60,124 nucleotides of DNA, from IMG/VR virus record IMGVR_UViG_3300033388_004729, positions 1-60,124 of that record; one strand, given 5' to 3'. Under the pieces are notes generated by a model, which saw only the letters and a program-made list of their open reading frames with translations, was not told where the DNA came from and did no database searches. The DNA comes from a virus. Its lineage: Duplodnaviria; Caudoviricetes. Shown here one piece after another: positions 1 through 60,124 of the stretch. The position numbers and the translations under genes were made by a program. Positions within the stretch are counted from its first letter, which is position 1. The number at the start of each line of letters is the position of its first letter.

Positions 1-224
1 CGATGCTCAATGTAGGGCGATATATGGTAGATGGTCGTTGCATTTCGTAAGTTACATTTAGGGCCTCTTCTTGTATCTGTTGCGCATAAACTGAAAAATC
101 GAACTGATAAGCAACTCGATCAATTAGTGCTTGTCCATCAAATCCAGATATTCTACTCCTAACTGCATCGTATATCGCTTGATATGAATCCATATTTATT
201 CCTCCTCATTTATTATATAGTAAT

Positions 225-566
225 TTAGCATGTGCATCGTACTCCAGCCCTCGGCTCAAAGTCATCATTATCTTCTGCCTCTACCTCTGCCTCATAACAC
301 GGATAGCACAACATCCCCTCCAACACCTCATGAATCATATCAGTTGTCTGGTGTATTTCATAGCAGAACCAGCCGATGTGCTTCGCACAGCTGTACTTTA
401 CCTTATAGATTTTATTTGCAGAGTCCCAAAAAACATCAAACTCGGATAAGTCTATGTGGTCCTCCCTGGGGGTGCCCCGCCCATCCCACCGTTTCAGTCT
501 GACAAGCCCGTCTGCGCCCATCATGTCGCCCCCCAGTCCACAACCGACACATGGCAGTCGAACCAT
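225..566 (-). CDS. hypothetical protein
   Basis: 113-aa ORF in a co-oriented run of small genes; Cys pairs. Confidence 0.5.
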   Translation of the reverse strand: MVRLPCVGCGLGGDMMGADGLVRLKRWDGRGTPREDHIDLSEFDVFWDSANKIYKVKYSCAKHIGWFCYEIHQTTDMIHEVLEGMLCYPCYEAEVEAEDNDDFEPRAGVRCTC

Positions 567-982
567 TCTCTGATTATCTGCTGCCCATCTTCGAATGTCA
601 TTTATCTTCCTCCCATTTGTTCAGTCCCCTGCTTGGAAAACAGTAAAAACAAGGATTTTCAGTAACGCTTTTACGTAGATGTTTACAGTTGCTACAGTTT
701 TCTATAGTATCGGCCATTCGTCTTCCTCCAGCGGTGTCGCTGCATATATGCAATTGTCAATATCACTATTGGATTCATAACATACATATCCATGTTCACA
801 ATCAATACACACTATCCCCCTATATTCATCGTAGTCAGTCATTTGTCTGCGCCCCCGTGGTGTTCATACCAGAAATCCAAAACCATATCCAATGCTGCAG
901 GAAGTGGATTATATCCGTCCTTGGTTTTGTATAGTCTGTCCCTGCCTCTTTCGTTAACTCTGATTGATACGGTTGCCATTAA

Positions 983-1174
983 CTATTCCTCCTCGTTGTT
1001 TTGTTTACATGTTTCATATCCACCATTATGATGGTCTCTATGGCAATTAGTACACAGGCTTACGATTCCACCACATCTATAACACTGGTGTTGATTTTCC
1101 CTTGTTTCATATACATTCATTACAATTTGTGGGTTAAAATTATCGCATGGTTGCTTTCCACTTTTAAAATCCAT
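983..1174 (-). CDS. small Zn-finger-like protein
   Basis: CxxC...CxxCH motifs; abuts 1175..1432. Confidence 0.5.
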   Translation of the reverse strand: MDFKSGKQPCDNFNPQIVMNVYETRENQHQCYRCGGIVSLCTNCHRDHHNGGYETCKQNNEEE

Positions 1175-1432
1175 TTATATCTCCTCACCACACCACCAAC
1201 ATGGACTGTTCAATTCACTGTGCTTTCCACATCCACACAATACAACATCAACTTCTGTCGTTTTTGTAAACCACAATTCATATCCCATTGATGCGTAATT
1301 GGCTTTTTTATCTTGAAGTACCTTGTCAATATCACTCTTTGTTTTATATATTTCTGGCCTTCCTATATCCCTGCTTGTGATGCTGTGCTCATAATTCCAT
1401 ATTCCATATGCTAATTTATATCCTTTTACCAT
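1175..1432 (-). CDS. hypothetical protein with C-terminal Cys cluster
   Basis: 85-aa ORF, tightly packed with neighbours. Confidence 0.55.
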   Translation of the reverse strand: MVKGYKLAYGIWNYEHSITSRDIGRPEIYKTKSDIDKVLQDKKANYASMGYELWFTKTTEVDVVLCGCGKHSELNSPCWWCGEEI

Positions 1433-1589
1433 CTACAATCCCTCCATTGTCTGATCCGCTGGTATCCAGTATGTATCCGCACATCCGCCCTCGCCCAGCG
1501 CATCATAGCTGTTCGTCGGTGTCATTGATTCATCGATGTACAGCCAGACAAGTTTACCGTTTTTCATTATACTCCCCCTAATCATTGAT

Positions 1590-1787
1590 TTACTGGTATC
1601 TAGTATGACTATGCACAGCCACCCGCGACCAAGTTGTCGTTTCAATGTTTTCCAAATCAGGGCTTTCAGACCCACACCCGGGACATTCATAATGACCTGT
1701 ATCTGCATTATAGAACTCATCAATCATTCCCATTCCACACTCACAGAGATACTCCCATTCACCATTAGAGATATATTTAGTCCACAT
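1590..1787 (-). CDS. Zn-ribbon protein
   Basis: CECG...CPGCG. Confidence 0.55.
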   Translation of the reverse strand: MWTKYISNGEWEYLCECGMGMIDEFYNADTGHYECPGCGSESPDLENIETTTWSRVAVHSHTRYQ

Positions 1788-1789
1788 AA

Positions 1790-2005
1790 TTATTTCATCT
1801 CCTGCGCTTTGAGTTCGTTCAAAATCTCAATGATGGTGGGCTGAATACTCAACATATATTCTTTTGAGACTTCCTGCTCATTCCAGCGCCCTTGAGTTCC
1901 AACACCAGTCATGAACAATGCAGTATCCCGGAGTCCATGGACTTCATTTTTCTCAAGTTGTGTAATAATCTCTTTTTTTGTTTCAGGTAATTTTTCACAA
2001 ATCAT
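1790..2005 (-). CDS. hypothetical protein
   Basis: 71-aa ORF with GGAGAGG RBS upstream. Confidence 0.55.
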   Translation of the reverse strand: MICEKLPETKKEIITQLEKNEVHGLRDTALFMTGVGTQGRWNEQEVSKEYMLSIQPTIIEILNELKAQEMK

Positions 2006-2141
2006 TTTATTCCTCTCCTTTCCATTTGTAGTATCTTACTACACTTGCTACAATGTGGTATAACTATATATACTTACCTACGACTACTGTATGCGATTCT
2101 CACAATATAACCAATAATCGCACATTATCCTGCCCTAGACA

Positions 2142-2543
2142 CTATGACAATCTATCAGCGATGATATGCAATTCGATAGCGGCAACCATCCCGGCGAGAA
2201 TTACAGCAATCTCATAGGTGGTGACTGCATCCCAGGGGATGAAAAATACAACCAACATGCTAAAATAGCCAATAAGGGATACTGGACCCCACAGCAGATG
2301 GTGGCTGGCTTTTCGGTGCTTAAAGATATCGCGATAAGGACGCCATAATAACCGTATTATTCCCCACCTCTTATATATTTTTGAATTTATATCTAAATCT
2401 GGAGTAACGAAAAAAGTGGAAAATAGAAAAGATAATATAAAAATGAAAATAATTGTATAATCCAAGTTGATATATAATAACATAATAATTATTATAACTA
2501 GAACAGAAAGGTTTATTTTCTCGTGTTTTTTGTGGTTGGGCAT
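2142..2543 (-). CDS. DUF2227-like putative metal-binding membrane protein
   Basis: MPNHxxH..INL N-terminus, PDLD, RWG..W.PY...HR..SH motifs, C-terminal HIIAD; hydrophobic segments. Confidence 0.75.
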   Translation of the reverse strand: MPNHKKHEKINLSVLVIIIIMLLYINLDYTIIFIFILSFLFSTFFVTPDLDINSKIYKRWGIIRLLWRPYRDIFKHRKASHHLLWGPVSLIGYFSMLVVFFIPWDAVTTYEIAVILAGMVAAIELHIIADRLS

Positions 2544-2562
2544 TTATTTACACACATTTTTT

Positions 2563-3414
2563 TTAGTTTTCGTGAGACGCCAGAATGTTAGTAAGGTGTA
2601 ATTCCCAATATTCTCGGCGATGATTGGTTTTCATATGACAGCTTTGACAAAGAGGAACTAGTTTCCATGTTTCACCTTTACAACCTTGTGTTTTAGAATA
2701 ATCAATATGATGAATTGATAATTTCTTGCCATTCTCTTCAGCACCACACATAACACATTTCCTATTGAATTTATTACGAACACGTTCTTTTAATTCATTG
2801 TTGAATTTTATACAGTATGGTTCAAACGACAAACCACCTTTCCAAGCAGGATTGTTTTTACCAATATATTTACCTTTATGTGATTCAGACATCTTTCGTT
2901 TAGATTCTTCTGTGTGGTTGCGCCCAAACATTGGATTGTTTTCACCTTTGGTAGCATTAGATACTTTCGTTTTAGATTCGTCTGAAAGTGTTTTACCAGT
3001 ATTAGATTCTGATAATTTTCGTTTATGTTCCTCTGAAAACACTCTGCCTTTCATAGATTTGGACATGTTTAATTTGTGTTCATCTGAAAATTTTTTACCT
3101 TTGTTAGATTCAGATATTTTTTGTGACCTATTGTGTTTTTTTTCATCTGACATATTTTTCAGTGATGTGGATATCTTGTGTTTGTGTTCATCTGAATGTT
3201 TTATACCTTTTCGAACGTTTGACAGATTTAATTTATGTGTATCTGAAAACTTTTTACCGATGTTTTGATGACCATGGATATATTTTGGAATGCCATGTGA
3301 TGGAGTATGGTGACATTTTAGTATTGTTATTTCTCCACCGCAGCCACAACGACAAAAATGCTTGCCTTGCTCTTGTATTATCCAATCATCAACAGTCATA
3401 TAAATCAATATCAT
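2563..3414 (-). CDS. NUMOD3-repeat HNH homing endonuclease
   Basis: Repeated K(F/H)S(D/E)EHK..S motifs, GENNPMFG; C-terminal CVMC...IHHIDY...LCQSCH..N HNH; probable start at MTVDD. Confidence 0.85.
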   Translation of the reverse strand: MILIYMTVDDWIIQEQGKHFCRCGCGGEITILKCHHTPSHGIPKYIHGHQNIGKKFSDTHKLNLSNVRKGIKHSDEHKHKISTSLKNMSDEKKHNRSQKISESNKGKKFSDEHKLNMSKSMKGRVFSEEHKRKLSESNTGKTLSDESKTKVSNATKGENNPMFGRNHTEESKRKMSESHKGKYIGKNNPAWKGGLSFEPYCIKFNNELKERVRNKFNRKCVMCGAEENGKKLSIHHIDYSKTQGCKGETWKLVPLCQSCHMKTNHRREYWELHLTNILASHEN

Positions 3415-3417
3415 ATT

Positions 3418-3525
3418 TCACTGATATTTAATATGCATTCCAATACACATCAATATCCCCATGACAAATGCAAACAACAAAAATCCCCCACATACAAACC
3501 AGACAATTTTATCAGCTAAATCCAT
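3418..3525 (-). CDS. 35-aa hydrophobic peptide (copy 1)
   Basis: MDLADKIVWFVCGGFLLFAFVMGILMCIG; paralog of 4217..4315. Confidence 0.6.
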   Translation of the reverse strand: MDLADKIVWFVCGGFLLFAFVMGILMCIGMHIKYQ

Positions 3526-3672
3526 TAGATTACACCATATCATATTCTCTTATTGCATGAAGTACAATATCATGCCAATTCATATTATGGTTTTCTTTGA
3601 TCGTTTTCATTTCTGTAAATTCTTCATTGGTGAATTTTTCGTTTATACTTTGCATTATAACACCTTACTCAC

Positions 3673-3792
3673 TTAGTTAGTCAGCATATTATAAATACTT
3701 ATCCGATTGAGATCGAGCCATCGGAATACCAGTACTATCCCGATGATCAGGGCGGCCAGGTTGATCCGCTCGTGGGTGCGGTGGTTTGGGAT
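3673..3792 (-). pseudogene. truncated DUF2227-like N-terminal fragment
   Basis: Reads IPNHRTHERINLAALIIGI..., matching MPNHKKHEKINL of 2142..2543; GGTGA RBS upstream but ATC in the start position; stops after 39 codons. Confidence 0.6.
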
Positions 3793-3797
3793 TCAGA

Positions 3798-4220
3798 TCA
3801 CCTTTTGGAATCCTGTTTAAAAATAACAATCATGCTGTCATGCATTCCACATTTGTTAGATACTCTTTCTCCAAATGTATTGATTCCCTCAAATTTCACT
3901 CTCCCTTTCAAGAATCGTATTTCCGCATTATGATATATTACCTCATGAAATATCTTTGTAGACGTGGAAACGGGCAATAGCATCACACAAAGCTTGCCTT
4001 TTTTACTTTCATCAAATGCTTTTCTGATAAATGCCTCTTTTAATTTCCTTGAATATGGTGGATTGATGAAATTCCTATCTTTCCATTCAATTTGAAGACC
4101 GTCGAAGTCCGAATGTAAAGGACACGGATCAAAATCAAAGTTAAATTCTCTATTTAGTTTATCATATAACCATTTTGGTGTTTTCCAATCATCCTTATGG
4201 TTTAGATTTCTATTTTTCAT
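3798..4220 (-). CDS. phage-type DNA N6-adenine methyltransferase
   Basis: DDWKTP, FDFDPC, catalytic FINPPY, VMLLPVST, IRFLKGRVKF; start at MKNRN overlapping the upstream TGA. Confidence 0.88.
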   Translation of the reverse strand: MKNRNLNHKDDWKTPKWLYDKLNREFNFDFDPCPLHSDFDGLQIEWKDRNFINPPYSRKLKEAFIRKAFDESKKGKLCVMLLPVSTSTKIFHEVIYHNAEIRFLKGRVKFEGINTFGERVSNKCGMHDSMIVIFKQDSKR

Positions 4221-4315
4221 GATGATACTCCAATACACATCAATATTCCGATACCAAATGCAAACAATAAATAACACGCGCAAATAAACCAGACAATTTT
4301 ATCACTTAAATCCAT
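4217..4315 (-). CDS. 32-aa hydrophobic peptide (copy 2)
   Basis: MDLSDKIVWFICACYLLFAFGIGILMCIG; ATGA overlap with the methylase. Confidence 0.6.
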   Translation of the reverse strand: MDLSDKIVWFICACYLLFAFGIGILMCIGVSS

Positions 4316-4955
4316 TATATCACACCTCCTGTTTTATGATTCGTCTTTGTGATCCCCTACACACATCCTGCCGTTATAGTTTCCACAATTTCTGCATTCT
4401 TTCATGATATTACACCCGCCTGAGATTATAATGTTTCCACATTGAACAGTTTTTTGACTTTAGGTAATCCACACATTTCATTTTAGTTTCGGTTGCTACC
4501 ACACATGTATCCCAATATTCACACTTTTCAGGATAATAATTCATGTTCATTCCACCTTCTCGATCCAGACGTTTACTCGGTCGCCCGGCTCGATGTCGTT
4601 GTATTTACAGTGTTTAAGGATTGCAAGTCGGTACCCTTTTTGTATTTTGCATTCACCGCAGTTTATTATTGGCATTATTATTTATCTCCATATAGTCTTT
4701 CTGCAAATTCAGTTACATATTTATAAGCATTTTCGCTTGGTGGTTTATCTATGAATTGCCTGTTTTTTATCAATGCATGTAGGAAATTAGATACCCATGC
4801 TAGTTCTAATGTATTTAGTTTATTAAGTTGTATCATGATTCATCAGCAACCCCGTCCTCTCTTGACATTCAAATGCTTCAGATGCCAAGCAGTATCCATT
4901 TTGATTATATTTACATTCCCGTACATCACATATTATTAGAGAATTCATGCTCTTA

Positions 4956-5141
4956 TCACCGCCTATCCTTCACTCTTCTAACATCAAACATTGCAGATTC
5001 AATCGCTTCAGTAATCGCATCATAATGATCTATTCTCATGCTGCCATAAACTTGCCAGAATAGCGTAGATAATTGTTCTCGATTTAATTTCACAATTTCA
5101 TTTCTAAGTATATCATCCATATTAGGTATAGTATCTTTCAT
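4956..5141 (-). CDS. hypothetical protein
   Basis: 61-aa ORF with GAGGTGA RBS. Confidence 0.55.
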   Translation of the reverse strand: MKDTIPNMDDILRNEIVKLNREQLSTLFWQVYGSMRIDHYDAITEAIESAMFDVRRVKDRR

Positions 5142-5288
5142 AATTTCACCTCGTCTCTTATATTACCTGGCACACAGACATAATCTGGACAGCATCTGTA
5201 TCCAACGCAGCACCCATTATAAAAAATGGAATTTTTATTTTCACAGTATATTATTTGTTTATAGATATGGTCATATCGGCACTTCACG

Positions 5289-5483
5289 TTATTTCACCAC
5301 CACACCAGATTTATCTCGGACTGCCGGCAGGTCACTTGATCCGAACAACAGCACACACATCTGGTCAAGCTTTACCTGGAGTTGTGCATAGTCGGGGGGC
5401 GCCTCTGTCTTCCCTACGCCCTTCGCGGATTCAAGCGCAGATACCCGGGTGTTAATCTCCTCGATTTTAGTAGCCATGCACAT
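5289..5483 (-). CDS. hypothetical coiled-coil protein
   Basis: 64-aa ORF coupled to 5483..5671. Confidence 0.45.
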   Translation of the reverse strand: MCMATKIEEINTRVSALESAKGVGKTEAPPDYAQLQVKLDQMCVLLFGSSDLPAVRDKSGVVVK

Positions 5484-5744
5484 TATAGCCCCTCCATTTT
5501 CGCATCAGCTGGGATTATAGGAACCCCTCCACGGAACTTACCATTTCTGACACCAGCCAAATATTCTGACAGTGACATAATTCCTGGTGTAAATGTATAT
5601 TTTTTATTCAAATATACAAGTTTCCAATTTCTCATAATATTACTCACTCCACATACATCTCTTGCTCGCATTCGGGGCAGTTCACATCACGACCAGGTTC
5701 ATCGAAGTAATCCATTTCAAAACCACATTCAAGGCAAATATATA

Positions 5745-6095
5745 TCATGTTTCGTGCCCTTCTTTTATGATATCATATATTTTATGCACCTGTTCTGATG
5801 TTAAAGTCCTTGCGTCGATTGCGTTAATTGAATGTGCAAGTTTATTGAAATGTGCTTTTGCCACCATTTTGTCTTCAAGTTCTTGCGTCCACTTTTGAAG
5901 ATGTTTACTGGTCCACGAATCAATCTTGCAGCATCCATCTCGATACAGCGAACCACCAGTTGTTCTAACGTGTCCTTTTGGTGTGATTTTCTTCACTGTT
6001 GTTAGTTGTAATCCACCACTGAAGCCGGTAGATATATACACTTTATCGCCAGCACGAAGTTGTTTTATCCATTCATCCATCATTATTTTCACCAC
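5745..6095 (-). CDS. hypothetical SH3-like viral protein
   Basis: LRAGDKVYI...VKKITPKG pattern common in small phage proteins. Confidence 0.55.
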   Translation of the reverse strand: MVKIMMDEWIKQLRAGDKVYISTGFSGGLQLTTVKKITPKGHVRTTGGSLYRDGCCKIDSWTSKHLQKWTQELEDKMVAKAHFNKLAHSINAIDARTLTSEQVHKIYDIIKEGHET

Positions 6096-6567
6096 TATTT
6101 TTCAAGGCATATTATGCCTTGTTAATACTTAGTATGCCTTGTGTATATATATAGTTTGCTATTTGAACCAGGCACCGATATAAAGAAAGAACACGACCAG
6201 CAAATGTGCAGAAGATTCCGACAGTGGAATAAAGGTGATCTCTTAGTGAAGATTCCGACTGCGCAAAAATAAACTATTAGTGGTGAATAAAATGATCAGT
6301 GCGCAGTCAGTATTATATTCACCGCAGAACTATTTATATTTTTCTAATAATGCTGTGATTTGTATTGTGTCCATTGTATTACATCTTGTTCGCTCTCACA
6401 CGAACATTTCATCACCGGCACGCGCCACCCCACGCCCGGAGTGGCCTTATACTCGGATGATTTTATTAGGATATTTATGACTAAATAATATCATTCGTGT
6501 AGTGCCGAACAAACCGGAGTCGATTTTACTCTTCTTTTGATATTTAACAATGTTAAACCATATTAGA

Positions 6568-9012
6568 TTATTTGCTTCCTCGGTTTGCTTCATAGAGAAT
6601 ATTATCCAACCTGTCCAACAGCATAGAACCACGCGAGACGGTCTGGTTTTGCCCGATACATCGCTCTGATGAGATTAATTTATAGTTCGTAGATGTACAA
6701 ACAAAAAGCACCTCATCATATTGCTTTAGTAATCTCTGGTTTTTATCAATGAGTTGATCAACTGTGTGAATCCCGGGTCTTTCATATTCGATCGCTAACT
6801 TATGCCCGTTGATTTCTGCGACCACGTCAGCATCCTCATAGTGGTTTACTTGGACTGACGCCCCTCTATGGAGCAAGTATGCGGCGATTTGTAGGACAGT
6901 TCCGTAGTGGTCGACGGTCTGGTTCAATATTTTGCCATCTTTAACCTCAGACGTCTGTATCCAGATTCCAGTTGTGCCGCCCCGGAGTGCTCGCACAACA
7001 GCGAATCTATCCCGCCCGGGTGCTAGTAGTTTTGAATCACCGTCAATCCAATCTTCGATATATGCGTGATTCTCTTCAGCGAGTTTTGTATATCTTTTAT
7101 CGATGACCTTGAAACCAACATCAGCACCTGCTTTTATACCTGGTTTTGTAGTACCCAATATGACCTCCGATTCCAGGTCAGTAAGTGAGAATTTCACATC
7201 TGTTACGGTGTTGTTCACCTGGACTAATCCCTGCCCAATTCCACACCCACGAAGCGCAGCAATATCTTCATCTGACATATTAAAGAATGCTTTAATTGAA
7301 TCATATGAGTTCGGTTGAACATTCCCCATGATGATATTTACAAATGAGTTATTTTTAAGCAGTTCTTTAACGTCTTCGTCTTTCGCGTCAGATGGCTGTT
7401 GTGTTGTGAACCATGCATTGAGTCCGTAGCTTCGGCCCTGGGTATATATCTTCAGGATGAACTCTGCCAGTTTCTTGTCGTTTAAGAATACCCGGCCTTC
7501 GTCTATGATCACATTGGTTTTTTTGGTCAATTCAGTATTGAATCTCATCCCAACCATTCCGGTAACAAACACATTCATGGCGTCCTGGAGTGTCCCTGGT
7601 ACACTTGAAATATCAATGATTATAATATCTTTGTCAAAGTTTACATCCGTGGGTCGATTGATATATTCCCAAGATGTTTCTAATCTACTGGTTCGATTGA
7701 GCATTGCTTCAGCAGATGGATTTTTATTTTTCGAATCTTCTTTCCATACTTCTCGCAGGTCCAGCAAGACTGGCCACCTATCTCCTGCCAAATCTTTCCA
7801 GGTGTCGGGATCCTTTCGGATAATACCTTTCCTACGATATATCTCTATTAGGGATTCGTTGACATAGTTATCCATGTTGTCAGATGTGTTCAGGACCCGG
7901 AAGAAAGCTGTTACTAACTCCAAATGATTATTAAATATCTCAATATAATCATCATCTGTTTGATATACGGCATTGGTATCTAAGATTACCTGCAACGGAT
8001 TGATGTTATTATATCCTTTCTTACTTCCAATGTTAATGACCATTGCTTTATCTTTGTAATAATCTGCTACTGCAATATAGTTGGTTCTATTGTCAGGCTT
8101 TGGAGTAATATATACAAACCTATGACCTAATAGATCATAGCACCCCATCATCAATTTCATTAAAAGTACGGTCTTTCCTGATCCAGTTGATCCTACTATC
8201 AGATGATGTCCTGCGGCTAGCTTATCCAAATTGATTATGAATGGTGCATTATCCGCCTTACGCTCGCCATAGATTAAACCTATATCTGACAGCGCAACCA
8301 ACGGGTCTCGCAGAGGTACCAATGTTCCGCAGTCATGGCTCAACTGCTGAATCTCTGCTATATCAGTTGAAATAGGATATGGCTGCGCGGCCATGAAAGT
8401 ATCTAATATTGTGTAGTAAGGAACTTCAGCTCGGACTATATTAGAAGACATTACACCCTTTATTCTCGATATGCCATTCTGCAATCCTTCAAATGAATCT
8501 GACCACAATGTGATTATGTATTGACTGTCGAATAATCTTTGCTCGTTATTATAGAGCACATCGTATAATTTTACAAAGTCATGCGCCTCTTTGTCAAATC
8601 TCAATGAGTGTGCAGAGGCTCCGGATGACTTCTTGGTATCTCGGTCAATCTGCTCACTTGATATCTTATTTTTATACAGTGCATCATCAATTAGTTGCTG
8701 TGCAATTTCGTGAGGGATTGGTTCGCAACTATACGAAATACCTATTAGGCAATCACTGGTGGCCTCTAGTGCCATAATCTGATCAGTGAAGTCCGGTGAT
8801 AGATTACGGGGGAATCCCCTGCCTGTCTGTGACGGCGGCACACCCACAATCATACAGGTTGCATATATCTCACGATCTATGAGTATGTGGTCTAGGTGTT
8901 CTTCGATTAGTGTAGGTGTGATTTTCCGTACTTGCTCATCATAGTATCGCTGACTGTCTAATACTGCGCCCGCTGCTTCGTTTTTGTTTCTGAATTGTGA
9001 TAGTATGTTCAT
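6568..9012 (-). CDS. VirB4/DUF87-like (HerA-FtsK superfamily) ATPase with C-terminal nuclease-like domain
   Basis: 814 aa; Walker A GSTGSGKT, Walker B VIIDEG, GRSYG..WFTTQQP, IGQGLV; C-terminal DADVV..LAIEYE. Confidence 0.85.
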   Translation of the reverse strand: MNILSQFRNKNEAAGAVLDSQRYYDEQVRKITPTLIEEHLDHILIDREIYATCMIVGVPPSQTGRGFPRNLSPDFTDQIMALEATSDCLIGISYSCEPIPHEIAQQLIDDALYKNKISSEQIDRDTKKSSGASAHSLRFDKEAHDFVKLYDVLYNNEQRLFDSQYIITLWSDSFEGLQNGISRIKGVMSSNIVRAEVPYYTILDTFMAAQPYPISTDIAEIQQLSHDCGTLVPLRDPLVALSDIGLIYGERKADNAPFIINLDKLAAGHHLIVGSTGSGKTVLLMKLMMGCYDLLGHRFVYITPKPDNRTNYIAVADYYKDKAMVINIGSKKGYNNINPLQVILDTNAVYQTDDDYIEIFNNHLELVTAFFRVLNTSDNMDNYVNESLIEIYRRKGIIRKDPDTWKDLAGDRWPVLLDLREVWKEDSKNKNPSAEAMLNRTSRLETSWEYINRPTDVNFDKDIIIIDISSVPGTLQDAMNVFVTGMVGMRFNTELTKKTNVIIDEGRVFLNDKKLAEFILKIYTQGRSYGLNAWFTTQQPSDAKDEDVKELLKNNSFVNIIMGNVQPNSYDSIKAFFNMSDEDIAALRGCGIGQGLVQVNNTVTDVKFSLTDLESEVILGTTKPGIKAGADVGFKVIDKRYTKLAEENHAYIEDWIDGDSKLLAPGRDRFAVVRALRGGTTGIWIQTSEVKDGKILNQTVDHYGTVLQIAAYLLHRGASVQVNHYEDADVVAEINGHKLAIEYERPGIHTVDQLIDKNQRLLKQYDEVLFVCTSTNYKLISSERCIGQNQTVSRGSMLLDRLDNILYEANRGSK

Positions 9013-9212
9013 TTAAAATCACCACCATCATTAAAATATTTAATAAGAGAGTTCATATCTTCTAGCATCCCTTCAGCCACACCATACCACATTTCTTTTA
9101 TATGATCTGGTAACAATTCAAACCCATCTCCATAATATCTTTTGAAATGTGCTTTGGCTATTCTATCTATTGAATACTTCGTAATTGAAATTTGTTCTAT
9201 CATTTGATACAC
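9009..9212 (-). CDS. hypothetical protein
   Basis: 67 aa, overlaps both neighbours in the operon. Confidence 0.5.
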   Translation of the reverse strand: MYQMIEQISITKYSIDRIAKAHFKRYYGDGFELLPDHIKEMWYGVAEGMLEDMNSLIKYFNDGGDFK

Positions 9213-10012
9213 CTCCTCAATGCTCGCCCAATAACAGATTCTGTAATTAGCATCTCGTATCCTATCCCGCCAAGTTCAAATCCATCTTCTAAACTCGGGA
9301 TAAGATTCTCACGTTCTGCATCCGCTTCTTCAATCGTATTGAATCGACCTATGATTATTGAAGCGTAGATATACCGTTTCGTGGGAACCTCAGTATTAGA
9401 TACCAGCATTTGATACATTGAATTCAAGTGTTCGCGCTGTTCTGTGGTCTTTGATTCATCGTTCATAGCTTCAGCGACTTTGTTTTTGATTGTAGTATCC
9501 TGTGTGTATCGTTGAAACTCCACTACTTTGAGCACTTGACCATCATGTATTCTATCAATTATATTCTTAGTTACTAAGTGTATAAACGCATCCAGGTTAT
9601 CACCTGTTCGGTTGGGTACGAACAACATGTATATTACTCCGAACCGATTATTGGTGAATTCTATTAGCCCATTGGGGTGTGCTTTCTCAAGTGGGACAAG
9701 TCCCTTCAAGAATTGCAACGATACTGTATGCTTAGGGATGATATGCTCACCCTTCAATACTCTAATCCGATACTTTACTTCAAGTGTGGATCTTATGAGT
9801 ATGGCGGGTGTGCGCATTTTAGTATAGAATATTACCGCTGCGACTATACAGATTAGAATCATCAATGCTTTTAAGATTATTGATGAGAGTAATATGAATA
9901 GCATGAATGGGATAAACATAGCTACTAATCCGTAGATGCCAGCGGGAATTATCCAATTCCAAGGTACACCGTTCTGCTCTTCAGTTACTTTTCTTAATCT
10001 TAATGAAAACAT
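9200..10012 (-). CDS. membrane protein (2 TM plus soluble domain), VirB4 partner
   Basis: Two N-terminal hydrophobic helices; position upstream of the ATPase as for VirB3/PrgI-like genes. Confidence 0.6.
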   Translation of the reverse strand: MFSLRLRKVTEEQNGVPWNWIIPAGIYGLVAMFIPFMLFILLSSIILKALMILICIVAAVIFYTKMRTPAILIRSTLEVKYRIRVLKGEHIIPKHTVSLQFLKGLVPLEKAHPNGLIEFTNNRFGVIYMLFVPNRTGDNLDAFIHLVTKNIIDRIHDGQVLKVVEFQRYTQDTTIKNKVAEAMNDESKTTEQREHLNSMYQMLVSNTEVPTKRYIYASIIIGRFNTIEEADAERENLIPSLEDGFELGGIGYEMLITESVIGRALRRCIK

Positions 10013-10013
10013 A

Positions 10014-10874
10014 TTACATCACCAATTTTATTTTATTCTTTGCACTGCCTAATAATTTCATGATTGTAAATGGCCCCATGATAAATATTAAAGATACCAC
10101 TAATAATAATAATCCGAATACCATGAAACAGAAAAACTGCCATGACTGATTGTAGGGTGCGATGAATTGAATAACTCCAACGCCTACACATGTAACCGCT
10201 AGAATTACCGGCTGCATGAACACCATTACTATATAATAGATAAATAATCCGGTGCCTATCTTTCGAGTGTATGGGAGGGCAATTAAGATAATTATTACAA
10301 GACAGTATCCCATACTAATTCCTATGATCAATGACCTCCAGACAAACGACATGGATAATAATGCATAGATAAACCCCATGGCGACGTATAGTGTAACATT
10401 ATCCGGTGTGATTATTATGCTCGGTAATATCCCCGTCATTATCATAGAACAAATCACGTAGTTTAGCACTAATGCTAGCCACATTATAAACGGGATCATC
10501 GGCGCACATACTATTAATAGAAAAGCAGGACCAAAAAACTCTTTCATGGTTGATGTGTGTTTTACATCCATCCCCAAAAACTGTCTGCTTGTGCGCAGGC
10601 GGGACATCTGCACCCATGCGCCCCCAACAAATAGGAACATAATAAGAAATATAACATAGATTAATGCGCTTTCTTTTAGTGAGTTAAGGACTGTGGGGTC
10701 TTGCAGGGGGTTGTATGTGAACGTGGCAATGTCTACTAATAACTTCCCCTGATATGATGCATTGGCCACGCCCTGTGAGCTCATGTTGAATAAGTCATCA
10801 CCAACGCCTACAGCAAACAGTCCTATGCCTTTGTCCACACCCTCTGCTAGGGCGTCTACTGGATTTAATGCCAT
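10014..10874 (-). CDS. polytopic membrane protein, VirB6/TrbL-like
   Basis: About 6-7 hydrophobic helices; LIALPYTRKIG motif typical of VirB6-like channel proteins; operon context. Confidence 0.6.
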   Translation of the reverse strand: MALNPVDALAEGVDKGIGLFAVGVGDDLFNMSSQGVANASYQGKLLVDIATFTYNPLQDPTVLNSLKESALIYVIFLIMFLFVGGAWVQMSRLRTSRQFLGMDVKHTSTMKEFFGPAFLLIVCAPMIPFIMWLALVLNYVICSMIMTGILPSIIITPDNVTLYVAMGFIYALLSMSFVWRSLIIGISMGYCLVIIILIALPYTRKIGTGLFIYYIVMVFMQPVILAVTCVGVGVIQFIAPYNQSWQFFCFMVFGLLLLVVSLIFIMGPFTIMKLLGSAKNKIKLVM

Positions 10875-11831
10875 TTAGAACCTCCTAATCTGTACAATAG
10901 ATGCAAACACAAATAATCCTACCAAGCTTATGAACGGCCAGAACAGTGATGAGAATACGTCGCCTGGGTCGTTACATTCCAGTTCATACACGGTGATGTT
11001 ATCCACTGCATAAGACTCATACGGACTATTCAACGTAACTGTAAGGTTACTACTCGAAAAGTTCATTGTTGGTATAATTACAAACTCACCGAAGCGGGAT
11101 AGATTACCGTCCATCTCCCATATGTTCGATGAATTTATCAACATATATGGACAGTTCTTATCAGTGTATTCTTGTGTCGCTGTGCTCCGATGATGTATTA
11201 TCGACTCATTATTATATGTGTAGTTAATTGAGATTGCATCAAGAGGGACATTCTCAATCAATATGCTGGTCTTTGGTGAGATTGAATTATTATAAATTAC
11301 CACTTCAATAGACACATTAGTATTATCTAACGACTGTAATGTCTGGGGTACAATATCAGTATCGTAGAAAATGGCTTCCTCAGTATAATATGTCTTCTTA
11401 AGATGTTTGAATGGATACAGTTTCAATGTTACCTTATACCATTTTAGGTATATATCCATTGAAGCTGTGATTGTATTGCCATCTGAGGTCACTGTTATCT
11501 CATCTGTGAATTCCTTAACACCGGTATTCCAACCATCGGCAGATTCCCATTTATCCGATTGGACTATAACATAATCCAACGGGTCGTCCGGAATGTAATA
11601 CTCACCATCTATGCAAATCATATCATTATATCCTACAATATCAATCCAGGCGTGTATATGCTCGTAATTCTGCTGTAGTTTATCTGGCGCATACACCCCT
11701 GAATAATCTAGACCATGTGCAAAATCTAAATATTTTTTTTCAAGAATTTCACTAATTGTATCTCCAGATGCAGCAGGAACTAAAAATAGAATGATGCAGA
11801 TAAACGCCACTCTAACTGAAATAGATTGCAA
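10875..11831 (-). CDS. secreted/surface protein with C-terminal anchor
   Basis: N-terminal signal peptide (..PAASG), C-terminal TM followed by RRF. Confidence 0.65.
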   Translation of the reverse strand: MQSISVRVAFICIILFLVPAASGDTISEILEKKYLDFAHGLDYSGVYAPDKLQQNYEHIHAWIDIVGYNDMICIDGEYYIPDDPLDYVIVQSDKWESADGWNTGVKEFTDEITVTSDGNTITASMDIYLKWYKVTLKLYPFKHLKKTYYTEEAIFYDTDIVPQTLQSLDNTNVSIEVVIYNNSISPKTSILIENVPLDAISINYTYNNESIIHHRSTATQEYTDKNCPYMLINSSNIWEMDGNLSRFGEFVIIPTMNFSSSNLTVTLNSPYESYAVDNITVYELECNDPGDVFSSLFWPFISLVGLFVFASIVQIRRF

Positions 11832-12120
11832 ATAGCATTCCTAACATGAGCAGTAGCAATACTACTGTAATGATTCCGTAGAACATACCCATGATATGTT
11901 TGCTTCTTCCTGCGCTGTCCCGCTGGATGCTCGATACATTTGACCCGATGCCGTGCCCAAATTGACATATAATAGTCACTATCAAAAACCCTAGTGCTGC
12001 AATCCCCGTAATAAATGCAATCCATCCCTGTACTTCAGGACCAAGAGAATTAAAAACCACAATCGGGTTCCCTATCAATCCGTGTGTGTCACCTATATTT
12101 AATGCTGAATCGTTTGCCAT
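11812..12120 (-). CDS. small 2-TM protein, VirB2/pilin-like
   Basis: 102 aa, two hydrophobic helices with a short polar linker; first gene of the operon, GAGGTGA RBS. Confidence 0.55.
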   Translation of the reverse strand: MANDSALNIGDTHGLIGNPIVVFNSLGPEVQGWIAFITGIAALGFLIVTIICQFGHGIGSNVSSIQRDSAGRSKHIMGMFYGIITVVLLLLMLGMLFAIYFS

Positions 12121-12219
12121 TATTTCACCTCAAATATATTTATAACTATATAACATATTTAACTTATATAATATATATAACCTAAAAGTATATAAGTATA
12201 TAGGATATATACTGTATAT
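12121..12219. promoter_or_regulatory. divergent AT-rich promoter region
   Basis: Several TTATA/TATATAA boxes between the divergent operons. Confidence 0.55.
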
Positions 12220-12393
12220 ATGAGAATAACAAAATGTGTATCTATAAAATCAGAGCATCAAGCACATATAGAAAAACATCACTTGAATTTATCAGGAATT
12301 ATACAGGAAAAAATAGATGAACTTATCGAGGTGGCAAAACATGATAAAGTACTCATTAGCGATTGTAATGTTACTTATGGCGACGGGGATTAG
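12220..12393 (+). CDS. small ribbon-helix-helix-like regulator
   Basis: MRITKCVSIKSEHQAHIEKHHLNLSGIIQEKIDELI (beta strand then NLS..I helix); below the ORF-track length cut-off. Confidence 0.5.
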   Translation: MRITKCVSIKSEHQAHIEKHHLNLSGIIQEKIDELIEVAKHDKVLISDCNVTYGDGD

Positions 12394-12634
12394 CGGCTGT
12401 ATTACCTCAGCAGATAGTATCGAAGGTAGGTACCAGTCCGAAGTAAACCCCCATGATTATTTAGAACTCCGAAATGACGGATCGTATGTGGTCGTACAGG
12501 ACAATGCATTTGGCGGACTCTACACAGTTGCAGACAATACTATAATACTTACACATACCTTCGGTTCTTTTGTATTGGTGTTTGATGGTGCCGATCTCAT
12601 TGACCTTGACGGCGAGCGATGGGTAAAGGTATAA
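12341..12634 (+). CDS. lipoprotein (lipocalin-like beta protein)
   Basis: MIKYSLAIVMLLMATGISGC lipobox; IEGRY...LELRNDGSY. Confidence 0.65.
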   Translation: MIKYSLAIVMLLMATGISGCITSADSIEGRYQSEVNPHDYLELRNDGSYVVVQDNAFGGLYTVADNTIILTHTFGSFVLVFDGADLIDLDGERWVKV

Positions 12635-12703
12635 GTCTTACTTTTTACGAATAAATAATATTATATACTATTAAGTGGTATTGTATATTCGGTGAATTGA
12701 ATG
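12515..12703 (+). repeat. 189-bp direct repeat, copy 1
   Basis: Nearly identical to 13505..13693; spans the lipoprotein 3' end, a TATA promoter, RBS and ATG. Confidence 0.92.
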
Positions 12704-12883
12704 GATACTACAAAACTTCGCACATGTGAAAATAAACTAAGAACTGATATTAAAGATTTGATAAAGGAGTTCGAGAATAAAACATTGTTGCGGGTTAAAC
12801 GTGTATCGGTGACACATACAGACGAATGGCCAGCCGAACAACCACCATACAGTATTATTATTGAAACAAACGTGGTGTTATAA
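12701..12883 (+). CDS. hypothetical protein
   Basis: 60-aa ORF starting at the ATG of repeat copy 1. Confidence 0.5.
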   Translation: MDTTKLRTCENKLRTDIKDLIKEFENKTLLRVKRVSVTHTDEWPAEQPPYSIIIETNVVL

Positions 12884-13089
12884 ATGAAACCAAAAGAATC
12901 AATCGCAGACACAAAAGAACATACCAACGTGGTTTTGTGATGGGTTATGATAAACTACGAAAAAAACTAAAGAGCTTACCAAGATTTGATATAGTTGGGG
13001 GATATGACCCCTATATGAAATGTGTAAAAACGGGGATTACTAATTGGACAGCTGGAATGGGATGAAATTAATGAAGAATAGGGAGAGAC

Positions 13090-13434
13090 ATGAGGGAAAT
13101 CAAATTCAGAGCATACGACCCAACAAATGAACGAATGGTATATGATGGTTTTTACATCAATGAAGATGGTTCCATTGAGATATTTATGGATATATTCTAT
13201 GAAAATTATATGAAAACCGTAGACTGGATTCTTATGGAGTACACCGGTTTAACAGATCGAAATAGTGTGGACATCTATGAAGGAGACATAGTAAAAACCA
13301 AACGCGGACTTGAAATAGTATTCATGCGTTTTGGCTGTTGGTTTGTAGAACACCAGAAAGAACTTGGATATTTTAAGAAATGTGATATTGAAGTTGTTGG
13401 CAACATCCACGAAGCACAAGAGGAAGACAAATGA
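13090..13434 (+). CDS. YopX family protein
   Basis: MREIKFRAYD...LMEYTGLTDRNSVDIYEGDIV...EVVGNIHE. Confidence 0.9.
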   Translation: MREIKFRAYDPTNERMVYDGFYINEDGSIEIFMDIFYENYMKTVDWILMEYTGLTDRNSVDIYEGDIVKTKRGLEIVFMRFGCWFVEHQKELGYFKKCDIEVVGNIHEAQEEDK

Positions 13435-13535
13435 CACACGAATCAATCGCAGATGAATCCGAACTTGCAGAACGAATAAGTAACCTGATACACGTCCAGC
13501 AGGTGGACTCTACACAGTCGCAGACAATACTGTAA
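13431..13535 (+). pseudogene. chimeric ORF: AbrB-gene 5' end fused out of frame to the lipoprotein 3' end
   Basis: MTHESIADESELAERISNLIHVQQ matches the N-terminus of 13867..14076, then the sequence joins repeat copy 2. Confidence 0.7.
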
Positions 13536-13693
13536 TACTTACACATACCTTCGGTTCTTTTGTATTGGTGTTTGATGGTGCCGATCTCATTGACCTTGAC
13601 GGCGAGCGATGGGTTAAAGTATAAGTCTTACTTTTTACGAATAAATAATATTATATACTATTAAGTGGTATTGTATATTTGGTGAATTGAATG
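13505..13693 (+). repeat. 189-bp direct repeat, copy 2
   Basis: Nearly identical to 12515..12703, offset 990 bp. Confidence 0.92.
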
Positions 13694-13866
13694 AAAGCAA
13701 ATCGATTAATGAAGATATTACTCATCGGAATAATACTAAATGTTGCATACTATCTATATTGCGTATGCACCGGACACATATCTGGATATGTATTTTTTGT
13801 ACTGTTGATTATATGTCTGGTGATGGTACTCATCCTTGAGTTAGTATACCGCCTGGAGGAAAGCAC

Positions 13867-14076
13867 ATGACCAATGAATCAATCGCAGATGCTGCAGAAT
13901 TAGTCGAACGGATCAGTAACCTGATACACGTCCAGCAGCCGCTCTTCGAAGCGGAAGTCAATGATAAAGGCCAAATCGTTATTGTGAAGTGGGTAAGAGA
14001 GCGATATAAGCTCAACAGGGGTGACAAAGTTGCTATATATCGAATGGAGAAGGTGTGGAACAATGGCATTCATTAA
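13867..14076 (+). CDS. AbrB/MazE/SpoVT family DNA-binding protein
   Basis: FEAEVNDKGQIVIVKWVRERYKLNRGDKV. Confidence 0.8.
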   Translation: MTNESIADAAELVERISNLIHVQQPLFEAEVNDKGQIVIVKWVRERYKLNRGDKVAIYRMEKVWNNGIH

Positions 14077-14296
14077 AACAACGAATATTATACGTGAGGA
14101 AGAAACAAAAGGCACAATCAGAATGGTAGAATGTCCGTATTGTCGCTCGGGGCTGAAACACGTTCCTGCATACATCACTGCTATGAAATGTTGGCACTGT
14201 GGCAAGGAGTTCAGAATACAGCAAGACTCTGAAAAAACAGAATCCATCGGTAAAAAGCCACTTGGTCGTACAGTATTAAGAGGTGTTATCGAATAA
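14063..14296 (+). CDS. Zn-ribbon protein
   Basis: CPYC...CWHCG; start at MAFIK after GAAGGTG. Confidence 0.6.
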   Translation: MAFIKTTNIIREEETKGTIRMVECPYCRSGLKHVPAYITAMKCWHCGKEFRIQQDSEKTESIGKKPLGRTVLRGVIE

Positions 14297-14697
14297 TGGC
14301 AACTAAAACAATAACCAAAAACATAGAAGTAAAATCCTGCGACATCTGTGGGCTTGAATCTGAACACATCTCAACATGCCGGGTATGTGGGCTTGACATG
14401 TGCAATAGTTGTAAAGCATGGAATATGTGTACTAACTGCTGGAATACAAATCATTGTTTTGCTACAGTGGAAGTTCATACTACCACAGATTATGGATATG
14501 AAAGCAGAACACACACCAGCGTCAGCCTAAAACACGACAGTCCAAATAAATGGTATGTTTTAATGGATAGATTTGCTGGCAAGCGGATTAAGATTTCAAT
14601 TGAAGAGGTTCTATCCGATGAAGAAATGCTGGCAGAACGTCGTAAAAAACAAATGAGCGGTGATGGCCCTACCAACTGGCTGGAGCGATGTGGCTGA
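14296..14697 (+). CDS. Cys-rich Zn-finger protein
   Basis: Four CxxC pairs at the N-terminus; TAATG coupling. Confidence 0.65.
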   Translation: MATKTITKNIEVKSCDICGLESEHISTCRVCGLDMCNSCKAWNMCTNCWNTNHCFATVEVHTTTDYGYESRTHTSVSLKHDSPNKWYVLMDRFAGKRIKISIEEVLSDEEMLAERRKKQMSGDGPTNWLERCG

Positions 14698-14725
14698 TTA
14701 TATTGATTCAAATAGGTGAAATGAT

Positions 14726-14923
14726 ATGAATATAATAGATGGAATTAACGAAGAGCTTATACGAGCAAATGAACTGTTGAATGCATATCGATCAATACCA
14801 GCGGGTGCTTTTGGTGTAATTATGATAGAACAGGTAATCGAGCAGGCAGAAGATAGTCTGCATAATGGCGATGCTGTTGAAATGGTGGAAGCATATGCGG
14901 CGTTGCAGGCGTTGGGGCGATAG
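14726..14923 (+). CDS. hypothetical protein
   Basis: 65-aa ORF, GGTGA RBS. Confidence 0.55.
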   Translation: MNIIDGINEELIRANELLNAYRSIPAGAFGVIMIEQVIEQAEDSLHNGDAVEMVEAYAALQALGR

Positions 14924-15130
14924 AATGAGCGCAGATAGCAAGTCAATATGTCCAATCTGTCATGTAGGGGTGGATGACGAAATAGATGAGAATTATACAG
15001 TCAGAGAATATTATGAATTTCTACTTAATGATGATGCTACATTAAGTATAGAATACATTGCAAAATGTGATGACTGTGGTGCCGAATGGGAATATACAAA
15101 TAACCACACATTATGCAGAAAGGTGATAAA

Positions 15131-15319
15131 ATGATAGAACCAATAGAACTGAATTATGAATTGTGTGTATCAATACTTTTTATATCTTGGTTATTGTCAG
15201 CATCATTAAAGATGATTTATGGGATAATCAAAGCTGAAAAGTTAAAGGAGTATGGTAATATAGATATAGTAATTGGATTTATAATGTGGATTTTGGGAAC
15301 GTGGGTGATGTTCGGATGA
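15131..15319 (+). CDS. small 2-TM membrane protein (paralog A)
   Basis: NYEL...YG.I.IV.G...WVMFG; similar to 15316..15510. Confidence 0.6.
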   Translation: MIEPIELNYELCVSILFISWLLSASLKMIYGIIKAEKLKEYGNIDIVIGFIMWILGTWVMFG

Positions 15320-15510
15320 TATTAACAATTGAACCGAACTATGAATTATTTATACAAATAATATTTATATTATATATTATTAGAACGATTCTAGAAATTA
15401 TATGTGGACTATCCAATGTAAAAAAATATAATCCTGCGAACTATGGTATCATAAATGTAGTGTCAGGAGTCATAGGAATAATATTCATAGTGTGGGTGAT
15501 GTTGGGATGA
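15316..15510 (+). CDS. small 2-TM membrane protein (paralog B)
   Basis: NYEL...YGIINVVSG...WVMLG; ATGA overlaps on both sides. Confidence 0.6.
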   Translation: MILTIEPNYELFIQIIFILYIIRTILEIICGLSNVKKYNPANYGIINVVSGVIGIIFIVWVMLG

Positions 15511-15869
15511 TTATCACAATAGACCCTAAACTATGCGAAGGTTGCCAGCGGTGTTGTCACGGCACTCATGGTAATCGCATCCCCGCCAAACCATCACACG
15601 GCAAAATACCGCGATATAACAAACAACACAACTGCGACCAGCTCAATAAACGCCAGCATTGCAATAGAGGTATAGGCCGCCCAGTCGAATGCGCCATATA
15701 TCCGATAGTGATATTCGATGATGGTATTTATGTTGATATGTCTTGTCCCGGGTGGCAGTCAGCAGTTGATCAGTGGACGAAACGGTTCGGTGCGCAGGTG
15801 GATGACTACCAAGACGGACGACAGCATGAATTTGTTAATCTGTGGATTGCACAGGCAAGGAATGAGTGA
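15507..15869 (+). CDS. YkgJ-like cysteine-cluster (Fe-S/Zn) protein
   Basis: CEGCQRCC...C..L...C...RPVECAIYP...CPG. Confidence 0.7.
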   Translation: MIITIDPKLCEGCQRCCHGTHGNRIPAKPSHGKIPRYNKQHNCDQLNKRQHCNRGIGRPVECAIYPIVIFDDGIYVDMSCPGWQSAVDQWTKRFGAQVDDYQDGRQHEFVNLWIAQARNE

Positions 15870-16114
15870 ATACGATGATACGAGTGCCCGACAAAGACAT
15901 TTTAGAAGCAGAAGAAATGTTAATCACAAATCTCAGTATAGCATATTGTCAAGACCCCGGTGGTTTCGAGAATGATATACAGTGTGAAGATAAATATAAT
16001 AGTGGAATTCTGCGAGATATAATTCACAAAACCTTAAAAAAATGGGGACAATCAGAAGAATATATCCGGCGAAGGAGTAGGTATCACGACGTTGATGAAT
16101 ATTATAAGGAGTGA
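15866..16114 (+). CDS. hypothetical protein
   Basis: 82 aa, GTGA overlaps. Confidence 0.5.
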   Translation: MNTMIRVPDKDILEAEEMLITNLSIAYCQDPGGFENDIQCEDKYNSGILRDIIHKTLKKWGQSEEYIRRRSRYHDVDEYYKE

Positions 16115-17406
16115 ACAACATGAATATATTAATTACAAGTGCATCACAAAAAGTCATTTTGATAGAATCATTCAAAAAAGCAATTCGTGAATTAAAAATT
16201 GAATGTGGTGTGATTGCTGCTGATATATCTCGAAATTCATCCGCTTTGTATTTTGCTGATGATTATGTCATTGTACCAAGGAGTGATGATGATGAATTCA
16301 TAAATTTTATATTGTTATTATGCAAAGAAAAAAAGATTAAACTAATCATCCCCACACGAGACGAAGAGCTATTAACATTTTCAATAAACAAAAAACGGTT
16401 TAATAACATTGGCACAGAAATAATGGTATGTAATCCCGATACAATACGAACCTGTCAAAACAAAAAAATGTTTGTACAGTTTTGTATTGATAATAATATT
16501 CCAGTTCCAGAAACATATAATATTGCTGATGTTGTTAATTTTCCATTGTTTAGCAAACCAGTTACCGGAAGCGGTGGTAAAAACATTTTAAAAATTAATA
16601 ACATTCATGAATTAGAGGCAATAACAAAACAGCATTTAGATATAATAATTCAAGAGTATATTGAGTGGGATGAGTACACGGTAGATTTGTATGCAGATTT
16701 TAATAATAATATTAAATCTGTTGTCCCGCGCCGGCGTGTTGTTGTTAATGGTGGTGAATCAGTCATAACTACAACACACAATGACCTGAAAATTATTAAT
16801 GCAAGTATCGATCTTGCTAAAAAATTAAACCTTATTGGTCATAATACAATTCAATGTTTTTACAATGGTGATGATATAAAATTTATAGAGGTAAACCCTC
16901 GTTTTGGTGGAGCAGCACATTGCTCATTTGAAGCAGGAGCATTTACACCAAAATATATAATACAATTAATTATGGGACTGCCAATATCAGATAACATCGT
17001 GAAATTTAGAGACAATCTTACGATGTTAAGATATTCTAATGATTATTTCTTAAATCGGGAACCTAAAAATATAGATGAAGGAGAAGAAGTTGTTTGTATA
17101 GATTTTGATGGTGTAATACATAGATATTCAAAAGGATGGTATGACGGCAGTATATATGATATTCCGAACACTGGAACAGAACAAGCTTTAAGAAATATAA
17201 TATCAAATGGATATAAAATAATAATCTGCACTGCCAGAACCAATTTGTTAGGCGTTCGGAACTGGATGAATAAACATTTTCCTGGTATCTCTGTTGAAAT
17301 AACAAATATTAAACCAGCCGCTAAAATATATATTGATGACAAGGGATTCAAATTTCTGTCGTGGAGTAAAACTGATATAAAGTCGACAGCGCATGAGGTA
17401 GATTGA
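16111..17406 (+). CDS. ATP-grasp ligase (carbamoyl-phosphate-synthase-like) fused to HAD-superfamily phosphatase
   Basis: NILITSA, LIIPTRD, KPVTGSGG, IIQEYI, FIEVNPRFGG; C-terminal IDFDGVI...ICTAR...KP.A..YIDD. Confidence 0.85.
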   Translation: MNNMNILITSASQKVILIESFKKAIRELKIECGVIAADISRNSSALYFADDYVIVPRSDDDEFINFILLLCKEKKIKLIIPTRDEELLTFSINKKRFNNIGTEIMVCNPDTIRTCQNKKMFVQFCIDNNIPVPETYNIADVVNFPLFSKPVTGSGGKNILKINNIHELEAITKQHLDIIIQEYIEWDEYTVDLYADFNNNIKSVVPRRRVVVNGGESVITTTHNDLKIINASIDLAKKLNLIGHNTIQCFYNGDDIKFIEVNPRFGGAAHCSFEAGAFTPKYIIQLIMGLPISDNIVKFRDNLTMLRYSNDYFLNREPKNIDEGEEVVCIDFDGVIHRYSKGWYDGSIYDIPNTGTEQALRNIISNGYKIIICTARTNLLGVRNWMNKHFPGISVEITNIKPAAKIYIDDKGFKFLSWSKTDIKSTAHEVD

Positions 17407-17978
17407 AATGCTCCCACAAGTAGTATTATACTCTAACAATTGTCTGCCAAAGTGTCTTAGTCATGCCTGGGTCATGTTTTGCATACATACAGAATACCTA
17501 AAACGAACCGGCCACACTGCAAATATATATGAATTATAGGGTGTACTTGGATGAAATGGCGGCTCGGTGCGCAGGTGGTAGTATGACTAATGAAAAAAGT
17601 TGTTTTGGAAAGTATGGTCTACAAGGTGCATGTTGCGACGGTTGTGCTGTAGCCGTCGAGTGCTATGATACAACGACTAACAACACCCTTCAACGAACCA
17701 GTCAGGAGCACACAGCGCACTAATATCAAACACAGGCATCACAGACACATCAACCACTGAAACCCAGTGGTGTGGCTCTGGGTGCCTCGCCTGCCATCGT
17801 CCTTCTATGTATCGTTTGCCAATTACTGTGCGCATACAGTTATAATCGCCTCCGGTTTGTTAATTCTGTTTGAAATATTTATTATAGATGTATACACTTC
17901 AAATCTAAGGGTAACTGACTCCTTCTTGAAATCGAAAACCTGCTTAAGCACTTGATTTAGATAATCCGAATATGCATT

Positions 17979-18401
17979 TTACCCTGCTTTTTGAAGTGGA
18001 TACTTATAGATCTTGATATCGAGTGCACATGCAGTTATAACTGCTTCCAACTCTTTAATATCAGCTTTATCCGGATAGACTACTGTGGACCCATCCAAAT
18101 GTTTCATTGCATCTTCTTCATATGAAACTTCATAGTGTGCAGTGACTGCTCCGTCATCGAACAGCCGGACATGGACCTGCATAATCGTACCATTGAAGAT
18201 TTTAAGTTTTCTTAGATTAGATATCTGTCCTTGTTCATCGTATGAAAAATAGTTATATTGATATCCAGCTTCGATAAGTGCACGCTCAAATTGGTCTGCG
18301 GTGATCTTCGTCCGGAACATGAAGAATCGTGAAACTGGTACTTGTATCCATGGGACGAATGATTTTAGTTTGCGCCAGAGATAGTGAAATTTTAGATTCA
18401 T
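17979..18401 (-). CDS. hypothetical protein
   Basis: About 140 aa; QVHVRLF...AHYE. Confidence 0.55.
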   Translation of the reverse strand: MNLKFHYLWRKLKSFVPWIQVPVSRFFMFRTKITADQFERALIEAGYQYNYFSYDEQGQISNLRKLKIFNGTIMQVHVRLFDDGAVTAHYEVSYEEDAMKHLDGSTVVYPDKADIKELEAVITACALDIKIYKYPLQKAG

Positions 18402-18598
18402 ATTTTTAACCACGTCCACACTTTATTTGCGAAGAGTGCAAGCAATGTCACAACAGGTAAAAACAAATTCTCAATTCTGCGGATGCGAGTATCCAGTTTT
18501 TTGAATTGTTCCTTTCCGTTTTCGAGATCGTTTATAATGTGGGCAACATTCGTATGTGTCTCAATGATTTTATCTCGGGTCTCCTGGTCAAGATCCAT
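18398..18598 (-). CDS. XhlA/holin-like protein (coiled coil plus C-terminal TM)
   Basis: LDTRIRRIE coiled coil followed by a hydrophobic helix; at the end of the structural operon. Confidence 0.5.
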   Translation of the reverse strand: MDLDQETRDKIIETHTNVAHIINDLENGKEQFKKLDTRIRRIENLFLPVVTLLALFANKVWTWLKI

Positions 18599-18891
18599 TA
18601 TACCGCAACCTCAACATTAAACTTTGATCGTTTTATTGTTACTCTTCCAGCCGAACCCGTGGCAGTCACATTGTACCGCCATAATCCAGTATCTCCATCT
18701 GACGGTATATCATAATCATAATAATAAGACCCGGTGTCTTCATTTTCCATTGCTACATCATCCACCTTTGTAGTTCCACCAGAATCAATGATTTTAATAG
18801 TAGTTGTTGTGGGGTTTGCTGATGCATCATCAGAATCAGTAATAGTTGCCTCTAATCGTGGTGTTTCACCAAGTTGGTATGTGGTTGTCAT
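18598..18891 (-). CDS. Ig-like/BppU-like structural protein
   Basis: YQLGET...ANPT...GSYYYDY...GLWRY pattern; structural operon. Confidence 0.5.
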   Translation of the reverse strand: MTTTYQLGETPRLEATITDSDDASANPTTTTIKIIDSGGTTKVDDVAMENEDTGSYYYDYDIPSDGDTGLWRYNVTATGSAGRVTIKRSKFNVEVAV

Positions 18892-19161
18892 TTAACCGCC
18901 TCCTGCTTCATGTTGTATAATTGAAAATTCTACTGAATCTGATGGTGAAATATTATATTCACTTGAATTTGTTAATGAGATTGTATATTCCAAATCGCTG
19001 GATAATGAAATATTATATTCTGATGTGCTGGTCAGTGAGATATCGTATTCACTTGAATCAGATAATGTGATTTTAAATTCAGGTGATACTATTAATTTAC
19101 TTGACCAATCTATTACATTGTATAATCCTAATATATGATAATCATCATATGTAATAATCAT
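18892..19161 (-). CDS. small protein with 10-aa repeat (EYxISLxxxx), partner of the beta-helix protein
   Basis: Five to six tandem 10-residue units; paralog of 22023..22217. Confidence 0.6.
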   Translation of the reverse strand: MIITYDDYHILGLYNVIDWSSKLIVSPEFKITLSDSSEYDISLTSTSEYNISLSSDLEYTISLTNSSEYNISPSDSVEFSIIQHEAGGG

Positions 19162-21770
19162 GTTGTATAAACCCCTATAATTCTTTCATTACATCCAGAG
19201 GCTGTGAATTTCAGTGTGAATACATCGGCGTTGGTTTCAGCCTGTGTCAACCCATCTAAGAGTATATACATTCCATCGCTAACTTCAGTAATTGAATTTG
19301 TAAGGGATACAAACGCTGCACCGTCTTTTGATATTTTACCCGACACTGTTTTACCAGTTGCACCAGTTTTATTGTCCGACGACAAAACCATTAGAAACTC
19401 AAATTTCGGCAATGCAACATTTTTGGCAATTCCAGAAGGGAGATTATCAGTCTTTGCTTTAATTGTTGTGACGTCGGATTGTAGGGATGTAACGTCCGCA
19501 CTTAACCAGGACCCCGAACCATGCGCAGAATTCAGTTCTGTTGCGGTGGGGACATCGGATAAGTTTGCAGGGATGTAAGCCATTTCAGTATCGTACTCAT
19601 TAGTAGGTGCCCGGCCAGATATTGCAGCGTCAATATAATCTTTGAATAGCTTTCCAAAACTCGCAGTTCCATCCACGTCTGCAGTTAGCGTATTCCAGAA
19701 CTCGACCGCAGTGATACTTCCAGTGTCCATAAACACATCAGCGATGTGACCATTGGCCCAAAAGTCCCCTTCAATGGTGTTGAGCACACCGGATAAGATG
19801 TCTGTTTTTTTAAAGTCCATCCAAGCAGAAGCACCAGAATTTACTAGATATGTTGAGATTGTAAGTTTAGCTAATCCTGTTCTGGTTGGTGTGCCCGAAA
19901 CAGTGACTCGTTCCCAGGTATCAGTTACATTGCTCATCTGGTCGCTGTCTTCGGTGATGCCCTGTCCCGATATAGTAATCTTCGGTCTGTTGGCATCGGT
20001 GTAGCTAGCATTCTTACGAAGCCATGCAGAAGCCACAATTTGCTCCCCGTCTTTGACAGGAATATAAATATCATAGTCTAGCCATTCTGCATTGTTTGCT
20101 TGGTAGTCAAATCTTGTAGCATATGAGCCATATTTATATATGCTACTATCTCTTACTACAATTCCGTTTACGTACCATGCTTTGTCGGCATATTCAACTT
20201 GCCCCAAATCTTCACATTGGACGTAAGAACCAGTTAGAGCGTTGTGTATATTGCTTACTGGTGATGATGAGCTAAGTTTAGAATTTATAAAAACTATTGA
20301 TGAAAAAGCACCGTTAATAAATCGAATGTCTCCAGATGTATGTGTTGTTAAAATTCCCGATGCTGTACCCAATTCAGATTCTGTAATTGAACCAATGTTA
20401 CAAATATAATATAGTATTAATCCATAAGTTGTAGAATATGTTGTATCACCGTTTATTTTCCAATTATCGCCTGACGGTATTGAAGCACCACTCAAATAGA
20501 TGTTAGTTGTTGTATTTCCAAATAGGTTAATATTATTAAAAGCACATGAACATCTTGATAAGTATATTCCATAGTTATTATTTCTCCAGGATGTAAAACC
20601 AGAAATTGTACTTGAATAAACATTCGATAAATATATGCCGTAGGAATTGTTTGAATGAACTGTATTATCTGAAAAGTTCAAAATGATATTTGTATCAGAA
20701 AAATATACACCATACCCGTTGTTTGATGTAAAAGTATTTCCGGTTATAATTTGATTTACATTCATGGATCTAAAACCATAGTCATTAATACCGATTATAA
20801 TATTATTTGAAATGGTATTATTGGACCCATAGTATACATAAAAACGGTTATCTGTATTGTATATTACGCAATTATTTATAAAAACATTTTGAGAGTAATA
20901 TAAATAAAATGGATAGTTACTTGTTGCTAAGCCCCATATTGAACAATAAGAAAAATTAGTGGCATCGGATGCGGTTGTTCGAATCTCAATTCCATGTTTA
21001 TATGTTGCGTTATATCCAATCATATAAAATTCAACATAATCTACATTGGAAGTTGAACCAACGGGACAATAGACATATCCTCTATATGTAGTATTGTAAG
21101 AAGTAACAACAACGTTTCTGGTGAGATTAATTACTTCTGCTTGTGTTGGTGATGTGCCTGAATGAGCATAGGTTACTCCTGCCACACAGGTTATTTGGGT
21201 GCCACTATCAACTGTTTGAATTACTTCTTGCTCATGTTGTGAGTATGTTCTTGTTGTTGATGCAATGGCTACTTTATCGCCTACTTCCCAGTTCGTAGTA
21301 TCTCCAACTGTCCAAACGGTTCCTGTGGCTGATAAATCTGATGTAAGTAAGGTGTGTGGTGTTTTTGAAGCACCCTGCATAACCATATCACCATTGTTGA
21401 TGAATCCATACTTCCCTTCAGCCAGTGCCGCAGAGTAGTTTAATTTTATAGTGAATATCCTAGCTGCAGGAATTGGATTAGCAACGGTACCAAATTCAAT
21501 CGTACCACCTGAACTGGTTTGGAGATTGCCTTTACAAGTTAAAGTATAATCTGCAGCAACTGTATGAAGTACTTCTAACTTACCACCAGATGCAACGTCA
21601 ATGGCCGCTGTGGCTGAGTCAGCACCAACGGTGATATTTTGGTCAATAGTAATCGTATCGCCGGTTTGAATGATCACTGTGTCGCCTTCACTAGGAACTG
21701 CTGCCCCGGTCCAGGAAGCACCAGCTGACCAGTTGCCCCCACCAGTTCCATTTGAAGTTATTGCAGCCAT
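19158..21770 (-). CDS. G8-domain / right-handed beta-helix protein, putative receptor-binding or depolymerising spike
   Basis: GNWS...W...VP..GDTV.I G8-like start, AEVINLTRNVVV, repeated NNxYGIY PbH1 units, carbohydrate-binding-like module. Confidence 0.75.
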   Translation of the reverse strand: MAAITSNGTGGGNWSAGASWTGAAVPSEGDTVIIQTGDTITIDQNITVGADSATAAIDVASGGKLEVLHTVAADYTLTCKGNLQTSSGGTIEFGTVANPIPAARIFTIKLNYSAALAEGKYGFINNGDMVMQGASKTPHTLLTSDLSATGTVWTVGDTTNWEVGDKVAIASTTRTYSQHEQEVIQTVDSGTQITCVAGVTYAHSGTSPTQAEVINLTRNVVVTSYNTTYRGYVYCPVGSTSNVDYVEFYMIGYNATYKHGIEIRTTASDATNFSYCSIWGLATSNYPFYLYYSQNVFINNCVIYNTDNRFYVYYGSNNTISNNIIIGINDYGFRSMNVNQIITGNTFTSNNGYGVYFSDTNIILNFSDNTVHSNNSYGIYLSNVYSSTISGFTSWRNNNYGIYLSRCSCAFNNINLFGNTTTNIYLSGASIPSGDNWKINGDTTYSTTYGLILYYICNIGSITESELGTASGILTTHTSGDIRFINGAFSSIVFINSKLSSSSPVSNIHNALTGSYVQCEDLGQVEYADKAWYVNGIVVRDSSIYKYGSYATRFDYQANNAEWLDYDIYIPVKDGEQIVASAWLRKNASYTDANRPKITISGQGITEDSDQMSNVTDTWERVTVSGTPTRTGLAKLTISTYLVNSGASAWMDFKKTDILSGVLNTIEGDFWANGHIADVFMDTGSITAVEFWNTLTADVDGTASFGKLFKDYIDAAISGRAPTNEYDTEMAYIPANLSDVPTATELNSAHGSGSWLSADVTSLQSDVTTIKAKTDNLPSGIAKNVALPKFEFLMVLSSDNKTGATGKTVSGKISKDGAAFVSLTNSITEVSDGMYILLDGLTQAETNADVFTLKFTASGCNERIIGVYTT

Positions 21771-22018
21771 TATGGTTGTGCTTGTTGTGGTTTAATTGCG
21801 GTTCCAATCATATCATTTAATTCTGCACCTAATGATTCTGCTTCTTCTTTTGATTTAATCATATTTCTCATTTCATTGGTTACATAATCTATATTTCTTG
21901 TATTTTCAATATACATCATTTCTTCGCTTGTTTCCACATTGTTTTTTTTCATCATCACTACACAGTTATATGTTGGAGATTGATATTCCACGCTAGTTAT
22001 TGTTGCCGTCCATGCCAT
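21770..22018 (-). CDS. hypothetical protein
   Basis: 82 aa, TAATG coupling. Confidence 0.6.
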   Translation of the reverse strand: MAWTATITSVEYQSPTYNCVVMMKKNNVETSEEMMYIENTRNIDYVTNEMRNMIKSKEEAESLGAELNDMIGTAIKPQQAQP

Positions 22019-22022
22019 TGTG

Positions 22023-22217
22023 TTATCCTCCTGCGGTTTCTGATAATGTGATTATATATTCAACGGGCTGTTCTGATAATGTGATTCCATATTCGATTGA
22101 ATCCAATAATGTGATTGTCAGCGGAAATGGTGTTTCAACAAACTGCATAAAGTAATCGGAAATACCACTGAATTCAATTTGCTTATACTGATCCAAATAT
22201 GAATATGTAGTTATCAT
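22023..22217 (-). CDS. small repeat protein (paralog of 18892..19161)
   Basis: MITTY...ITLxxxxEY repeats, ends AGG. Confidence 0.55.
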   Translation of the reverse strand: MITTYSYLDQYKQIEFSGISDYFMQFVETPFPLTITLLDSIEYGITLSEQPVEYIITLSETAGG

Positions 22218-23965
22218 GTGCTTGTGTGGATTGTGATTATTCTTGCATCTGCATCAGATGCCGTAAATATCAATGTTACATTACTATAATTAAGTTCTCC
22301 GGCGGTCAAGTCAATTTCATATAATCCGTTAGATATCTCAGTGATTGCGCCGGTATTTGTCAAAGATGCCACCGCCCCCCCATCACCGGAATAACTCCCT
22401 GCGACAGTTCGGCCGGTCTTACCCGTAACATGGTCGGTTGAGTCTACCATTAAGAAGGTGAATGCTGTTATGGCGGTGTTCTTCTTTATGCCATCTGGCA
22501 GGTTATCAGTCTTCGCTTTGATTGCTGTAGTGTCCGTGACTACTGTGTTGAAGGACGTATCCATCTCTGATTTAGTAGGACCATCGTAGTCTGTTAATGC
22601 AGTATCACATTCTGTATTAATCTGTGCGAGTGCATCAGATGCTAATTCCACCACATGGGATAATCCCCCTGGTACCATGACGTAAACTGATGTGGCGTCT
22701 GGGTTTGTGGTCCATGTGCCATGTATTGTTGCTACTTTTGTTGAACCAACATAGCTATCAATCAATCTAAATTGTCCCCGCCCAGTCCCAGCCATGATTT
22801 GAATAATTTGGTCTTCATACGTTGAATCAATTGCAGAAGCAGAATCTCTTAAAGTGATTGTTGTGTTTTCGCCTGCCTGAGCTAGTCCGTGATCAGTAAC
22901 CAGCGGTGTATCATCTGCCATGACAAAATACTGAGAAGTGCTATCAGGATTCACCCACCAATTACGGTCCACAACAGCAACTTTAGAAGTGCCGTTATAA
23001 TCTACAATTGTTCTAGTTTGGCCAACTCCGGTACCATCGAGAATCGCAATAAGGTTCCGATTATAGATATGATCCGTTGCACTTTCGCCCGCTGCAAGAG
23101 TTATTCCATATGCAGAACCTGCCTGTGCTGTTCCGTCTGTGATGTTGAAAGCTCCAATTTCACGCAGCCGCCTACCCGCAGAGGTAGCTGTATTATGTGC
23201 CGCTCCTGTGAGTACTTCATCCCATACGTCATCGATTAATTGTGCGGATGTTGCTGTGGCTGCCAGTAGTACCCCATTAGTTCCGGTATCAAGCAAGATG
23301 TCATCAATAGTCCCATTAACAGTATTGAAGGATGTATCCATTTCAGCTTTGGTCGGTCCATCATAATCAGATAGAGCCGAATCAGCTTCAGTGTTCACAC
23401 TTGTTTTCATCGTGGCCGTCAAATCTCCATTTGTTGGTGCATTAGTTAAATTCGTGGCCGTAGTTGTGGTTGTAACCGTTGGAACTGTACAATTAGTAAA
23501 TCCATACCCTGTACCATCAAATGCCAGTTCGGCATTATCTGCCGCGGTAGAATCCCCTGAGATTTCCACTGTGTCAACTTGTAGTTTATCGGTGCCTTTT
23601 ACTAATGAATCATATATAGCACCTGAAACAATATCATAAGAAACACTACCGAATGGAAGTACACCTGTGCAATATACTAATACAGTAAGAATCCCTTCTT
23701 CGGTATTGTTAAATGTTGCGCCGCCCGATGCAGGCAACTCTAATTCATAAGCACCCTGGTCAGTGTGTGCCCAATCGTAGTCACCACCAGTGGTTGGAGT
23801 GATTGCAGTCGTTACTACAGTTCCATCATGCTTTTCAAGAATGGCTGTAACTTCTATACCTGCTTGATCATAGGTCAAGCCTTCTTCTCTGGTTTTGAAG
23901 TCTGTATCATCTATGGCTGGTTTTACAATTATTTTTATAGCTGAGTCCACTGGTTTAGTTGGCAT
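22214..23965 (-). CDS. Thr/Ala/Gly-rich virion fibre protein
   Basis: Duplicated AQAG...GTG.GQ.R.I..Y.G..KVA domains and DYDGPTKxEMDTSFNTV twice; C-terminal domain shared with 19158..21770. Confidence 0.7.
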   Translation of the reverse strand: MPTKPVDSAIKIIVKPAIDDTDFKTREEGLTYDQAGIEVTAILEKHDGTVVTTAITPTTGGDYDWAHTDQGAYELELPASGGATFNNTEEGILTVLVYCTGVLPFGSVSYDIVSGAIYDSLVKGTDKLQVDTVEISGDSTAADNAELAFDGTGYGFTNCTVPTVTTTTTATNLTNAPTNGDLTATMKTSVNTEADSALSDYDGPTKAEMDTSFNTVNGTIDDILLDTGTNGVLLAATATSAQLIDDVWDEVLTGAAHNTATSAGRRLREIGAFNITDGTAQAGSAYGITLAAGESATDHIYNRNLIAILDGTGVGQTRTIVDYNGTSKVAVVDRNWWVNPDSTSQYFVMADDTPLVTDHGLAQAGENTTITLRDSASAIDSTYEDQIIQIMAGTGRGQFRLIDSYVGSTKVATIHGTWTTNPDATSVYVMVPGGLSHVVELASDALAQINTECDTALTDYDGPTKSEMDTSFNTVVTDTTAIKAKTDNLPDGIKKNTAITAFTFLMVDSTDHVTGKTGRTVAGSYSGDGGAVASLTNTGAITEISNGLYEIDLTAGELNYSNVTLIFTASDADARIITIHTST

Positions 23966-25081
23966 TTATTGATTCCTCCGGTAAAACCAAGGATGGCCTG
24001 AAATTATTGTTGAATAAGTACAATATATAGAAAATCTGTATGATGCATATCTAGATAATGCTGTTGGATCAGGCCAGCCGTCATATATTATAACATTTGC
24101 ATAAAAATCATCCGCTGCAACTGTAGAATCATAAAAAGCATTATTAATTCCAGTTCCTGCGACACTCCACACAACTAATCTATAATACGTTCCTGAAATA
24201 AATGATGGTGAAGAATTAAAATCAAATGTTATTAGTTGATCTGCACCTATACCCACTTCAATCTCTTCTGTTTCTCCATTTGTGAATGGGGATACTGATG
24301 TGTCATATGCACCACCCCCATCATCATACACATTACATTTATTATTTTTAGCAGCAGCATCTACCGAGAGCCAGGTACTAATACTTGTACCCGACCCATC
24401 TTCACTAATTTGAAAACGACCCATTAGAATCTTATCTTCTGTTGACATTCCAGTACCACCTTGTGAACCCCAACCAAAAGTGGGATCAATTATTATCGGG
24501 TACACTGCATTGTCGATGAAATCTAGGGGCACAGTAATGGATAGAATGTGTGAATTTTCATTAATATGCATATCACACCATGTCCTTGTGCCTATTGAAT
24601 CAATAACATGCGGTCTGAAGATGTGGAATGCTTTACCAGTTTGATAGTTCGTTTCACCGATCTTGTGGTTGGATTTGGTCTTGTGATACACAGCATAGGA
24701 ATTAACAACATTTTCAGGTCGAATATGACCATCTTTAATTTCTTGTTGTGTTAATTCTGGTTGAAAATAGAAGTTCAGTCCTTTGGATTGAATAGATAGA
24801 TCAATTGTGTTTGAAATAGGTTTCGATTCTAGTTCGATTTCAAATTCAAAATTAGTATCATCTATTTCATAGAATCTAGTTGAAATATTATCATCATCAG
24901 TCCATTCAATTACATTATTTAAATTTGTGTGATGTCCTGTATATGGAGATATAATCCCAACACTAAAATTAACTTCGTTTCCCCATCGTTTAACCTTTAT
25001 TCTTGGCTTGAATATTGGTTGATTTTCATCACCAATTATGATTTCAAAACCGTTGGGTGCATTAAATGAATAGTGTGTCAT
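23966..25081 (-). CDS. putative virion structural/adhesin protein
   Basis: AVYPIIIDPT motif typical of surface-protein beta domains; structural operon. Confidence 0.55.
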   Translation of the reverse strand: MTHYSFNAPNGFEIIIGDENQPIFKPRIKVKRWGNEVNFSVGIISPYTGHHTNLNNVIEWTDDDNISTRFYEIDDTNFEFEIELESKPISNTIDLSIQSKGLNFYFQPELTQQEIKDGHIRPENVVNSYAVYHKTKSNHKIGETNYQTGKAFHIFRPHVIDSIGTRTWCDMHINENSHILSITVPLDFIDNAVYPIIIDPTFGWGSQGGTGMSTEDKILMGRFQISEDGSGTSISTWLSVDAAAKNNKCNVYDDGGGAYDTSVSPFTNGETEEIEVGIGADQLITFDFNSSPSFISGTYYRLVVWSVAGTGINNAFYDSTVAADDFYANVIIYDGWPDPTALSRYASYRFSIYCTYSTIISGHPWFYRRNQ

Positions 25082-25153
25082 GTTGGTGGTTAGTTTTTAG
25101 TTTCCATTTCATAGATAATAATAAACAGTTAGTAATATAGGATGCTATTATTA

Positions 25154-25393
25154 TTATTCATCCAAATCTTTTAATACCCAAGTCCGTTTATATTCCATCA
25201 AAACTTTATCAACAATCTCAGTGAGTACAGATTTCTCTATGCGTTTATCGATTTCTTTATCGCGTTCGACTAATAATTCAATAGCGCCATTCATACCACA
25301 TTCATGCGCCTCTGCGATTGCACGAATATATTTCAGTGCAGACGAATTAATCGTGGTATGAAATGGTTGTCTATTGACTGTCTGTTTAGACAT
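25154..25393 (-). CDS. ribbon-helix-helix-like regulator
   Basis: RQPFHTTIN....IRAIAE...GMNGAIELLV. Confidence 0.55.
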   Translation of the reverse strand: MSKQTVNRQPFHTTINSSALKYIRAIAEAHECGMNGAIELLVERDKEIDKRIEKSVLTEIVDKVLMEYKRTWVLKDLDE

Positions 25394-25912
25394 TCACACG
25401 GATGTCCTTCCAGGACCTACTCTTCCCTCTTCAGGTGACGCCTTCGGCCAGTCGTTCGGTGTCCGGATACTGATATATTCGTCGATCAGTTTTGACATAT
25501 TCTCCATGTAGGTTATGCCTCTGTCGTAGTCGTGTACCTGGATTCCTGTCTGTAACCTTGCACTCTGACTTACTCCAAACTCGAAATGCATCATTGATAT
25601 CATGTTGACAATGAGCTGTACATCTTTGTTCTCTGGAACGGGTAAGTCATCAAGCCCGGGGTATGCATATACAAGACATCCGTGTGTCTCAGGTGTATCC
25701 AGCAATGGAAGTGATGCCAAAAATTCCCACTGGACATGTAAGTCTGCAATTCGATCCTTCAGTCGAATCATATCCGCTTCGATGACGAAACCATCACCTT
25801 GATCTGCCGACTGTGATTTTATTACCGAAAAATGAAAATCTCTTAGATATGCTGCTATGTAACACAGCTGCATATTAGGAATTTCATCAGGTAAATCGCA
25901 TGTTGTTGCCAT
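25394..25912 (-). CDS. hypothetical protein
   Basis: Start at MATTC after GGAGG. Confidence 0.65.
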   Translation of the reverse strand: MATTCDLPDEIPNMQLCYIAAYLRDFHFSVIKSQSADQGDGFVIEADMIRLKDRIADLHVQWEFLASLPLLDTPETHGCLVYAYPGLDDLPVPENKDVQLIVNMISMMHFEFGVSQSARLQTGIQVHDYDRGITYMENMSKLIDEYISIRTPNDWPKASPEEGRVGPGRTSV

Positions 25913-26029
25913 TTTAATTCCTCCGATATATTTTCTGTACTGCTTTTTTTTCTTAAACAGTGACAATAAATTTAACATTTATTCATCTATTCATATCTAT
26001 CTTATTGAATTTAAATATGTCCCTTTCAA

Positions 26030-26329
26030 CTAGATATTCAATAGTGCCGTTTTTGGGGTTGCCTTATTAATTATTGTTTGTGTCGCCCCAGATACAAACA
26101 TCAACGCAAATACAGAATCAAACGATAACGGCATTGCCTGTACTGTTGCAGACTGCACAGATATTACTGCCATCAGGACGAATCCTAATAATAGAGTATA
26201 CACATAATTCATATCAAATTTGCGTCCGTCCTGGATTCTCTTATTGCGATATGGGATGTAGACTAATATTACCTGCCCGATTACGATTGCTAATAAGAAT
26301 ATCAGCGGCTTGAATGCTTCTAATTCCAT
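26030..26329 (-). CDS. 3-TM membrane protein (holin-like)
   Basis: Three hydrophobic helices, 99 aa. Confidence 0.5.
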   Translation of the reverse strand: MELEAFKPLIFLLAIVIGQVILVYIPYRNKRIQDGRKFDMNYVYTLLLGFVLMAVISVQSATVQAMPLSFDSVFALMFVSGATQTIINKATPKTALLNI

Positions 26330-26592
26330 TAATATATCCTCCTATTATGAAGATTTAACTACACAAATCTTCTGAAGTGCACCTTCTTTAAATCCAAATA
26401 CATGAAGTGTTATTGCCGTGGAATCCAGTGCCTCCACAGCTGTTTCAGCGGCTGCAATTGAATCGTATGTTGTCCATACCCAGTTTCCCATAGTATCATC
26501 CTCTTACAATTTTTCTTGTTTCTAAAGTAATCTCTGTATCAACGGGAAACTGTAACGCCCCCCGTAACTCAGCTAATTTAAATCATTTCATC

Positions 26593-27216
26593 CTAGCATT
26601 GTAATTCCACTTTAGGCATGTTAGCATTTGATGGATGATTAACCACTGGCTGCATTGTGAATTGATTAACAACCTCCACGCCATTAGTAAATGTCTCTAT
26701 ATTCTCTAATTCTTGTTGAGTCAATATAAAATATGGGAGGTTGTTGCATAATGCAAATATTCTTGGCCTCCAATATATATCTTCTTTCAACATGAATAGT
26801 AATATATCCGCCCCCTTATGCATTATATCGAGTTTACGGTCTTGGTGGTCAAATAGTGTATTAATACCCTTAGTTACGCTGTCATCAAGCACCTGTAGGC
26901 GTGGGTCGTCATAGACAAAGGCATTTCTGTCCCACTCTCCTACAATCCATTTATGAATTTTATTTACTGTTTTAATTATTGCTGGTTTTACAGTGCGCTG
27001 AAATATTGCACCTTTCACAGAGTCTAGATGCCAAGTGAAACCCACCCTACTGTTATTATTTCCTTCTGAATATATTGGGTTTCGTTGAGTAGATGGATTA
27101 TATGGTGCAATGTTTACGTCCATATCTTTACCCTGTTGAACCATCTCATCAAAAGAAATAACACCGTGTATAAACGAATCGTACACGGGCTTAAACTCTG
27201 CTGGAAGCATTGGCAT
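26593..27216 (-). CDS. conserved hypothetical protein (paralog of 41004..41675)
   Basis: KG..FQ.T.K..I.K...W.V...D..A.VYDD.RL...FM.KED.Y shared; start at MPML. Confidence 0.7.
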   Translation of the reverse strand: MPMLPAEFKPVYDSFIHGVISFDEMVQQGKDMDVNIAPYNPSTQRNPIYSEGNNNSRVGFTWHLDSVKGAIFQRTVKPAIIKTVNKIHKWIVGEWDRNAFVYDDPRLQVLDDSVTKGINTLFDHQDRKLDIMHKGADILLFMLKEDIYWRPRIFALCNNLPYFILTQQELENIETFTNGVEVVNQFTMQPVVNHPSNANMPKVELQC

Positions 27217-27220
27217 GATT

Positions 27221-27685
27221 TTACGCCTTCGGAGTATATGTGATTGTATAAAATGTTTCTCCTGCTGATGGATCTCCATCTGCTGCTATAGATATTGATG
27301 CACCTGCTGCAACTTCATTGTATGCCGATGGTGTCACTGAAGCAACGGCCCCCACTAACGATGCAGTTGTATCTGCCCCAATTGTCAAAGCCCCGCTGGT
27401 CATAGCTACAGAGTTAGCCACCACACTGGCAGTGATGACACTAGAAGCATCCAATGCCACAGTTACACACGAATCAAGGCCTACTACATCACATTTACAT
27501 GGCATATTGACGTACCATGTGGATGCTGCAGTTGCTAATAGTGGTCCAACGATCATGGCTTGATTCTGCATACCAATATCAAGTTCTGCATCAATCAATG
27601 CCAATTCTGTTGTTATTTTCTTTGCAAGTGAACCGGTCTCGGTTCTAAATTCTTTGGTTGTTTTAGCTGTATATCCTGATCCCAT
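27221..27685 (-). CDS. putative head fibre/decoration protein
   Basis: Ala/Thr/Val-rich beta protein directly after the capsid gene. Confidence 0.5.
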   Translation of the reverse strand: MGSGYTAKTTKEFRTETGSLAKKITTELALIDAELDIGMQNQAMIVGPLLATAASTWYVNMPCKCDVVGLDSCVTVALDASSVITASVVANSVAMTSGALTIGADTTASLVGAVASVTPSAYNEVAAGASISIAADGDPSAGETFYTITYTPKA

Positions 27686-27747
27686 AATTATTATCCTCCT
27701 GATATAATTATTGTACTAGAGTTAGTCCAAAAAATATGAAACCGGTA

Positions 27748-28698
27748 TTAAATACCAGAATCATATAATGCAGCGTATGGTTCTTTGACAACAGTCACCT
27801 GATCAACCCAGAACTGCATGACTGTGTCGTGTGTGTCATCTTCAACATATGAATTATAGTTGAATCCGATATTCGGCACAGTCTTAGAATTTCCATCGCC
27901 TGTCTGATATGTGATGTTTGCAGTTGAGTACTTTGGATTGTTGTTATAGAACAATGTTCCGGCAGGATTTCTCTTGTCCATTCCAAGTGCATAACCCTCT
28001 GAAATACCACTGTCTAGCCCGTGGATTGTTGCGCCGACTACTGGTATATCTATATCCATAGATGACATAGTAGGTACACCGTACAGATTCTTCTGCTTGT
28101 CACCGTCAATATCCATTGCAGTAAGATATTGTAACAGTTCGAAGTAGTTATCACTGTGCACATATACATCAGTTAGCCCATATGGATAACCTTCACGATG
28201 CATTTGTGCCGCCAATTTCAATAAATCATCCACAGGAGTTGCTGTTGCGCCATCCCATGTAGTTGTTGGCGTCCATGATGGTGTAGTTGCTCCACCAGTC
28301 AAAGAAGTTCCAGTGATTGTATTCACATGCTGTGCAAGCTGATACGCGACCCGGGTATATGCCCGGTTAATCTGATCAATCCCCTCAGTGAACTGAATGG
28401 CGTCTTCATCGATCTTAATCGCGAAACCTTCCTGGTTCAATAATGCAGATTCAATCGAGATTGTGGTAATGTCCACAAATGGGAACCTTGCACTTGGTGT
28501 GTGTATCACCGGGGTCTTTTTCTTTGTATCTGACGATGCACTAACAGATTCTTGTTTGTATCGTACAGCCCGGGCATCCGTTTTCACTTTTGGAAGCAAA
28601 TCTATAAATGATAGATAGGGCTCCATGATCTTGAAAACTGTTGGCACTACAAATTCTTTCTGTAAGAATTTCTCATTTGGTAATGATACTTGTGTCAT
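27748..28698 (-). CDS. major capsid protein (HK97 fold, inferred)
   Basis: 316 aa after the protease/scaffold and decoration genes; W....ATP.DDL motif, C-terminal VVKEPYAAL. Confidence 0.75.
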   Translation of the reverse strand: MTQVSLPNEKFLQKEFVVPTVFKIMEPYLSFIDLLPKVKTDARAVRYKQESVSASSDTKKKTPVIHTPSARFPFVDITTISIESALLNQEGFAIKIDEDAIQFTEGIDQINRAYTRVAYQLAQHVNTITGTSLTGGATTPSWTPTTTWDGATATPVDDLLKLAAQMHREGYPYGLTDVYVHSDNYFELLQYLTAMDIDGDKQKNLYGVPTMSSMDIDIPVVGATIHGLDSGISEGYALGMDKRNPAGTLFYNNNPKYSTANITYQTGDGNSKTVPNIGFNYNSYVEDDTHDTVMQFWVDQVTVVKEPYAALYDSGI

Positions 28699-28711
28699 GA
28701 TTATTACCTCC

Positions 28712-29317
28712 TTATGTGGTTGCTGTTCCCAATGTGGCTATACCAACCAGACAAGAATAGCTAGTACCCGAATCATTCGGTACATAATGGAATGGGATAA
28801 AACCAGTTCCTGCGGTGTCATTCAATACAAGGTCATGATCGGTTGTACTTTCAGACACATCCACATCTAATTCAGTTGTAGACCCTGGAGTAATTGCAGA
28901 TGTTCCAGTGCAAAGAACTCTAGCGTGACGAATTGCTGTGATGCCACCCCAAATCTCTACTGTTGCAACACGATAGTATTTACCAGCCAATCTCTCTGCA
29001 AGTGTGTCAGCTGCAGCAGATGTTCCTGGTGTTACAACAAGCCGTGGTTCACTGACTATCATACCAATGACTTTATCATCAGTGGTGCTGACTGTCTCTA
29101 CACAAGGCAAGCCGTTACATGCTGCATAGGTGCAGTTTGTACTTGCATCTATCGAAACAACATCGCCTTTTCTCAGTTCTGATGCCCAAGTGTGACCGGT
29201 TTCGTATGTCCCGCCAGGACCATATGTTCGTGCGGTTACAGTTGGTGCTCCTTCATCAAGAATACAAGGTATTTGAAGAACACCGCCATATTCACCCGCA
29301 TATGTACTTTCTGCCAT
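28712..29317 (-). CDS. capsid decoration/cement protein
   Basis: LRKGDVVSI...VIGMIV pattern; between scaffold and capsid genes. Confidence 0.55.
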   Translation of the reverse strand: MAESTYAGEYGGVLQIPCILDEGAPTVTARTYGPGGTYETGHTWASELRKGDVVSIDASTNCTYAACNGLPCVETVSTTDDKVIGMIVSEPRLVVTPGTSAAADTLAERLAGKYYRVATVEIWGGITAIRHARVLCTGTSAITPGSTTELDVDVSESTTDHDLVLNDTAGTGFIPFHYVPNDSGTSYSCLVGIATLGTATT

Positions 29318-30460
29318 TTAGCTCATCCCCATTTTACCTTTAAATTCTGTTTCAACCGCGGCAAAATCATATGATGTGCCCGGTGCTGTGCTTTTAACGG
29401 CAGCTGCATCAAACATAGACTGTCCTGCGGGTAATGCCGCGACCATGAGTTTTGCTTCATCGATCATATCAGTAATTGCTGATGCGGTCAGTTGCTTAAC
29501 ATGCTCAATTTTGGCGATGAGTTTAGTATCGTCTATTTTACCGTCAACCATCATCGGTGCGCTTAATATACTTGATGCAGTGACTAAGCCTATATATTCA
29601 GCTGCCAACTTTTCACGTTTGATCTGGTCAAGTGTTGTCTCGACAGCCTCGGTCTTAGCCGCAGCAAACATCGGCTCTAACTCACTAGTCGGAGTCATCT
29701 GCGCCATTTGCGTATCGTATTCGATTTTCTGTGTTTCTAAGGCATCGGCAATCTTCTGATCCACCGCCTCTTGGTCGTACATTTGAACAGTGTCCTCCTG
29801 CTTAGTTTTGGGTGGTTTCTGCTCTATCTTTTCCTTTGTGTCTTCAGTCCCCTCAGATTTAACCTCTGGAGGTTTCTGGTCGACATCTTCTTTTTTATCT
29901 GTCATAGTTTCCTCTATTGTATTATTGGTTGATTGTAATTTTTCAGAAATGGCCGCGACTACCACATCATATCCGCTTTCACCATACGCCGGTGATGCCG
30001 GTGGAATTATTAAAGAAATAGCAGTGGGTATGATATTATCAATCATCCCGTTATCATCCATTGTGCCATTTGGACTTGCAGCCACACTCCAATTTCCTTT
30101 ATTGAATGGCAGCCATGTACCGTCTCGAATCTGGTCGGCAGCTTCCTTTTTGGTAATGATTGCACTCGCTTTTATCCAGCCATCTTCTGTATAGGTTTTC
30201 GATACATACCCAATATTTGAATAATTATCTGGTGTAAAGTCACAAGCATGTGGATCAAGACTGTTACACATCCTGATAGGTATTCCTACACTTCTTGATA
30301 TAAAATCAGATTCCCCGCCGGCGGACAATCCCCAACCGTTCTTGTTTTGAACGCCAATCTCAAGCAGGCGGCCATCTATTTGAACAGCGTGCTCGGGTAT
30401 ATATTCGACTGAATCACCCGCAACTACATATTCATTACATTGACAATTTATTGTACCCAT
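29318..30460 (-). CDS. prohead protease / scaffold fusion
   Basis: NKNGW...H...IG.V....WSV...ISLI...PAY protease-like N-half; charged helical C-half. Confidence 0.7.
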   Translation of the reverse strand: MGTINCQCNEYVVAGDSVEYIPEHAVQIDGRLLEIGVQNKNGWGLSAGGESDFISRSVGIPIRMCNSLDPHACDFTPDNYSNIGYVSKTYTEDGWIKASAIITKKEAADQIRDGTWLPFNKGNWSVAASPNGTMDDNGMIDNIIPTAISLIIPPASPAYGESGYDVVVAAISEKLQSTNNTIEETMTDKKEDVDQKPPEVKSEGTEDTKEKIEQKPPKTKQEDTVQMYDQEAVDQKIADALETQKIEYDTQMAQMTPTSELEPMFAAAKTEAVETTLDQIKREKLAAEYIGLVTASSILSAPMMVDGKIDDTKLIAKIEHVKQLTASAITDMIDEAKLMVAALPAGQSMFDAAAVKSTAPGTSYDFAAVETEFKGKMGMS

Positions 30461-30521
30461 TACTTAATTACATACTCTCTAATATATATATAAAAGAGTA
30501 TATCGATATGGTATTAATATT

Positions 30522-31331
30522 CTACCAGTCTACCTTCTTCAAAACTTCAAATCTGCCATATACTCTAAGGTTACGAACATATGTGGTTTCTGTCGGGCCG
30601 TCATCATTTTTGATCCACAGTTCTATGGTATCGCCATCTGACCACCCCGATATGTCTTCAGATTTTGTAGCATATGCTACCAATGATGATGTTTGTTCGG
30701 TTCCATGTGCTACTCCGTTTTTATAGATTCTACCCACCGCACCTGAATTAGCAAAATCATTTCTCAAATCAAATTTTATTCGTAATTCTGATAAAGAACC
30801 GATTAGATTTCCAACCAGCCCAGTAAAATCTTTGATTTTTACGTATGATGTACTGTTGCTTGATTCTATTGAATCATCTGATTTCAAAAGTTCATCCGTT
30901 GGGATTAATATGTGTTCAAATTCAGGAACATATATTATTTTATCGATGATATCCGCAGAATAAATTACTGATGCATTTGCCGATACGTCCACCAATGCTA
31001 AAAGAATATCATCTGCGGTGATATCTGGGGGGATTGGTGGTGTCGCAGGCGTCCCGTCGATTACAATAGGATTGGTTGTTGCAGTATCATATATAATCAA
31101 ATCTTTCCTTGCATGTGTAGCATCTGCTGCAGTGATAGCAACATTAACTGTACTACCTTCTGTATATTTTGAACTATTTATCAAACAACTTCCTGCAGCC
31201 ACATTAACGCTCATATTCGAACTTGCATCAACACCAAGACCGGATATAACCCCCCATCCTTTAGCAGCCAATAACATATTATTCATATCAACATGCTCTA
31301 ATACATCATTATAAGAATATTCCATAACCAT
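30522..31331 (-). CDS. tail fibre/spike-like protein
   Basis: GVISGL.V...M.V.VAAG...AD...R.D.I...G.P...PP...LA.V.V N-terminal fibre-attachment pattern. Confidence 0.65.
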   Translation of the reverse strand: MVMEYSYNDVLEHVDMNNMLLAAKGWGVISGLGVDASSNMSVNVAAGSCLINSSKYTEGSTVNVAITAADATHARKDLIIYDTATTNPIVIDGTPATPPIPPDITADDILLALVDVSANASVIYSADIIDKIIYVPEFEHILIPTDELLKSDDSIESSNSTSYVKIKDFTGLVGNLIGSLSELRIKFDLRNDFANSGAVGRIYKNGVAHGTEQTSSLVAYATKSEDISGWSDGDTIELWIKNDDGPTETTYVRNLRVYGRFEVLKKVDW

Positions 31332-31708
31332 TATGATACCTCCGATATAGTACCTTTAATAAGATATTTCAATTCAAACGAAGAATCTTTATTGATTTGT
31401 GTGTGTACAATTCGATTCATTAATGTTCCACCACTAGCGGCGTTAATTGCACCAAATTCTGTTAATATGTGGCCATTACCATCCCCCGTACCAATAAACA
31501 TTTGAAATTGGAATGCTTTGTTTTCTGGTTTGGTTTTTGAATCTATTGCGCTGCGGTTTGCCCCGTCTGGTTGAATTTCTGTTTCAAGTGCTGTATCATT
31601 GGCGTTTGCCGCGGTTGTTCCCGTACCCACAGCAATGTGCGATGGCATGGTGATTGAATCGCCATATATGACATTTCGTACAGCATTAAGGAACGCATCA
31701 ACTATCAT
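31331..31708 (-). CDS. tail-collar/baseplate protein
   Basis: HIAVGTGTT...DTALE.E...LTEFG. Confidence 0.65.
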   Translation of the reverse strand: MIVDAFLNAVRNVIYGDSITMPSHIAVGTGTTAANANDTALETEIQPDGANRSAIDSKTKPENKAFQFQMFIGTGDGNGHILTEFGAINAASGGTLMNRIVHTQINKDSSFELKYLIKGTISEVS

Positions 31709-33120
31709 GCGACATCCCCCGGGATAACTTCGGGGAATCCTGTTTTCAATCTCAGTTCTGACTTTGCAATGGCTCCAATCTCTTGCATCTCAATAAGGTC
31801 ACGGTGAATAACTTGAATTTCAGATAATGGTTCTGCATAAATTGAAATATCATTCGTGGATACGTTTAGATTTTCAAGATGTGGAATCACAATTTCATTT
31901 AAAAGTGTACCATAAAACGAATCTCTAAGCGATTGCAAGGATAATAATTCTTGGTCTGATACTTGACTCCCCGAACTTGTCCATGCGCTGCCAACAGATC
32001 CAGACGCCACATCAGACTGTAATAATGCTCTATCAATCTGCTTTTCTCTAAACTCGAAGAATGTTGTAATATCAAAAGCATTCTGGACATCAATCATTTT
32101 CACGTCTTCCCCTATAGTGATAATATCTTCATTGGCCTTTATTTCCTGGAATGCTGCCGCCTCTGCTTCCTGTGCGTCATCTGCTAAATCTTTTGATATC
32201 TTATCATCTTTGTATAGTTCTGATAATAATTTCATATCGATATGAAGTCGTCCCATCCCATATCGTTTTATGAACTCATCATAATAATAAGAAGCATTCA
32301 TTAATGATTTTAATGGTGTTTCTATTTCAGGCACCATGCTGGCACCCCATATACCGAATGTATTCCGCCCTTTGATATCTGTGAAATAATTTGCTCCGTC
32401 CCATATTCTAAACAGGGCAACGTCATCCCGCTCATAGATTATCTGCCCGGTCTCTTCTTCATTGTGAACTATTTTATCGACTATACCGTGGATTAAAAGG
32501 TTATTATCCACACTTCCAACAACTTCTTTTTCTGTCAGGAGAGTAATATAATTTAAAGGATGGATTCGTGGTATTGTTAGTTTGCCGTTAACGTCTTTAA
32601 GTGACACAATAACTGTTCCCATCTCGCACTGTGACCTGGCAATATCCTGCGCCAGAGACGTAAACTTAATACTTTCCATTGCTTCGTCGATGGAATCCTG
32701 CGCCCGCTCTTCACCCACGACCCGGATGCCATTTGTCATTTTCAGTGCTAGATTCACAAATGCCCGTGTGACTTGGCCGTTGACTCCACCTCTGGCAATA
32801 GAATAATACTTGTCAAAAATATTAGTCGTGTTTATCTCAAATCTGCCATAGTACTCTACTCCGTCTGTATGGGTGTCTCTTTTGTCAGGCATACCCTGAA
32901 TTGCTGCAACCAATAAATCTATCTGTTTTTCTCTGCGGCTAGATGTGATTGTTGTGGTATTGTTTTTCTGAATGTACCGGTGTACCTGCTGTTTACTGAT
33001 ATCAAAATCACTATTTGCTGTTAATTGTGATGAGATTTGAGCCGCAGATAATCCTTTTTGAGACAGATTCACAACCGCCGCTCCTAATTGATTCCTATCA
33101 ATCTCTGAATTTCGTGGCAT
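31705..33120 (-). CDS. putative portal protein with N-terminal HTH-like extension
   Basis: 471 aa, helical; G.S.V..I...L, C-terminal G.I...ELR...GF typical of portals; next to the adaptor gene. Confidence 0.6.
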   Translation of the reverse strand: MPRNSEIDRNQLGAAVVNLSQKGLSAAQISSQLTANSDFDISKQQVHRYIQKNNTTTITSSRREKQIDLLVAAIQGMPDKRDTHTDGVEYYGRFEINTTNIFDKYYSIARGGVNGQVTRAFVNLALKMTNGIRVVGEERAQDSIDEAMESIKFTSLAQDIARSQCEMGTVIVSLKDVNGKLTIPRIHPLNYITLLTEKEVVGSVDNNLLIHGIVDKIVHNEEETGQIIYERDDVALFRIWDGANYFTDIKGRNTFGIWGASMVPEIETPLKSLMNASYYYDEFIKRYGMGRLHIDMKLLSELYKDDKISKDLADDAQEAEAAAFQEIKANEDIITIGEDVKMIDVQNAFDITTFFEFREKQIDRALLQSDVASGSVGSAWTSSGSQVSDQELLSLQSLRDSFYGTLLNEIVIPHLENLNVSTNDISIYAEPLSEIQVIHRDLIEMQEIGAIAKSELRLKTGFPEVIPGDVA

Positions 33121-33539
33121 TAGTAGTTTGTCTCCTCGGAACTTGACATTGTTTCATATGATCCTACTCTTCGCCCAGGTCTCCCCACGACTGCCGCACC
33201 AGGGGGTGCACTCATATTATTTGATACGTAATCAGCAACAATCGACAGACCTTCATATTTCAATTCATCTAATTGTGATAATGACCCGTCCTTTCGTGAA
33301 TATGCATCAGCCTGGAAATTTGACCGTGGATTGACAGCACCAGGCTTTGTAGCAACCATTACTGCGGCAAAGTATTCAACAGCAGTATCCAACATAACAT
33401 CAGATGACGGCGTGGCAATACCCTTCCGTGACAGCATGCTCGACACAGTCGCCCGGGCTTTTATCAGCTGTCTACCTATCAATTCTGAATCCGTCGAACC
33501 CGTCAAATCCGTTACACCTTGTTCTGTGCCTAGTGCCAT
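33120..33539 (-). CDS. putative head-tail adaptor
   Basis: 139 aa; T...V..L....I.KA...V..ML...L..AV.Y.AA pattern of gp15/gp6-type adaptors. Confidence 0.55.
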   Translation of the reverse strand: MALGTEQGVTDLTGSTDSELIGRQLIKARATVSSMLSRKGIATPSSDVMLDTAVEYFAAVMVATKPGAVNPRSNFQADAYSRKDGSLSQLDELKYEGLSIVADYVSNNMSAPPGAAVVGRPGRRVGSYETMSSSEETNY

Positions 33540-33570
33540 ACTATATCAAATCCTTTTAATATTATTTATA

Positions 33571-33819
33571 TTATCCACTGGCCAATAATTCTTCTGGTGA
33601 CCGCTTGTCGCCCATTGGGGTAATCCCAATTCTGCCAGTTCCAAGTATAAACGAATCATTCATATCGCGTTTATAAATATAATATGAATCAATTAAGCCA
33701 AGTTCTTCCTCTACAGACATGAAATTTAATAAAGAGTCTGACATTGAGCCGATATTATCCTCCAATCTTTTAAGCCTGGTCTGGATATCCCCTATAATTA
33801 ACGATACTGGATTTATCAT
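33571..33819 (-). CDS. hypothetical tail protein
   Basis: 82 aa, FILG...IG...GD; ATGA overlap. Confidence 0.55.
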   Translation of the reverse strand: MINPVSLIIGDIQTRLKRLEDNIGSMSDSLLNFMSVEEELGLIDSYYIYKRDMNDSFILGTGRIGITPMGDKRSPEELLASG

Positions 33820-35867
33820 ATTTCCACCAGCGACAGATTATTTAGTATAAACGCCTTTGTCATACTATGGGATGAACTTAAAACTTTCATATTTTTATCA
33901 ATTGCAACACCGGGTTCTGTAATCGTTAATCTGATTACATCGCCTGCAATTATATCATTACCGTGAATAGTTATTTCAGCCGTTTTTTTATGAGTTTTTA
34001 CAATCATCTGATTTGCTTTTAGTTCTGCTAATTCGGATGATTCTATTTTCTCATCTCTAAAAACTTCAACATACATTCCATATTGGTCTTGTGATGCTAT
34101 ATCATTGTTCATGACTGCGACCCGGGCGGGAGACCTGGTATTAAAATCTAAATCGTCACTGCCATCCACACCCACTTTAACACCGTCTGCGGTGGTACCC
34201 TCTAATACCATCCAATATGTATCCCCGGGGGTCACGGTGACTGGATTTGTAAATTTTAATTCTGTTTTACCCTCGTCAGTGATATTATCAAGTAATACAA
34301 TTGCTGCGGATTCTGGCAAAATCACACCCGATGGTGAGCCCGTTGAATCTTCTTGAATCGATATTGTAATGTTTGATGAACTACCCGAAACAAATTCAGT
34401 ATGCACGAAAACACTAGATAAATATTCTTCAGTCGGTACAAATGATTCATTTTTCGGTGTTGAATCTGTGATGGTTGTTGTGGTCGTCTCAGTAGCACCA
34501 GTTTGATCAATACTCTGCTCATATCCCCCTATTACTATTGCCCGATTAACTATTTTCAAAGTGTCAGATATAGTGGGTGACCCATCTAGGTCATCATCGG
34601 TGATTGTATCGGTGATTACATATGCCGCCGGATCATAGAAATGTAATCTCTTGTCTGTGTCAATGTGCCACTCATACCCAACCTCATTTGCGAGATCATT
34701 TATTGCAGATGATACGGATACCCAGTTGAATGTCGCTGAATCAATTGTAAATGCTGTAGTTTCAACATTATCATAATTTGAACTTACATCCATCAATTCT
34801 CTATATTTCTGACCCGTTGTGTAATCTGTTTTTTCTAATATCCCTGTTGCAATTGCAGAGACTTCAGTATCATAGAATCGCGCAGGGAAAAACATATGAT
34901 TTAATTTATAGCCCCAGTCTTCGCCAGACACTTCCATTATGGGTAATACCTGCGAACCCTCGAGTGTTTTGTTTACATTCGTAATAATACCAACAAGTTT
35001 AACAGTGTCTACACCACCAACCCCCATATAAATTGCAATTTCACAACCCTGCTCAATATACGAATATGCATCTGATTCATTCGTAAGAACAAATGAGAAT
35101 CTATCGGCGGCCTGCGAACCAGATAAATCAAGATTGAGCCGTTGAATATTATCAGTTATTGCATATCCTTCATCATCGAGATCAGTTATCAGTACCCGGG
35201 ACGTTGGGATGTGCTCATGTGTGCCACCCGGATGATTATAAAGAAATGTTCGTTCACCTTCATTTAGACCGCGGGTATAAAGCCGCATTTCGTCCATTGT
35301 ACCGTCGAAATATTCAGTGCCCCCGTGTGATCCCAACAGCAACGGATGTGAATTAGCAGGACCTAACCCAAGTGCATGAGTTGAATCTAATTCATTATTA
35401 ATATATATTTTAGTTTCATTTCCAATTACTGTGATAAGTATGTGTGTCCATTTGCCCACATCTATTACATCCGTGGAAGTTACCCCAGTAGTTCCATTAT
35501 AAAATCCTATCTTCTCATCATTATATACATAGAAATTATAATTTACATTTGCCGAACCTGTGCCCTGGCGCTTTGCTAATATTCCGCCGATGTGCGAAGA
35601 ATCTAATTTGATCCATCCGCTGAATGTAATATCGGTTGTTATGTTGAGACTACTATTTATGCCACATGTGACATATTCAGAATTGCTACTATCGAAAATC
35701 AGTGCACCACCGGATATTCCATTTGTAGTCCATGTTGGGGGTCCTGTAAGATCCCCAGTATTCCCTTTACCAGATAGGTCGGCAGATGTAGACCCTGCGC
35801 CCTCATTAAACGACCAATATCCTACCAGCCCATTATCAAGATTAATGCTCATAAGTCCTTCAACCAC
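33816..35867 (-). CDS. LamG (concanavalin A-like) domain fused to tail hub/baseplate protein
   Basis: GLVGYWSFNEG...GKWTH...FDGTMDEMRLY; then D.FSF...GEDW...AINDLA...YEWHID...LHF. Confidence 0.8.
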   Translation of the reverse strand: MVEGLMSINLDNGLVGYWSFNEGAGSTSADLSGKGNTGDLTGPPTWTTNGISGGALIFDSSNSEYVTCGINSSLNITTDITFSGWIKLDSSHIGGILAKRQGTGSANVNYNFYVYNDEKIGFYNGTTGVTSTDVIDVGKWTHILITVIGNETKIYINNELDSTHALGLGPANSHPLLLGSHGGTEYFDGTMDEMRLYTRGLNEGERTFLYNHPGGTHEHIPTSRVLITDLDDEGYAITDNIQRLNLDLSGSQAADRFSFVLTNESDAYSYIEQGCEIAIYMGVGGVDTVKLVGIITNVNKTLEGSQVLPIMEVSGEDWGYKLNHMFFPARFYDTEVSAIATGILEKTDYTTGQKYRELMDVSSNYDNVETTAFTIDSATFNWVSVSSAINDLANEVGYEWHIDTDKRLHFYDPAAYVITDTITDDDLDGSPTISDTLKIVNRAIVIGGYEQSIDQTGATETTTTTITDSTPKNESFVPTEEYLSSVFVHTEFVSGSSSNITISIQEDSTGSPSGVILPESAAIVLLDNITDEGKTELKFTNPVTVTPGDTYWMVLEGTTADGVKVGVDGSDDLDFNTRSPARVAVMNNDIASQDQYGMYVEVFRDEKIESSELAELKANQMIVKTHKKTAEITIHGNDIIAGDVIRLTITEPGVAIDKNMKVLSSSHSMTKAFILNNLSLVEI

Positions 35868-36874
35868 CCTATTTTAGCATTAATATGATCCATCAGTGGC
35901 TTTGTAATCCCACAGGACGACGCTTTCTTAATCTCAGTATTGCCTATAGCAATTGAATCAGCCGCACAACCACCTGCGCAGAAGTCAACATAATCACATT
36001 CCTGGCATTCATCATCAAGATTATATACAAATGATAGGAACTTCGCCCGGGCATCACCATACCATATTTCATCAAATGTGTTTTTGTTTACGTTTCCTAA
36101 CACATAATCATCATTAGCATTATTCAAAACAAAACATTCACAGGGATATACATCACCGAATGTATCGATACAAACTACATGTTCATTACACGTAGGATAA
36201 CATTTGAGATGTGTTTTCCCTAATAATATAAACTGGATCATAATATTGAACGGATCTATCCTAATATACGATTTATTATCATACCACTCATCAAATAGTT
36301 TTATTGCAGCGATCGCAGATTTCTCTTGAAAATTATTAGGAGTCTGGAAGTTTAGCTTAATCCCTTGATTCATGTGATGAAAAAAAGGATAGAATTCGTC
36401 GATATGATCACAGGCATATTCAGACAATACAGCAATACACCCGAAGGGTATCTTGCGTCGATTCATCTCAATCATTGATTTTATGATTGTATCGAATGCA
36501 CCCGAACCCATGTTTTTATCATTAATAAATATGTCACCATCTAATGACGTAGAGACACCATAATCATATTTCTGTATAAAATCATACCATTCTGGCGTTG
36601 CTAATGTCATATTTGAGCAAATTACCCGGTCAATGTTACATCCAATTTCAGTAAATCGCCGCTCTGCATCCTCATAAAACTCTAACGGCATCATCATAGG
36701 CTCTGCAGCATGCCATTCGATGTGACCATTCTCACAATTCAACTCGTGTGCCTTTGCACAGAAATCAATTGTATTATATAGTGTAGTTCGATTCATCCTA
36801 TTATGCCCTTTTCGAGCATTGCAGTATGTACAAGACAGATTACATTCATCAGTCGGAAGGATTGAGGTTATCAT
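35849..36874 (-). CDS. radical SAM/SPASM domain protein (peptide/protein maturase type)
   Basis: CNLSCTYC, AAEP, STSLDG, C...C...GDVYPC, CQEC.....C.GGC. Confidence 0.92.
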   Translation of the reverse strand: MITSILPTDECNLSCTYCNARKGHNRMNRTTLYNTIDFCAKAHELNCENGHIEWHAAEPMMMPLEFYEDAERRFTEIGCNIDRVICSNMTLATPEWYDFIQKYDYGVSTSLDGDIFINDKNMGSGAFDTIIKSMIEMNRRKIPFGCIAVLSEYACDHIDEFYPFFHHMNQGIKLNFQTPNNFQEKSAIAAIKLFDEWYDNKSYIRIDPFNIMIQFILLGKTHLKCYPTCNEHVVCIDTFGDVYPCECFVLNNANDDYVLGNVNKNTFDEIWYGDARAKFLSFVYNLDDECQECDYVDFCAGGCAADSIAIGNTEIKKASSCGITKPLMDHINAKIGWLKDL

Positions 36875-39411
36875 ACCAATGACACCAGCCGCCGGTATAA
36901 TTCCCTGTCGTGTTTGTCAAGTAATGATTCTAGGTGATCAACTCCCAGGACCGTCCCAATATTATAAGTCATCTGCATGTGCGCAGGCTTGCCGCCACCT
37001 TCCATGACCAGGGCGCCAGCCTTTGGCACTACGTACTCACCTTCGTGGATTCTAGCGTCCGAATCCTCAGTAACGGGGCCACCCTTCGCCATGGATATCT
37101 GCTCCCATTTTGTATGCCCTGCCTGGTCATGCTGACTCCATACATCATATTGACTATGTGGTGATGATTTATCATGAAGACTGTGGGATGGAATTACAAT
37201 CTTTGGCATGGTCAGTGAAGGCCATTTTACTGTTATACTTGAGAAATCAAATAGTTTTACTATTGAATTATACCAACTTTGTAAAGTGCTTAATACACTA
37301 GATGTAAATGAAGTGAATGCAGATTTAACATCTTCCACCCACCCGGTAATAGTAGAATATGTATTCAAAACCCATTTTAGTATTATTCCCAGCGCATCGA
37401 TTGACCAATATACTATAATTGACAATATGCCGCCTGACCAGTCATCGATTTTCTGTAATATATCAGATACCCAGTCTGCAAAACCCTGTTTAGTAGATTC
37501 TATCCAGTTAGATATTTGTGTTTTTGTATTTTCTGCCCAATCCGCAACACCTTGTTTAATAGCTTCCCATAATAATGAAAACAATGTTTTGATTAATTCA
37601 GTCCATGTTTCAGTCATCCCTTTCATTTTATCAAATGTAGTACCAAGATGTTCTTTTATTGTTTCCCAGGCACCTTTCCAATCCCCTTCAATAAGAGCTA
37701 ATATGACATTAATTGTGACCATGATGTTATTCATGATAATATCGACTGTTGTTTTGATGGTTTCCCACACTACATCTACAATCATCATGATGGTGTCGCC
37801 GTGTGCATTCCAAAACTTTTCAATTGAATCTAAACCAGCGCTTATAATATCCACTATTATATCTACAATTTTAAGTGTGGTATCCTTGATTCCATACCAA
37901 TTCTGGTCCCATGCCACGGCCAAAACACCCATTACAGCCACAACCGCCAAAATTGGAGACATTATCAGTGCAATGGCGGCAGCAATGGCAATAGCGAACT
38001 TTGTGGCGGTGGGATGTTCTGCGAAAAATCCTAAAACTGCTGAAACCGCTTCTGCTAATGTATTGAATACTCCAATTGTAACGTCTAATACTGAGGACAA
38101 TGATGTCATTGCAGTTTCGTTATTGCCAAATTCAGTGCTTAAATCTGATATAATTGTCGTGATGCTTTCTGCAGATGATTTAAATGCATCAAGTCCTGGC
38201 TGTAGTTTGTCTATAAGCGCAGATGCTGAAGATATAATCCCATTAATGAAATCACCAGACAGTGTTGCAGCAAATGAATCTATATTAGGCAGCATTTCTG
38301 AAATCGTATCAGATACTGCTTTTATATGTGGTGCAAACTTTTCTCCTATTGTAATCGCAACCGCATTAAAATTGTTTTTAAGTAGTTGGATGGCTGCTTT
38401 TAGTGTGTTGGTTTTTGCTGCAAATTCATCTGCCAATGATGTGTTTTCCTCAAAACCTTTCGCCGATCCTTCAAGGTTGATCAACAATCCTTCTAAATCT
38501 CCACCAAGCCCGGTGATTGATTTTGCTCCAACAATCCCAAACATCTCTGATGCTGCTGTAGCTCTCTCCAGCGGGTCTTCAATTGTAGACAATTTCTCTA
38601 CAATCTTAATAATCATAGCCATTGGGTCCTCGCCAAAAGCCGACCTGAATGCATCTTCAGAAATACCTAAAAATTCTGATACTTTATCGATGTTTGCCGC
38701 CATCTTTGTGAATGCAGAGTTTAATCTCGTTCCTGCATCTGATGCATCCATACCCATTGAAATTAATGTGGCACCCAATGACATTGATTCGGTCGCAGAA
38801 AAACCCATGTTTACTGCCGCTGCGCCGAGTGACATACCAAACGCAGCGATTTGTGTTTCTGAAGCTGCTGTAGTATTCCCTAGTATATTAATAGCAGATG
38901 CAAAATTTGATGTCTGTTCGATCGGGATATCATAAATCTTCCCCAGCTTTGCCATGGCCGTTGCTGCGGATTCGGCCGACATGTCAAAAGCCACAGAAAT
39001 CTGCGCAACAGTCTCAGTAAACGAAATTATATTTTCGGTGCCCTGAATGCCCAGTTGTCCAGCTATTGCAGCAATGTCCGCCAATTCAACTGCAGCAATC
39101 GGTATGTTTGTAGAAAGTGTTTTGATTTCTGATGATAAACCAGCAAGTGCATCACCTGACAACCCCGTGGTTTTCGCCACACTGGCCATCGCATCTTCAA
39201 ACTCAATGAATGCAGAAATAGATTTTTTAAGGGCAATTACCATACCGCCGATAGCTGCAGCACCGGCCAATGCAGCAAACGCAACCCCCAACTTAGCTAC
39301 GCTTTTTGTGATATTACCTGCAGTATCCTTGAAAGAATTATTCACTTTCTTCAGACTGGCAGTCGCTTTGTCTTTTAATTCGACAAGGATTTCCATCTCT
39401 GCTGCTGCCAT
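36871..39411 (-). CDS. tail tape measure protein (TP901 core)
   Basis: 846 aa; FEDAMASVAKTT, AGQLG, AGTRL, Trp-spaced repeats; MAKGGPV...IHEGEYVVP C-terminus. Confidence 0.92.
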   Translation of the reverse strand: MAAAEMEILVELKDKATASLKKVNNSFKDTAGNITKSVAKLGVAFAALAGAAAIGGMVIALKKSISAFIEFEDAMASVAKTTGLSGDALAGLSSEIKTLSTNIPIAAVELADIAAIAGQLGIQGTENIISFTETVAQISVAFDMSAESAATAMAKLGKIYDIPIEQTSNFASAINILGNTTAASETQIAAFGMSLGAAAVNMGFSATESMSLGATLISMGMDASDAGTRLNSAFTKMAANIDKVSEFLGISEDAFRSAFGEDPMAMIIKIVEKLSTIEDPLERATAASEMFGIVGAKSITGLGGDLEGLLINLEGSAKGFEENTSLADEFAAKTNTLKAAIQLLKNNFNAVAITIGEKFAPHIKAVSDTISEMLPNIDSFAATLSGDFINGIISSASALIDKLQPGLDAFKSSAESITTIISDLSTEFGNNETAMTSLSSVLDVTIGVFNTLAEAVSAVLGFFAEHPTATKFAIAIAAAIALIMSPILAVVAVMGVLAVAWDQNWYGIKDTTLKIVDIIVDIISAGLDSIEKFWNAHGDTIMMIVDVVWETIKTTVDIIMNNIMVTINVILALIEGDWKGAWETIKEHLGTTFDKMKGMTETWTELIKTLFSLLWEAIKQGVADWAENTKTQISNWIESTKQGFADWVSDILQKIDDWSGGILSIIVYWSIDALGIILKWVLNTYSTITGWVEDVKSAFTSFTSSVLSTLQSWYNSIVKLFDFSSITVKWPSLTMPKIVIPSHSLHDKSSPHSQYDVWSQHDQAGHTKWEQISMAKGGPVTEDSDARIHEGEYVVPKAGALVMEGGGKPAHMQMTYNIGTVLGVDHLESLLDKHDRELYRRLVSLV

Positions 39412-39629
39412 TATCCACCCGTCCTAAGTTTATTCATCAATTCAAGTTTTCGTTCTAAGTCATCGCCTGTTGGTTTTTTCTGTGGTTTATCACTTGATTG
39501 TTTAGAGATATAGCGACCCAACATTTTTATATCGCTAATATCTAGACTATCAATATAGTCTAATCTATAATGATAATGGAATGCCAGCGCGGCGGTTAAT
39601 TCTTCGTGCTGGTCGGGGTGGTAAAATCC
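39411..39629 (-). CDS. -1 frameshift extension of the tail assembly chaperone (gpGT-like)
   Basis: G GAT TTT at 39623..39629; the -1 frame stays open (YHPDQHEELTAALAFHYHY...) to a TAA overlapping the TMP ATG. Confidence 0.75.
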   Translation of the reverse strand, partial: GFYHPDQHEELTAALAFHYHYRLDYIDSLDISDIKMLGRYISKQSSDKPQKKPTGDDLERKLELMNKLRTGG

Positions 39630-39928
39630 ATATGATTCATACCCTCATTGGCTGAATTAACTATTTTCAACAGTTCGATGAAATCAAGCAGTTCTATATT
39701 ATCAACCTCCGACATTTCAACATTTGGGAATGCTCGTTTTAGAGTTTCAAAAAGCATTGCTGTAATCACTTCTTCAGTCCCCACCTTCTGTGCTCGCAGT
39801 ACAGATTTAAAACCGCCATAATTAAAGGAACGGACGGTAAAATTTATACCGTCCCGGAACGAAGGCAGTGAAACATCATAATTAATTATATCATGTGCAT
39901 CGCTGTTACTCGCTTTCTTTGCTGCCAT
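39596..39928 (-). CDS. tail assembly chaperone (gpG-like)
   Basis: 110 aa between tail tube and tape measure. Confidence 0.75.
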   Translation of the reverse strand: MAAKKASNSDAHDIINYDVSLPSFRDGINFTVRSFNYGGFKSVLRAQKVGTEEVITAMLFETLKRAFPNVEMSEVDNIELLDFIELLKIVNSANEGMNHMDFTTPTSTKN

Positions 39929-39940
39929 TATATATCACCC

Positions 39941-40732
39941 TTATGTTGCAGTCCATGCCAATGTAAAGTCTGTGTCGGCATCTTTCATCACGAATGGCAA
40001 GTCACAACGTACAAGGGTATCTGAATCACCAACCGGAAAATTACCACCTGTGAAAAAACAGTTGTTTATAGTCACCGTTGCGTGGTTGCTATCTGCATCT
40101 TCAACTTTGCCTATGATATTAAACACTGTTGCATCGCCTGGTGTCATGGACTTTGTGCCAGTTATACCCTCTATTTTCAGTGTATTATATGTTGATGACC
40201 CCATTTGCAGGTTTGCGGATACATCAACATATTCAGTTGTGGTGAATTGTACCGAACCGTAAACAACCTGAGACGCATCACCGACCGTCATTGCAGCAAA
40301 GTCAATCACTTCAGTAATCCAGTCATCGGATCCATTCGTTCCTTGAAGCACGATACTTCCTGATGTGCTGTCTGCATCTCCAACGGTCAAAGTACATTTC
40401 ACAGATGTCGCAACAGTAGGATTTGTTGAAACGTCATATTCTGCCCGAGTATTACCAGACACATCTTCTGCAGCCATAAGTGTTTCGAGTGTGCTTGTAG
40501 TTAATGTACTGCTATCACCCAGTACATATGAAAGTAACTCCGGTGTTATCAATACTTGTGTGATACTTCCCGAAATATCTAATTTTCCAGGATATTTTTT
40601 ATCACTAACCTTTCCAATTTCACCCGATGCAATCACTGATCGTGTTATATCCAATGAGAAATCAGCAACGGTTATCACATCGCTGCCTATTTTTATTTCA
40701 CCGTCTGCCCCTGTAAAATGTTCAGCTGTCAT
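39941..40732 (-). CDS. major tail (tube) protein
   Basis: FTGADG...FSLDI...PGKLDISGSI; position before chaperone and TMP. Confidence 0.75.
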   Translation of the reverse strand: MTAEHFTGADGEIKIGSDVITVADFSLDITRSVIASGEIGKVSDKKYPGKLDISGSITQVLITPELLSYVLGDSSTLTTSTLETLMAAEDVSGNTRAEYDVSTNPTVATSVKCTLTVGDADSTSGSIVLQGTNGSDDWITEVIDFAAMTVGDASQVVYGSVQFTTTEYVDVSANLQMGSSTYNTLKIEGITGTKSMTPGDATVFNIIGKVEDADSNHATVTINNCFFTGGNFPVGDSDTLVRCDLPFVMKDADTDFTLAWTAT

Positions 40733-40864
40733 GGTAATTACCTATTTATACTCTGTGTAATAGTTTATTGTTGTAACCATTATTTTAATGTGTGTGTGCA
40801 GAATTGCATACTGTTGTATGCATATACGACAACTATATACATACAAAAAACATATAATGTTAGC

Positions 40865-41026
40865 ATGTCACGATCAAATTGTCAGATTCGAGTAGATTGT
40901 AATACCGCAAAACGGATTAAAAACGCTAGCATCACACACGACAGCGATGGTAAATCAACTGAAAGCTACGATTCTATCATTCGTAGAGCGATTAAGTGCC
41001 TAGGTGGTGCCACACATGAAAGATAA
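40865..41026 (+). CDS. small ribbon-helix-helix-like regulator
   Basis: QIRVD..TAKRI....ESYDSIIRRAI. Confidence 0.6.
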   Translation: MSRSNCQIRVDCNTAKRIKNASITHDSDGKSTESYDSIIRRAIKCLGGATHER

Positions 41027-41675
41027 ATCCGCCCGGGATCGGAAGAAATGTGCTGATAAAATACGCAAATCCATTGTTAAATATGAAAATGATAAGATTC
41101 CACTCACAAAAATGGTGAAAGTAATTGAAGATTGTGGAATTGATTCTGAAAACTGGACACTCGATGAACAGCATAAACTAATGAAGTTTATTGACCAAAA
41201 CAAAATGTTTGTACATAGGAGATATGACGATGGTGACAATTCTACTCGATTCAAAGGTTTTACACATAATCCGACCCACACAGCAAAAGGGCGGTTTTTC
41301 CAGAATACAATTAAAAATACTATCCGTAAAGCACTACATCTTGCCGACTGGTATATTGTGAATAAGTATGATAAGGATGCATACGTTTATGATGACCTCC
41401 GGCTCAAAGGCATTGATGATTTTATGAATCAATATATTGATGATAAATTTCAACATGCAGAATATAAACTAGAGATCATGCACCAGGTCAGGCACATATT
41501 CTGTTTTATGATTAAAGAAGATCCATATTATACTTCGGTTGCATATGATTTCTTTAATCAGTTTATTAAGAAATATCCTACTGGTTTCACACTCACTAAA
41601 GAGGAGCAGTATAATTTTGACATGTGGCATACTGGAACATTTGAAGAGATTCAAGAGAAATATAAAAATCGATGA
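41004..41675 (+). CDS. conserved hypothetical protein (paralog of 26593..27216)
   Basis: Shared KGxxFQ, VYDDxRL and FMxKED motifs. Confidence 0.7.
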   Translation: MVPHMKDKSARDRKKCADKIRKSIVKYENDKIPLTKMVKVIEDCGIDSENWTLDEQHKLMKFIDQNKMFVHRRYDDGDNSTRFKGFTHNPTHTAKGRFFQNTIKNTIRKALHLADWYIVNKYDKDAYVYDDLRLKGIDDFMNQYIDDKFQHAEYKLEIMHQVRHIFCFMIKEDPYYTSVAYDFFNQFIKKYPTGFTLTKEEQYNFDMWHTGTFEEIQEKYKNR

Positions 41676-41685
41676 GGTATATTTA

Positions 41686-42168
41686 ATGACAACAGACACA
41701 GAATATGATAATGGAATGTCACACGAAGTATTATCTGTGCGACATTATAAAGCAGGATATGAAGTGCGAACTGAAATATGTACAATTGAATCCGACCCAA
41801 GTATGCCAGTGACTATGAAATCTGCTTATAATAAGAATGGAGATTACATCGGCAATTCAAAAGCTGCATATCAAATCTGCCAAACACGCGGTATAATGCC
41901 CGAACCAATGAATGACAAAAGCCATATATGTTCAATTGGATTCTGTGAGAATGAACATAAATGGTACGGCTGGTCACATCGTGCAATGTATGGTTTTGGA
42001 ATTGGAGATATAGTAAAAGAAGGTGATTGCACAAATTCGTCAGGGTATATTGAGGAATATATTGATCAACATCCAGAATGTGATTTGAGTTTGCCTATAG
42101 GGTTTGAAGCGAAAACACTTAATGATGCAAAAAGAATGGCAATTGCGTTTGCCGATTCGGTAGGGTAA
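41686..42168 (+). CDS. conserved viral hypothetical protein
   Basis: CSIGF..E.KWYGWSHRA.YGF.IG...AK.MA..FA.SV; start at MTTDT after GAGG. Confidence 0.65.
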   Translation: MTTDTEYDNGMSHEVLSVRHYKAGYEVRTEICTIESDPSMPVTMKSAYNKNGDYIGNSKAAYQICQTRGIMPEPMNDKSHICSIGFCENEHKWYGWSHRAMYGFGIGDIVKEGDCTNSSGYIEEYIDQHPECDLSLPIGFEAKTLNDAKRMAIAFADSVG

Positions 42169-42169
42169 A

Positions 42170-42370
42170 ATGGCCACAACTGAAGATGTCCGCGATTGTG
42201 GTGTGCCGTTTTATGGGCACTCTGTTGATACCAATGGGCTGGTTTCAGGATATGCATTACAATCGGGTGAGCCGCACACATCCAGTTGGATGCGCATGTG
42301 GATTGAAAATGAAACGGGTAAATTTGAAGTTATAATAGACACTGTAGGCATTGGTACAGCTGGTTTATGA
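42170..42370 (+). CDS. hypothetical protein
   Basis: 66 aa in plus-strand run. Confidence 0.5.
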   Translation: MATTEDVRDCGVPFYGHSVDTNGLVSGYALQSGEPHTSSWMRMWIENETGKFEVIIDTVGIGTAGL

Positions 42371-42389
42371 TAACAGGAGATGAAAGTTT

Positions 42390-42644
42390 ATGTTATTTGT
42401 TATAAGAAGAGCAAGTGAAAAACATGTTAATCCGTGTGCATATGCTATACAAAAATCATTCACATTAAAAAACAGATTTACAAATACAAGTCGCGTTCAT
42501 AAAGTATTGGATTGGGCTGTGATATTACATGACTTAGATGATTTAATGCAGTTGCGATATAGATGTGGTGCATTAATCATAACAGAATCACCATACGTTG
42601 AGGCACTGGGAGTTATCACAATAGATGATGTTTTCAAAGAATAA
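42390..42644 (+). CDS. hypothetical protein
   Basis: 84 aa, GGAG RBS. Confidence 0.55.
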   Translation: MLFVIRRASEKHVNPCAYAIQKSFTLKNRFTNTSRVHKVLDWAVILHDLDDLMQLRYRCGALIITESPYVEALGVITIDDVFKE

Positions 42645-42677
42645 AATGGCCACCAACGACTTACAAAATTATTTAAA

Positions 42678-43439
42678 ATGACCACAATTGAAAAACTCGA
42701 AACTCAGAATACCCGGGCAATCCGGCGGATATTACGCCGGTTTATGGGTGGAGTGGACGCATTATATTTTTCACCATCCTTTGACAGACTGCTCAAGAAG
42801 TTCTCTAAAAAATACACACCTGATGCCAAAAAAATAGTCCTGAAATCATATAAAGAAGGACACGTTGATGGCGGCAGGCAGATTAGACGGCACCTCGTGG
42901 CTGCAGCTAACCCGCATGAGGGCGTTGAAGACCCGCTCATATCAAAGTACACCGTAGCACTCATCAAATCATTGTCGATGATATTGGCCTCACAGAAGGA
43001 AGCAATGATTGTAGATTTGCAGTCATGGTATGCGGCCGGCTGGACATATGATCATATCAGTGCGGGACTCACATCATATTTCGATGATAATCCAGTTTCT
43101 GCAAATAAAATGGCGCGGACTATTACCAACGATGTTTTCAATCGAGCGACAGAACAGAGATATAAAGATTCTGGGGTTGTTGACGGTATAGAATTTGCCG
43201 CACATATCGATGCACGAACAAGTCAGATATGTCAGATGTTGGATGGGACTATATGGGCGCTGGACGACCCAGGGATTCGTAGACCGCCACAGCATTTCAA
43301 CTGCCGATCAAGATTAAAACCGTACTTCGGCACAGTCCCAGGTGCCCGAGATTATACGAAAGATTTCCCACCCGCGTTCATCGAAGAGGCAGAAGAAACA
43401 GCCACGGTTTTCAAAACCAAATACTGGGATGTAGATTAA
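42678..43439 (+). CDS. phage head morphogenesis protein (SPP1 gp7 / MuF family)
   Basis: MART...FN, D.RTS.IC..LDG, PPQHFNCRS. Confidence 0.9.
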   Translation: MTTIEKLETQNTRAIRRILRRFMGGVDALYFSPSFDRLLKKFSKKYTPDAKKIVLKSYKEGHVDGGRQIRRHLVAAANPHEGVEDPLISKYTVALIKSLSMILASQKEAMIVDLQSWYAAGWTYDHISAGLTSYFDDNPVSANKMARTITNDVFNRATEQRYKDSGVVDGIEFAAHIDARTSQICQMLDGTIWALDDPGIRRPPQHFNCRSRLKPYFGTVPGARDYTKDFPPAFIEEAEETATVFKTKYWDVD

Positions 43440-43440
43440 T

Positions 43441-43683
43441 ATGAGTGAAAATATAAATACGGTGATTTGTACAGTTTCAACAAACAATTGGTTTACGGAA
43501 CCCACCGGATTTATGACCCCAGAAGAAATAGTGCAAGACTTAAAAAAGTTTGAAATTAAATATAATATGAGTTCATCGGCTTTTTATGAAAGATGGAAGA
43601 AACGAGATGCAAATGACATATCTGATAGTATAGAATGGACAATACTTTATACAACTTTATTAAATTATTTTAATGAGGATTAA
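43441..43683 (+). CDS. hypothetical protein
   Basis: L.KFE.KY.MSS..FY..W pattern seen in small antitoxin-like proteins. Confidence 0.5.
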   Translation: MSENINTVICTVSTNNWFTEPTGFMTPEEIVQDLKKFEIKYNMSSSAFYERWKKRDANDISDSIEWTILYTTLLNYFNED

Positions 43684-43684
43684 T

Positions 43685-43876
43685 ATGACCAAACGAAAAT
43701 ATTGTATAAACTGTGAGCAGTATGTTACAAAGACGAGGGGAATGCAACTGAGTATTTTAGTACTATTCTTATTATTCTTTATAGTACCTGGAATATTCTA
43801 TTTCTTTTTTATGTTGGGGAAAGGTGGAATGTGCCCGCTATGTGGTAGTAAAAATTGGGGCAAACCGGACAAATAA
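43685..43876 (+). CDS. Zn-ribbon membrane protein (LITAF-like)
   Basis: CINC - hydrophobic hairpin - CPLCG. Confidence 0.6.
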   Translation: MTKRKYCINCEQYVTKTRGMQLSILVLFLLFFIVPGIFYFFFMLGKGGMCPLCGSKNWGKPDK

Positions 43877-43894
43877 TAGAATAGTAAACTATAT

Positions 43895-44341
43895 TTAATC
43901 CTTTACATCTCTAAAATCGGTAATCCACTTTGTACCATCCCATATTTGGCCAACATTCATCAACTCTACCAACTCATCGACGGTATAATTCCATTTTGTT
44001 GCAAATTGTCCTAAACCCCGATAATACCAGTCACTGTCTATGGACACCTCAACGAGAATATATCCAGATTTTGAAATTGACAGTTTATATTCAAGACCAT
44101 TGAGAGGGGACACATATATTTTTGAATCTCCAAATGTAAGCTCACCATCCAGCTTCTCTGTACGTTTTATGTCTCGCACTTTGTAAAAATGATATGCAAT
44201 TATCAAGCTTGCCATTTCACCCTCGGTGGGACATTCTAGTTTTTTTGCATCAACTGGCTCTCCCGATTCTGCTCCCATCTTTTGAGCTACGTATTCGCTC
44301 ATTTCTTTGTATGATATTTTTTTGTTATCCATTTCTACCAC
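43895..44341 (-). CDS. hypothetical protein
   Basis: 148-aa ORF. Confidence 0.55.
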   Translation of the reverse strand: MVEMDNKKISYKEMSEYVAQKMGAESGEPVDAKKLECPTEGEMASLIIAYHFYKVRDIKRTEKLDGELTFGDSKIYVSPLNGLEYKLSISKSGYILVEVSIDSDWYYRGLGQFATKWNYTVDELVELMNVGQIWDGTKWITDFRDVKD

Positions 44342-44437
44342 CTAATTTAATATAAACGCAAAACTAATAGCTGTTGCGATTAATATCGCAGACCAACATC
44401 CACTAAAACAAGGATTGAAACTTCATAATACCCATAT

Positions 44438-44551
44438 TCATGTCTCCCTTTCCAACTTCTCTTCAATCGCTTCCTTAATAAATTTTTGTTTGTCGTTACC
44501 AGTTGAAATGACCTTCGCTATTACTTCATCAGGGACATAGATTGTTGCCAT
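44438..44551 (-). CDS. 37-aa ribbon-helix-helix regulator
   Basis: MATIYVPDEV....FIKEAIEEKL. Confidence 0.6.
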   Translation of the reverse strand: MATIYVPDEVIAKVISTGNDKQKFIKEAIEEKLERET

Positions 44552-44552
44552 A

Positions 44553-44580
44553 ATAATATTAATATTAGTATTAATATTAT
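44553..44580. promoter_or_regulatory. 12-bp perfect inverted repeat (putative operator)
   Basis: ATAATATTAATA-ttag-TATTAATATTAT directly upstream of the leaderless RHH gene. Confidence 0.5.
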
Positions 44581-44815
44581 ATATGTGTTGTGGTTACTAA
44601 AAGGGATAATCGTTACTCAGTAAAATAATTATATCCTTTGTGCTCTTCGGTAGTGTCATCATCGTCTAGAAGTTCAAATGGTAAGAAATATAACTCCGGT
44701 ACACCACTACAATCTATCTGACTCAGATATGGGTTCTTAAATTTATATGCTTCTTCGATATTCTCCCAAAAATAATCTACAAATTCCAAATACCATTTTT
44801 TTATTGTATCAAACA

Positions 44816-45256
44816 TCATATCAACTTATATAATATATGTACTTCAAACCGCATCCGGGATATTTTCTCTTCCAGGTCTGATAAATTTATTGCCTGTTTC
44901 GTAGATAATACTTTCAGTCCGTTATCAATTAATGCCGCATCAAACGACTGCTTAAACCAAACCAGCAGTTCCCGGGCAATATGTTTTGCAATCCTAATAC
45001 CCTGGATTCCATTGACATGATCCATATATGAATATATATCAACAGATAATACGGCATAGTCTCTTTCTTCCCGCACACCGACAGAACTTTCCATTAAAAC
45101 AGGGTCGATAATATAATTGAGTGTAATCACCGGACTAGCAATCACACCATCCCAGCTGTCAGAATCTGTTACAAATGCAGTATAACTATTTCCACCGATT
45201 GTATATGATTTCTCAATATTTGTGAATACTGCTAAAGTTTGTGTTTCTGTTAGCAT
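44816..45256 (-). CDS. putative tail terminator/completion protein
   Basis: 146 aa; PVITL...LSVDIY...R.RFEV.I.Y; follows neck genes. Confidence 0.6.
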   Translation of the reverse strand: MLTETQTLAVFTNIEKSYTIGGNSYTAFVTDSDSWDGVIASPVITLNYIIDPVLMESSVGVREERDYAVLSVDIYSYMDHVNGIQGIRIAKHIARELLVWFKQSFDAALIDNGLKVLSTKQAINLSDLEEKISRMRFEVHILYKLI

Positions 45257-45709
45257 TCAATCCAACCCCTTGAATTTATTATCAATCATAAATACCTTAA
45301 ACTCATCATAAGTATATGGTGTGCCTATTTCACTGTGGAGATAATGCCGCATGTGAGCTATCAGTCTGTTAATATTCCAAAATGCATCTGGATACTCGAT
45401 ATCGACGGCATCAACAAGATCAACCAGTATAATATCCGGATCACCACGAACCGTAATAACCATAAAGTGAAGAATCGGCTGGACATCCTCGCCATCAAGT
45501 TCGTAATAATTCATGGGATTAGTTGAAAATATAATATCTTCTTTCATGGATTCGATTTTCAAGTCAATCGAAGCCTCGCTTGGAAGTGTGCCATCTACGA
45601 TAAATGATTTAGTATATTGTACATTTGTGGATGTATCTTCAAACCGCGCTTGAATTCTCACACCTGGTAATAACTCTTCACGTGATAGTTCAAAATATTC
45701 AACAGTCAT
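45257..45709 (-). CDS. hypothetical protein
   Basis: 150 aa inside the neck cluster. Confidence 0.6.
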   Translation of the reverse strand: MTVEYFELSREELLPGVRIQARFEDTSTNVQYTKSFIVDGTLPSEASIDLKIESMKEDIIFSTNPMNYYELDGEDVQPILHFMVITVRGDPDIILVDLVDAVDIEYPDAFWNINRLIAHMRHYLHSEIGTPYTYDEFKVFMIDNKFKGLD

Positions 45710-46137
45710 ATCTTACCTTTTTTGACAGCATCCTTAATCCAATCAATCGCATCTTTACGAACATCATCTTTATTCTCTTCGAACACTGGTCGAAGTAACG
45801 GGCGCGCTGGTATTTTAGATGTGCCATATTCAAGCCGCATCGCCCGATCAGCTAATTCCCCTCCATCCACCCAGCCAGAGCGCACATGGTCCCCCTCTAC
45901 TTTAAATTTAATTGCACCCTCTGTTGCAGCTGTGTGATACCACTGCTTACCATGACCTTTAAATTCAGCCCATTCCTGGGATAGTGGCGCCCATTCACCG
46001 CGACCATGTTGTATCCCCTCAACCAGTTTACCCTCGAACCGAACACCAATTGAATTTAATAGTTTTTTCTGTTGTGATGTAGATAATCCATCGATGACCT
46101 TCGGAATATTATTCTTTATAGAAACTGTCTTAGTCAC
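45706..46137 (-). CDS. neck/tail-completion protein (HK97 gp10 / virion morphogenesis family)
   Basis: WAPLS...LEYGTSKIPARPLLRP. Confidence 0.85.
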   Translation of the reverse strand: MTKTVSIKNNIPKVIDGLSTSQQKKLLNSIGVRFEGKLVEGIQHGRGEWAPLSQEWAEFKGHGKQWYHTAATEGAIKFKVEGDHVRSGWVDGGELADRAMRLEYGTSKIPARPLLRPVFEENKDDVRKDAIDWIKDAVKKGKI

Positions 46138-46547
46138 CGCTCTTCCCTCCGAACTAAGAAATAATTACGTCCCCATGGTGTAAGTTTCTTAGCTTCGGTC
46201 AGCATCTTATTCCATGCAACTATGCGCCAGTAAGATTTAGTGTCTCCATCGGTATCATCGTAAACTTCTAAAATATCTTCAACTGCAATATCACAATCAC
46301 AATGACATGCAAAATATAAATCCCCCGTCTGGAACTTACCACCCATCATATTTTCAATAGTCTCAATTGTCATCCGAAGTTTTAAGTCGCCGATGCCGAG
46401 ATATCCGACGACTGCGACTGAGGAAGTAGTTTCAGCGGTCCATTCCCCTGTGGACTGGTTAGTTGCGCCTCCTGCTGTAACTCTTATTCGATTCACAGTA
46501 TATGGATAATTAGAGATTGTGAACGGTGTCCAGTCGTCGCAGGCCAT
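46134..46547 (-). CDS. putative head closure protein
   Basis: 137 aa beta-rich; position before the gp10-like gene. Confidence 0.55.
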   Translation of the reverse strand: MACDDWTPFTISNYPYTVNRIRVTAGGATNQSTGEWTAETTSSVAVVGYLGIGDLKLRMTIETIENMMGGKFQTGDLYFACHCDCDIAVEDILEVYDDTDGDTKSYWRIVAWNKMLTEAKKLTPWGRNYFLVRREER

Positions 46548-46779
46548 GGATAGTAATTATCCCCACCGTTTAAATGTTTTTGTATTATCATACCATTCTG
46601 TATATGAAATTGTGTGGTGTCTTATTATTGCATGCCGTGCTGTAAAAGTTATCCATTACTTTATCGGCAGCCACAGATAGTATTTTTAGCTTATTTTGAT
46701 TATGGTTTATTTCTGCTATGGTGGGGCGATAGACCGATTTCGTTTTCCAAATATATAATCTAATATTTGACACATAATC

Positions 46780-48078
46780 TTATCCACAATTCATGGTTTT
46801 TATATATTCAATTGCTTCTGTTCTTGATGTTATTATCCTATCAAGTTGAAGATTTTCTACTTTGGTTATGATTTTAGATATTATTGGACCGGGCGGAATC
46901 CCCAATGCCATAACATCGTGCCCTGTTATCAATCGCTCGTTTGTTCCTTTTATTTCGGCGTGTGTGCAAGAGTTTATATATTCTAATATTTTAGTTGGCA
47001 ATGTAGTTTTTACCATACTGTCCGCTTTCAACAATTCTAATAATTCATAGAACAACGGCTCCTGAATCAAACGTATCTTTTTTGCATTTCTTAATTCATC
47101 AAATCTATGGATTATCATGTGGTTTGCTACCAACCACGAAACATTACTTACAACACTTTTCTGGAATTTCAGTCTTTTTAATATTTCATTGGCCATTTTG
47201 CACCCCACTACTTCATGTCCACTAAAATGATAATTGTCCCATGTGGGTGGCTTGCCAACATCATGAAGCAAGGTTGCTAATCTAAGCTCCAATGACGCTT
47301 CTTTAGGCAATGATGATAAAGCAATCAATGTGTGTTCATATATGTCCTTTTCTGGATGATATTTGTGCGAACCCGCTTTAAGATTCTTCATTGCTTCTAT
47401 TTCAGGAATTATTTTATATAACAATCCTGTTTTATCAAGAAGTTCAAAACCACGAATATTATACTCGGACATTAATATTTTTACAAACTCGTTGCGTATC
47501 CTTTCATTAGATATTCTAGCAAGGTTTTGTGTTTGTATTTCATCCAATACACGTTTTTTTATCTTGAAATCAAGAACAGTTGCAAGGCGTACTGCCCTAA
47601 CGATTCTTAATTTATCCTCATCAAATCGCAACTTTGGATCCCCTACGGTATCGATCCAACCATATTTAATATCCTCTTCACCACCAAACATATCAATTAA
47701 TATCATTTTAGAATTCATTGCCATTGCATTAATTTTAAAGTCGCGTCTTGACAAATCTTCTTTTATATTATCTGAAAATACTACATCACAATGCCTGCCA
47801 TCACAATTTATATCCCTTCTATATGTCGTTATTTCAAAACACTTATTTTCAATCACAACTGTAACAGTTCCATGCGATACCCCTGTAGGAATGACTTTAT
47901 CAAACAATTTCATAACCATTCCAGGTCGTGCGTTTGTTGCAAAATCAAAATCGGTTGGTGGTTTATTTAGCAATAAATCCCGAACTGCTCCACCAACCAA
48001 AAAACATTCAAATCCTGCATGTTCAAGTGTTGTAAATATATGCTTTATATTCCTATCTACAAGACACATACAAATCAT
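46780..48078 (-). CDS. class II CCA tRNA nucleotidyltransferase / poly(A) polymerase with HD domain
   Basis: LVGGAVRD, DFDFAT, EITTYR, DLSRRDFKINAM, RFDEDKLR, ISNERI..E, H...LLHDVGK. Confidence 0.9.
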   Translation of the reverse strand: MICMCLVDRNIKHIFTTLEHAGFECFLVGGAVRDLLLNKPPTDFDFATNARPGMVMKLFDKVIPTGVSHGTVTVVIENKCFEITTYRRDINCDGRHCDVVFSDNIKEDLSRRDFKINAMAMNSKMILIDMFGGEEDIKYGWIDTVGDPKLRFDEDKLRIVRAVRLATVLDFKIKKRVLDEIQTQNLARISNERIRNEFVKILMSEYNIRGFELLDKTGLLYKIIPEIEAMKNLKAGSHKYHPEKDIYEHTLIALSSLPKEASLELRLATLLHDVGKPPTWDNYHFSGHEVVGCKMANEILKRLKFQKSVVSNVSWLVANHMIIHRFDELRNAKKIRLIQEPLFYELLELLKADSMVKTTLPTKILEYINSCTHAEIKGTNERLITGHDVMALGIPPGPIISKIITKVENLQLDRIITSRTEAIEYIKTMNCG

Positions 48079-48093
48079 AAAATCCCTCCATAT

Positions 48094-48513
48094 TTAACAT
48101 TTATAACCCTCTTTGTAATATTTTTCCTTTTTATTCAAATATACCTTTAAGTACACTTTATTTAACATGAATTTATATATTTTCCAATGAATGAATCGTA
48201 GGTTTTTATTCCAGAAAGTTTTACAGTTTGTTACAATTATATCATTTCCATCTTCGTGTAGTGGAATTTTTGTTATAAATGATTTCTGTTTTGCAAAATA
48301 ACCTCCATCAATTTTAGAATTATATCTTTTATCACAAAACAAATATTTATTTGAAATACCGATAACTCGCCCCAATCTTTCTTGATAAAATGCAACTTCA
48401 ACCCTAGAATTATCTTTTAAAAATTTTCCTGCCACGTTCCCACATTTACAGTGTTTGAACTGTCCCCGGAGTTGTATAACATCTTTGCATACTTTACAAT
48501 ATATTAATTTCAT
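48094..48513 (-). CDS. Cys-rich hypothetical protein
   Basis: CKVCKD...CKCG. Confidence 0.55.
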   Translation of the reverse strand: MKLIYCKVCKDVIQLRGQFKHCKCGNVAGKFLKDNSRVEVAFYQERLGRVIGISNKYLFCDKRYNSKIDGGYFAKQKSFITKIPLHEDGNDIIVTNCKTFWNKNLRFIHWKIYKFMLNKVYLKVYLNKKEKYYKEGYKC

Positions 48514-48538
48514 TATATAATCACCTGATAATAATCAT

Positions 48539-48793
48539 TTATTTGCTCATTCCCCGCCGTAACAATTTCAAATGCAATCTAATTATATCTTGCTCATTGG
48601 TTTGTTTATATCGATATCTATATTCTGAATATATATCACATGCCTTACTATTCAATAACCATGAACGAAGACTATCTGCACTTACTTTGTATTTCTCAGT
48701 AAGATTATCCATGTTTCTTTCGATTAGCCCGCCATGCATATAAATATCATATATTATCGTTTCAAGTGTGGCATTGTCTACTGATTTGCTCAT
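48539..48793 (-). CDS. hypothetical protein
   Basis: 84 aa, GGTGA RBS. Confidence 0.5.
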   Translation of the reverse strand: MSKSVDNATLETIIYDIYMHGGLIERNMDNLTEKYKVSADSLRSWLLNSKACDIYSEYRYRYKQTNEQDIIRLHLKLLRRGMSK

Positions 48794-49202
48794 AAATCAC
48801 CAATTCACGTTGTCCACCCAGCGCCCCCGGATTATCAAATAATCAATCTTTGTGGGCATATCATGTTCGATAGTAATTTTCTGAATGTATCGATTTAATT
48901 TATTCTATGAATTTAACATTTCTGTTATCTGTGCGCCTATGTCCTCAAAGCTATCGTGCCAGATTGGCTTAGCCACTTCAATTGATTTATATATACAATG
49001 TTCTGTGTTTTTCATCATGGAAACCTCCAGCAATTCGGACTGATATATCCTTTTAATCTTTTCTTAGGACACGAAGCACCCAAATCGGCCCTTTTATCAT
49101 AAACACTACATGACACATTCCCAGGTTCGATATATAAATATATACACACCATGTGCTTTAATACGCTTTAAACATATATATTACTATCGACCAAGTGTAT
49201 TA

Positions 49203-50516
49203 TTACATCTTTAGTATCCGGCTGCGCCCCCGGGATGTGGGGATACTATTTATTTGAACTGGTGCCGTGGTCAATATATTGAATGCTCCAGATGTGGCGT
49301 CAACAATATCATCATGTGCGCCCATCGGGAATTGTTCGAATTCATCCAGCGCAACAGTATTCCACTCACCTTCAATCATGTGGACATTACCATTGAGAAC
49401 CGCGGCAGATAACGGGGTAGCACGAACCGGCTTAGACCCTGTGCTGGATATCCCTTCAAAATAATATCCTTTTAGAATGTTGCGAGCATAATATGATATC
49501 AATGATTTACCCGATGCACCACCTTCCTGCTCCATGTATATCTTTGTTTTTACACCGTCTACTTTTGCAGTTTGTTTAATTATCCGTTCTACTTCCGCAG
49601 CTTCTTCCCTCACACGAATAATATTTTTAATCCAGAATCGTCCCTTCTCTTCTGATAATAAAACCCCAGATGTCCAATCAGGATTTTTACTTTCGCTTAT
49701 ATCCGTTGCGGCTAAGTCCCAAAATCTTACATTGTTGCTACCACCACCGCCCGACACAACCTCAAAATCAGACCGTTTAAACATACCGCCGGTCCTAGAA
49801 TATGGGGTCTGTTGATACATAGCCGCCCACCAGTACGCCCCCACGGTGTCCCGGATTGCCTCTAATGATTCAATGGGATATCTATCACCCCAGAGCGGAT
49901 CACCAACATTTCGACCAAGGATATCATTCTCTTCTGCAATGGCAGGGAATTTGAGAACATCCCACTGCTCACCACCAGCATCCATTTCTTTTAATAGTAA
50001 TCCGCCCAAATCTTCAGGGTGCCAGCGGGTCATAATCAAGATAATTGCTGCGTTGGGTTCCAGCCGAGTGTATGCTGTGGATTGATACCAATCCCACGCT
50101 TTATCACGTTTTAGCTCGCTGTTTGCATCTTCAGCGTTTTTAACTGGATCGTCTATCAATAGCAAATCCGCGCCCTTTCCTGTGATGGCACCACCCACAC
50201 CTGCAGTATTCATACCGCCGGTATGATTAACTATATCCCATCGGTTTCTTGCTGATGAATCAGATCGTACAGACAATCCAAATATTTCAGACCCATATTC
50301 TTCAAAAACATTCCGGGCTTTCCACCCCCATGATGCAGCGAAATCTGCCTCGTAGCTGGTGAGTATTACCCGCTTGTCGGGGCCGTGACCTAAAAACCAA
50401 GGAGGAAAATACTGAGAAATGAATTGTGATTTACCGCTCCTTGGTGGCATTAATACCATTAATCGTTTTATATCCCCTGTCGCAACCTGAACTAATTTAT
50501 CAGATAATAATAACAA
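49203..50516 (-). CDS. terL: terminase large subunit
   Basis: MPPRSGKS Walker A, GKGADLLLIDDP, IMTRWH, YQQ.P, FWDLA, HDDIVDA nuclease; the frame stays open upstream to about 50594. Confidence 0.95.
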   Translation of the reverse strand: MLLLSDKLVQVATGDIKRLMVLMPPRSGKSQFISQYFPPWFLGHGPDKRVILTSYEADFAASWGWKARNVFEEYGSEIFGLSVRSDSSARNRWDIVNHTGGMNTAGVGGAITGKGADLLLIDDPVKNAEDANSELKRDKAWDWYQSTAYTRLEPNAAIILIMTRWHPEDLGGLLLKEMDAGGEQWDVLKFPAIAEENDILGRNVGDPLWGDRYPIESLEAIRDTVGAYWWAAMYQQTPYSRTGGMFKRSDFEVVSGGGGSNNVRFWDLAATDISESKNPDWTSGVLLSEEKGRFWIKNIIRVREEAAEVERIIKQTAKVDGVKTKIYMEQEGGASGKSLISYYARNILKGYYFEGISSTGSKPVRATPLSAAVLNGNVHMIEGEWNTVALDEFEQFPMGAHDDIVDATSGAFNILTTAPVQINSIPTSRGRSRILKM

Positions 50517-50590
50517 ATGTTTAGCAGGTAGCCACCTGCCGCGGCTGGCAGTTATTGAAAATAGTGCAGGAGTTACAAATTCATAGATAA

Positions 50591-51016
50591 TTATTCCTCT
50601 TTGATTTCGGATAATTTCTTTGCAAGGTCATTTGCTTTTTTCAGTACACCCGGGTCTGAGGAGATGGCCAATACAATGGGTTTAGTTACTTCAAGTTCGA
50701 CGGGATGTTTGTCTAGTCCTTGTAATTTGGCTTTGAACTCCTCAATTTTCAGCCATTCATTTTTTCCAATAGAAGTAAAACTCTGCTGTTCATCTAAGCG
50801 CCTGAGCATACCGGCCAGTGAATGTCGCTCGAGCGATAACGTCATATCATCGATTCTCTGCAAAAATTCGGGTTCGTGTTTCCAGCGTGAAATGGTAGAT
50901 TCTTGAATGTTGAATCTAGTTGCTATGTCTCGCTGTGTGCCGTCGCCTTCTGCTATTGCTTGTGCAACGGCAAGTTTATTCTCAGACCATCCGCCCTTTT
51001 TAGCATTAATTGGCAT
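50591..51016 (-). CDS. terS: terminase small subunit (HTH)
   Basis: TQRDIA...IQESTISRWK..EF HTH immediately upstream of terL. Confidence 0.7.
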   Translation of the reverse strand: MPINAKKGGWSENKLAVAQAIAEGDGTQRDIATRFNIQESTISRWKHEPEFLQRIDDMTLSLERHSLAGMLRRLDEQQSFTSIGKNEWLKIEEFKAKLQGLDKHPVELEVTKPIVLAISSDPGVLKKANDLAKKLSEIKEE

Positions 51017-51549
51017 TGTTAATCAGTTACTTTTACCTTTATACCGATAGGACTTCCTGTGCTTTGATTTAGTAGTCTTCTCTTGGTCTTTGGTGGTGTC
51101 GGTCGGAATATTTTCTACTCGCTTAGGTTTGATTGTATCGTTCTTCATATTATAGTCCATTGTTATATCGCCGTTCAACCATTACAAACGGCGTCCATTT
51201 CCAACCATTTTTATATACACGATGTTGTGAAAACATTGACCCATGTGTTGATGTCCATTTTCCAAAGTTTATCCAAATCATTTATTTGCCTCCATCATAA
51301 TGATAAGATATTATTATTTGATATTAGTTATAGTTTTTCTATACAAATCAGCATACTCATAGATGCCAGTATGCTGCACACAGATATCTTGGCATTCTTT
51401 GCATAGACATATACTTCGCTGTTTATTGTGCGGACAGATTAACATATAATAACCACACGCCGTATAAGTTCAAAGTAACACTTCCCCTACTATATTTCAA
51501 ATTCTAGATACCCTGCGCCGGGTGCCTGTCGTGTGGGCAGATTCTTATA

Positions 51550-51834
51550 TTAATCAACTCTTATAATCTCTGCAATGTACATCCCGGTTGGCCAATTCGA
51601 GCCGTAGCCTTGAACATGATATAATGCAAGCACATCGATATCTTCGTTGTGTACACCATAATCCAACACGCGATAATAATGTTCAGTTAGTCGCATAACT
51701 CCATTATTTGAAATCCGATGATATACACAATAATATAATATATCATCTAATATTTCTGTTAGCATATATCGATTATTTGGATAACCACGTTTGTATAGCA
51801 GTTTTTGCAGTTTCCTTGCCTCGTAGATGTTCAT
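51550..51834 (-). CDS. hypothetical protein
   Basis: 94 aa, ATGA overlap. Confidence 0.5.
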   Translation of the reverse strand: MNIYEARKLQKLLYKRGYPNNRYMLTEILDDILYYCVYHRISNNGVMRLTEHYYRVLDYGVHNEDIDVLALYHVQGYGSNWPTGMYIAEIIRVD

Positions 51835-52037
51835 GGTTGGTCATCTCCTGTCAACTTCCAATCCTTAGATTCAATCTCGTCTAAAACCCTGCGCAGGTCG
51901 TTATACTCAGACTTATAACACAGGTTAGTATCGACCAAATCCACAGAGATAATTTCATCATTGCATTCTGTGACCTTTGCTATAACGAATCCGTCGTCGT
52001 CTTGGTATTCTGTTAGGTCATATTTAATTTGTTTCAT
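51831..52037 (-). CDS. hypothetical protein
   Basis: N-terminus MKQIKYDLTEYQD shared with 52034..52315. Confidence 0.55.
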   Translation of the reverse strand: MKQIKYDLTEYQDDDGFVIAKVTECNDEIISVDLVDTNLCYKSEYNDLRRVLDEIESKDWKLTGDDQP

Positions 52038-52315
52038 GGTGGTTTGCCTCTTATTTCATCTATTATCATATTCGTACATACAGCAATTGTGAATAATGTT
52101 TGTTGTGTACCTAAATATTGCATTGGATATATGTAAGCAAATTTCACAGACGAATTGTTACAAACACTACACATCATCTCCCGTGTAGTCCGTTTTGAGT
52201 TTTCACTCGTATTAACACATTGAAATCTACTTTTATCATTTGATGTATATCCACATGCCACACATTCAAATTCTTCATCCTGGTATTCAGTCATGTCGTA
52301 TTTCTTGGTTTTCAT
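52034..52315 (-). CDS. Zn-finger hypothetical protein
   Basis: MKTKKYDMTEYQD, CVAC...CSVC. Confidence 0.55.
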   Translation of the reverse strand: MKTKKYDMTEYQDEEFECVACGYTSNDKSRFQCVNTSENSKRTTREMMCSVCNNSSVKFAYIYPMQYLGTQQTLFTIAVCTNMIIDEIRGKPP

Positions 52316-52427
52316 GGTTTTCTCCTCAGTTTATCCATCAACCAATAAACCTTCAATTCGGTTGCTATAACCTTTATTGATTCATTGATTGCTTCATTCA
52401 AACATTCAATTTCTTCAATGGTGGTTT

Positions 52428-52688
52428 TCATTCGACCGCCTCATATGTCTCAAGGAATATATCATTCTTGATTGGATATAATTCACCGTGGACTCCTTTG
52501 ATTACCCAATCGGTTACATTCGCTTTCATATTCCCTTCATGTGTGGGGATATTCAAGTGTACATAACATGTATTGGTTAATATTGTCCGTCCAGAGAAAT
52601 CTATTATTTCTTTCTTGTTGTCTCCGGTGTACTGCACCGCTTCAATTACTACCGGTTTCTTTCTATATTTGTTCATTTTATTCACCAT
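52428..52688 (-). CDS. conserved phage protein (KKPVVIEAVQ family)
   Basis: YRKKPVVIEAVQYTG...IPT.EG.M.A...DWVIKG..GE.YP.K.DIF..TYE. Confidence 0.8.
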   Translation of the reverse strand: MVNKMNKYRKKPVVIEAVQYTGDNKKEIIDFSGRTILTNTCYVHLNIPTHEGNMKANVTDWVIKGVHGELYPIKNDIFLETYEAVE

Positions 52689-53034
52689 TCTTTATCTGAG
52701 CCGATTCTAAGCCAATATTAGTATAATTGGTATATGCACCTACCTTATGCACCGTTCGCGGCGTGAGCCAGGCCTGCACCATCACAGCGACGCATTCAGA
52801 GCGCAGTTTGCTATACTCTCCGACAGATGATTTGGTAGCAGGAGTAAATGTAATCGCATTGTTGATTGTGCATCCAGGGTGATCCTGATAATATCCGTGA
52901 ATATCTAACAGGCGCCGCATGTGTTCAAGCCCCTCTGTGGTGTGGGTTCGTGATGTGGGTTTTGTTCTCATAACATACACCTCACCATGCATCGTAATTC
53001 TTCGCACACCTTGCGCAGACCCAGTGATCCCCAT
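52678..53034 (-). CDS. hypothetical protein
   Basis: ORF in co-oriented run. Confidence 0.45.
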   Translation of the reverse strand: MGITGSAQGVRRITMHGEVYVMRTKPTSRTHTTEGLEHMRRLLDIHGYYQDHPGCTINNAITFTPATKSSVGEYSKLRSECVAVMVQAWLTPRTVHKVGAYTNYTNIGLESAQIKNGE

Positions 53035-53292
53035 GCACTAATGTTTTATACGATTTAATCTCGCGGCCACAGTCCGAGCAAGTTTCTATTTCTTTTTGTT
53101 TTGTCATATCATTACCTAATTATCTTCCATTCTGGTACTCTAGTACCGGCTGGACATCCTTTCGGTGCTTTGTCATACTGAACAAAACACGGTCCAAACC
53201 AACAACCATCAATTACACATCCCCAATTAAACGTGTTTGTTGCTGTGATTTCAGGTAGTTCTTCTTTAGTTTTGTATATTTTCATGATTCAT

Positions 53293-53502
53293 TCACCCCT
53301 TATGTTTCCATTTTATTATACCTGTAATGCAAATATACCACAATGCAATATTCAATGGTATTAGCCCCCACGCTTCATTATAATAAATGAATAGTACCCA
53401 TAGAACTTGTGCCACAACCCCAATATACAACCCCTCTAATATTTGCCGTGATAACAAATACATGTACAATATTGTTATAATTGATATTAATATGTCTAAC
53501 AT
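53293..53502 (-). CDS. small PnuC-like membrane protein
   Basis: Three hydrophobic helices, Q.LW...G...W.K end. Confidence 0.55.
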   Translation of the reverse strand: MLDILISIITILYMYLLSRQILEGLYIGVVAQVLWVLFIYYNEAWGLIPLNIALWYICITGIIKWKHKG

Positions 53503-53523
53503 TTTATTTCCATCCTGTCGAGT

Positions 53524-53967
53524 TCAAGTGCTCGACGTGTGATTTGAATCGATATGATTAGCTAACCACTCATCAACTTCAGATTTGTTATTAAATCCAA
53601 GTGTTGCCTGTAGTAATTGATAGCCTTTAAGACCAATGGATTTATCACGATACATCTTTAAAATATTAGGATTTGATTTTAGATATATCTGCCTGCCAAC
53701 ATCAATGTCAATTTCTGCTTGTTGATTGGACTCTTTCGTTTCAATATCTTGAATCAAGTGATTTAACAAATTTATCTGGCCGGTTAATCCTTCTATTTCT
53801 TTTTGGATTTGCTCTTTTTGAAGTGAGTCATTTATCCCTAACCAACCGGTGATTATATCCCTGACAAATGGAGCCACAGGATTGCCATTTGCACGTCGTT
53901 CTAATTCAGTGATTTGCCACTCTTCTAATCGTATAGGATATAATTTAAGTGCCATTATCAATTCCAT
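53524..53967 (-). CDS. RHH-like regulator with coiled coil
   Basis: YPIRLEEWQ...L...VAPFVRDII; heptad region follows. Confidence 0.55.
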   Translation of the reverse strand: MELIMALKLYPIRLEEWQITELERRANGNPVAPFVRDIITGWLGINDSLQKEQIQKEIEGLTGQINLLNHLIQDIETKESNQQAEIDIDVGRQIYLKSNPNILKMYRDKSIGLKGYQLLQATLGFNNKSEVDEWLANHIDSNHTSST

Positions 53968-54099
53968 CCATATATTGATCCAGTAATCTCCTAAGCAACG
54001 GCCCTAATTGTGCATGTGGTGCAAGGTGATTAAGTCGATCGAGTTGTTCAGTGTGTATATTAATTCCTTTTTGTGTTAAAACCATTTGATTTCACCATG

Positions 54100-54488
54100 T
54101 ATATAAGTATACCAATGGTATATATATATGCCTATTCTGTTCTGCGGTTGTCTAGTTATACTACTTTATTATACTATATAACTATATATAACGATAACTC
54201 TAATTATAAATAAGTATATAGTGGCCCGTGAAAAAAATCATATTTAGATATATATATATAACTATTAGTCAAATACGTTGTCTGGTGGATGGTAGTATAT
54301 TTTATCATTTAATCTACCGGTGTATATATATAATTATACATTTGCTATAATTTAAAATAAAATAGATAAAGACATATAAAATATTACATCAAAGCAAAAC
54401 ATTATTTGATAAACAGCATATAAAAACACAGCACAAAATCTTAAAAAATATTAAATGTCGCTGCAGATATAATTATATATATGATAAC
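54100..54488. other. AT-rich non-coding region, candidate replication origin/promoter
   Basis: About 390 bp without a long ORF, many (TA)n runs, directly downstream of MCM. Confidence 0.4.
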
Positions 54489-56477
54489 TTAAACACATCT
54501 CAGACATCCACCACTTGGCTCAAAAATTGCACCTTCTTTCTTCATATGTTTAATAGTATGCTCTAATTCTTCTGCTGTCATACCTTGATCATCCACTCGA
54601 ATTGCTATGTCAGCATATTTAACCGGGCCATCTTTTTGTAATTCTTTAATAATATCCCTTATAAGTTTTGCTTTATCACGCTGACTTTTTGAAATGCCAG
54701 TTTCTACTATTGATGAATCTAACTCCCCGGATTCGTCTAAACTGGTTTCTCGCATAGATGCATCAATTAGTTTAATGGCTCGTTCTGCATCAACTACATC
54801 AGCAGTATTAGATAATCTTAGTTTAGCCTCAGATCGGGTCAATCGGATAAGTGCCTCTAAATTTCTCGTGGTTATGCTGACCACGTCATCAGACGGATTA
54901 TACCCCCCCCTTAAACCAAGATAGTAAGATTTGATTTTATCTAATGCTCTAGGTAATAACTCAACATCCTTAATTTGTCGTGCGATTGAAATATACTTAC
55001 GAATGATATCTATTTGGTTAATATCAACAGTATGATTATTACTCCAGGCACCAACAAGAATATCGGTTATTTTCTCATCAATTTTAGGTGTTGGAGTATC
55101 AAACATTGTAAATATCAAATCAAATCGACTTAATGTATCAGGCCGAATATTTACCTGTTCTGAGATTGATTCAAATCTATCAAATCGCCCGGCCTTTGGA
55201 TTCATGGCACATAATACCGGACATCTCGCCCATAATGTACAATTTATCCCCGCTTTGTTGATATGAATTGTTGAAGATGATAATACCGTGTTTAGTTTTG
55301 GGACGTCTTCATCACGCATTTTATCAAGTTCGTCTATGATGGCTACGGACCGGTCTGATAATACTAATGACCCGGCTTCTAAGGACCACTTAGAACCATA
55401 GAAATCATCCCGTATCACAGCGGCTGTAAGGCCTGCCCGGGTTGACCCGTCGCCTGTGGCCAATTGTGACCGTGGGATTAATTGTTTTACATTTGCTAAA
55501 AGTGTAGACTTTGCAGTGGAAGGATCACCACAGATTAATACATGAGCATAGCCCCGCTGGATTGTCCCATCGGGGCGCAGTATATTTCCTCCTGATACCG
55601 CTGCAGCAAGAAGAGACTCCTTAATTATTTCATATCCATAAATTGATGATGCAAAGCCTTTAACTAATTCATCCACTACATTGTTTTTTTTAGACATTTC
55701 TATAATATGTCGATGGTCTTCATCGGTGATTTCAATGTCTGTTTCAGTATCATTAATATTTACATATCCACCCTCTAACATCATTTCAAATTGTGTGGTT
55801 TTCTGATTGTTATTTGTCTTTTGAAATGCTCTAAGTATGCCGGTGATAGTTACCCGATTACCTGGTAGGACCACACCTGTTATATCTCCATCGATTTGTA
55901 CGTCAATAGTCTGCGGCTGTTCGCCGCCATTAAGATCTTCGGGCGATTCCTGTAGTCGTAGTTTCTGAGTATCAACCATTTTAGAGGTACTCAGTAATAA
56001 TTTGAATGGCCCTTTTCGACCACACATTTCATTTTCACATTCCAAGGGTTCGGTGAATTTATAACCAACTTGGTGTATCTCAGTTACATAACTACATCGC
56101 TGGCATTCAAATTGTGCAATAGTTATCCGGGGCCACACCTCAGATATTTTTTGAACTAACCCAGATACTGTAATAAGTTTATTTATCTTTTCAGTTCTTA
56201 TATCTCGGACCCTCATTGGTTTTTCAATGCCTGAAATGCGAACCGTTGGATTCCAATTATCATCAATAGGCACCGGAATTGACATGTTTTTAAGTCCTTC
56301 ATCCAATTCAGATAATACTTTGTCTGGATCATCAAATAACAAATCCCACATTTCAATATTAAATTTACTGAATACCGTAGAATCTATATTCAGGCTCTTT
56401 TGTTCTGGCCACATCCTGGCCAAATCCAGGACATCATCCCAGTAATATATTTTGAAAAAGTCTTCAGCCCATTGCAT
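54489..56477 (-). CDS. mcm: MCM replicative helicase (archaeal type)
   Basis: Zn finger CQRC/CENEMC, LQESPE...GEQP, Walker A GDPSTAKS, LEAGSLVL, IDELDKM, NPK.GRF, arginine finger LSRFDLIF, TRNLE. Confidence 0.96.
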   Translation of the reverse strand: MQWAEDFFKIYYWDDVLDLARMWPEQKSLNIDSTVFSKFNIEMWDLLFDDPDKVLSELDEGLKNMSIPVPIDDNWNPTVRISGIEKPMRVRDIRTEKINKLITVSGLVQKISEVWPRITIAQFECQRCSYVTEIHQVGYKFTEPLECENEMCGRKGPFKLLLSTSKMVDTQKLRLQESPEDLNGGEQPQTIDVQIDGDITGVVLPGNRVTITGILRAFQKTNNNQKTTQFEMMLEGGYVNINDTETDIEITDEDHRHIIEMSKKNNVVDELVKGFASSIYGYEIIKESLLAAAVSGGNILRPDGTIQRGYAHVLICGDPSTAKSTLLANVKQLIPRSQLATGDGSTRAGLTAAVIRDDFYGSKWSLEAGSLVLSDRSVAIIDELDKMRDEDVPKLNTVLSSSTIHINKAGINCTLWARCPVLCAMNPKAGRFDRFESISEQVNIRPDTLSRFDLIFTMFDTPTPKIDEKITDILVGAWSNNHTVDINQIDIIRKYISIARQIKDVELLPRALDKIKSYYLGLRGGYNPSDDVVSITTRNLEALIRLTRSEAKLRLSNTADVVDAERAIKLIDASMRETSLDESGELDSSIVETGISKSQRDKAKLIRDIIKELQKDGPVKYADIAIRVDDQGMTAEELEHTIKHMKKEGAIFEPSGGCLRCV

Positions 56478-56487
56478 ATCAATAACC

Positions 56488-57156
56488 TCATTTGTCAGGA
56501 TATGTCAGAACCGTTATACCCTGTGATTCAAACGCTTCTTTAAATCGCAGGTCGGTTGTGAATAGATATAATTGTTCAGTGTGTAAATAATGTTTATATG
56601 TATTAAGTTGTCTAAGTGTTTCACCGAAGCTTTTTATTACAGGCTTAACTTCTATGTATGTTTTAGGGAACGGGTGATAATTGCTTAACTGAATATATTC
56701 CAAGTGTTCTAACCCATCTATCCAATTTATTTCAATGTCAGTATATCCAACTAAAAACCCATTCTTAGCAGTAATTGGGACTTCGGATTTAATTATTCCA
56801 ATTTCACCAATAAGCTTAGTAGCCGGGAGTAATAAATGAGCAATTGAGTCATACTCCAACTTTATTAATTTCCAATCATCATTTGACAGTAACCAATTAT
56901 ATCCTTCTGGCAGGGTCTTATAATTAATTAAATCGGCTTGTAAATTTGGGGCAGAAATAGAAGTTTGTCCCTTTTTAAAACAATCCACACTAATTGGTTC
57001 TATATATATTTTGCTGGGCTTTGGCAGTATATTAAGAACATTATCTTTATTCAACAACCACAAAACCATTTCATCGTGTTTTGGTGTAGATAATGTTTGA
57101 TCATCTAATTTCCACAACTTCTCAGTGGTAGTATATCGATCCTTTTGACCAGTCAT
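56488..57156 (-). CDS. PD-(D/E)xK nuclease-like protein
   Basis: SEVP...GYTDI...YIEVKP...LRQL..Y. Confidence 0.6.
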   Translation of the reverse strand: MTGQKDRYTTTEKLWKLDDQTLSTPKHDEMVLWLLNKDNVLNILPKPSKIYIEPISVDCFKKGQTSISAPNLQADLINYKTLPEGYNWLLSNDDWKLIKLEYDSIAHLLLPATKLIGEIGIIKSEVPITAKNGFLVGYTDIEINWIDGLEHLEYIQLSNYHPFPKTYIEVKPVIKSFGETLRQLNTYKHYLHTEQLYLFTTDLRFKEAFESQGITVLTYPDK

Positions 57157-57287
57157 TCTACCACAACCACGGTATTAAGTAGCAAGTCTTCGATTACATC
57201 ACTGACTGAATTTAACCCGTGTTGTGATTTATAGATTTTAATTTTCAAGTTAGACTTTTCACTAATATCTATCAAATGTTTAACCAT
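57153..57287 (-). CDS. 44-aa RHH-like regulator
   Basis: HLIDISE...KI..YK..HG..SVSDVIEDLL; ATGA overlap. Confidence 0.55.
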   Translation of the reverse strand: MVKHLIDISEKSNLKIKIYKSQHGLNSVSDVIEDLLLNTVVVVE

Positions 57288-57354
57288 ATAATAACTCCTT
57301 ATATTCGATAGTATATATTAGTATTAATAGTATATATAACCACCCCCTACTATA

Positions 57355-57471
57355 ATCACCGGGATTGCACCCATGCCATTTTGGCGACAGTCCACACCGA
57401 AGCCCATCGCCTATGTATTCGATATTGGTTTAGGAGGCGATGATAGAATCGGATTAATCTCATGTGTGATA
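57355..57471 (-). ncRNA. candidate structured RNA with tRNA-like 3' end
   Basis: ATCAC...GTGAT closing stem, CATCGCCT/AGGCGATG stem, GCCA-AAA-TGGC hairpin, GGG-TGCAAT-CCC T-arm-like hairpin. Confidence 0.3.
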
Positions 57472-57490
57472 CCAATATATAAAAATTGAA

Positions 57491-57542
57491 ATGCGCCGCC
57501 ATTTATGGCGGTGATGGTTACTTCGTATAGCACCCATGCATC
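57491..57542 (-). repeat. cassette-junction repeat R1 (terminal, truncated)
   Basis: GATGCATGGGTGCTATACGAAGTAAC...CGCCAT-AA-ATGGCG then T-rich tract. Confidence 0.7.
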
Positions 57543-57545
57543 GTT

Positions 57546-57734
57546 TTAATTCATACTATTAATTTGTGTTTGGGTGTTTTGTAGGTTTACATCACATTCA
57601 CAAACATATTGTATTTTATCTGTTATTTTAGAACTTCCACTCATACATTTTATATTTAGATTACAGACAAAAGGGCATGTGTTAAACCCGTTTGGTCCAA
57701 CGTCTGTATTTCTCATATCAATTTTAGATACCAT
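57546..57734 (-). CDS. cassette ORF, Cys-containing hypothetical
   Basis: 62 aa between R2 and R1, GAGG RBS. Confidence 0.55.
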   Translation of the reverse strand: MVSKIDMRNTDVGPNGFNTCPFVCNLNIKCMSGSSKITDKIQYVCECDVNLQNTQTQINSMN

Positions 57735-57753
57735 TTCTAATTACCTCATTTTT

Positions 57754-57833
57754 ATGCATCATCTTCGTCATGCACCCCCTTTCTAAAGGGGTGTTGGGCT
57801 GGCGTCCGTGACTTCGTATAGCACCGTGCGTAC
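57754..57833 (-). repeat. cassette-junction repeat R2
   Basis: GGTGCTATACGAAGTCAC...CACCCCTTT-AG-AAAGGGGGTG-CATGACGAAGATGATGCAT. Confidence 0.85.
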
Positions 57834-57945
57834 ACTATTATTCATCATCGAAACCATCACCATTATCAAGAGTAATCTGAACTTCTATCAATGCTCTTTC
57901 AACAGCCATTCTCTGTTTAACATTCAATCGACTACTACTTATTAA

Positions 57946-58022
57946 CGTCATGCTTCCGGCTTTTAACCTGGCGTTGGGTGGTCCGCTGCTGGCGCCCGTG
58001 ACTGAGCCAACACCTATGCATC
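57946..58022 (-). repeat. cassette-junction repeat R3
   Basis: GATGCATAGGTGTTGGCTCAGTCAC...GCATGACG; holds the stop codon of 58014..58364. Confidence 0.8.
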
Positions 58023-58364
58023 CTTTTTAAGTGCTTTCTTGACCGCAACATTAAAATCATCTATCGATTCAACAGCAGGAGCAACCATAAACGCACAATC
58101 ATCATATTCAATAAATAATGGGAGGTCTTTCCCAAAAAAATACGCTTTTGGTGTACTTAATTTCAAAACCATTTTTAATTTCAAGAAGTGTGGATAGTTT
58201 ACATCTAAAATATCATATTCAATTTCAGTACACTTTTCACACGACTTCAAGGCTATCTTGTGCCCCAAATCTTCAATTGACAGTGCCTTAATTATTGTAT
58301 TCATTTCATTAACAAAAACACCATGTTTCCGTTCATATTTTGGTATATATTCATCCATTCCCAT
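58014..58364 (-). CDS. cassette ORF, hypothetical (C-terminus resembles a sliding-clamp domain)
   Basis: FGKDLPL.IE....FMVAP; ends KDA-TAG inside R3. Confidence 0.6.
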   Translation of the reverse strand: MGMDEYIPKYERKHGVFVNEMNTIIKALSIEDLGHKIALKSCEKCTEIEYDILDVNYPHFLKLKMVLKLSTPKAYFFGKDLPLFIEYDDCAFMVAPAVESIDDFNVAVKKALKKDA

Positions 58365-58390
58365 TCTTAATCACATCTTTTAGTTATTTT

Positions 58391-58501
58391 TGTATCATCT
58401 CATTCATGCTCTCGGATTGATCCAGGAGTTTTTGCTCGCCCTGGCCGTCCTATGGACGAGTCAGGGACGCGCAAGTGACTTAGAGATAGCACCTATGCAT
58501 C
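58391..58501 (-). repeat. cassette-junction repeat R4
   Basis: GATGCATAGGTGCTATCTCTAAGTCAC-TTGC[hairpin]GCAA-AAA-[hairpin]-CATGAATGAGATGATACA. Confidence 0.88.
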
Positions 58502-58744
58502 GTTAATCGCATCATTCCAACATTCCAATGCCATTCGTACATTATCTTCATGAACACCACCATAGACATCTTCATAACGCATTCCGATTTTTTCAGTAGT
58601 TGGATCATATCCACATTCACATTCTACCCACACCTCACAACAATCTTCTGATACTTGTTGTGAATGTGCCTTAAATTTAGTATTATTTCCACACATGGGA
58701 CATTTAACAAACAAATCGTTATCTTTTAAATGATATTCTAACAT
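58493..58744 (-). CDS. cassette ORF, Lar-like Zn-finger protein
   Basis: CPMCG...VWVECECG...A...WN; ends NDA-TAG inside R4. Confidence 0.6.
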   Translation of the reverse strand: MLEYHLKDNDLFVKCPMCGNNTKFKAHSQQVSEDCCEVWVECECGYDPTTEKIGMRYEDVYGGVHEDNVRMALECWNDAINDA

Positions 58745-58762
58745 TTTTATACCTCTTATATT

Positions 58763-58865
58763 TCGTCATGCATCGTGGCTTTAGCCCGGTGTTTTTGCTG
58801 CACCTAGCCGCTTCGCAAAGCGTGTTAGGTTGCCGCAAGTGACTTAGAGCTAGCACCTATGCATC
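58763..58865 (-). repeat. cassette-junction repeat R5
   Basis: GATGCATAGGTGCTAGCTCTAAGTCAC-TTGC[ACCTA..CGCTT-TGCG-AAGCG..TAGGT]GCAA-AAA-CACC[hairpin]-CATGACGA. Confidence 0.88.
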
Positions 58866-59336
58866 CTTAAAGATTATATCACCACGATATCCTTTTTGAA
58901 ATACTAATACACATGTTTGCACCCGTGATCCAGGAAAAGCACTTCGTGGTAAATGTATTATTTTTTTCAGCCCCTTTGATATATATTTTTTTGTTCGCTT
59001 TTCTGAGTTAATCAAAGCCAGCCAAGGCAATAGTATAATAATATCGTCTGCAATGTTAAAGAATTCGTCTAACATCTTATATCCTTGTGTCATTGGAGTA
59101 AAGGGGGGATTTGCGACAATATAGTGATATCTTCCATGATAATATTTAATAAAATTATAAAAATCATCTGGTGCATCTATTATTGAATCTGGAAACTTAA
59201 GTTTAAGTGCCTTTACTAAATTACCAGCCCCTGGGGTTGGCTCTAATATAAACACCGGCTCATGCTCTATAAGGTCCATCATTAACTTACACACCCATTC
59301 AGGGGTTTGAAAATCTATATTATTTATATGCATCAT
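58857..59336 (-). CDS. cassette ORF, amino (N6-A/N4-C) DNA methyltransferase
   Basis: FQTP, ILEPTPGAGNL SAM motif, IVANPPF; starts in R6 (ATGATGCAT), ends KDA-TAG in R5. Confidence 0.85.
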   Translation of the reverse strand: MMHINNIDFQTPEWVCKLMMDLIEHEPVFILEPTPGAGNLVKALKLKFPDSIIDAPDDFYNFIKYYHGRYHYIVANPPFTPMTQGYKMLDEFFNIADDIIILLPWLALINSEKRTKKYISKGLKKIIHLPRSAFPGSRVQTCVLVFQKGYRGDIIFKDA

Positions 59337-59436
59337 CTCCGTTCATGCACCCCGATTTTATCGGGGTGTTTTTGCTCACGCTGGCCAGCTCTGCCGTGTC
59401 AGTGTTGTGCAAGTGACTTTATACGGCTCTATGATA
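59328..59436 (-). repeat. cassette-junction repeat R6
   Basis: AAAGTCAC-TTGC[hairpin]GCAA-AAA-CACCCCGAT-AAA-ATCGGGGTG-CATGAACGGAGATGATGCAT. Confidence 0.88.
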
Positions 59437-59694
59437 CCGACCCCTCATTAATGAACACGTTCAATTTTTATTTTTAAATTAACACCATTCCAACATGATA
59501 TTTCTTCTTCAATTTCTTTAATAATACCATCCGGTGTAGCTTTTACCTCATGAATAGTATATCTTCTACCTTTGCTTATAAGTACCACGTTTTAATCCTC
59601 CTTCACTTAATAGTGTCTCCAAGGTTAGCAAATCCTTTCTCCCACACCTGTTACACATTCCTGGTTTGTTTATCATTTATATCACTTCCATTTC

Positions 59695-59765
59695 ATGCAT
59701 CATTTCGCATGCCTCCGCTTTGTAAGCGGGGCCGCGGTTGACTTCCGTACCAACACCTATGCATC
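59695..59765 (-). repeat. cassette-junction repeat R7
   Basis: GATGCATAGGTGTTGGTACGGAAGTCAA...CCGCTT-ACA-AAGCGG..GCATGCGAAATGATGCAT; the upstream frame ends INDA-TAG. Confidence 0.8.
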
Positions 59766-60124
59766 GTTAATGATAAAAGTACATGATTCATGCCATTCTC
59801 CCGCATAATCTACATCATCATCAACTTCAACTACCAATGGACATCTAAATATTATTTGTCGATTATCAATTGATTCTACAAAATCGGAATATTTTTCACC
59901 ATTTATCTCACCTCTGTTTTATACTCCCTTTTTGCTTGGTTCGTATCGTTGATGTACACATATGTATCAATGAAGTTCCCCGCCGTCCTGCGCAGTATGA
60001 TTTGTGTGGGCGCTGGCCTCCTTGGCTCGATTGTTATGTGCATATCAGTCATGGTTCTATCCGATCATAACAGTGTATCCTGTCACCACATGTGTTGCAG
60101 TTATATTTGCTTCTGTCCTGGCAA

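Follow-up and report, generated by a model that had tools for sequence, protein, structure and literature searches.

A tailed virus of methane-cycling archaea, represented by 60,124 nt of DNA (one whole record, hereafter the window), carries on its minus strand a compact operon that we interpret as a minimal, VirB4-centred envelope machine of type IV secretion or conjugation type, and contact-dependent transfer of DNA is its most likely function, a reading to which we give about an even chance of being right.

Operon layout and linkage to virion genes

The preliminary description of this DNA had proposed six tightly coupled genes, and all six minus-strand ORFs were found between positions 6568 and 12120, with junctions that either overlap (by 20, 13 and 4 nt) or leave 0-1 nt between ORFs (Table 1). 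The divergent intergenic region upstream may act as a promoter or operator. The G+C content of the module (0.39-0.41) lies inside the range of the window (0.32-0.44), and the operon genes stand far beyond chance, with 79 homologues of the ATPase and a gene order that is kept in other records. The claim that the operon shares the window with a virion gene set was likewise upheld, since terminase, capsid, tape measure, tail tube and Mu-F-like protein genes were all found.

The window is a linear metagenomic contig in IMG/VR, estimated to be 65% complete, and the operon could owe its place there to a chimeric assembly, or could belong to a separate element that merely adjoins a provirus, as the preliminary description had itself cautioned for a neighbour with its own att sites. 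However, at least 11 records, including records from other samples, join the module to a large terminase. A homologue of the window terminase was found in eight of the ten long IMG/VR records that have the ATPase, and also in a 13-kb contig (L004) and in contig G065:C1. Two genomes, G003 (48.4 kb) and G009 (63 kb), are complete end-repeat genomes with 114-nt terminal repeats; G009 encodes a terminase (E = 7.5e-89), a portal (E = 5e-37) and a major head protein (E = 1e-10), while G003 has capsid, scaffold and terminase in common with the window, and window genes on either side of the module have homologues in both. No direct or att-like repeats were found flanking the module, and no compositional break marks it. 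The artefactual reading is largely refuted by this independent linkage, and we regard it as extremely improbable; the module truly belongs to the genomes of head-tail viruses.

Table 1. Features of the module and virion-related genes in the window, with the basis of each assignment
Feature	Coordinates	Strand	Basis
102-aa ORF, 2 TM, pilin-sized	12120-11812	-	TM 34-52 and 83-101 (hydropathy scan)
318-aa predicted secreted surface protein, C-terminally anchored	11831-10875	-	hydropathy scan
286-aa polytopic protein, candidate VirB6/TrbL-like channel	10874-10014	-	6 TM helices (hydropathy)
270-aa predicted split N-terminal part of VirB4	10012-9200	-	fusions in homologues; AF2/Foldseek
67-aa soluble ORF	9212-9009	-	family searches empty
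814-aa predicted VirB4-type ATPase with C-terminal nuclease-like domain	9012-6568	-	HMM and profile matches
C-terminal motor domain of VirB4 (residues ~243-620)	7153-8286	-	stretch aligned to 4AG5
Walker A GSTGSGKT	8170-8193	-	inside motor domain
Predicted PD-(D/E)xK (restriction-endonuclease-fold) domain, about residues 695-814	6571-6930	-	AF2 and Foldseek
AT-rich divergent intergenic region, repeated TATATA elements	12121-12219	.	direct sequence reading
57-aa divergent ORF, possible ribbon-helix-helix regulator	12220-12393	+	weak matches
105-aa predicted lipoprotein	12317-12634	+	homologues at module; lipobox-like ISGC
116-aa ORF 3' of ATPase, possibly associated	5745-6095	-	homologue likewise placed in G009
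Large terminase	49203-50516
Capsid	27748-28698		Pfam E 1.4e-5 (below cut-off); PHROG major head protein E 2.9e-13
Tape measure	36871-39411
Tail tube	39941-40732
Mu-F-like protein	42678-43439
Archaeal-type MCM gene	54489-56477

A split VirB4 motor with a fused nuclease-like domain

The 814-aa protein had been described as a HerA/FtsK-superfamily ATPase; it is an ATPase, but one of narrower, VirB4 type, and a grouping with non-transfer HerA helicases did not hold. Its best HMM match was the NCBIfam 'VirB4-like conjugal transfer ATPase, CD1110 family' (E = 5.6e-37 over residues 70-603, at 127 bits against a family cut-off of 325 bits), and four further VirB4/TraC/CedB models matched as well. VirB4_plasma was recovered at E = 1.5e-32 and CedB at E = 6.7e-11 (41.5 bits, with a cut-off of 700 bits), against E = 0.029 for HerA_antiphage. 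Pfam matches comprised AAA_10 (E = 2.2e-15), DUF87 and FtsK_SpoIIIE, and one PHROG labelled 'terminase large subunit' was matched at E = 8.3e-13, with a best stretch of ~100 residues. The family profile of the ATPase (A1) covered the whole chain of the VirB4 C-terminal domain in PDB 4AG5 at E = 4.1e-34, whereas HerA 4D2I was matched at E = 1e-5 and HerA and FtsK structures were all at 1e-5 or worse; identity as a HerA helicase was rejected on this difference. The Walker A motif is the sole classical one among the called ORFs of the window, and its residues G274, T276, G279 and K280 are invariant among 27 sequences, as are D504 and E505 of Walker B. The closest annotated plasmid genes are Bacillus TrsE/TraE and a haloarchaeal 'transfer complex protein'. 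On these profile matches the protein is assigned as a VirB4-type ATPase.

The 270-aa protein encoded upstream had been listed as a 2-TM protein. A transmembrane hairpin is indeed predicted at its N-terminus (helices 18-40 and 45-65, by hydropathy and AF2), and its role changes to that of a VirB4 part. A homologue lies directly 5' of the ATPase gene in all 12 informative IMG/VR loci, namely those with upstream sequence, and the 270-aa family is fused to the ATPase in seven genomic homologues of ~1075 aa (hmmsearch E = 1e-32 to 3e-30). When its AF2 model (pLDDT 74) was compared with the PDB by Foldseek, the ten best matches were all to the R388 T4SS inner-membrane complex or to TrwK/VirB4 (E = 5e-4 to 6e-3, prob 0.99-1.0), a similarity that removes the earlier concern that the membrane proteins might bear no resemblance to T4SS components. 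Because of the fusions and the TrwK/VirB4 fold match, we interpret the protein as the split-off front of VirB4, predicted to consist of a VirB3-like TM hairpin and a soluble domain. The comparisons show the motor to be a split VirB4, in which the remainder of the N-terminal region and the ATPase domain, with its intact Walker motifs, come from the 814-aa protein.

The ATPase extends C-terminally into a further domain, which the preliminary description had overlooked. Residues 605-814 were modelled by AF2 with a pLDDT of 89.7, and the top Foldseek matches were all nucleases of the PD-(D/E)xK fold (E = 3.5e-3 to 1e-2), among them NucS 2VLD, Bax1, YaeQ, Hjc 1HH1/4TKD (prob 1.0), XisH and Hef. Residues H702, H724, D729, E742 and K757 are invariant across 27 sequences. 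Only 234 cluster representatives out of 1.84 billion contain the domain, and its full-length carriers span ~570-1260 aa (mostly ~800-1100 aa) with the domain at or near the C-terminus. At the level of structure prediction, these results show that the ATPase carries a family-specific PD-(D/E)xK nuclease-like domain with a conserved D-E-K set.

A nuclease fold with conserved catalytic-type residues joined to a DNA-pumping ATPase would also suit defence or superinfection exclusion, in which a membrane-anchored ATPase-nuclease would intercept the incoming DNA of rival viruses or conjugative elements and cut it at the envelope, and the module would be carried as a competitive weapon, like many defence systems on mobile elements. 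Its presence in both viruses and integrated elements is consistent with this reading, as are matches of the ATPase core to the PADLOC models mad8 (E = 6.4e-20), DndH (E = 2.7e-11) and HerA and of profile A1 to the DptH structure 7ES4 (E = 4e-7). The VirB4 matches are nonetheless far stronger (127 versus 70 bits) and cover the N- and C-terminal regions alike, the other eight proteins tested matched no PADLOC model, and exclusion alone does not explain the pilin-like, 6-TM channel-like and envelope-degrading surface proteins. In the integrated elements G111 and G073, which are minimal and lack any other transfer route, the module is moreover the chief cargo. We consider a defensive role unlikely.

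Membrane, surface and accessory proteins

No HMM or profile-profile test confirmed the VirB2 and VirB6 labels proposed earlier, and topology and language-model leads are what these labels draw on. The position of the 286-aa protein is kept in 11 loci. In the ESM Atlas its ten best family-bearing matches all belonged to the TrbL clan (score 0.92, 199/256 features), and the structure rows included TrbL_3, CtnDOT_TraJ and CD1112 VirB6-like clusters. Pfam TrbL matched none of 12 family members, a PDB profile search with the family returned nothing, and hhalign found no similarity between Bacillota TrbL, TrsD and pilin alignments and their counterparts in the virus module (probabilities 0.1%, 1.1% and 0.8%, with references of 3-4 sequences each). 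We therefore retain the protein as a candidate VirB6. The 102-aa protein is, in the same way, a candidate VirB2: its positional counterparts in 11 loci begin with a signal peptide, which the window's copy lacks, followed by two hydrophobic helices with a polar loop between them. Its Atlas leads scored below 0.9, with T4SS_pilin in just 13-45% of the members of two clusters, and neither PDB nor hhalign searches supported a pilin identity.

The 318-aa protein, with an N-terminal signal-like segment and a C-terminal TM anchor, has homologues in six IMG/VR loci and in G111, G073 and G272. Envelope-degrading domains occur in 7 of 14 homologues, the longer family members having Beta_helix/NosD (7/14) or Disaggregatase-related (2/14, E = 1.6e-25) domains, neither of which was found in the window's copy, and their parallel in Bacillota is the cell-wall hydrolases annotated within transfer operons. 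Such domains might also point to a virus-specific role that involves no intercellular DNA transfer, with the module forming filaments or adhesins that aggregate or disaggregate cells, or secreting viral proteins; the tail-fibre-like protein of the window also has a beta-helix, and T4SSs in general can export proteins. This role is very unlikely in our view, given that the module also occurs in elements without virion genes and that the fused nuclease suggests a DNA substrate.

Among the small ORFs, the 105-aa predicted lipoprotein is, by sequence comparison, a conserved module member, with homologues next to the module or within it in G111 (E = 1.2e-11), G073 (E = 4e-12) and G001 (E = 1e-6); its membership had escaped the preliminary description. 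The 57-aa ORF gave weak matches to CcdA (E = 0.15) and to the ORF56 copy-control protein (E = 0.12), and G111 and G073 each have a small ORF at this position. The 67-aa ORF matched no family and is not a conserved member, its sole homologue lying at a different place in G009 and other loci having different small ORFs at varied positions. The 116-aa ORF, also free of family matches, has a homologue (E = 2e-47) in the complete genome G009, where it likewise lies just 3' of the ATPase gene.

Carriers, related systems and proposed function

Related viruses keep the module, a point that had been left for checking: all 12 informative IMG/VR loci show the same gene order (270-aa homologue in 12, 6-TM homologue in 11), with small signal-peptide/2-TM and anchored secreted proteins at matching positions. 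In G111 and G073 it makes up about half of a ~14-kb element lying between host genes, the rest of which encodes a Prim-Pol, a wHTH protein and a tyrosine integrase. Small plasmid-like integrative elements of Methanosarcinales have the module as their core, and in a number of tailed viruses of the same archaea it is a stable genome component of long standing. Identity of the ATPase falls to 28% among virus carriers, and on the ATPase tree virus-borne copies are interspersed with the others; it is therefore an old, exchanged module, and the recent capture suggested earlier is contradicted. We found no published description of it.

The best HMM match of the ATPase lies with the T4SSs of monoderm bacteria, and we take the Bacillus plasmid Trs/Tra operons with their CD1110-family VirB4 to be conjugative T4SSs of the MPF-FATA type. 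Annotated Bacillus and Peribacillus plasmids have the same local order of small pilin gene, small ORF, ~220-aa TrsD-type gene and VirB4, in operons that also hold a TrbL-family gene and a cell-wall hydrolase. The best 21 of 22 plasmid matches do not go past query residue 639, so the nuclease-like domain is unaligned in all of them. The Bacillota operons encode a coupling protein of VirD4-like type, and a MOBQ relaxase was assigned in the typing of two of the four plasmids inspected, whereas the preliminary description had recognised neither component here, as our scans bore out: profile searches found no VirD4-type coupling protein in the window or five relatives, and no relaxase family was detected among 70 window ORFs scanned against Pfam. 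A single VirD4 match was below the cut-off and fell inside the VirB4 gene itself.

The composition foreseen earlier, that of a minimal T4SS or Ced/Ted-like system, agrees with a VirB4-type ATPase in a conserved membrane module. Ced (Sulfolobales) and Ted (Thermoproteales) are described as chromosomal, cellular DNA importers that have in common with the virus module a VirB4-like ATPase, a 6-7-TM protein, small 2-TM protein(s) and the lack of VirD4 and relaxase; in contrast to the virus ATPase, no fusion of CedB or TedB to a nuclease-like domain is mentioned in the portion of the source consulted (PMC9905601). Ced has the same parts list yet imports DNA, so the parts themselves fit either direction of transfer. 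The module might thus take up DNA from neighbours, a cytoplasmic nuclease processing what enters for recombination, nucleotide supply or the gain of related elements. The CedB model does match the ATPase, but far under its cut-off, CedA, CedA1 and CedA2 models matched none of the membrane proteins at E <= 1, and it is conjugative VirB4s from plasmids and ICEs that give the best HMM matches. Moreover, the carriers here are viruses and a 14-kb element, to which uptake would bring no obvious selfish benefit, rather than chromosomes. Import is accordingly a quite unlikely reading.

Other mobile elements resemble the virus module in part, as far as the consulted sections of the sources describe them. 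Archaeal conjugative plasmids and ICEs (Sulfolobus, thaumarchaeal) have homologues of VirB4/TrbE, VirB6 and VirB3 and likewise lack a recognisable relaxase, but most pair VirB4 with VirD4/TraG and their median size is 64 kb (PMC6563490), whereas the virus module has no VirD4, its non-viral carriers are ~14 kb in size and tailed viruses are numerous among its carriers. The pT26-2 plasmid family of Thermococcales and Methanococcales, likened here by description, has a conserved core of membrane proteins and an ATPase structurally predicted to be VirB4-like, a putative secretion or transfer system accompanied by an integrase and by replication genes (MCM or others), but belongs to a different host order and is described as made up of plasmids rather than of elements that form virions (PMC6972569). 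Bacterial phage-plasmids combine tailed-phage genes with plasmid functions and move between cells as phages, with no conserved conjugation apparatus reported in the sections consulted (PMC12282955, PMC7969092), whereas the apparatus of the virus module is T4SS-like and conserved.

A transfer apparatus is the natural reading because the module takes up about half of the ~14-kb integrated element. In the mechanism that we consider most likely, the machine would assemble in the membrane of an infected or lysogenic cell, where the 6-TM protein would form a VirB6-like channel, the small two-helix protein a pilus or membrane adaptor, and the anchored surface protein would contact the envelope of a neighbour and, in relatives, digest it, with the lipoprotein and the small divergent ORF in accessory and regulatory roles. 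The fused nuclease may cut or nick the DNA of the element in place of a relaxase, and a VirB4 hexamer would drive the nicked or cut DNA through the channel into the touching cell. If this is true, the virus would gain a second, virion-free route of spread.

Identity of the ATPase and of its C-terminal domain

The six minus-strand ORFs of the operon are present as the preliminary description had them and lie close together: neighbours overlap by 20, 13 or 4 nt or are separated by 0-1 nt. The 67-aa ORF among them, whose product is soluble, is not a module member. To our knowledge, a VirB4-family ATPase is the one ubiquitous T4SS protein, and the 814-aa product belongs to this family: its residues 70-603 match the NCBIfam CD1110-family VirB4 model with an E-value of 5.6e-37, and four more VirB4/TraC/CedB models from NCBIfam rank behind it, VirB4 models at 1.5e-32 and 1.5e-12 among them. 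Since all of these scores lie below the curated equivalog cut-offs, we place the ATPase as a distant VirB4 member. The family profile (27 members) matches the VirB4 C-terminal domain structure 4AG5 over the whole chain (E 4.1e-34), and the next-best structures, DptH, IcmO, HerA and FtsK, are all found at 4e-7 or worse. The ATPase therefore does not group with the non-transfer HerA/FtsK helicases and translocases, as HerA (4D2I) reaches only 1e-5 and FtsK 5e-5 compared with 4e-34 for VirB4, and the HerA_antiphage model only 0.029. Walker A and Walker B residues are invariant across the 27 sequences. PLSDB yields plasmid matches to the ATPase at 21-25% identity, all of them distant, namely TrsE/TraE of Bacillus and the 'transfer complex protein' of haloarchaea; none of the 21 matches listed extends beyond residue 639. 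Among 50,697 GenBank phage records there was one match, distant and unannotated.

The last ~200 residues of the ATPase form a separate domain that was not visible in the preliminary description and to which we assign a predicted PD-(D/E)xK fold. Its AF2 model (pLDDT 89.7) is matched by Foldseek exclusively to nucleases of the restriction-endonuclease fold (NucS, Bax1, YaeQ, Hjc, XisH and Hef), with probabilities of 0.85-1.0 and modest E-values of 3.5e-3 to 1e-2, and residues H702, H724, D729, E742 and K757 are invariant in the 27 sequences. A profile of the domain recovers just 234 clusters among 1.84 billion representatives, and in full-length proteins, which measure roughly 570-1260 aa and mostly about 800-1100 aa, it forms the C-terminal end or lies close to it; thus, we regard it as a family-specific fusion. 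Short proteins matching the profile are probably gene fragments.

Features of the module and of its surroundings, with positions on the 60,124-nucleotide record
Position	Strand	Feature	Remark
2563-3414; 3798-4283		HNH/NUMOD3 homing-endonuclease-like gene adjoining Dam-type methyltransferase gene	
3439-3536 / 4229-4326		98-nt direct repeats, 84% identical	flank the methyltransferase gene; downstream copy overlaps gene start
6096-6567		470-nt non-coding stretch	
6211-6232 and 6248-6269		22-nt direct repeats	within the non-coding stretch
6330-6470	-	G+C-rich structured stretch	within the non-coding stretch, just downstream of the ATPase gene; folds at -38.2 kcal/mol, z -3.4, 0/200 shuffles as good
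6568-9012	-	ATPase, 814 aa	soluble
9200-10012	-	270-aa protein	helical hairpin at N-terminus
10014-10874	-	286-aa protein	six TM segments
10875-11831	-	surface protein, 318 aa	signal-like N-terminus, C-terminal anchor
11812-12120	-	102-aa protein	two hydrophobic helices by hydropathy
12121-12219		intergenic	
12220-12393	+	57-aa ORF	divergent
12317-12634	+	lipoprotein gene, 105 aa	
12512-12703 / 13502-13693		192-nt direct repeat, 97% identical	begins in 3' end of lipoprotein gene, just outside the module
13420-13938		further repeats, 83-nt and 19-nt	
16111-17406	+	PylC-like ATP-grasp enzyme gene	
35849-36874	-	radical SAM/SPASM enzyme gene	between tape-measure gene and lectin-domain tail gene
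44385-44421	+	solitary CRISPR repeat	Rfam CRISPR-DR7, 45.5 bits; no second copy nearby
46780-48078	-	CCA-adding/poly(A) polymerase family enzyme gene	HD domain; PolyA_pol E 4e-32

The remaining parts of the module

The 270-aa protein is the detached front end of VirB4, as judged from gene fusions and a predicted structure. Seven Methanosarcinales genomes encode a fused ATPase of ~1075 aa whose first ~270 residues match the 270-aa family (E 1e-32 to 3e-30), and the ten best PDB matches of the AF2 model (pLDDT 74) are all R388 T4SS inner-membrane-complex and TrwK/VirB4 chains. Its N-terminal position within TrwK/VirB4 is taken from the domain order of the fused forms. The protein has a TM hairpin ahead of a VirB4-like soluble domain, a candidate VirB3-like arrangement, and Pfam, NCBIfam and hhalign (the last against a TrsD reference alignment of 3-4 sequences) gave no sequence match to VirB3 or TrsD. 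The '2-TM protein' first described at this position is accordingly, from the fusion and the TrwK fold match, the split N-terminal part of VirB4. A locus at 8889-11983 of a haloarchaeal (Halorientalis) plasmid carries a 'transfer complex protein' gene with a distant VirB4 match, overlapped upstream by a 337-aa gene; a 1454-aa primase-like gene comes after it. A divided VirB4 may thus be a general arrangement among archaea.

The labels VirB6 and VirB2 that the membrane proteins had been given were not confirmed. For the 286-aa protein, the ten best family-bearing matches in the ESM Atlas all fall in the TrbL (VirB6) clan at a score of 0.92, and the Atlas structure matches include TrbL_3, CtnDOT_TraJ and a CD1112 VirB6-like cluster; we treat these as leads, which its position and six-TM topology fit. 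HMM and profile-profile support was absent: Pfam found a TrbL domain in 0 of 12 family members, a PDB profile search gave no VirB6/TrbL match, and hhalign against four Bacillota TrbL sequences, a reference so small that sensitivity is low, returned a probability of 0.1%. A homologue search with the family yielded 41 matches, none with a Pfam domain on record, and the control of a TrbL_3 search across 284 genomes matched in 0 of 14 genomes. Relatives of the 102-aa protein have a pilin-like architecture, namely a signal peptide and then a pair of hydrophobic helices linked by a polar loop, and no test confirmed kinship with VirB2: all Atlas leads score below 0.9, the PDB search with the family found no pilin, and hhalign against Bacillota pilins gave 0.8% with a low-sensitivity reference of 3-4 sequences.

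Longer members of the surface-protein family carry right-handed beta-helix domains (7 of 14) and Disaggregatase-related domains (2 of 14, E 1.6e-25), and in the PDB the family profile matches alginate epimerases and a glucanase. By analogy with Bacillota transfer operons, in which wall hydrolases are annotated, we read the family as a putative envelope-glycan-degrading part; the window copy is without the degrading domain. That the module instead serves a surface function aiding the virion is a live competing explanation. The lipoprotein gene is counted as a module member because its homologues adjoin the module or lie inside it in three compared genomes (G111, G073 and G001).

For the intergenic stretches on either side of the operon (6096-6567 and 12121-12219), none of the fetched loci shows nucleotide similarity. 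The structured stretch within the former, which has no Rfam match and is not conserved in the fetched loci, could act as an origin or a terminator or encode a small RNA.

Viral and non-viral carriers

The window is one complete, linear IMG/VR record with a completeness estimate of 65%. Genes for the large terminase, capsid protein, tape measure, tail-tube-like protein and Mu-F-like protein are present together with one for an archaeal-type MCM, and the terminase, capsid and tail genes identify the carrier as a member of the Caudoviricetes. Matches were obtained to Terminase_6N/6C, PhageMin_Tail and a PHROG major head protein (E 2.9e-13), and Pfam Phage_capsid_4 and a tail tube model scored below their own cut-offs. 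No portal was recognised in the window, and one was recognised in the related virus G009; searches of the window revealed neither a tRNA gene nor, among the ORFs scanned, an integrase.

Related viruses keep the module. An IMG/VR scan with the alignment retrieved 15 loci, a scan with the single protein found nothing, and a genome-contig profile search with the narrower alignment A2 gave at least two loci. A homologue of the 270-aa protein directly precedes the ATPase in 12 of the 12 loci with upstream sequence, and ahead of it stand a 5-7-TM protein, an anchored secreted protein and a small TM protein, so that the layout recurs in every informative IMG/VR locus. Eight of the ten long records with the ATPase contain a homologue of the window terminase, which adjoins the module in a 13-kb contig (L004) and lies 5 kb away in another (G065:C1). 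Two of the related records, G003 (48.4 kb) and G009 (63 kb), end in direct repeats of 114 nt and lack an integrase; two other viruses, G004 and G005, have one. Capsid (2e-49), scaffold (7e-34), terminase and fibre genes are common to G003 and the window, and G009 encodes a terminase (7.5e-89), a portal (5e-37) and a major head protein (1e-10). An assembly chimera or a separate adjacent element is rejected, as other records tie the module to virion genes, no direct repeats flank 6.1-12.7 kb of the window, and the G+C content of the module is unremarkable against the rest, with no break.

Among cellular genomes, the ATPase occurs in 26 of 284 of the order that holds a Methanosarcinaceae MAG with the module ATPase, and the closest cellular copy is 76% identical. 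In G111 and G073 the module comprises a pilin-like protein, a surface protein, a 7-TM protein, a fused VirB3/4-nuclease and a divergent small ORF with the lipoprotein; together with a Prim-Pol, a wHTH protein and a tyrosine integrase it makes up an element of ~14 kb, lying between host genes for a molybdopterin oxidoreductase and cytochrome c552 on one side and an ABC transporter on the other. The status of non-viral carrier is drawn from these two contexts only: Terminase_6C was positive in 1 of 10 cellular genomes with the ATPase, and the negatives are weak because this family also fails to detect the real terminase of G009. A 21-kb IMG/VR 'viral' record (G010; 21,095 bp) with 99-nt terminal repeats and the full module lacks homologues of all the window virion genes. 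The ATPase of this record falls within a clade of terminase-linked copies, and the record may represent a plasmid that arose from such viruses or gave rise to them.

An ATPase tree of 30 sequences, unrooted, built by a quick method and with several long branches, shows the ten terminase-linked copies dispersed among the others, and well-supported branches force at least three label changes. This interleaving, together with ATPase identities among viral copies down to 28%, contradicts the recent capture suggested earlier and argues for long residence with repeated exchange.

The 37-nt solitary CRISPR repeat recurs with 0-3 mismatches in 7 of the 284 genomes, in arrays in at least three (G018, G023 and G027); all seven are among those listed next to the compared genome G011. 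It could be a host marker, a decoy or an anti-CRISPR element. The radical SAM/SPASM and PylC-like genes are unusual auxiliary genes for a virus.

Proposed function and significance

A VirD4/TraG coupling protein is required for conjugative DNA transfer in bacteria, and MOB_C-type relaxases have a restriction-endonuclease fold. The VirD4/TraG family PF02534 had no window match at E <= 1, with a control matching in 9 of 14 genomes; in G003, G009, G004, G010 and G001 VirD4 was likewise not found, apart from a 13.9-bit match inside the VirB4 gene. No relaxase family appeared among 70 window ORFs scanned with Pfam, and the earlier statement that neither component is recognisable thus stands. What is found is the predicted PD-(D/E)xK domain fused to the VirB4 motor. 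In the mechanism we propose, this motor with its welded nuclease would act on the cytoplasmic side and export the element's own DNA into a cell in direct contact, with the nuclease taking the role of a relaxase.

Export of the element's own DNA is the function we favour from sequence and predicted structure, because a minimal integrative element carries the module as its chief load, the best matches are to conjugative VirB4s, and a putative DNA-cutting domain sits on the motor. Import is a live rival: Ced/Ted systems, which have an equal parts list, import DNA (PMC9905601). Membership in Ced/Ted is nevertheless rejected, as CedB NF041017 reached 41.5 bits against a cut-off of 700 bits, the other Ced models gave nothing at E <= 1 on module proteins except CedD on the ATPase (E 0.015), and the carriers are viruses and integrative elements, not the chromosome. 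A role in defence or exclusion is likewise live, since the ATPase core also matches mad8 (E 6.4e-20) and DndH; PADLOC matches, which include HerA, are confined to that core, the other eight proteins tested have none, and assignment to a PADLOC system is rejected. The parts list also recalls archaeal conjugative elements, which, according to a thaumarchaeal iMGE study (PMC6563490), resemble it in having no recognisable relaxases and differ in usually having VirD4. We consider it possible, if somewhat doubtful, that a lineage-spanning group of archaeal tailed viruses is also conjugative, spreading both as virions and as naked DNA through a relaxase-free, VirD4-free T4SS whose VirB4 carries its own nuclease, and swapping the module with minimal integrative plasmids.

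We found no paper on a VirB4-type module in archaeal tailed viruses in a search of the main texts of openly accessible papers. The thaumarchaeal study is the only one there to bring VirB4, head-tailed and archaea together, and its accessible text has ICEs and proviruses as separate classes (PMC6563490). Viruses and conjugative elements are regarded as the two distinct means by which genes move horizontally, and a conserved transfer-type machine in complete tailed-virus genomes would blur the line between them in archaea. It may offer a route of viral spread within cell aggregates, where virions may diffuse poorly, and would provide a compact model of archaeal DNA transfer with neither relaxase nor coupling protein, comprising about seven genes and a nuclease fused to the motor. 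Hosts in the Methanosarcinales include methane producers and, judging from the nitrate-reductase and cytochrome genes flanking the G111 element, probably methane oxidisers, so that gene flow in this order bears on the methane cycle.

Follow-up and report, generated by a model that had tools for sequence, protein, structure and literature searches.

A radical SAM/SPASM enzyme encoded in the tail operon of an uncultured tailed virus and a candidate crosslinking site in its tape measure protein

Organization of the locus

The window, that is, the whole 60,124-nucleotide stretch of viral DNA that was analyzed, carries on its complementary strand a gene for a radical SAM/SPASM enzyme (P0001, 341 aa, 35849..36874), which was recognized by its CxxxCxxC motif and by family and fold matches and which has no N-terminal recognition domain. 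Immediately upstream on the same strand lies the gene for the tail tape measure protein (TMP; P0002, 846 aa, 36871..39411), which scored 90.1 bits with PF10145, 147.8 bits with TIGR01760, and 204.8 bits with phrog_28 and is identified as a TMP by both its domain and its position in the tail module. An earlier reading of the sequence alone (hereafter the sequence-only reading) had placed the enzyme gene in the tail operon with overlaps at both ends, and both overlaps were located. The TMP gene ends in ...GTATGATAACC, where the ATG of the enzyme overlaps the TGA of the TMP (ATGA, 36871..36874, complementary strand), and the enzyme gene ends within ...TTATGAGC, where its stop codon and an ATG of the following tail gene share a second ATGA (35849..35852, same strand). 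Because of this overlapping ATG, the following gene was taken to begin at 35852 and not at the listed GTG at 35867. Counted from its ATG, that gene (P0003, 33816..35852, complementary strand) encodes a LamG-like N-terminal domain (PF13385, 77.4 bits) and a domain in tail-tip or hub position. The name 'tail hub' given to it beforehand derives from position only; the domain found was LamG, and distant homologues follow TMPs in other viruses.

Two tail genes of 263 aa and 110 aa were assigned by position upstream of the TMP gene (39596..40732, complementary strand). The 263-aa ORF showed a weak match to the tail protein family phrog_365 (E 2.4e-4) and a family search with the 110-aa ORF gave no match; by position, the two ORFs place the set in the tail module, and the TMP and enzyme genes are flanked by tail genes on both sides. 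No protease or exporter gene was recognized adjoining the enzyme, and a six-frame scan of the window found no small ORF with the aromatic motif near it, which bears out the earlier statement that a separate precursor gene is not seen there.

The proposed crosslinking site is a segment of the translated TMP at 37099..37185 (complementary strand) that reads HSLHDKSSPHSQYDVWSQHDQAGHTKWEQ and contains 8 His, Tyr, or Trp among its 29 residues. Conserved parts of the TMP flank it on both sides, the one directly after it being the conserved C-terminal module, GGPV...IHEGEYVVPKAGALV...LLDKHDRELYRRLVSLV (36874..37083, complementary strand), which was delimited by alignments of relatives. The sequence-only reading had described the segment as a series of triplets, each opened by an aromatic residue; the string was found where it had been placed, with all 8 aromatic residues, but its division into HSL, HDK, SSP, HSQ, YDV, WSQ, HDQ, AG, HTK, and WEQ requires the non-aromatic SSP and the two-residue spacer AG. 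The residue two positions after the aromatic is often Gln. At least five H/W/Y-x-[KRQN] units occurred in 74 of 23,067 stop-free 45-aa stretches from the six frames of the window, which fell in five places including the TMP end. The TMP holds two strict H/W/Y-x-[KR] units (HDK and HTK), a number that was not significant against shuffled sequences (P=0.21). Taken alone, the motif in the window is thus moderately unusual and suggestive, short of compelling, and it is the relatives that reveal an excess over chance.

Sequence, family, and fold of the enzyme

The CxxxCxxC motif (CNLSCTYC) occupies residues 11-18 of the enzyme. When 19 family members with 45-70% identity were compared, C11, C15, and C18 were invariant in all 19, as were eight cysteines of the SPASM region (C225, C229, C245, C290, C293, C299, C303, and C321). 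The SPASM domain was detected with PF13186 (39.7 bits, cut-off 21.5) and TIGR04085 (53.5 bits, cut-off 27). The score with PF04055 (Radical_SAM) was 26.9 bits, just under the cut-off of 29.5, although the alignment with the anaerobic sulfatase-maturating enzyme (anSME) spans the entire radical SAM core. The presence of both the CxxxCxxC motif and the SPASM cysteine ligands assigns the predicted protein to the radical SAM/SPASM superfamily.

None of the curated family cut-offs was passed by the enzyme. The top NCBIfam model was DynA (NF041298), the dynobactin maturase, at 156.8 bits (cut-off 450) in an end-to-end alignment (enzyme residues 2-335 on model positions 2-353 of 356), followed by anSME (TIGR03942, 123.4 bits, cut-off 349). 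The same order was obtained for 19/19 family members, with a best E-value of 6e-55 for DynA. Lower scores were given by GrrM/OscB (98.5, cut-off 310), AmcB (85.5, cut-off 425), HxsB (68.2, cut-off 370), YhhB (64.7, cut-off 445), and FxsB (46.2, cut-off 370); XyeB was outside the 25 families listed for P0001 and scored 41.6 with the relative P0045 (cut-off 450). The nearest neighbors were sampled as 80 representatives of the best 150 matches among 1.84 billion proteins, with proteins longer than 500 aa and lower ranks excluded. DynA was matched at E<=1e-80 by 53 of these 80 and anSME by 10, so that the enzyme did not fall among the non-peptide radical SAM families, in line with the peptide-type maturase proposed beforehand. 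Scores in the 1.84-billion-protein library fell from 586 and 581 to 403, 264, and 236 bits and lower, and the viral enzymes, judged by sequence, form a separate, small group.

An AF2 model of the enzyme (pLDDT 83.4) was compared with known structures using Foldseek, which gave TM scores of 0.79-0.82 for anSME and 0.77-0.81 for the triceptide synthase ChlB. The closest solved structure by sequence was also anSME (131 bits, family profile). A weak search for a fused TMP-enzyme protein found none.

Tape measure proteins of related and control viruses

Relatives were collected under 25 locus ids, which represent 24 distinct loci (L015 duplicates L002). At all of these loci the enzyme adjoins the C-terminal module of the TMP, the profile of this module matches each of them, and homologues of the downstream tail gene follow the enzyme. 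The upstream junction of the enzyme gene is a 4-base NTGA overlap in 25/25 loci (the 24 distinct loci and the window).

Among 18 distinct TMP ends whose position beside the enzyme was verified, Lys or Arg occupied the +2 position after His, Trp, or Tyr in 75 of 149 cases, compared with 5-15% at other offsets and a background of 13%; when six TMPs of unverified context were added, the count was 117 of 240. Asp or Glu reached 45% at +1 and Ser, Gly, or Ala 50% at +3. The repeats differ in number and sequence (PHDKSA three times, HDKG four times, YDR) and the register is constant. The TMP end of the L012 subclade is Trp-rich (WEK, WVK, WDK, WNK, WGK, and WKK), so Trp has here replaced His as the aromatic residue and Lys at +2 has been kept. 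Among the 16 distinct verified TMP ends that span 150 aa or more, 13 carried 4-7 H/W/Y-x-[KR] units within 60 aa. L010, which has the enzyme, has a TMP end with at most one strict unit, and P0044, of unverified context, has two; both ends are still aromatic-rich.

The controls were 23 distinct TMPs from viruses that have a related downstream tail gene and lack the enzyme; homologues of the downstream gene directly follow the TMP in 25/27 control loci. These TMPs end in a similar ...GG.V...H.GE.V.P... sequence, and the aromatic segment was absent from all 23. H/W/Y-x-[KR] units per 60 aa numbered none in 12 of them, one in 8, two in 2, and three in 1, giving a median of 0 against 5 in the 16 enzyme-side TMPs (Mann-Whitney P=1.9e-7, a descriptive value uncorrected for relatedness). 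The motif thus accompanies the enzyme gene, as had been anticipated. Because all enzyme-bearing viruses form one clade, this co-occurrence is confounded by descent and may reflect a single gain; a close relative having lost the enzyme was not found among the relatives.

Two known activities of SPASM enzymes were considered as shared functions and rejected. Cys is absent from the last 160 aa in 9/25 distinct TMP ends, that of the window included, and the sulfatase-type motif [CS]x[PA]xR was found in 0/25, with no extended sulfatase signature in the six frames of the window. Therefore, neither thioether formation nor formylglycine formation on the classic motif is shared by the family.

Comparison with known maturases

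Triceptide synthases (HtkB, YhhB, ChlB, HaaB, XyeB, GrrM/OscB, and FxsB) are likewise radical SAM/SPASM enzymes, and the fold of the viral enzyme matches that of ChlB. Their definition includes an adjacent substrate with aromatic-X-X motifs (PMC11499958): HtkB joins His-C2 to Lys-C-beta on HTK, and the substrates of YhhB and ChlB are HNR and YDR, respectively (PMC11499958). Repeated units of this type occur in the candidate TMP substrates, with HTK in the TMP of the window and HDK, HNR, and YDR in those of relatives, so that three of them, HTK, HNR, and YDR, coincide exactly with published substrate motifs; the basic residue at X3 in the substrates of HtkB, YhhB, and ChlB is also that of the viral repeats. 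In contrast to the triceptide synthases, the viral enzyme scores far below every curated model, its gene lies in a tail operon, and its candidate substrate is not a short leader-core precursor but a linker near the C-terminus of a virion protein of 846 aa, in which no leader sequence was identified. The system resembles triceptide systems in its adjacent candidate substrate with aromatic-X-X units and departs from them in curated score and precursor length.

DynA has the same minimal size as the viral enzyme, also without an N-terminal extension, and is the top named family for all 19 viral members, yet its equivalog cut-off is far from reached. Its substrate, in Photorhabdus, is a small precursor, unlike the candidate 846-aa TMP. 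The rings of dynobactin reportedly link an aromatic residue with the residue two places on. Unlike small-peptide maturases, anSME acts on a full-length protein and thereby provides a precedent for a protein substrate, but the viral enzyme is below the TIGR03942 cut-off and the TMP ends lack the anSME target motif.

Proposed modification and alternatives

The position of the enzyme and the aromatic-x-Lys/Arg repeats of the TMPs suggest that natural-product chemistry is applied to a protein of the virus particle. With modest confidence, we infer that the enzyme crosslinks the C-terminal linker of the TMP encoded immediately upstream. The enzyme is a peptide-type radical SAM/SPASM maturase whose gene is translationally coupled to that of the TMP, and its substrate would be a flexible, aromatic-rich linker close to the TMP C-terminus. 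S-adenosylmethionine would be cleaved reductively, hydrogen would be abstracted from the side chain two positions after His, Trp, or Tyr (mostly Lys or Arg, in the window often Gln), and the side-chain carbon of this target residue would be joined to the aromatic ring. The expected product is a series of three-residue cyclophanes, each minus 2 Da, of the kind that triceptide synthases form in small peptides. The modified stretch would directly precede the conserved TMP end at the tail tip, where the rings would stiffen it and shield it against proteases.

A different chemistry acting on the same TMP end is unlikely; the options include anSME-like Ser oxidation, C-N or C-O bonds such as those in dynobactin or darobactin, crosslinking at a carbon other than C-beta, and epimerization. 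Such a chemistry is favored by anSME being the best solved-structure match in both sequence and fold, the second NCBIfam model, and itself a SPASM enzyme that acts on a whole protein, and also by S-x-P preceding many units (SAPHDK, STPHSK). Moreover, WprB is reported to form a Trp-C5 to Arg-C-gamma link (PMC11851443). However, neither the HDKG repeats of L017 nor the Trp-rich end of L012 contains S-x-P, and the aromatic/+2 basic register is general; [CS]x[PA]xR is absent from the TMP ends, and DynA-like neighbors exceed anSME-like ones. It is quite unlikely that the enzyme targets the downstream tail protein, an unrecognized small peptide, or a host molecule while the TMP segment serves an unrelated role, e.g. 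metal binding or envelope contact. Metal binding is known for His-rich stretches, the enzyme falls short of every family cut-off, L010 retains it with hardly any aromatic-x-[KR] unit in its TMP end, and radical SAM genes at other places in phage genomes lack tail linkage, as in Phass-1, where the homologue sits among small hypothetical genes. Against this stand the constant location of the enzyme gene and its 4-base overlap with the TMP gene in 25/25 loci, the match of the motif register to published substrates, the absence of the segment from the enzyme-less controls, and the lack of another motif-rich ORF near the enzyme in the window; the switch from His to Trp in L012 argues against simple metal binding.

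It is very improbable, finally, that the TMP end represents a true RiPP precursor joined to a structural protein, from which the crosslinked segment is excised as a free cyclophane peptide acting on the host or on competitors. Some tape measure proteins undergo proteolytic processing, and the core-like units are repeated in a manner similar to multi-core RiPP precursors. Among named families the nearest is DynA, which produces an antibiotic peptide; the sequence of dynobactin and its target, BamA, are given in PMC10125368. Nevertheless, the enzyme is surrounded by tail genes and not by a recognizable protease or exporter gene, and the module after the segment is conserved as in TMPs generally; since the segment lies between conserved TMP parts, excision would sever this C-terminal module.

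The viruses are uncultured tailed viruses, whose hosts are probably archaea. The proposed crosslinking of the TMP linker by a dedicated enzyme leads to a wider proposal, which is possible rather than probable: that archaeal tailed viruses apply RiPP-type radical chemistry to their own virion, the cyclophane row in the TMP linker forming a rigid, protease-proof tail-tip segment that enters the host envelope first. To assign the modification a role in rigidifying the tail tip or in releasing a peptide is speculation. No published account of a tape measure protein crosslinked by a radical SAM enzyme turned up in literature searches. If the proposal is true, neither radical SAM crosslinking of a structural protein of a virus nor triceptide-type modification of a large protein, rather than a small peptide, would have a precedent.

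The His-Xaa-Ser system (HxsA with the pair HxsB and HxsC) likewise combines short His-led repeats with a radical SAM gene, and a link to such peptides had been suggested by the sequence-only reading. It did not hold for the family, in which H-x-S is present in 1/25 distinct TMP ends, the recurring unit is aromatic-x-Lys/Arg, and the HxsB and HxsC scores are below threshold. A second radical SAM gene was seen beside the SPASM enzyme in L012 and L003 only, with HxsC as its best match (123.9, cut-off 267.9); the enzyme pair of these two loci resembles HxsB/HxsC, whereas the window has a single enzyme.

Arrangement of the tail module

The radical SAM/SPASM enzyme (341 aa, 35849..36874, minus strand) is encoded among tail genes on the same strand, namely a pair of small ones (39941..40732 and 39596..39928), that of the 846-aa tape measure protein (TMP; 36871..39411), the enzyme itself, and a 678-aa protein with a LamG-like domain whose ATG is located at 35852. 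The sequence-only reading had placed the enzyme gene in overlap with both the TMP stop and the next tail gene, and an ATGA overlap was found at each of these junctions. The string of aromatic-X-X triplets that it had described near the TMP C-terminus was likewise recovered and maps, as HSLHDKSSPHSQYDVWSQHDQAGHTKWEQ, exactly to 37099..37185. No tandem repeats were detected in the DNA of the window's TMP.

Queries of viral contigs with the single enzyme or the single downstream protein gave no matches and alignment queries were needed; alignment-guided scans yielded 25 enzyme-bearing loci (L001-L025, of which L015 duplicates L002). The C-terminal module of the TMP neighbours the enzyme in all of them, the contigs of L024 and L025 stopping 21-27 residues into the enzyme, and an NTGA overlap forms the junction 5' of the enzyme in 25/25 cases (the window and 24 distinct loci). 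The TMP itself lies directly upstream of the enzyme in the window and in 22/24 distinct loci. A second radical SAM protein of 289-294 aa is located between the TMP, which lies just before it, and the SPASM enzyme in L003 (286..1170) and L012 (2065..2934); it matched HxsC, a component of the His-Xaa-Ser system, best, at 123.9 bits where the cut-off is 267.9. The subclade with this second gene consists of viruses with a Trp-rich, not His-rich, TMP end. Three metagenome contigs carry an enzyme gene broken across two frames (L019 2757..3762, L021 237..1296, and L023 1648..2215), which is either frameshift or assembly error. No fused TMP-enzyme proteins were scored in a weak search for them.

Enzyme family

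A word-indexed search returned 19 full-length relatives of the enzyme at 45-70% identity, and exhaustive profile scoring of 1.84 billion representatives gave 586, 581, 403, and 264 bits, followed by scores of at most 236; by these comparisons the viral enzyme family is small and set apart. The CxxxCxxC motif and eight further Cys residues are invariant in 19/19 members, which indicates that these are working enzymes under selection. Matches in GenBank phages were all at or below 27% identity, and in Phass-1, the one GenBank context checked, the homologue has no tail linkage.

The maturase of dynobactin, a peptide with two rings that each span three residues, is DynA, and its model was the top-scoring one in 19/19 members, followed by that of the anaerobic sulfatase-maturating enzyme (anSME); all scores were far under the curated cut-offs, so that the viral enzyme stands outside DynA, anSME, and every other curated family. 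Among 80 of the 150 nearest representatives, a set from which proteins longer than 500 aa and lower ranks were left out, 53 matched DynA at E<=1e-80 and 10 matched anSME. The prediction that the enzyme would group with peptide-type radical SAM proteins was thus borne out. An AlphaFold2 model (pLDDT 83.4) gave TM scores of 0.79-0.82 to anSME and 0.77-0.81 to the triceptide synthase ChlB. The cluster motif is found right at the start of the enzyme and an N-terminal recognition domain is absent. Together, the profile scores, neighbours, predicted fold, and missing recognition domain place it with the minimal peptide- or protein-modifying SPASM type, closest to the DynA-like crosslinkers. About 20 proteins of 750-840 aa (P0047, P0048, P0050, P0055, and others) matched the enzyme profile in 2-3 stretches; they may represent DynA-like neighbours in which radical SAM units are fused in tandem.

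Aromatic segment of the tape measure proteins

The conserved TMP end, which gave zero matches among GenBank phages, directly follows the aromatic segment and reads GGPV..D.NADIHKGEYVVPKKGALV...KHDRDLYRKLVSL. Strings that precede it in the relatives include PHDKSAPHDKSAPHSKSAPHNRSHEKWDR, IPHDKGHDKGHDKGHDKSGHDKG, and HNKSAPHDKSSGGHSQSHYDRAS...SGYDRG. Among the 18 distinct segments whose position next to the enzyme was verified, Lys or Arg occupies position +2 of His, Trp, or Tyr in 75/149 cases, against 5-15% at the other eight offsets and a background of 13%; the count was 117/240 when six TMPs found by similarity only, with gene context not seen, were added. In this larger set of 24, position +1 is Asp or Glu in 45%, position +3 is Ser, Gly, or Ala in 50%, and position -1 is often Pro or Gly. 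Most sequences contain 3-8 units of the form H/W/Y-x-[KR], where about 1-2 were expected when that segment was shuffled. Close relatives differ in how many units they have and in how these read, while the register remains constant, which points to selection acting on the unit and not on the sequence. The Trp-rich segment of L012 (WEK, WVK, WDK, WNK, WGK, WKK, WVK) has switched the aromatic residue and retained the Lys at +2.

Besides the window's own TMP, described below, two exceptions were noted. L010 (8757..10004) has kept the enzyme and its TMP end, HEHYSYPSPLYP...GEHYSIPGP (HEHYSYPSP, GEHYSIPGP), is not of the aromatic-x-Lys/Arg form; the upstream TMP frame is open over only 415 aa at this locus. 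P0044, a TMP found by similarity, has YDV and YDH in place of the unit. The TMP ends of the window, L010, and P0044 are nonetheless aromatic-rich, with 10-16 such residues per 60 aa.

The window's motif, taken alone, exceeds chance only moderately. Gln is frequent at +2 in its TMP, which contains 7 units if Lys, Arg, Gln, and Asn are counted versus 2 with Lys and Arg only, a number no different from shuffles (P=0.21). At least 5 units of the broader form occurred in 74 of 23,067 stop-free 45-aa windows over six frames, at 5 places including the TMP end. The case for the motif is therefore made by the relatives and not by the window alone. The sole other ORF of annotated size in the window with 5 broader units per 45 aa (at 48112..48246, minus strand) is a Lys- and Tyr-rich ORF of 139 aa at 48094..48513, about 11 kb from the enzyme.

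Comparison with loci lacking the enzyme

Control loci came from viral contigs searched with a downstream tail protein alignment, which identified 34 further loci with distant homologues; neither the enzyme family nor this TMP end was found in these 34. The same alignment returned mostly bacterial LamG-domain proteins from genome contigs, and these were excluded as controls. A large upstream ORF of at least 350 aa was present in 27/34 control loci (23 distinct), followed by the downstream homologue without an intervening ORF in 25 of the 27, and a TMP-like module (...GG.V...H.GE.V.P... or ...GEAGPEA.IPL...) closes most of the ORFs. Within the last 220 aa, the maximum number of H/W/Y-x-[KR] units in 60 aa was 0 in 12 controls, 1 in 8, 2 in 2, and 3 in 1; for 13 of them the shared module served as an anchor, and the preceding segment had a median of 0 units and 4.5% H/W/Y. 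In comparison, the verified TMPs beside the enzyme with a length of 150 aa or more (16 distinct) had a median of 5 units, and their segments contained 8-19% H/W/Y. The difference is large; its P value (Mann-Whitney P=1.9e-7) serves as description only, since all viruses with the enzyme belong to a single clade and the gain may be a single event. A test had been proposed of whether viruses with the enzyme always carry the insert and those without it lack the insert. The latter part agrees with the 0-3 units of the 23 distinct controls; as to the former, 13/16 verified TMPs contain at least 4 units each, and L010 is an exception.

Proposed modification and alternatives

Triceptides are defined as cyclophanes of three residues, formed on aromatic-X-X motifs by linking the aromatic residue to a C-beta (PMC11499958, in which a network of 5369 cyclophane synthases is presented). 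HtkB joins His-C2 to Lys-C-beta within HTK, its preference for a basic third residue hinging on one acidic active-site residue (D214), and other substrates are HNR for YhhB, YDR for ChlB, and HAA for HaaB (PMC11499958 and work cited therein). HTK occurs within the window's TMP, and HDK, HSK, HNK, HNR, HEK, YDR, YDK, and WDR recur in relatives. The sequence of dynobactin is given as WNSNVHSYRF in a review (PMC10125368).

In view of the observed gene layout and coupling, the enzyme class, the motif with its register, and the co-occurrence of the two, we infer a substrate, a bond, and a purpose, and slightly favour a reading in which the enzyme makes several three-residue rings in the aromatic linker of the TMP. 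The TMP and enzyme would be produced from one message with coupled translation, and the enzyme would act on the unstructured linker of newly synthesized TMP, either prior to tail assembly or in the course of it. The rings would stiffen this stretch and shield it against proteases, directly ahead of the conserved C-terminal module, which in tailed phages generally is sited at the tail tip. This module may also be what the enzyme recognises, in the manner of a follower sequence.

It is doubtful that the enzyme modifies this segment by some other chemistry. In the profile alignment, the Cys that is followed in anSME by Asp, probably the catalytic one, is followed by Glu in 16/19 and by Ser in 3/19 viral members, and this does not discriminate between chemistries; an anSME-like oxidation is disfavoured, since 0/25 TMP ends carry the sulfatase motif. 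Thioether chemistry was rejected because 9/25 ends, including that of the window, contain no Cys. That the substrate is something else altogether, with the aromatic segment serving another role, appears unlikely, and that the segment is cut out to become a free peptide, most improbable. Co-folding of the enzyme and the final 125 aa of the TMP in the presence of SAM and three 4Fe-4S clusters, run without controls, scored 0.00 and speaks neither for nor against any of these readings.

Covalent virion chemistry is known mainly as self-catalysed capsid crosslinks. If rings are indeed formed in the TMP, the type of chemistry would be a known one and its 846-aa virion protein substrate and viral tail operon setting would be new. 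An accessory radical enzyme tailoring a tail protein would represent a new way of virion building. It would also give radical SAM enzymes that form cyclophanes, associated with small natural-product peptides, a large structural protein to act on, thereby widening the search space for their substrates in genome mining. In the literature covered, mostly outside subscription journals, no link between radical SAM/SPASM proteins and tape measure proteins, no phage triceptide, and no virus-encoded radical SAM RiPP was found; the sole archaeal-virus paper naming both 'radical SAM' and 'tape measure' does so in unrelated passages.

Virus and host

The window corresponds to a linear virus record (60,124 bases) with an estimated completeness of 65%. 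It encodes a large terminase (49203..50516), a weak capsid-protein match under the family cut-off (PF25209, 25.9 bits versus 27), and, at 54489..56477 on the minus strand, an MCM helicase with OB, P-loop, lid, and archaeal winged-helix domains (MCM 228.7 bits; MCM_WH_arc 26.5 bits versus a cut-off of 26.1). Based on these three features, it is read as a tailed virus, probably with an archaeal host. No close relatives of the helicase were found in a scan of cellular genome contigs. Additional genes include a CCA-adding tRNA nucleotidyltransferase (46780..48078, minus strand; phrog_2244, 232 bits), in a window without a tRNA gene, and a PylC-like ATP-grasp ligase (16111..17406, plus strand; PF21360 79.3 bits, ATP-grasp_3 62.9 bits); peptides are also among the targets modified by ATP-grasp enzymes. 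An 870-aa NosD/beta-helix protein with a G8 domain (19158..21770, minus strand) is possibly a receptor-binding or envelope-degrading tail protein.

What the first reader, a model, noticed from the sequence alone, without database searches (positions are those of the whole stretch)
57491..59765. Integron-like gene-cassette array: seven covarying hairpin repeats that supply stop (and sometimes start) codons to unrelated small ORFs
Seen: seven related intergenic elements (about 50-110 bp) with minus-strand consensus GATGCATAGGTGYT-N5-7-AAGTCAC-[TTGC variable hairpin GCAA]-AA-[CACC..hairpin..GGTG]-CATGA(C/A)-N3-4-ATGATGCAT. The stems differ in sequence but keep their pairing (CACCCCGAT/ATCGGGGTG, CACCCCTTT/AAAGGGGGTG, CGTCC/GGACG, CGCTT/AAGCG), and GTCA can pair with TGAC to close a multi-stem fold. 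Four unrelated frames end in GAT GCA TAG inside the repeat (KKDA, INDA, FKDA, INDA), and the methylase starts at the distal ATGATGCAT. The palindrome ATGCAT recurs at the left end of five copies and the right end of three. Established: integron attC sites keep structure rather than sequence, vary in length, have complementary core sites at both ends, and often hold the cassette stop codon. These elements lack the attC RYYYAAC/GTTRRRY cores, so they are not canonical attC. Inference: a previously undescribed cassette capture/shuffling system in an archaeal virus with crossover at ATGCAT, or alternatively a repeated cis-regulatory RNA motif. No recombinase is visible in the window, and the array may continue past the right edge.
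Basis: partly seen in the sequence, partly recalled or inferred. Interest (0 to 1): 0.88.

Follow-up and report, generated by a model that had tools for sequence, protein, structure and literature searches.

The report
Structured repeats punctuating viral gene cassettes
A probably archaeal tailed virus and its few relatives separate their small accessory genes with copies of one folded 85-135-base repeat, and the genes between the repeats differ and are reordered between relatives, so the repeat seems to be both an expression signal and a seam for gene shuffling.

Summary
A covariance model finds seven co-oriented copies at 57466-59774 and nothing else in the window; four of the seven were not in the model's seed.

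The element consists of:
- box A, rich in stop codons
- a near-invariant AGUCA
- an optional three-helix hairpin, P1
- an AAAAC linker
- hairpin P2
- a near-invariant CAUG
- box B

I found 54 full copies and 2 fragments: in two other IMG/VR viruses, in three distinct metagenome contigs, and on three contigs of one archaeal MAG, in arrays of 3 to 16. Helices are kept by compensatory changes. No Rfam family matches.

Genes between the repeats differ between relatives and shared genes are reordered. One 376-nt cassette is 95% identical in two genomes and ends at AAGTCAC on both sides.

This is not an integron. The attC cores are absent, the two ends do not pair, and the hairpins travel with the downstream gene. 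A complete relative carries three copies but no serine, tyrosine or Y1 recombinase. ATGCAT is not conserved across the family.

Best reading (0.45): an intercistronic structured module whose conserved boxes also serve as recombination seams, like T4 PeSLs. I could not determine the folded strand, RNA versus DNA, or the biochemical role.

The parts
59686..59774 (-). R7, short form (box A, AGUCAA, P2, CAUG, box B ATGATGCAT). No P1.
   Evidence: CM R1 E=5e-5 and not in the seed. 85% identical over 83 nt to L026 copy h, although the flanking ORFs are unrelated.
59319..59447 (-). R6, long form with the variant box A (GAGGGGTCGG..GAGCCGTA..AAGTCAC), P1, P2 and box B. The methylase ORF starts in its ATGATGCAT.
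   Evidence: CM E=4e-23. 75% identical over 121 nt to the copy upstream of a different methylase family in G001.
58742..58874 (-). R5, long form. Its TAG ends the methylase ORF (..FKDA*).
58381..58510 (-). R4, long form. Its TAG ends the 83-aa zinc-ribbon-like ORF (..INDA*).
   Evidence: CM E=2e-28. Its P1 is 93% identical to copies in G001 and in the archaeal MAG.
57925..58031 (-). R3, medium form (a GGGCGCC..CGCCC module in place of the long P1). Its TAG ends the 116-aa ORF (..KKDA*).
   Evidence: CM E=0.003 and not in the seed. Sequence.
57745..57842 (-). R2, medium form with box B ATGATGCAT.
   Evidence: CM E=5e-10 and not in the seed.
57466..57551 (-). R1, the last copy of the array: box A plus one hairpin. 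Box B is replaced by an oligo-T run (57481-57485) inside a TATA-like TTTTTATATA.
   Evidence: CM E=0.002. Sequence. T-run.
58857..59336 (-). Cassette ORF: N6-adenine DNA methyltransferase, 159 aa.
   Evidence: PF02384 E=3.6e-7. phrog_799 E=6e-15.
58493..58744 (-). Cassette ORF, 83 aa, cysteine-rich (zinc-ribbon-like), with no family above cut-off.
58014..58364 (-). Cassette ORF, 116 aa, no family.
57546..57734 (-). Cassette ORF, 62 aa, cysteine-rich, no family.
59448..59676 (-). Cassette between R7 and R6: two overlapping small ORFs (36 aa at 59566-59676 and 46 aa at 59448-59588).
59757..59918 (-). Open frame of 53 codons ending ..INDA* in R7's box A. It has no long ATG/GTG/TTG-started ORF.
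54489..56477 (-). Context: MCM replicative helicase with an archaeal winged-helix domain, just downstream of the array. In relatives the array sits upstream of a DUF927/Cch-type helicase instead.

Best explanation
The repeats are a modular, structured intercistronic element. It is transcribed, co-directionally, as part of the operons of small early or accessory genes that lie upstream of the replication helicase gene in a small group of uncultivated, probably archaeal, tailed viruses and related elements.

**Layout of each copy.**
- Box A is rich in stop codons and sometimes supplies the stop of the upstream gene.
- A near-invariant AGUCA follows.
- An optional irregular three-helix hairpin, P1, carries an invariant internal loop.
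- An AAAAC linker follows.
- A second hairpin, P2, has a UGAA or A-rich loop.
- A near-invariant CAUG follows.
- One of three alternative 3' modules completes the element. Two of them lead into the Shine-Dalgarno sequence and start of the next gene; the third is an oligo-T terminator.

**Inferred function.** The folded strand acts after transcription on each downstream cistron, in processing, end protection or translational insulation.

**Shown consequence.** Because the same conserved boxes flank every gene, recombination between them gains, loses, replaces and reorders whole genes. No dedicated integrase appears to be required. In effect this is an archaeal-virus counterpart of the T4 PeSL regulatory cassettes, built from covarying hairpins instead of a promoter plus terminator.
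For: **Shown.**
- 56 model matches in 9 sources: 54 copies of 60 nt or more, plus 2 fragments. Every match within a source is on the same strand as the array's ORFs.
- Helices are kept by compensatory change. P1 is 96-100% paired on a MAFFT alignment. On the model alignment 90.8% of cells pair against 63.9% in shuffles, and slid controls give 31-42%.
- AGUCA is invariant in 52-54 of 54 copies and CAUG in 53-55 of 55. The P1 internal loop has A in 34 of 35 copies and C in 35 of 36.
- Arrays differ in length: 7 copies in the window, 8 or more in L026, 3 in the complete genome G001, 15 by model plus 1 by eye on MAG contig C41, and 15 matches on C172 and C13, which overlap and are one genome.
- Median spacing is 487 nt over 45 intervals.
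- Cargo differs between relatives. It includes three DNA methyltransferase families (N6_Mtase, MT-A70, C5), an HNH endonuclease, an NrdD-C-like protein and zinc-ribbon ORFans.
- Shared genes are reordered: 4,5,6,7,1,8 on C41 against 7,5,1,2,6,4,8 on C172+C13.
- One cassette is 95% identical over 376 nt between C41 and C13, its flanks are unrelated, and both ends lie in AAGTCAC.
- The elements are themselves mosaics. The same P1 occurs with four different P2 hairpins. Similarity joints cluster at AGTCAC (29 of 45 left ends), at the P1|P2 linker, after GCATG and at the end of box B.
- A T-run follows the hairpins in 7 of 54 copies, including the last copy of the window array and of the G001 array. 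A further, 16th copy on C41, seen only by eye, also ends its array with a T-run. The other copies run into an SD-like 4-mer and a start in 27 of 50 cases.
- Complete G001 has 3 copies but no PF00239, PF00589 or PF01797 recombinase.

**From papers.** PeSLs also start at the upstream stop codon, end at the downstream SD and start, concentrate in hyperplastic regions next to ORFans, and mediate shuffling by recombination (PMC2839356, abstract and section 13; PMC4122927, abstract).
Against: - There is no expression data. No sequencing run could be listed, so transcription, RNA ends and the transcribed strand are all untested.
- The strand that folds is not settled. The antisense strand folds more stably in 42 of 45 copies. 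In the model's pairs A.C/C.A outnumber G.U/U.G by 44 to 15, although most of these sit at outer P2 pairs that the alignment forces, and within P1 the counts are about equal.
- On the antisense strand every long form reads as a hairpin followed by TTTTTGC.
- Covariation would equally be produced by a folded single DNA strand.
- Only one clean recent cassette transfer was found, and its two ends fall in the same 7-mer. That is also what a site-specific crossover would give.
- A serine recombinase gene lies 140 nt upstream of the 15-copy array on C41.
- Clustering of BLAST segment ends at invariant motifs is partly an artefact of where sequence identity resumes.
Confidence: 0.45

Rival explanations
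1. A dedicated site-specific cassette system, functionally integron-like. The element, perhaps folded as single-stranded DNA, is the recombination site. The crossover lies in the invariant AAGTCAC core. The enzyme is unrecognised, host-encoded or a serine recombinase.
For: - AGTCA is invariant.
- The one recent cassette is bounded by AAGTCAC at both ends.
- Structure is conserved while sequence varies.
- The strand opposite to the ORFs folds better. From memory, integrons also use the strand opposite to the cassette ORFs.
- A serine recombinase (PF00239, E=4e-28) sits directly upstream of the 15-copy array on C41.
- Array length varies from 3 to 16 copies between relatives.
Against: - The serine recombinase is in 1 of 4 records searched. 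It is absent from complete G001, which still has 3 copies.
- The three virus records G000, G001 and G005 have no tyrosine recombinase, and none of the four records has a Y1 transposase.
- Other joints lie at the P1|P2 linker, after GCATG or at ORF starts.
- Sequence conservation is far higher than a purely structural site would need.
- The hairpins move with the downstream ORF.
- n=1 for the AAGTCAC-bounded unit.
Confidence: 0.2
2. The functional strand is the one opposite to the genes. Each long-form element is a hairpin (P2') followed by U5, that is, a polar terminator or insulator that stops antisense transcription from entering the early-gene array. Gene shuffling would then be a by-product.
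For: - GCAAAAAC immediately 5' of P2 is nearly invariant in long forms. On the + strand it reads as stem-loop plus TTTTTGC, which the terminator scan flags for R6.
- Antisense folds are more stable in 42 of 45 copies.
- Oligo-T is the archaeal termination signal (recalled).
Against: - Short and medium forms (R1, R2, R3, R7 and many others) lack the A5 run.
- P1, box A, AGUCA and CAUG have no role in this model.
- No + strand genes or promoters are known near the array.
- Sense-strand loops include UGAA and UGCG tetraloop-like sequences.
Confidence: 0.12
3. A selfish, non-autonomous mobile element (MITE- or PATE-like) that has spread into intergenic gaps, with no function for the virus.
For: Many copies of variable length. 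ATGCAT or GATGCAT occurs at both ends of some copies. The element is confined to mobile-element contigs.
Against: - All 56 matches are co-oriented with the genes.
- The element is placed exactly between the stop and the SD/start.
- Both-end ATGCAT occurs in only 7 of 56 copies.
- There are no terminal inverted repeats beyond that hexamer.
- No Y1 transposase is present in the viruses or the MAG.
- No copy lies elsewhere in the 1.3 Mb MAG, in 60 relatives or in the 41 other genomes of its phylum (the two sets share genomes).
- Compensatory changes show selection on the fold.
Confidence: 0.08
4. Box A is a DNA operator for a viral repressor and acts as a roadblock in intergenic gaps, like mycobacteriophage stoperators. 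The hairpins would be secondary.
For: Box A is asymmetric, is always in one orientation, overlaps stop codons and contains palindromes (GTGCTAGCAC, ATGCAT). An AbrB-like gene is a conserved neighbour of the arrays in 4 relatives. Stoperators are described in the abstract of PMC9283540.
Against: It does not explain covarying P1 and P2 or the invariant CAUG. Box A is the least conserved module and has a second, unrelated variant. The AbrB-like gene was not found in the window.
Confidence: 0.07

Closest known systems
PeSL (promoter-early stem-loop) regulatory cassettes of T4-type phages (PMC2839356, abstract and section 13; PMC4122927, abstract)
   Same: A repeated composite intergenic motif that begins at the upstream stop codon and ends at the downstream SD and start. 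It contains a stem-loop. It is concentrated in a hyperplastic region of small ORFans and auxiliary genes (nrdD is named there too). Gene insertion, deletion and replacement between relatives occur at the motifs.
   Different: PeSLs are defined by a sigma-70 early promoter plus a terminator stem-loop. Here no promoter is evident, 47 of 54 copies lack a T-run, and there are two covarying hairpins with invariant AGUCA and CAUG. The host is probably archaeal. Mini-circles have not been tested here.
Integron attC sites and cassette arrays
   Same: Arrays of co-oriented, promoter-less, unrelated small genes separated by sites of variable length whose structure is conserved by compensation. Stop codons lie in the site. 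The invariant 7-mer marks the ends of one cassette.
   Different: RYYYAAC and GTTRRRY cores are absent (0 of 54 copies have both). The two ends do not pair into a single hairpin. Sequence is much more conserved. The hairpins travel with the downstream rather than the upstream ORF. There is no IntI, and a complete genome lacks any known recombinase.
Conserved regulatory sequences upstream of early or anti-defence genes of archaeal viruses (PMC11065993, abstract and section 6)
   Same: A highly similar non-coding sequence precedes many small, dissimilar early genes of archaeal viruses. The cargo here, methyltransferases in particular, fits a counter-defence role.
   Different: Those sequences are BRE/TATA promoters with an operator, one per gene. 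Here the module is GC-rich and structured, and lies inside operons.
Halovirus HF2 intergenic repeats (PMC8707807, abstract)
   Same: Repeated intergenic sequences in an archaeal tailed virus, conserved in position within a genus.
   Different: HF2 repeats are 29- or 58-bp AT-rich promoters. Ours have no comparable AT-rich core and carry covarying hairpins.
Mycobacteriophage SAS/ESAS (PMC3203893, passages) and stoperators (PMC9283540, abstract)
   Same: Asymmetric repeats in one orientation, tied to gene starts (SAS, with an upstream inverted repeat in ESAS) or to stops (stoperators). The function of SAS/ESAS is also unknown.
   Different: Those are 13-bp boxes with or without one 17-bp inverted repeat. 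There is no sequence or length resemblance. They are not associated with cassette shuffling.
T7 early-region RNase III processing sites (recalled, not looked up)
   Same: Related irregular hairpins between successive cistrons of a polycistronic early transcript.
   Different: Nothing is known here about cleavage. Most archaea lack RNase III.

Membership tests
Integron (attC / IntI) | Inverse core RYYYAAC at one end and core GTTRRRY at the other | tested here: not met
   1 of 54 copies has RYYYAAC in the first 35 nt, 1 of 54 has GTTRRRY in the last 35 nt, and 0 of 54 have both.
Integron (attC / IntI) | The two ends of the site pair with each other, so the site folds as one imperfect hairpin | tested here: not met
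   End pairing (ATGCAT/ATGCAT) is 63% paired without informative covariation. The supported fold is two adjacent hairpins.
Integron (attC / IntI) | Adjacent tyrosine integrase IntI | tested here: not met
   PF00589 gives no match in G000 (65% complete), G001 (complete) or G005. The single hit in the MAG is on another contig, C137.
Integron (attC / IntI) | The cassette is an ORF plus the site downstream of it | tested here: not met
   The shared F6 unit runs from AGTCAC through P1, P2 and box B, then the ORF, to the next box A. n=1.
PeSL | Sigma-70-type early promoter within the motif | tested here: not met
   14 promoter-like sites against 11.7 expected in 57300-60124, and none recurs in the repeats. 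No TATA/BRE consensus is visible in the alignment.
PeSL | Stem-loop acting as a terminator of upstream transcription | tested here: inconclusive
   A T-run follows the hairpins in only 7 of 54 copies. Function was not assayed.
PeSL | Indels and replacements between relatives located at the motifs | tested here: met
MITE / PATE (IS200-IS605-derived) | Terminal inverted repeats or subterminal hairpins, a cognate transposase, and insertion in either orientation | tested here: not met
   All 56 matches have one orientation within each source. PF01797 is absent from 4 of 4 records. ATGCAT is at both ends of 7 of 56 copies.
Any Rfam family | A match at or near the gathering score | tested here: not met
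   No family matches over the elements in window 57000-60124 at E<=10, in the whole window plus L018 at gathering, or in L074 3000-12500, which holds 16 copies, at E<=5.
CRISPR array | Short identical repeats separated by non-coding spacers of similar length | tested here: not met
   Repeats are 85-135 nt and divergent. The intervals of 189-2661 nt are protein-coding.
Archaeal-virus early-gene promoter motif | BRE plus a TTTAWATA TATA box about 26 nt upstream of the transcript start | tested here: inconclusive
   TATA-like strings occur only after T-run variants, for example R1 and the last G001 copy. No transcript starts are known.

The most novel reading that the evidence does not exclude
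The elements are the recombination sites of a previously unknown cassette-exchange system of archaeal viruses. A folded single strand, possibly the strand opposite to the genes, presents the invariant AGTCA core. An unrecognised or host enzyme, or the serine recombinase next to the largest array, excises and inserts units of 'leader hairpins plus ORF'. That would give these viruses an integron-like store of counter-defence genes.
Probability: 0.15. Interest if true: 0.9.

Novelty: new variant of a known kind. Interest (0 to 1): 0.66.

Why it matters
**What would be new.**
- It would be the first structure-conserving, multi-copy punctuation element described for archaeal virus genomes, as far as my searches show. 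over PMC and bioRxiv found nothing like it. Supplements and subscription journals were not seen.
- It gives a sequence and structure handle (model R1) for finding the hypervariable accessory regions of these uncultivated viruses. Those regions carry methyltransferases and ORFans that are good candidates for counter-defence genes.
- It shows that PeSL-style modular shuffling, known from T4-like phages, has an analogue built on different parts in a different viral lineage.

**If it is RNA.** The invariant AGUCA, CAUG and P1 internal loop define a new structured RNA class with an unknown protein or catalytic partner.

**If it is DNA.** It would be a new kind of recombination site.

Tried and rejected
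**Searches for more copies.**
- The viral-contig scan with the box A pattern gave 18 loci, of which 17 were chance hits.
- The scan for the medium form gave 18 loci: one was the already known L026 contig (as L031), and the 17 new ones had 0 CM hits.
- The scan for the third P1 variant gave 0 loci.
- MCM as a single-protein query found no close relative in viral contigs.
- blastn of the array against GenBank phages found no match.
- L025 and L027, relatives found through a membrane protein, carry no copies in the stretches held.

**Structure.**
- RNAalifold on a plain MAFFT alignment of all forms gave no structure because the hairpins were out of register. I solved this with a long-form alignment and a hand-set structure.
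- I considered and rejected by eye k-turn, bulge-helix-bulge, hammerhead-like and tRNA-like readings. ARAGORN finds no tRNA and Rfam finds nothing.

**ATGCAT as a crossover point.**
- ATGATGCATAGG looked like a deletion footprint in L026 (about 5126). The same string on C41 (11866) is simply an ORF's TGA stop followed by box A, so I dropped the footprint.

**Stop codons in box A.**
- All three frames carry a stop in 12 of 51 copies against 7% of shuffles. This is an enrichment, not a rule.

**Strand.**
- Strand assignment from wobble pairs was inconclusive.

**Sequencing runs.**
- None was listed for 56400-60124 and no RNA holder was listed.

**Host link.**
- The solitary CRISPR-like repeat was not found in the MAG.

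- Complex prediction, structure prediction, fold search, the search for homologous proteins and the search of protein representatives were not used, because no protein partner was singled out.


Full report
**1. What the window is**

The window is a whole IMG/VR virus record, linear and about 65% complete by CheckV. It encodes a large terminase, a tape-measure protein, tail and fibre-like proteins and a CCA-adding-type nucleotidyltransferase. It also encodes an MCM helicase with the archaeal winged-helix domain. The best GenBank matches to the MCM are tailed haloarchaeal viruses at 33% identity over 99% of its length. Nearly all genes are on the minus strand. 'Archaeal tailed virus' is therefore probable, and section 3 adds support, but no host is shown.

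**2. The observation**

The seven repeats are real. A pattern joining two of their boxes occurs 3 times against 0.26 expected, and the repeat finder picks out parts of them.

Covariance model R1 was built from 17 long-form copies. Only three of these (R4-R6) come from the window. It finds exactly seven matches in the 60 kb window, all on the minus strand, at 57466-59774. R1, R2, R3 and R7 were not in the seed.

- Four frames end in GAT GCA TAG.
- The methylase starts at ATGATGCAT.
- ATGCAT is at the left of five copies and at the right of three.

Two of the proposed pairings are not supported:
- GUCA with UGAC. UGAC follows CAUG in 27 of 52 copies while AGUCA never varies.
- ATGCAT with ATGCAT. 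It is 63% paired and trivially self-complementary.

**3. Relatives**

Exact-pattern scans, followed by the model, found the element in these places:
- Viral contig G005 (L026, 18.6 kb), which has 8 model matches plus a degenerate ninth copy.
- The complete 63 kb virus G001, with direct terminal repeats and 3 copies.
- Metagenome loci L040, L045 (which duplicates part of L040), L046 and L054.
- One MAG titled 'archaeon isolate GLR112' (G004, 1.3 Mb).

All 30 model matches in the MAG lie on three contigs: C41 (15 matches), C13 (6) and C172 (9). C172 and C13 overlap by 127 identical bases and so belong to one genome. A sixteenth copy on C41 was seen by eye.

No match was found in 60 relatives of that MAG or in the other 41 genomes of its phylum. 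The two sets overlap. None was found among the chance loci either. The element therefore belongs to a small family of viruses or mobile elements, not to the host chromosome.

G005 is collinear with the window outside the array. C41 and G005 carry a DUF927/Cch-type helicase where the window has MCM. In every case the array sits upstream of the replication helicase.

**4. Anatomy**

Aligned copies show the following modules in order:
- Box A, consensus nGATGCATAGGTGCTAGCnCGA, with a second unrelated variant GAGGGGTCGG..GAGCCGTA.
- AGUCA(C).
- P1, which is optional. The long form has three helices with a 3x2 internal loop whose A and C are invariant. A GGGCGCC..CGCCC module and a third variant can take its place.
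- AAAAC.
- P2, of 5-9 bp, with a UGAA loop or an A-rich triloop or tetraloop.
- (G)CAUG.
- One of three 3' modules:
  - ..GATGATGCAT.
  - ..CTAAGATGGCACATGAATAATAAG.
  - ..GACCCCTGTCTTTTTTT.

Conservation and context:
- AGUCA is present in 52-54 of 54 copies and CAUG in 53-55 of 55.
- ATGCAT is in the 5' box of only 18 of 56 copies and in the 3' box of 21 of 56.
- Across the family the upstream ORF usually stops a few bases before box A. Only 5 of the copies end in GATGCATAG.
- Stops in all three frames occur in 12 of 51 box A sequences against 7% of shuffles.
- Copies with the T-run module include the last copy of the window array and of the G001 array, and some internal copies. The 16th C41 copy, seen by eye, also ends its array with a T-run. 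TATA-like strings follow these T-runs.
- The other copies run on into the next ORF. An SD-like 4-mer lies upstream of 27 of 50 starts.

I infer that the arrays are one or a few operons and that most copies are intercistronic.

**5. Structure**

On the MAFFT alignment of 17 long forms, which was not fitted to any model, the hand-set structure is 84.8% paired against 72.2% in shuffles and 34-41% when slid. The P1 helices are 96% and 100% paired, and 9 of 15 pairs show changes on both sides.

On the model alignment of 56 matches, 90.8% of cells pair against 63.9% in shuffles. 22 of 23 pairs show changes on both sides, in 262 cells. That alignment leans towards the model, and related copies are not independent.

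No Rfam family matches any copy, and no tRNA is found.

The folded strand is not settled:
- The antisense strand has the lower folding energy in 42 of 45 copies.
- In the model's pairs A.C/C.A outnumber G.U/U.G by 44 to 15. These are concentrated at the forced outer pairs of P2 and at two invariant A/C juxtapositions. Inside P1 the counts are about equal.
- On the antisense strand every long form reads as a hairpin plus TTTTTGC.

**6. Cassettes and shuffling**

One to three small ORFs lie between successive copies. The median spacing is 487 nt and the range is 189-2661 nt over 45 intervals.

The cargo is typical of phage accessory regions:
- N6_Mtase in the window.
- MT-A70 in G005, G001 and C13.
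- A C5 methylase in L040.
- An HNH endonuclease in G005.
- An NrdD-C-like protein.
- Many cysteine-rich ORFans.

Evidence for exchange:
- The window's R6 and its G001 counterpart share the rare box A variant and are 75% identical over 121 nt, yet they precede different methylase families.
- R7 and G005 copy h are 85% identical although the ORFs on both sides are unrelated.
- Between C41 and C172+C13, homologous genes at 84-97% protein identity stand in different orders. Two genes that overlap stop-to-start in one genome are 3 kb apart in the other.
- One unit (hairpins, 65-aa ORF, next box A) is 95% identical over 376 nt in C41 and C13. Its flanks are unrelated and both ends fall in AAGTCAC.
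- The elements themselves are mosaics. An almost identical P1 is joined to four different P2 hairpins. Ends of high-identity segments cluster before AGTCAC (29 of 45 left ends), at the P1|P2 linker, after GCATG and at the end of box B. Part of that clustering is expected simply because those motifs are invariant.

**7. Recombinases**

- A serine recombinase gene lies 140 nt upstream of the first copy on C41. It is the only PF00239 hit in the four records searched. G001, which is complete, has none.
- G000, G001 and G005 have no tyrosine recombinase.
- No Y1 transposase is present in any record, including the MAG.
- Pfam scans of 40 ORFs from the rest of the window found none either.
- Only one small protein of unknown function is shared by four of the genomes.

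**8. Interpretation**

The data show a folded, modular element under selection. It is placed exactly between cistrons, and gene content is exchanged at it.

The simplest mechanism consistent with scattered joints, high sequence conservation and a complete genome without a recombinase is recombination between the conserved boxes of a regulatory module. This is the logic of T4 PeSLs (PMC2839356; PMC4122927). The hairpins would act on the transcript. I hold this at 0.45.

A site-specific system with its crossover in AAGTCAC stays alive at about 0.2. It rests on the single clean cassette, the invariant core and the recombinase on C41. An antisense-terminator role (0.12), a selfish element (0.08) and a DNA operator (0.07) are weaker.

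Membership of the integron, PeSL, MITE/PATE, CRISPR and Rfam families was tested and not met. The resemblance is functional only.

**9. Novelty**

Full-text searches returned these analogues:
- PeSLs.
- HF2 intergenic promoters (PMC8707807, abstract).
- Archaeal early-gene promoter motifs (PMC11065993, abstract and section 6).
- SAS/ESAS (PMC3203893, passages).
- Stoperators (PMC9283540, abstract).

None describes this element. Supplements and non-open papers were not seen. I rate it a new variant of a known kind, namely repeat-mediated modular shuffling. It has a real chance of being something more if the fold proves to be a recombination site or a new functional RNA.

Noticed in passing
window 44385-44421 (+): A solitary CRISPR-repeat-like sequence (Rfam CRISPR-DR7, 45.5 bits against a gathering score of 37) in an intergenic gap, with no second copy. 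It could be a solitary repeat unit or RNA anti-CRISPR, or a clue to the host. It was not found in MAG G004, G001 or G005.
   Followed up: partly
window 41539-42168 (+): A strong match to Tad6, a type I Thoeris inhibitor (PF25188, E=3.7e-57), in a virus that otherwise looks archaeal.
   Followed up: no
window 46780-48078 (-): A class II (bacterial-type) CCA-adding enzyme or poly(A) polymerase head domain with an HD domain. It may bear on RNA 3'-end metabolism of the virus.
   Followed up: no
window 2563-3414 (-) and 3798-4283 (-): An HNH plus NUMOD3 homing-type endonuclease and a Dam-family methyltransferase at the other end of the record, with a 98-nt direct repeat (84% identical) at 3439-3536 and 4229-4326.
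   Followed up: no
L026 about 5240-5290 and 5860-5910: A second, different repeated motif with hairpin potential (AACCAAGCG..GGTGCAAG.CC..CTTGTGA), lying between the array and the helicase gene. It has no Rfam match.
   Followed up: no
L074 2804-3409: A serine recombinase (PF00239, E=4e-28) immediately upstream of the 15-copy array on MAG contig C41. It is the only one in the four records searched.
   Followed up: partly
L072 4971-5097 and L075 (reverse strand) 1-127: MAG contigs C172 and C13 overlap by 127 identical bases, so they are pieces of one element carrying about 15 copies.
   Followed up: partly
window 12512-12703 and 13502-13693: A 192-nt direct repeat, 97% identical, 990 nt apart, in the plus-strand gene block.
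   Followed up: no
window 52678-53034 (-): A small protein of unknown function. It is the only ORF family shared by four of the repeat-bearing genomes (window, G001, G005, C41), and in each it lies downstream of the helicase.
   Followed up: no
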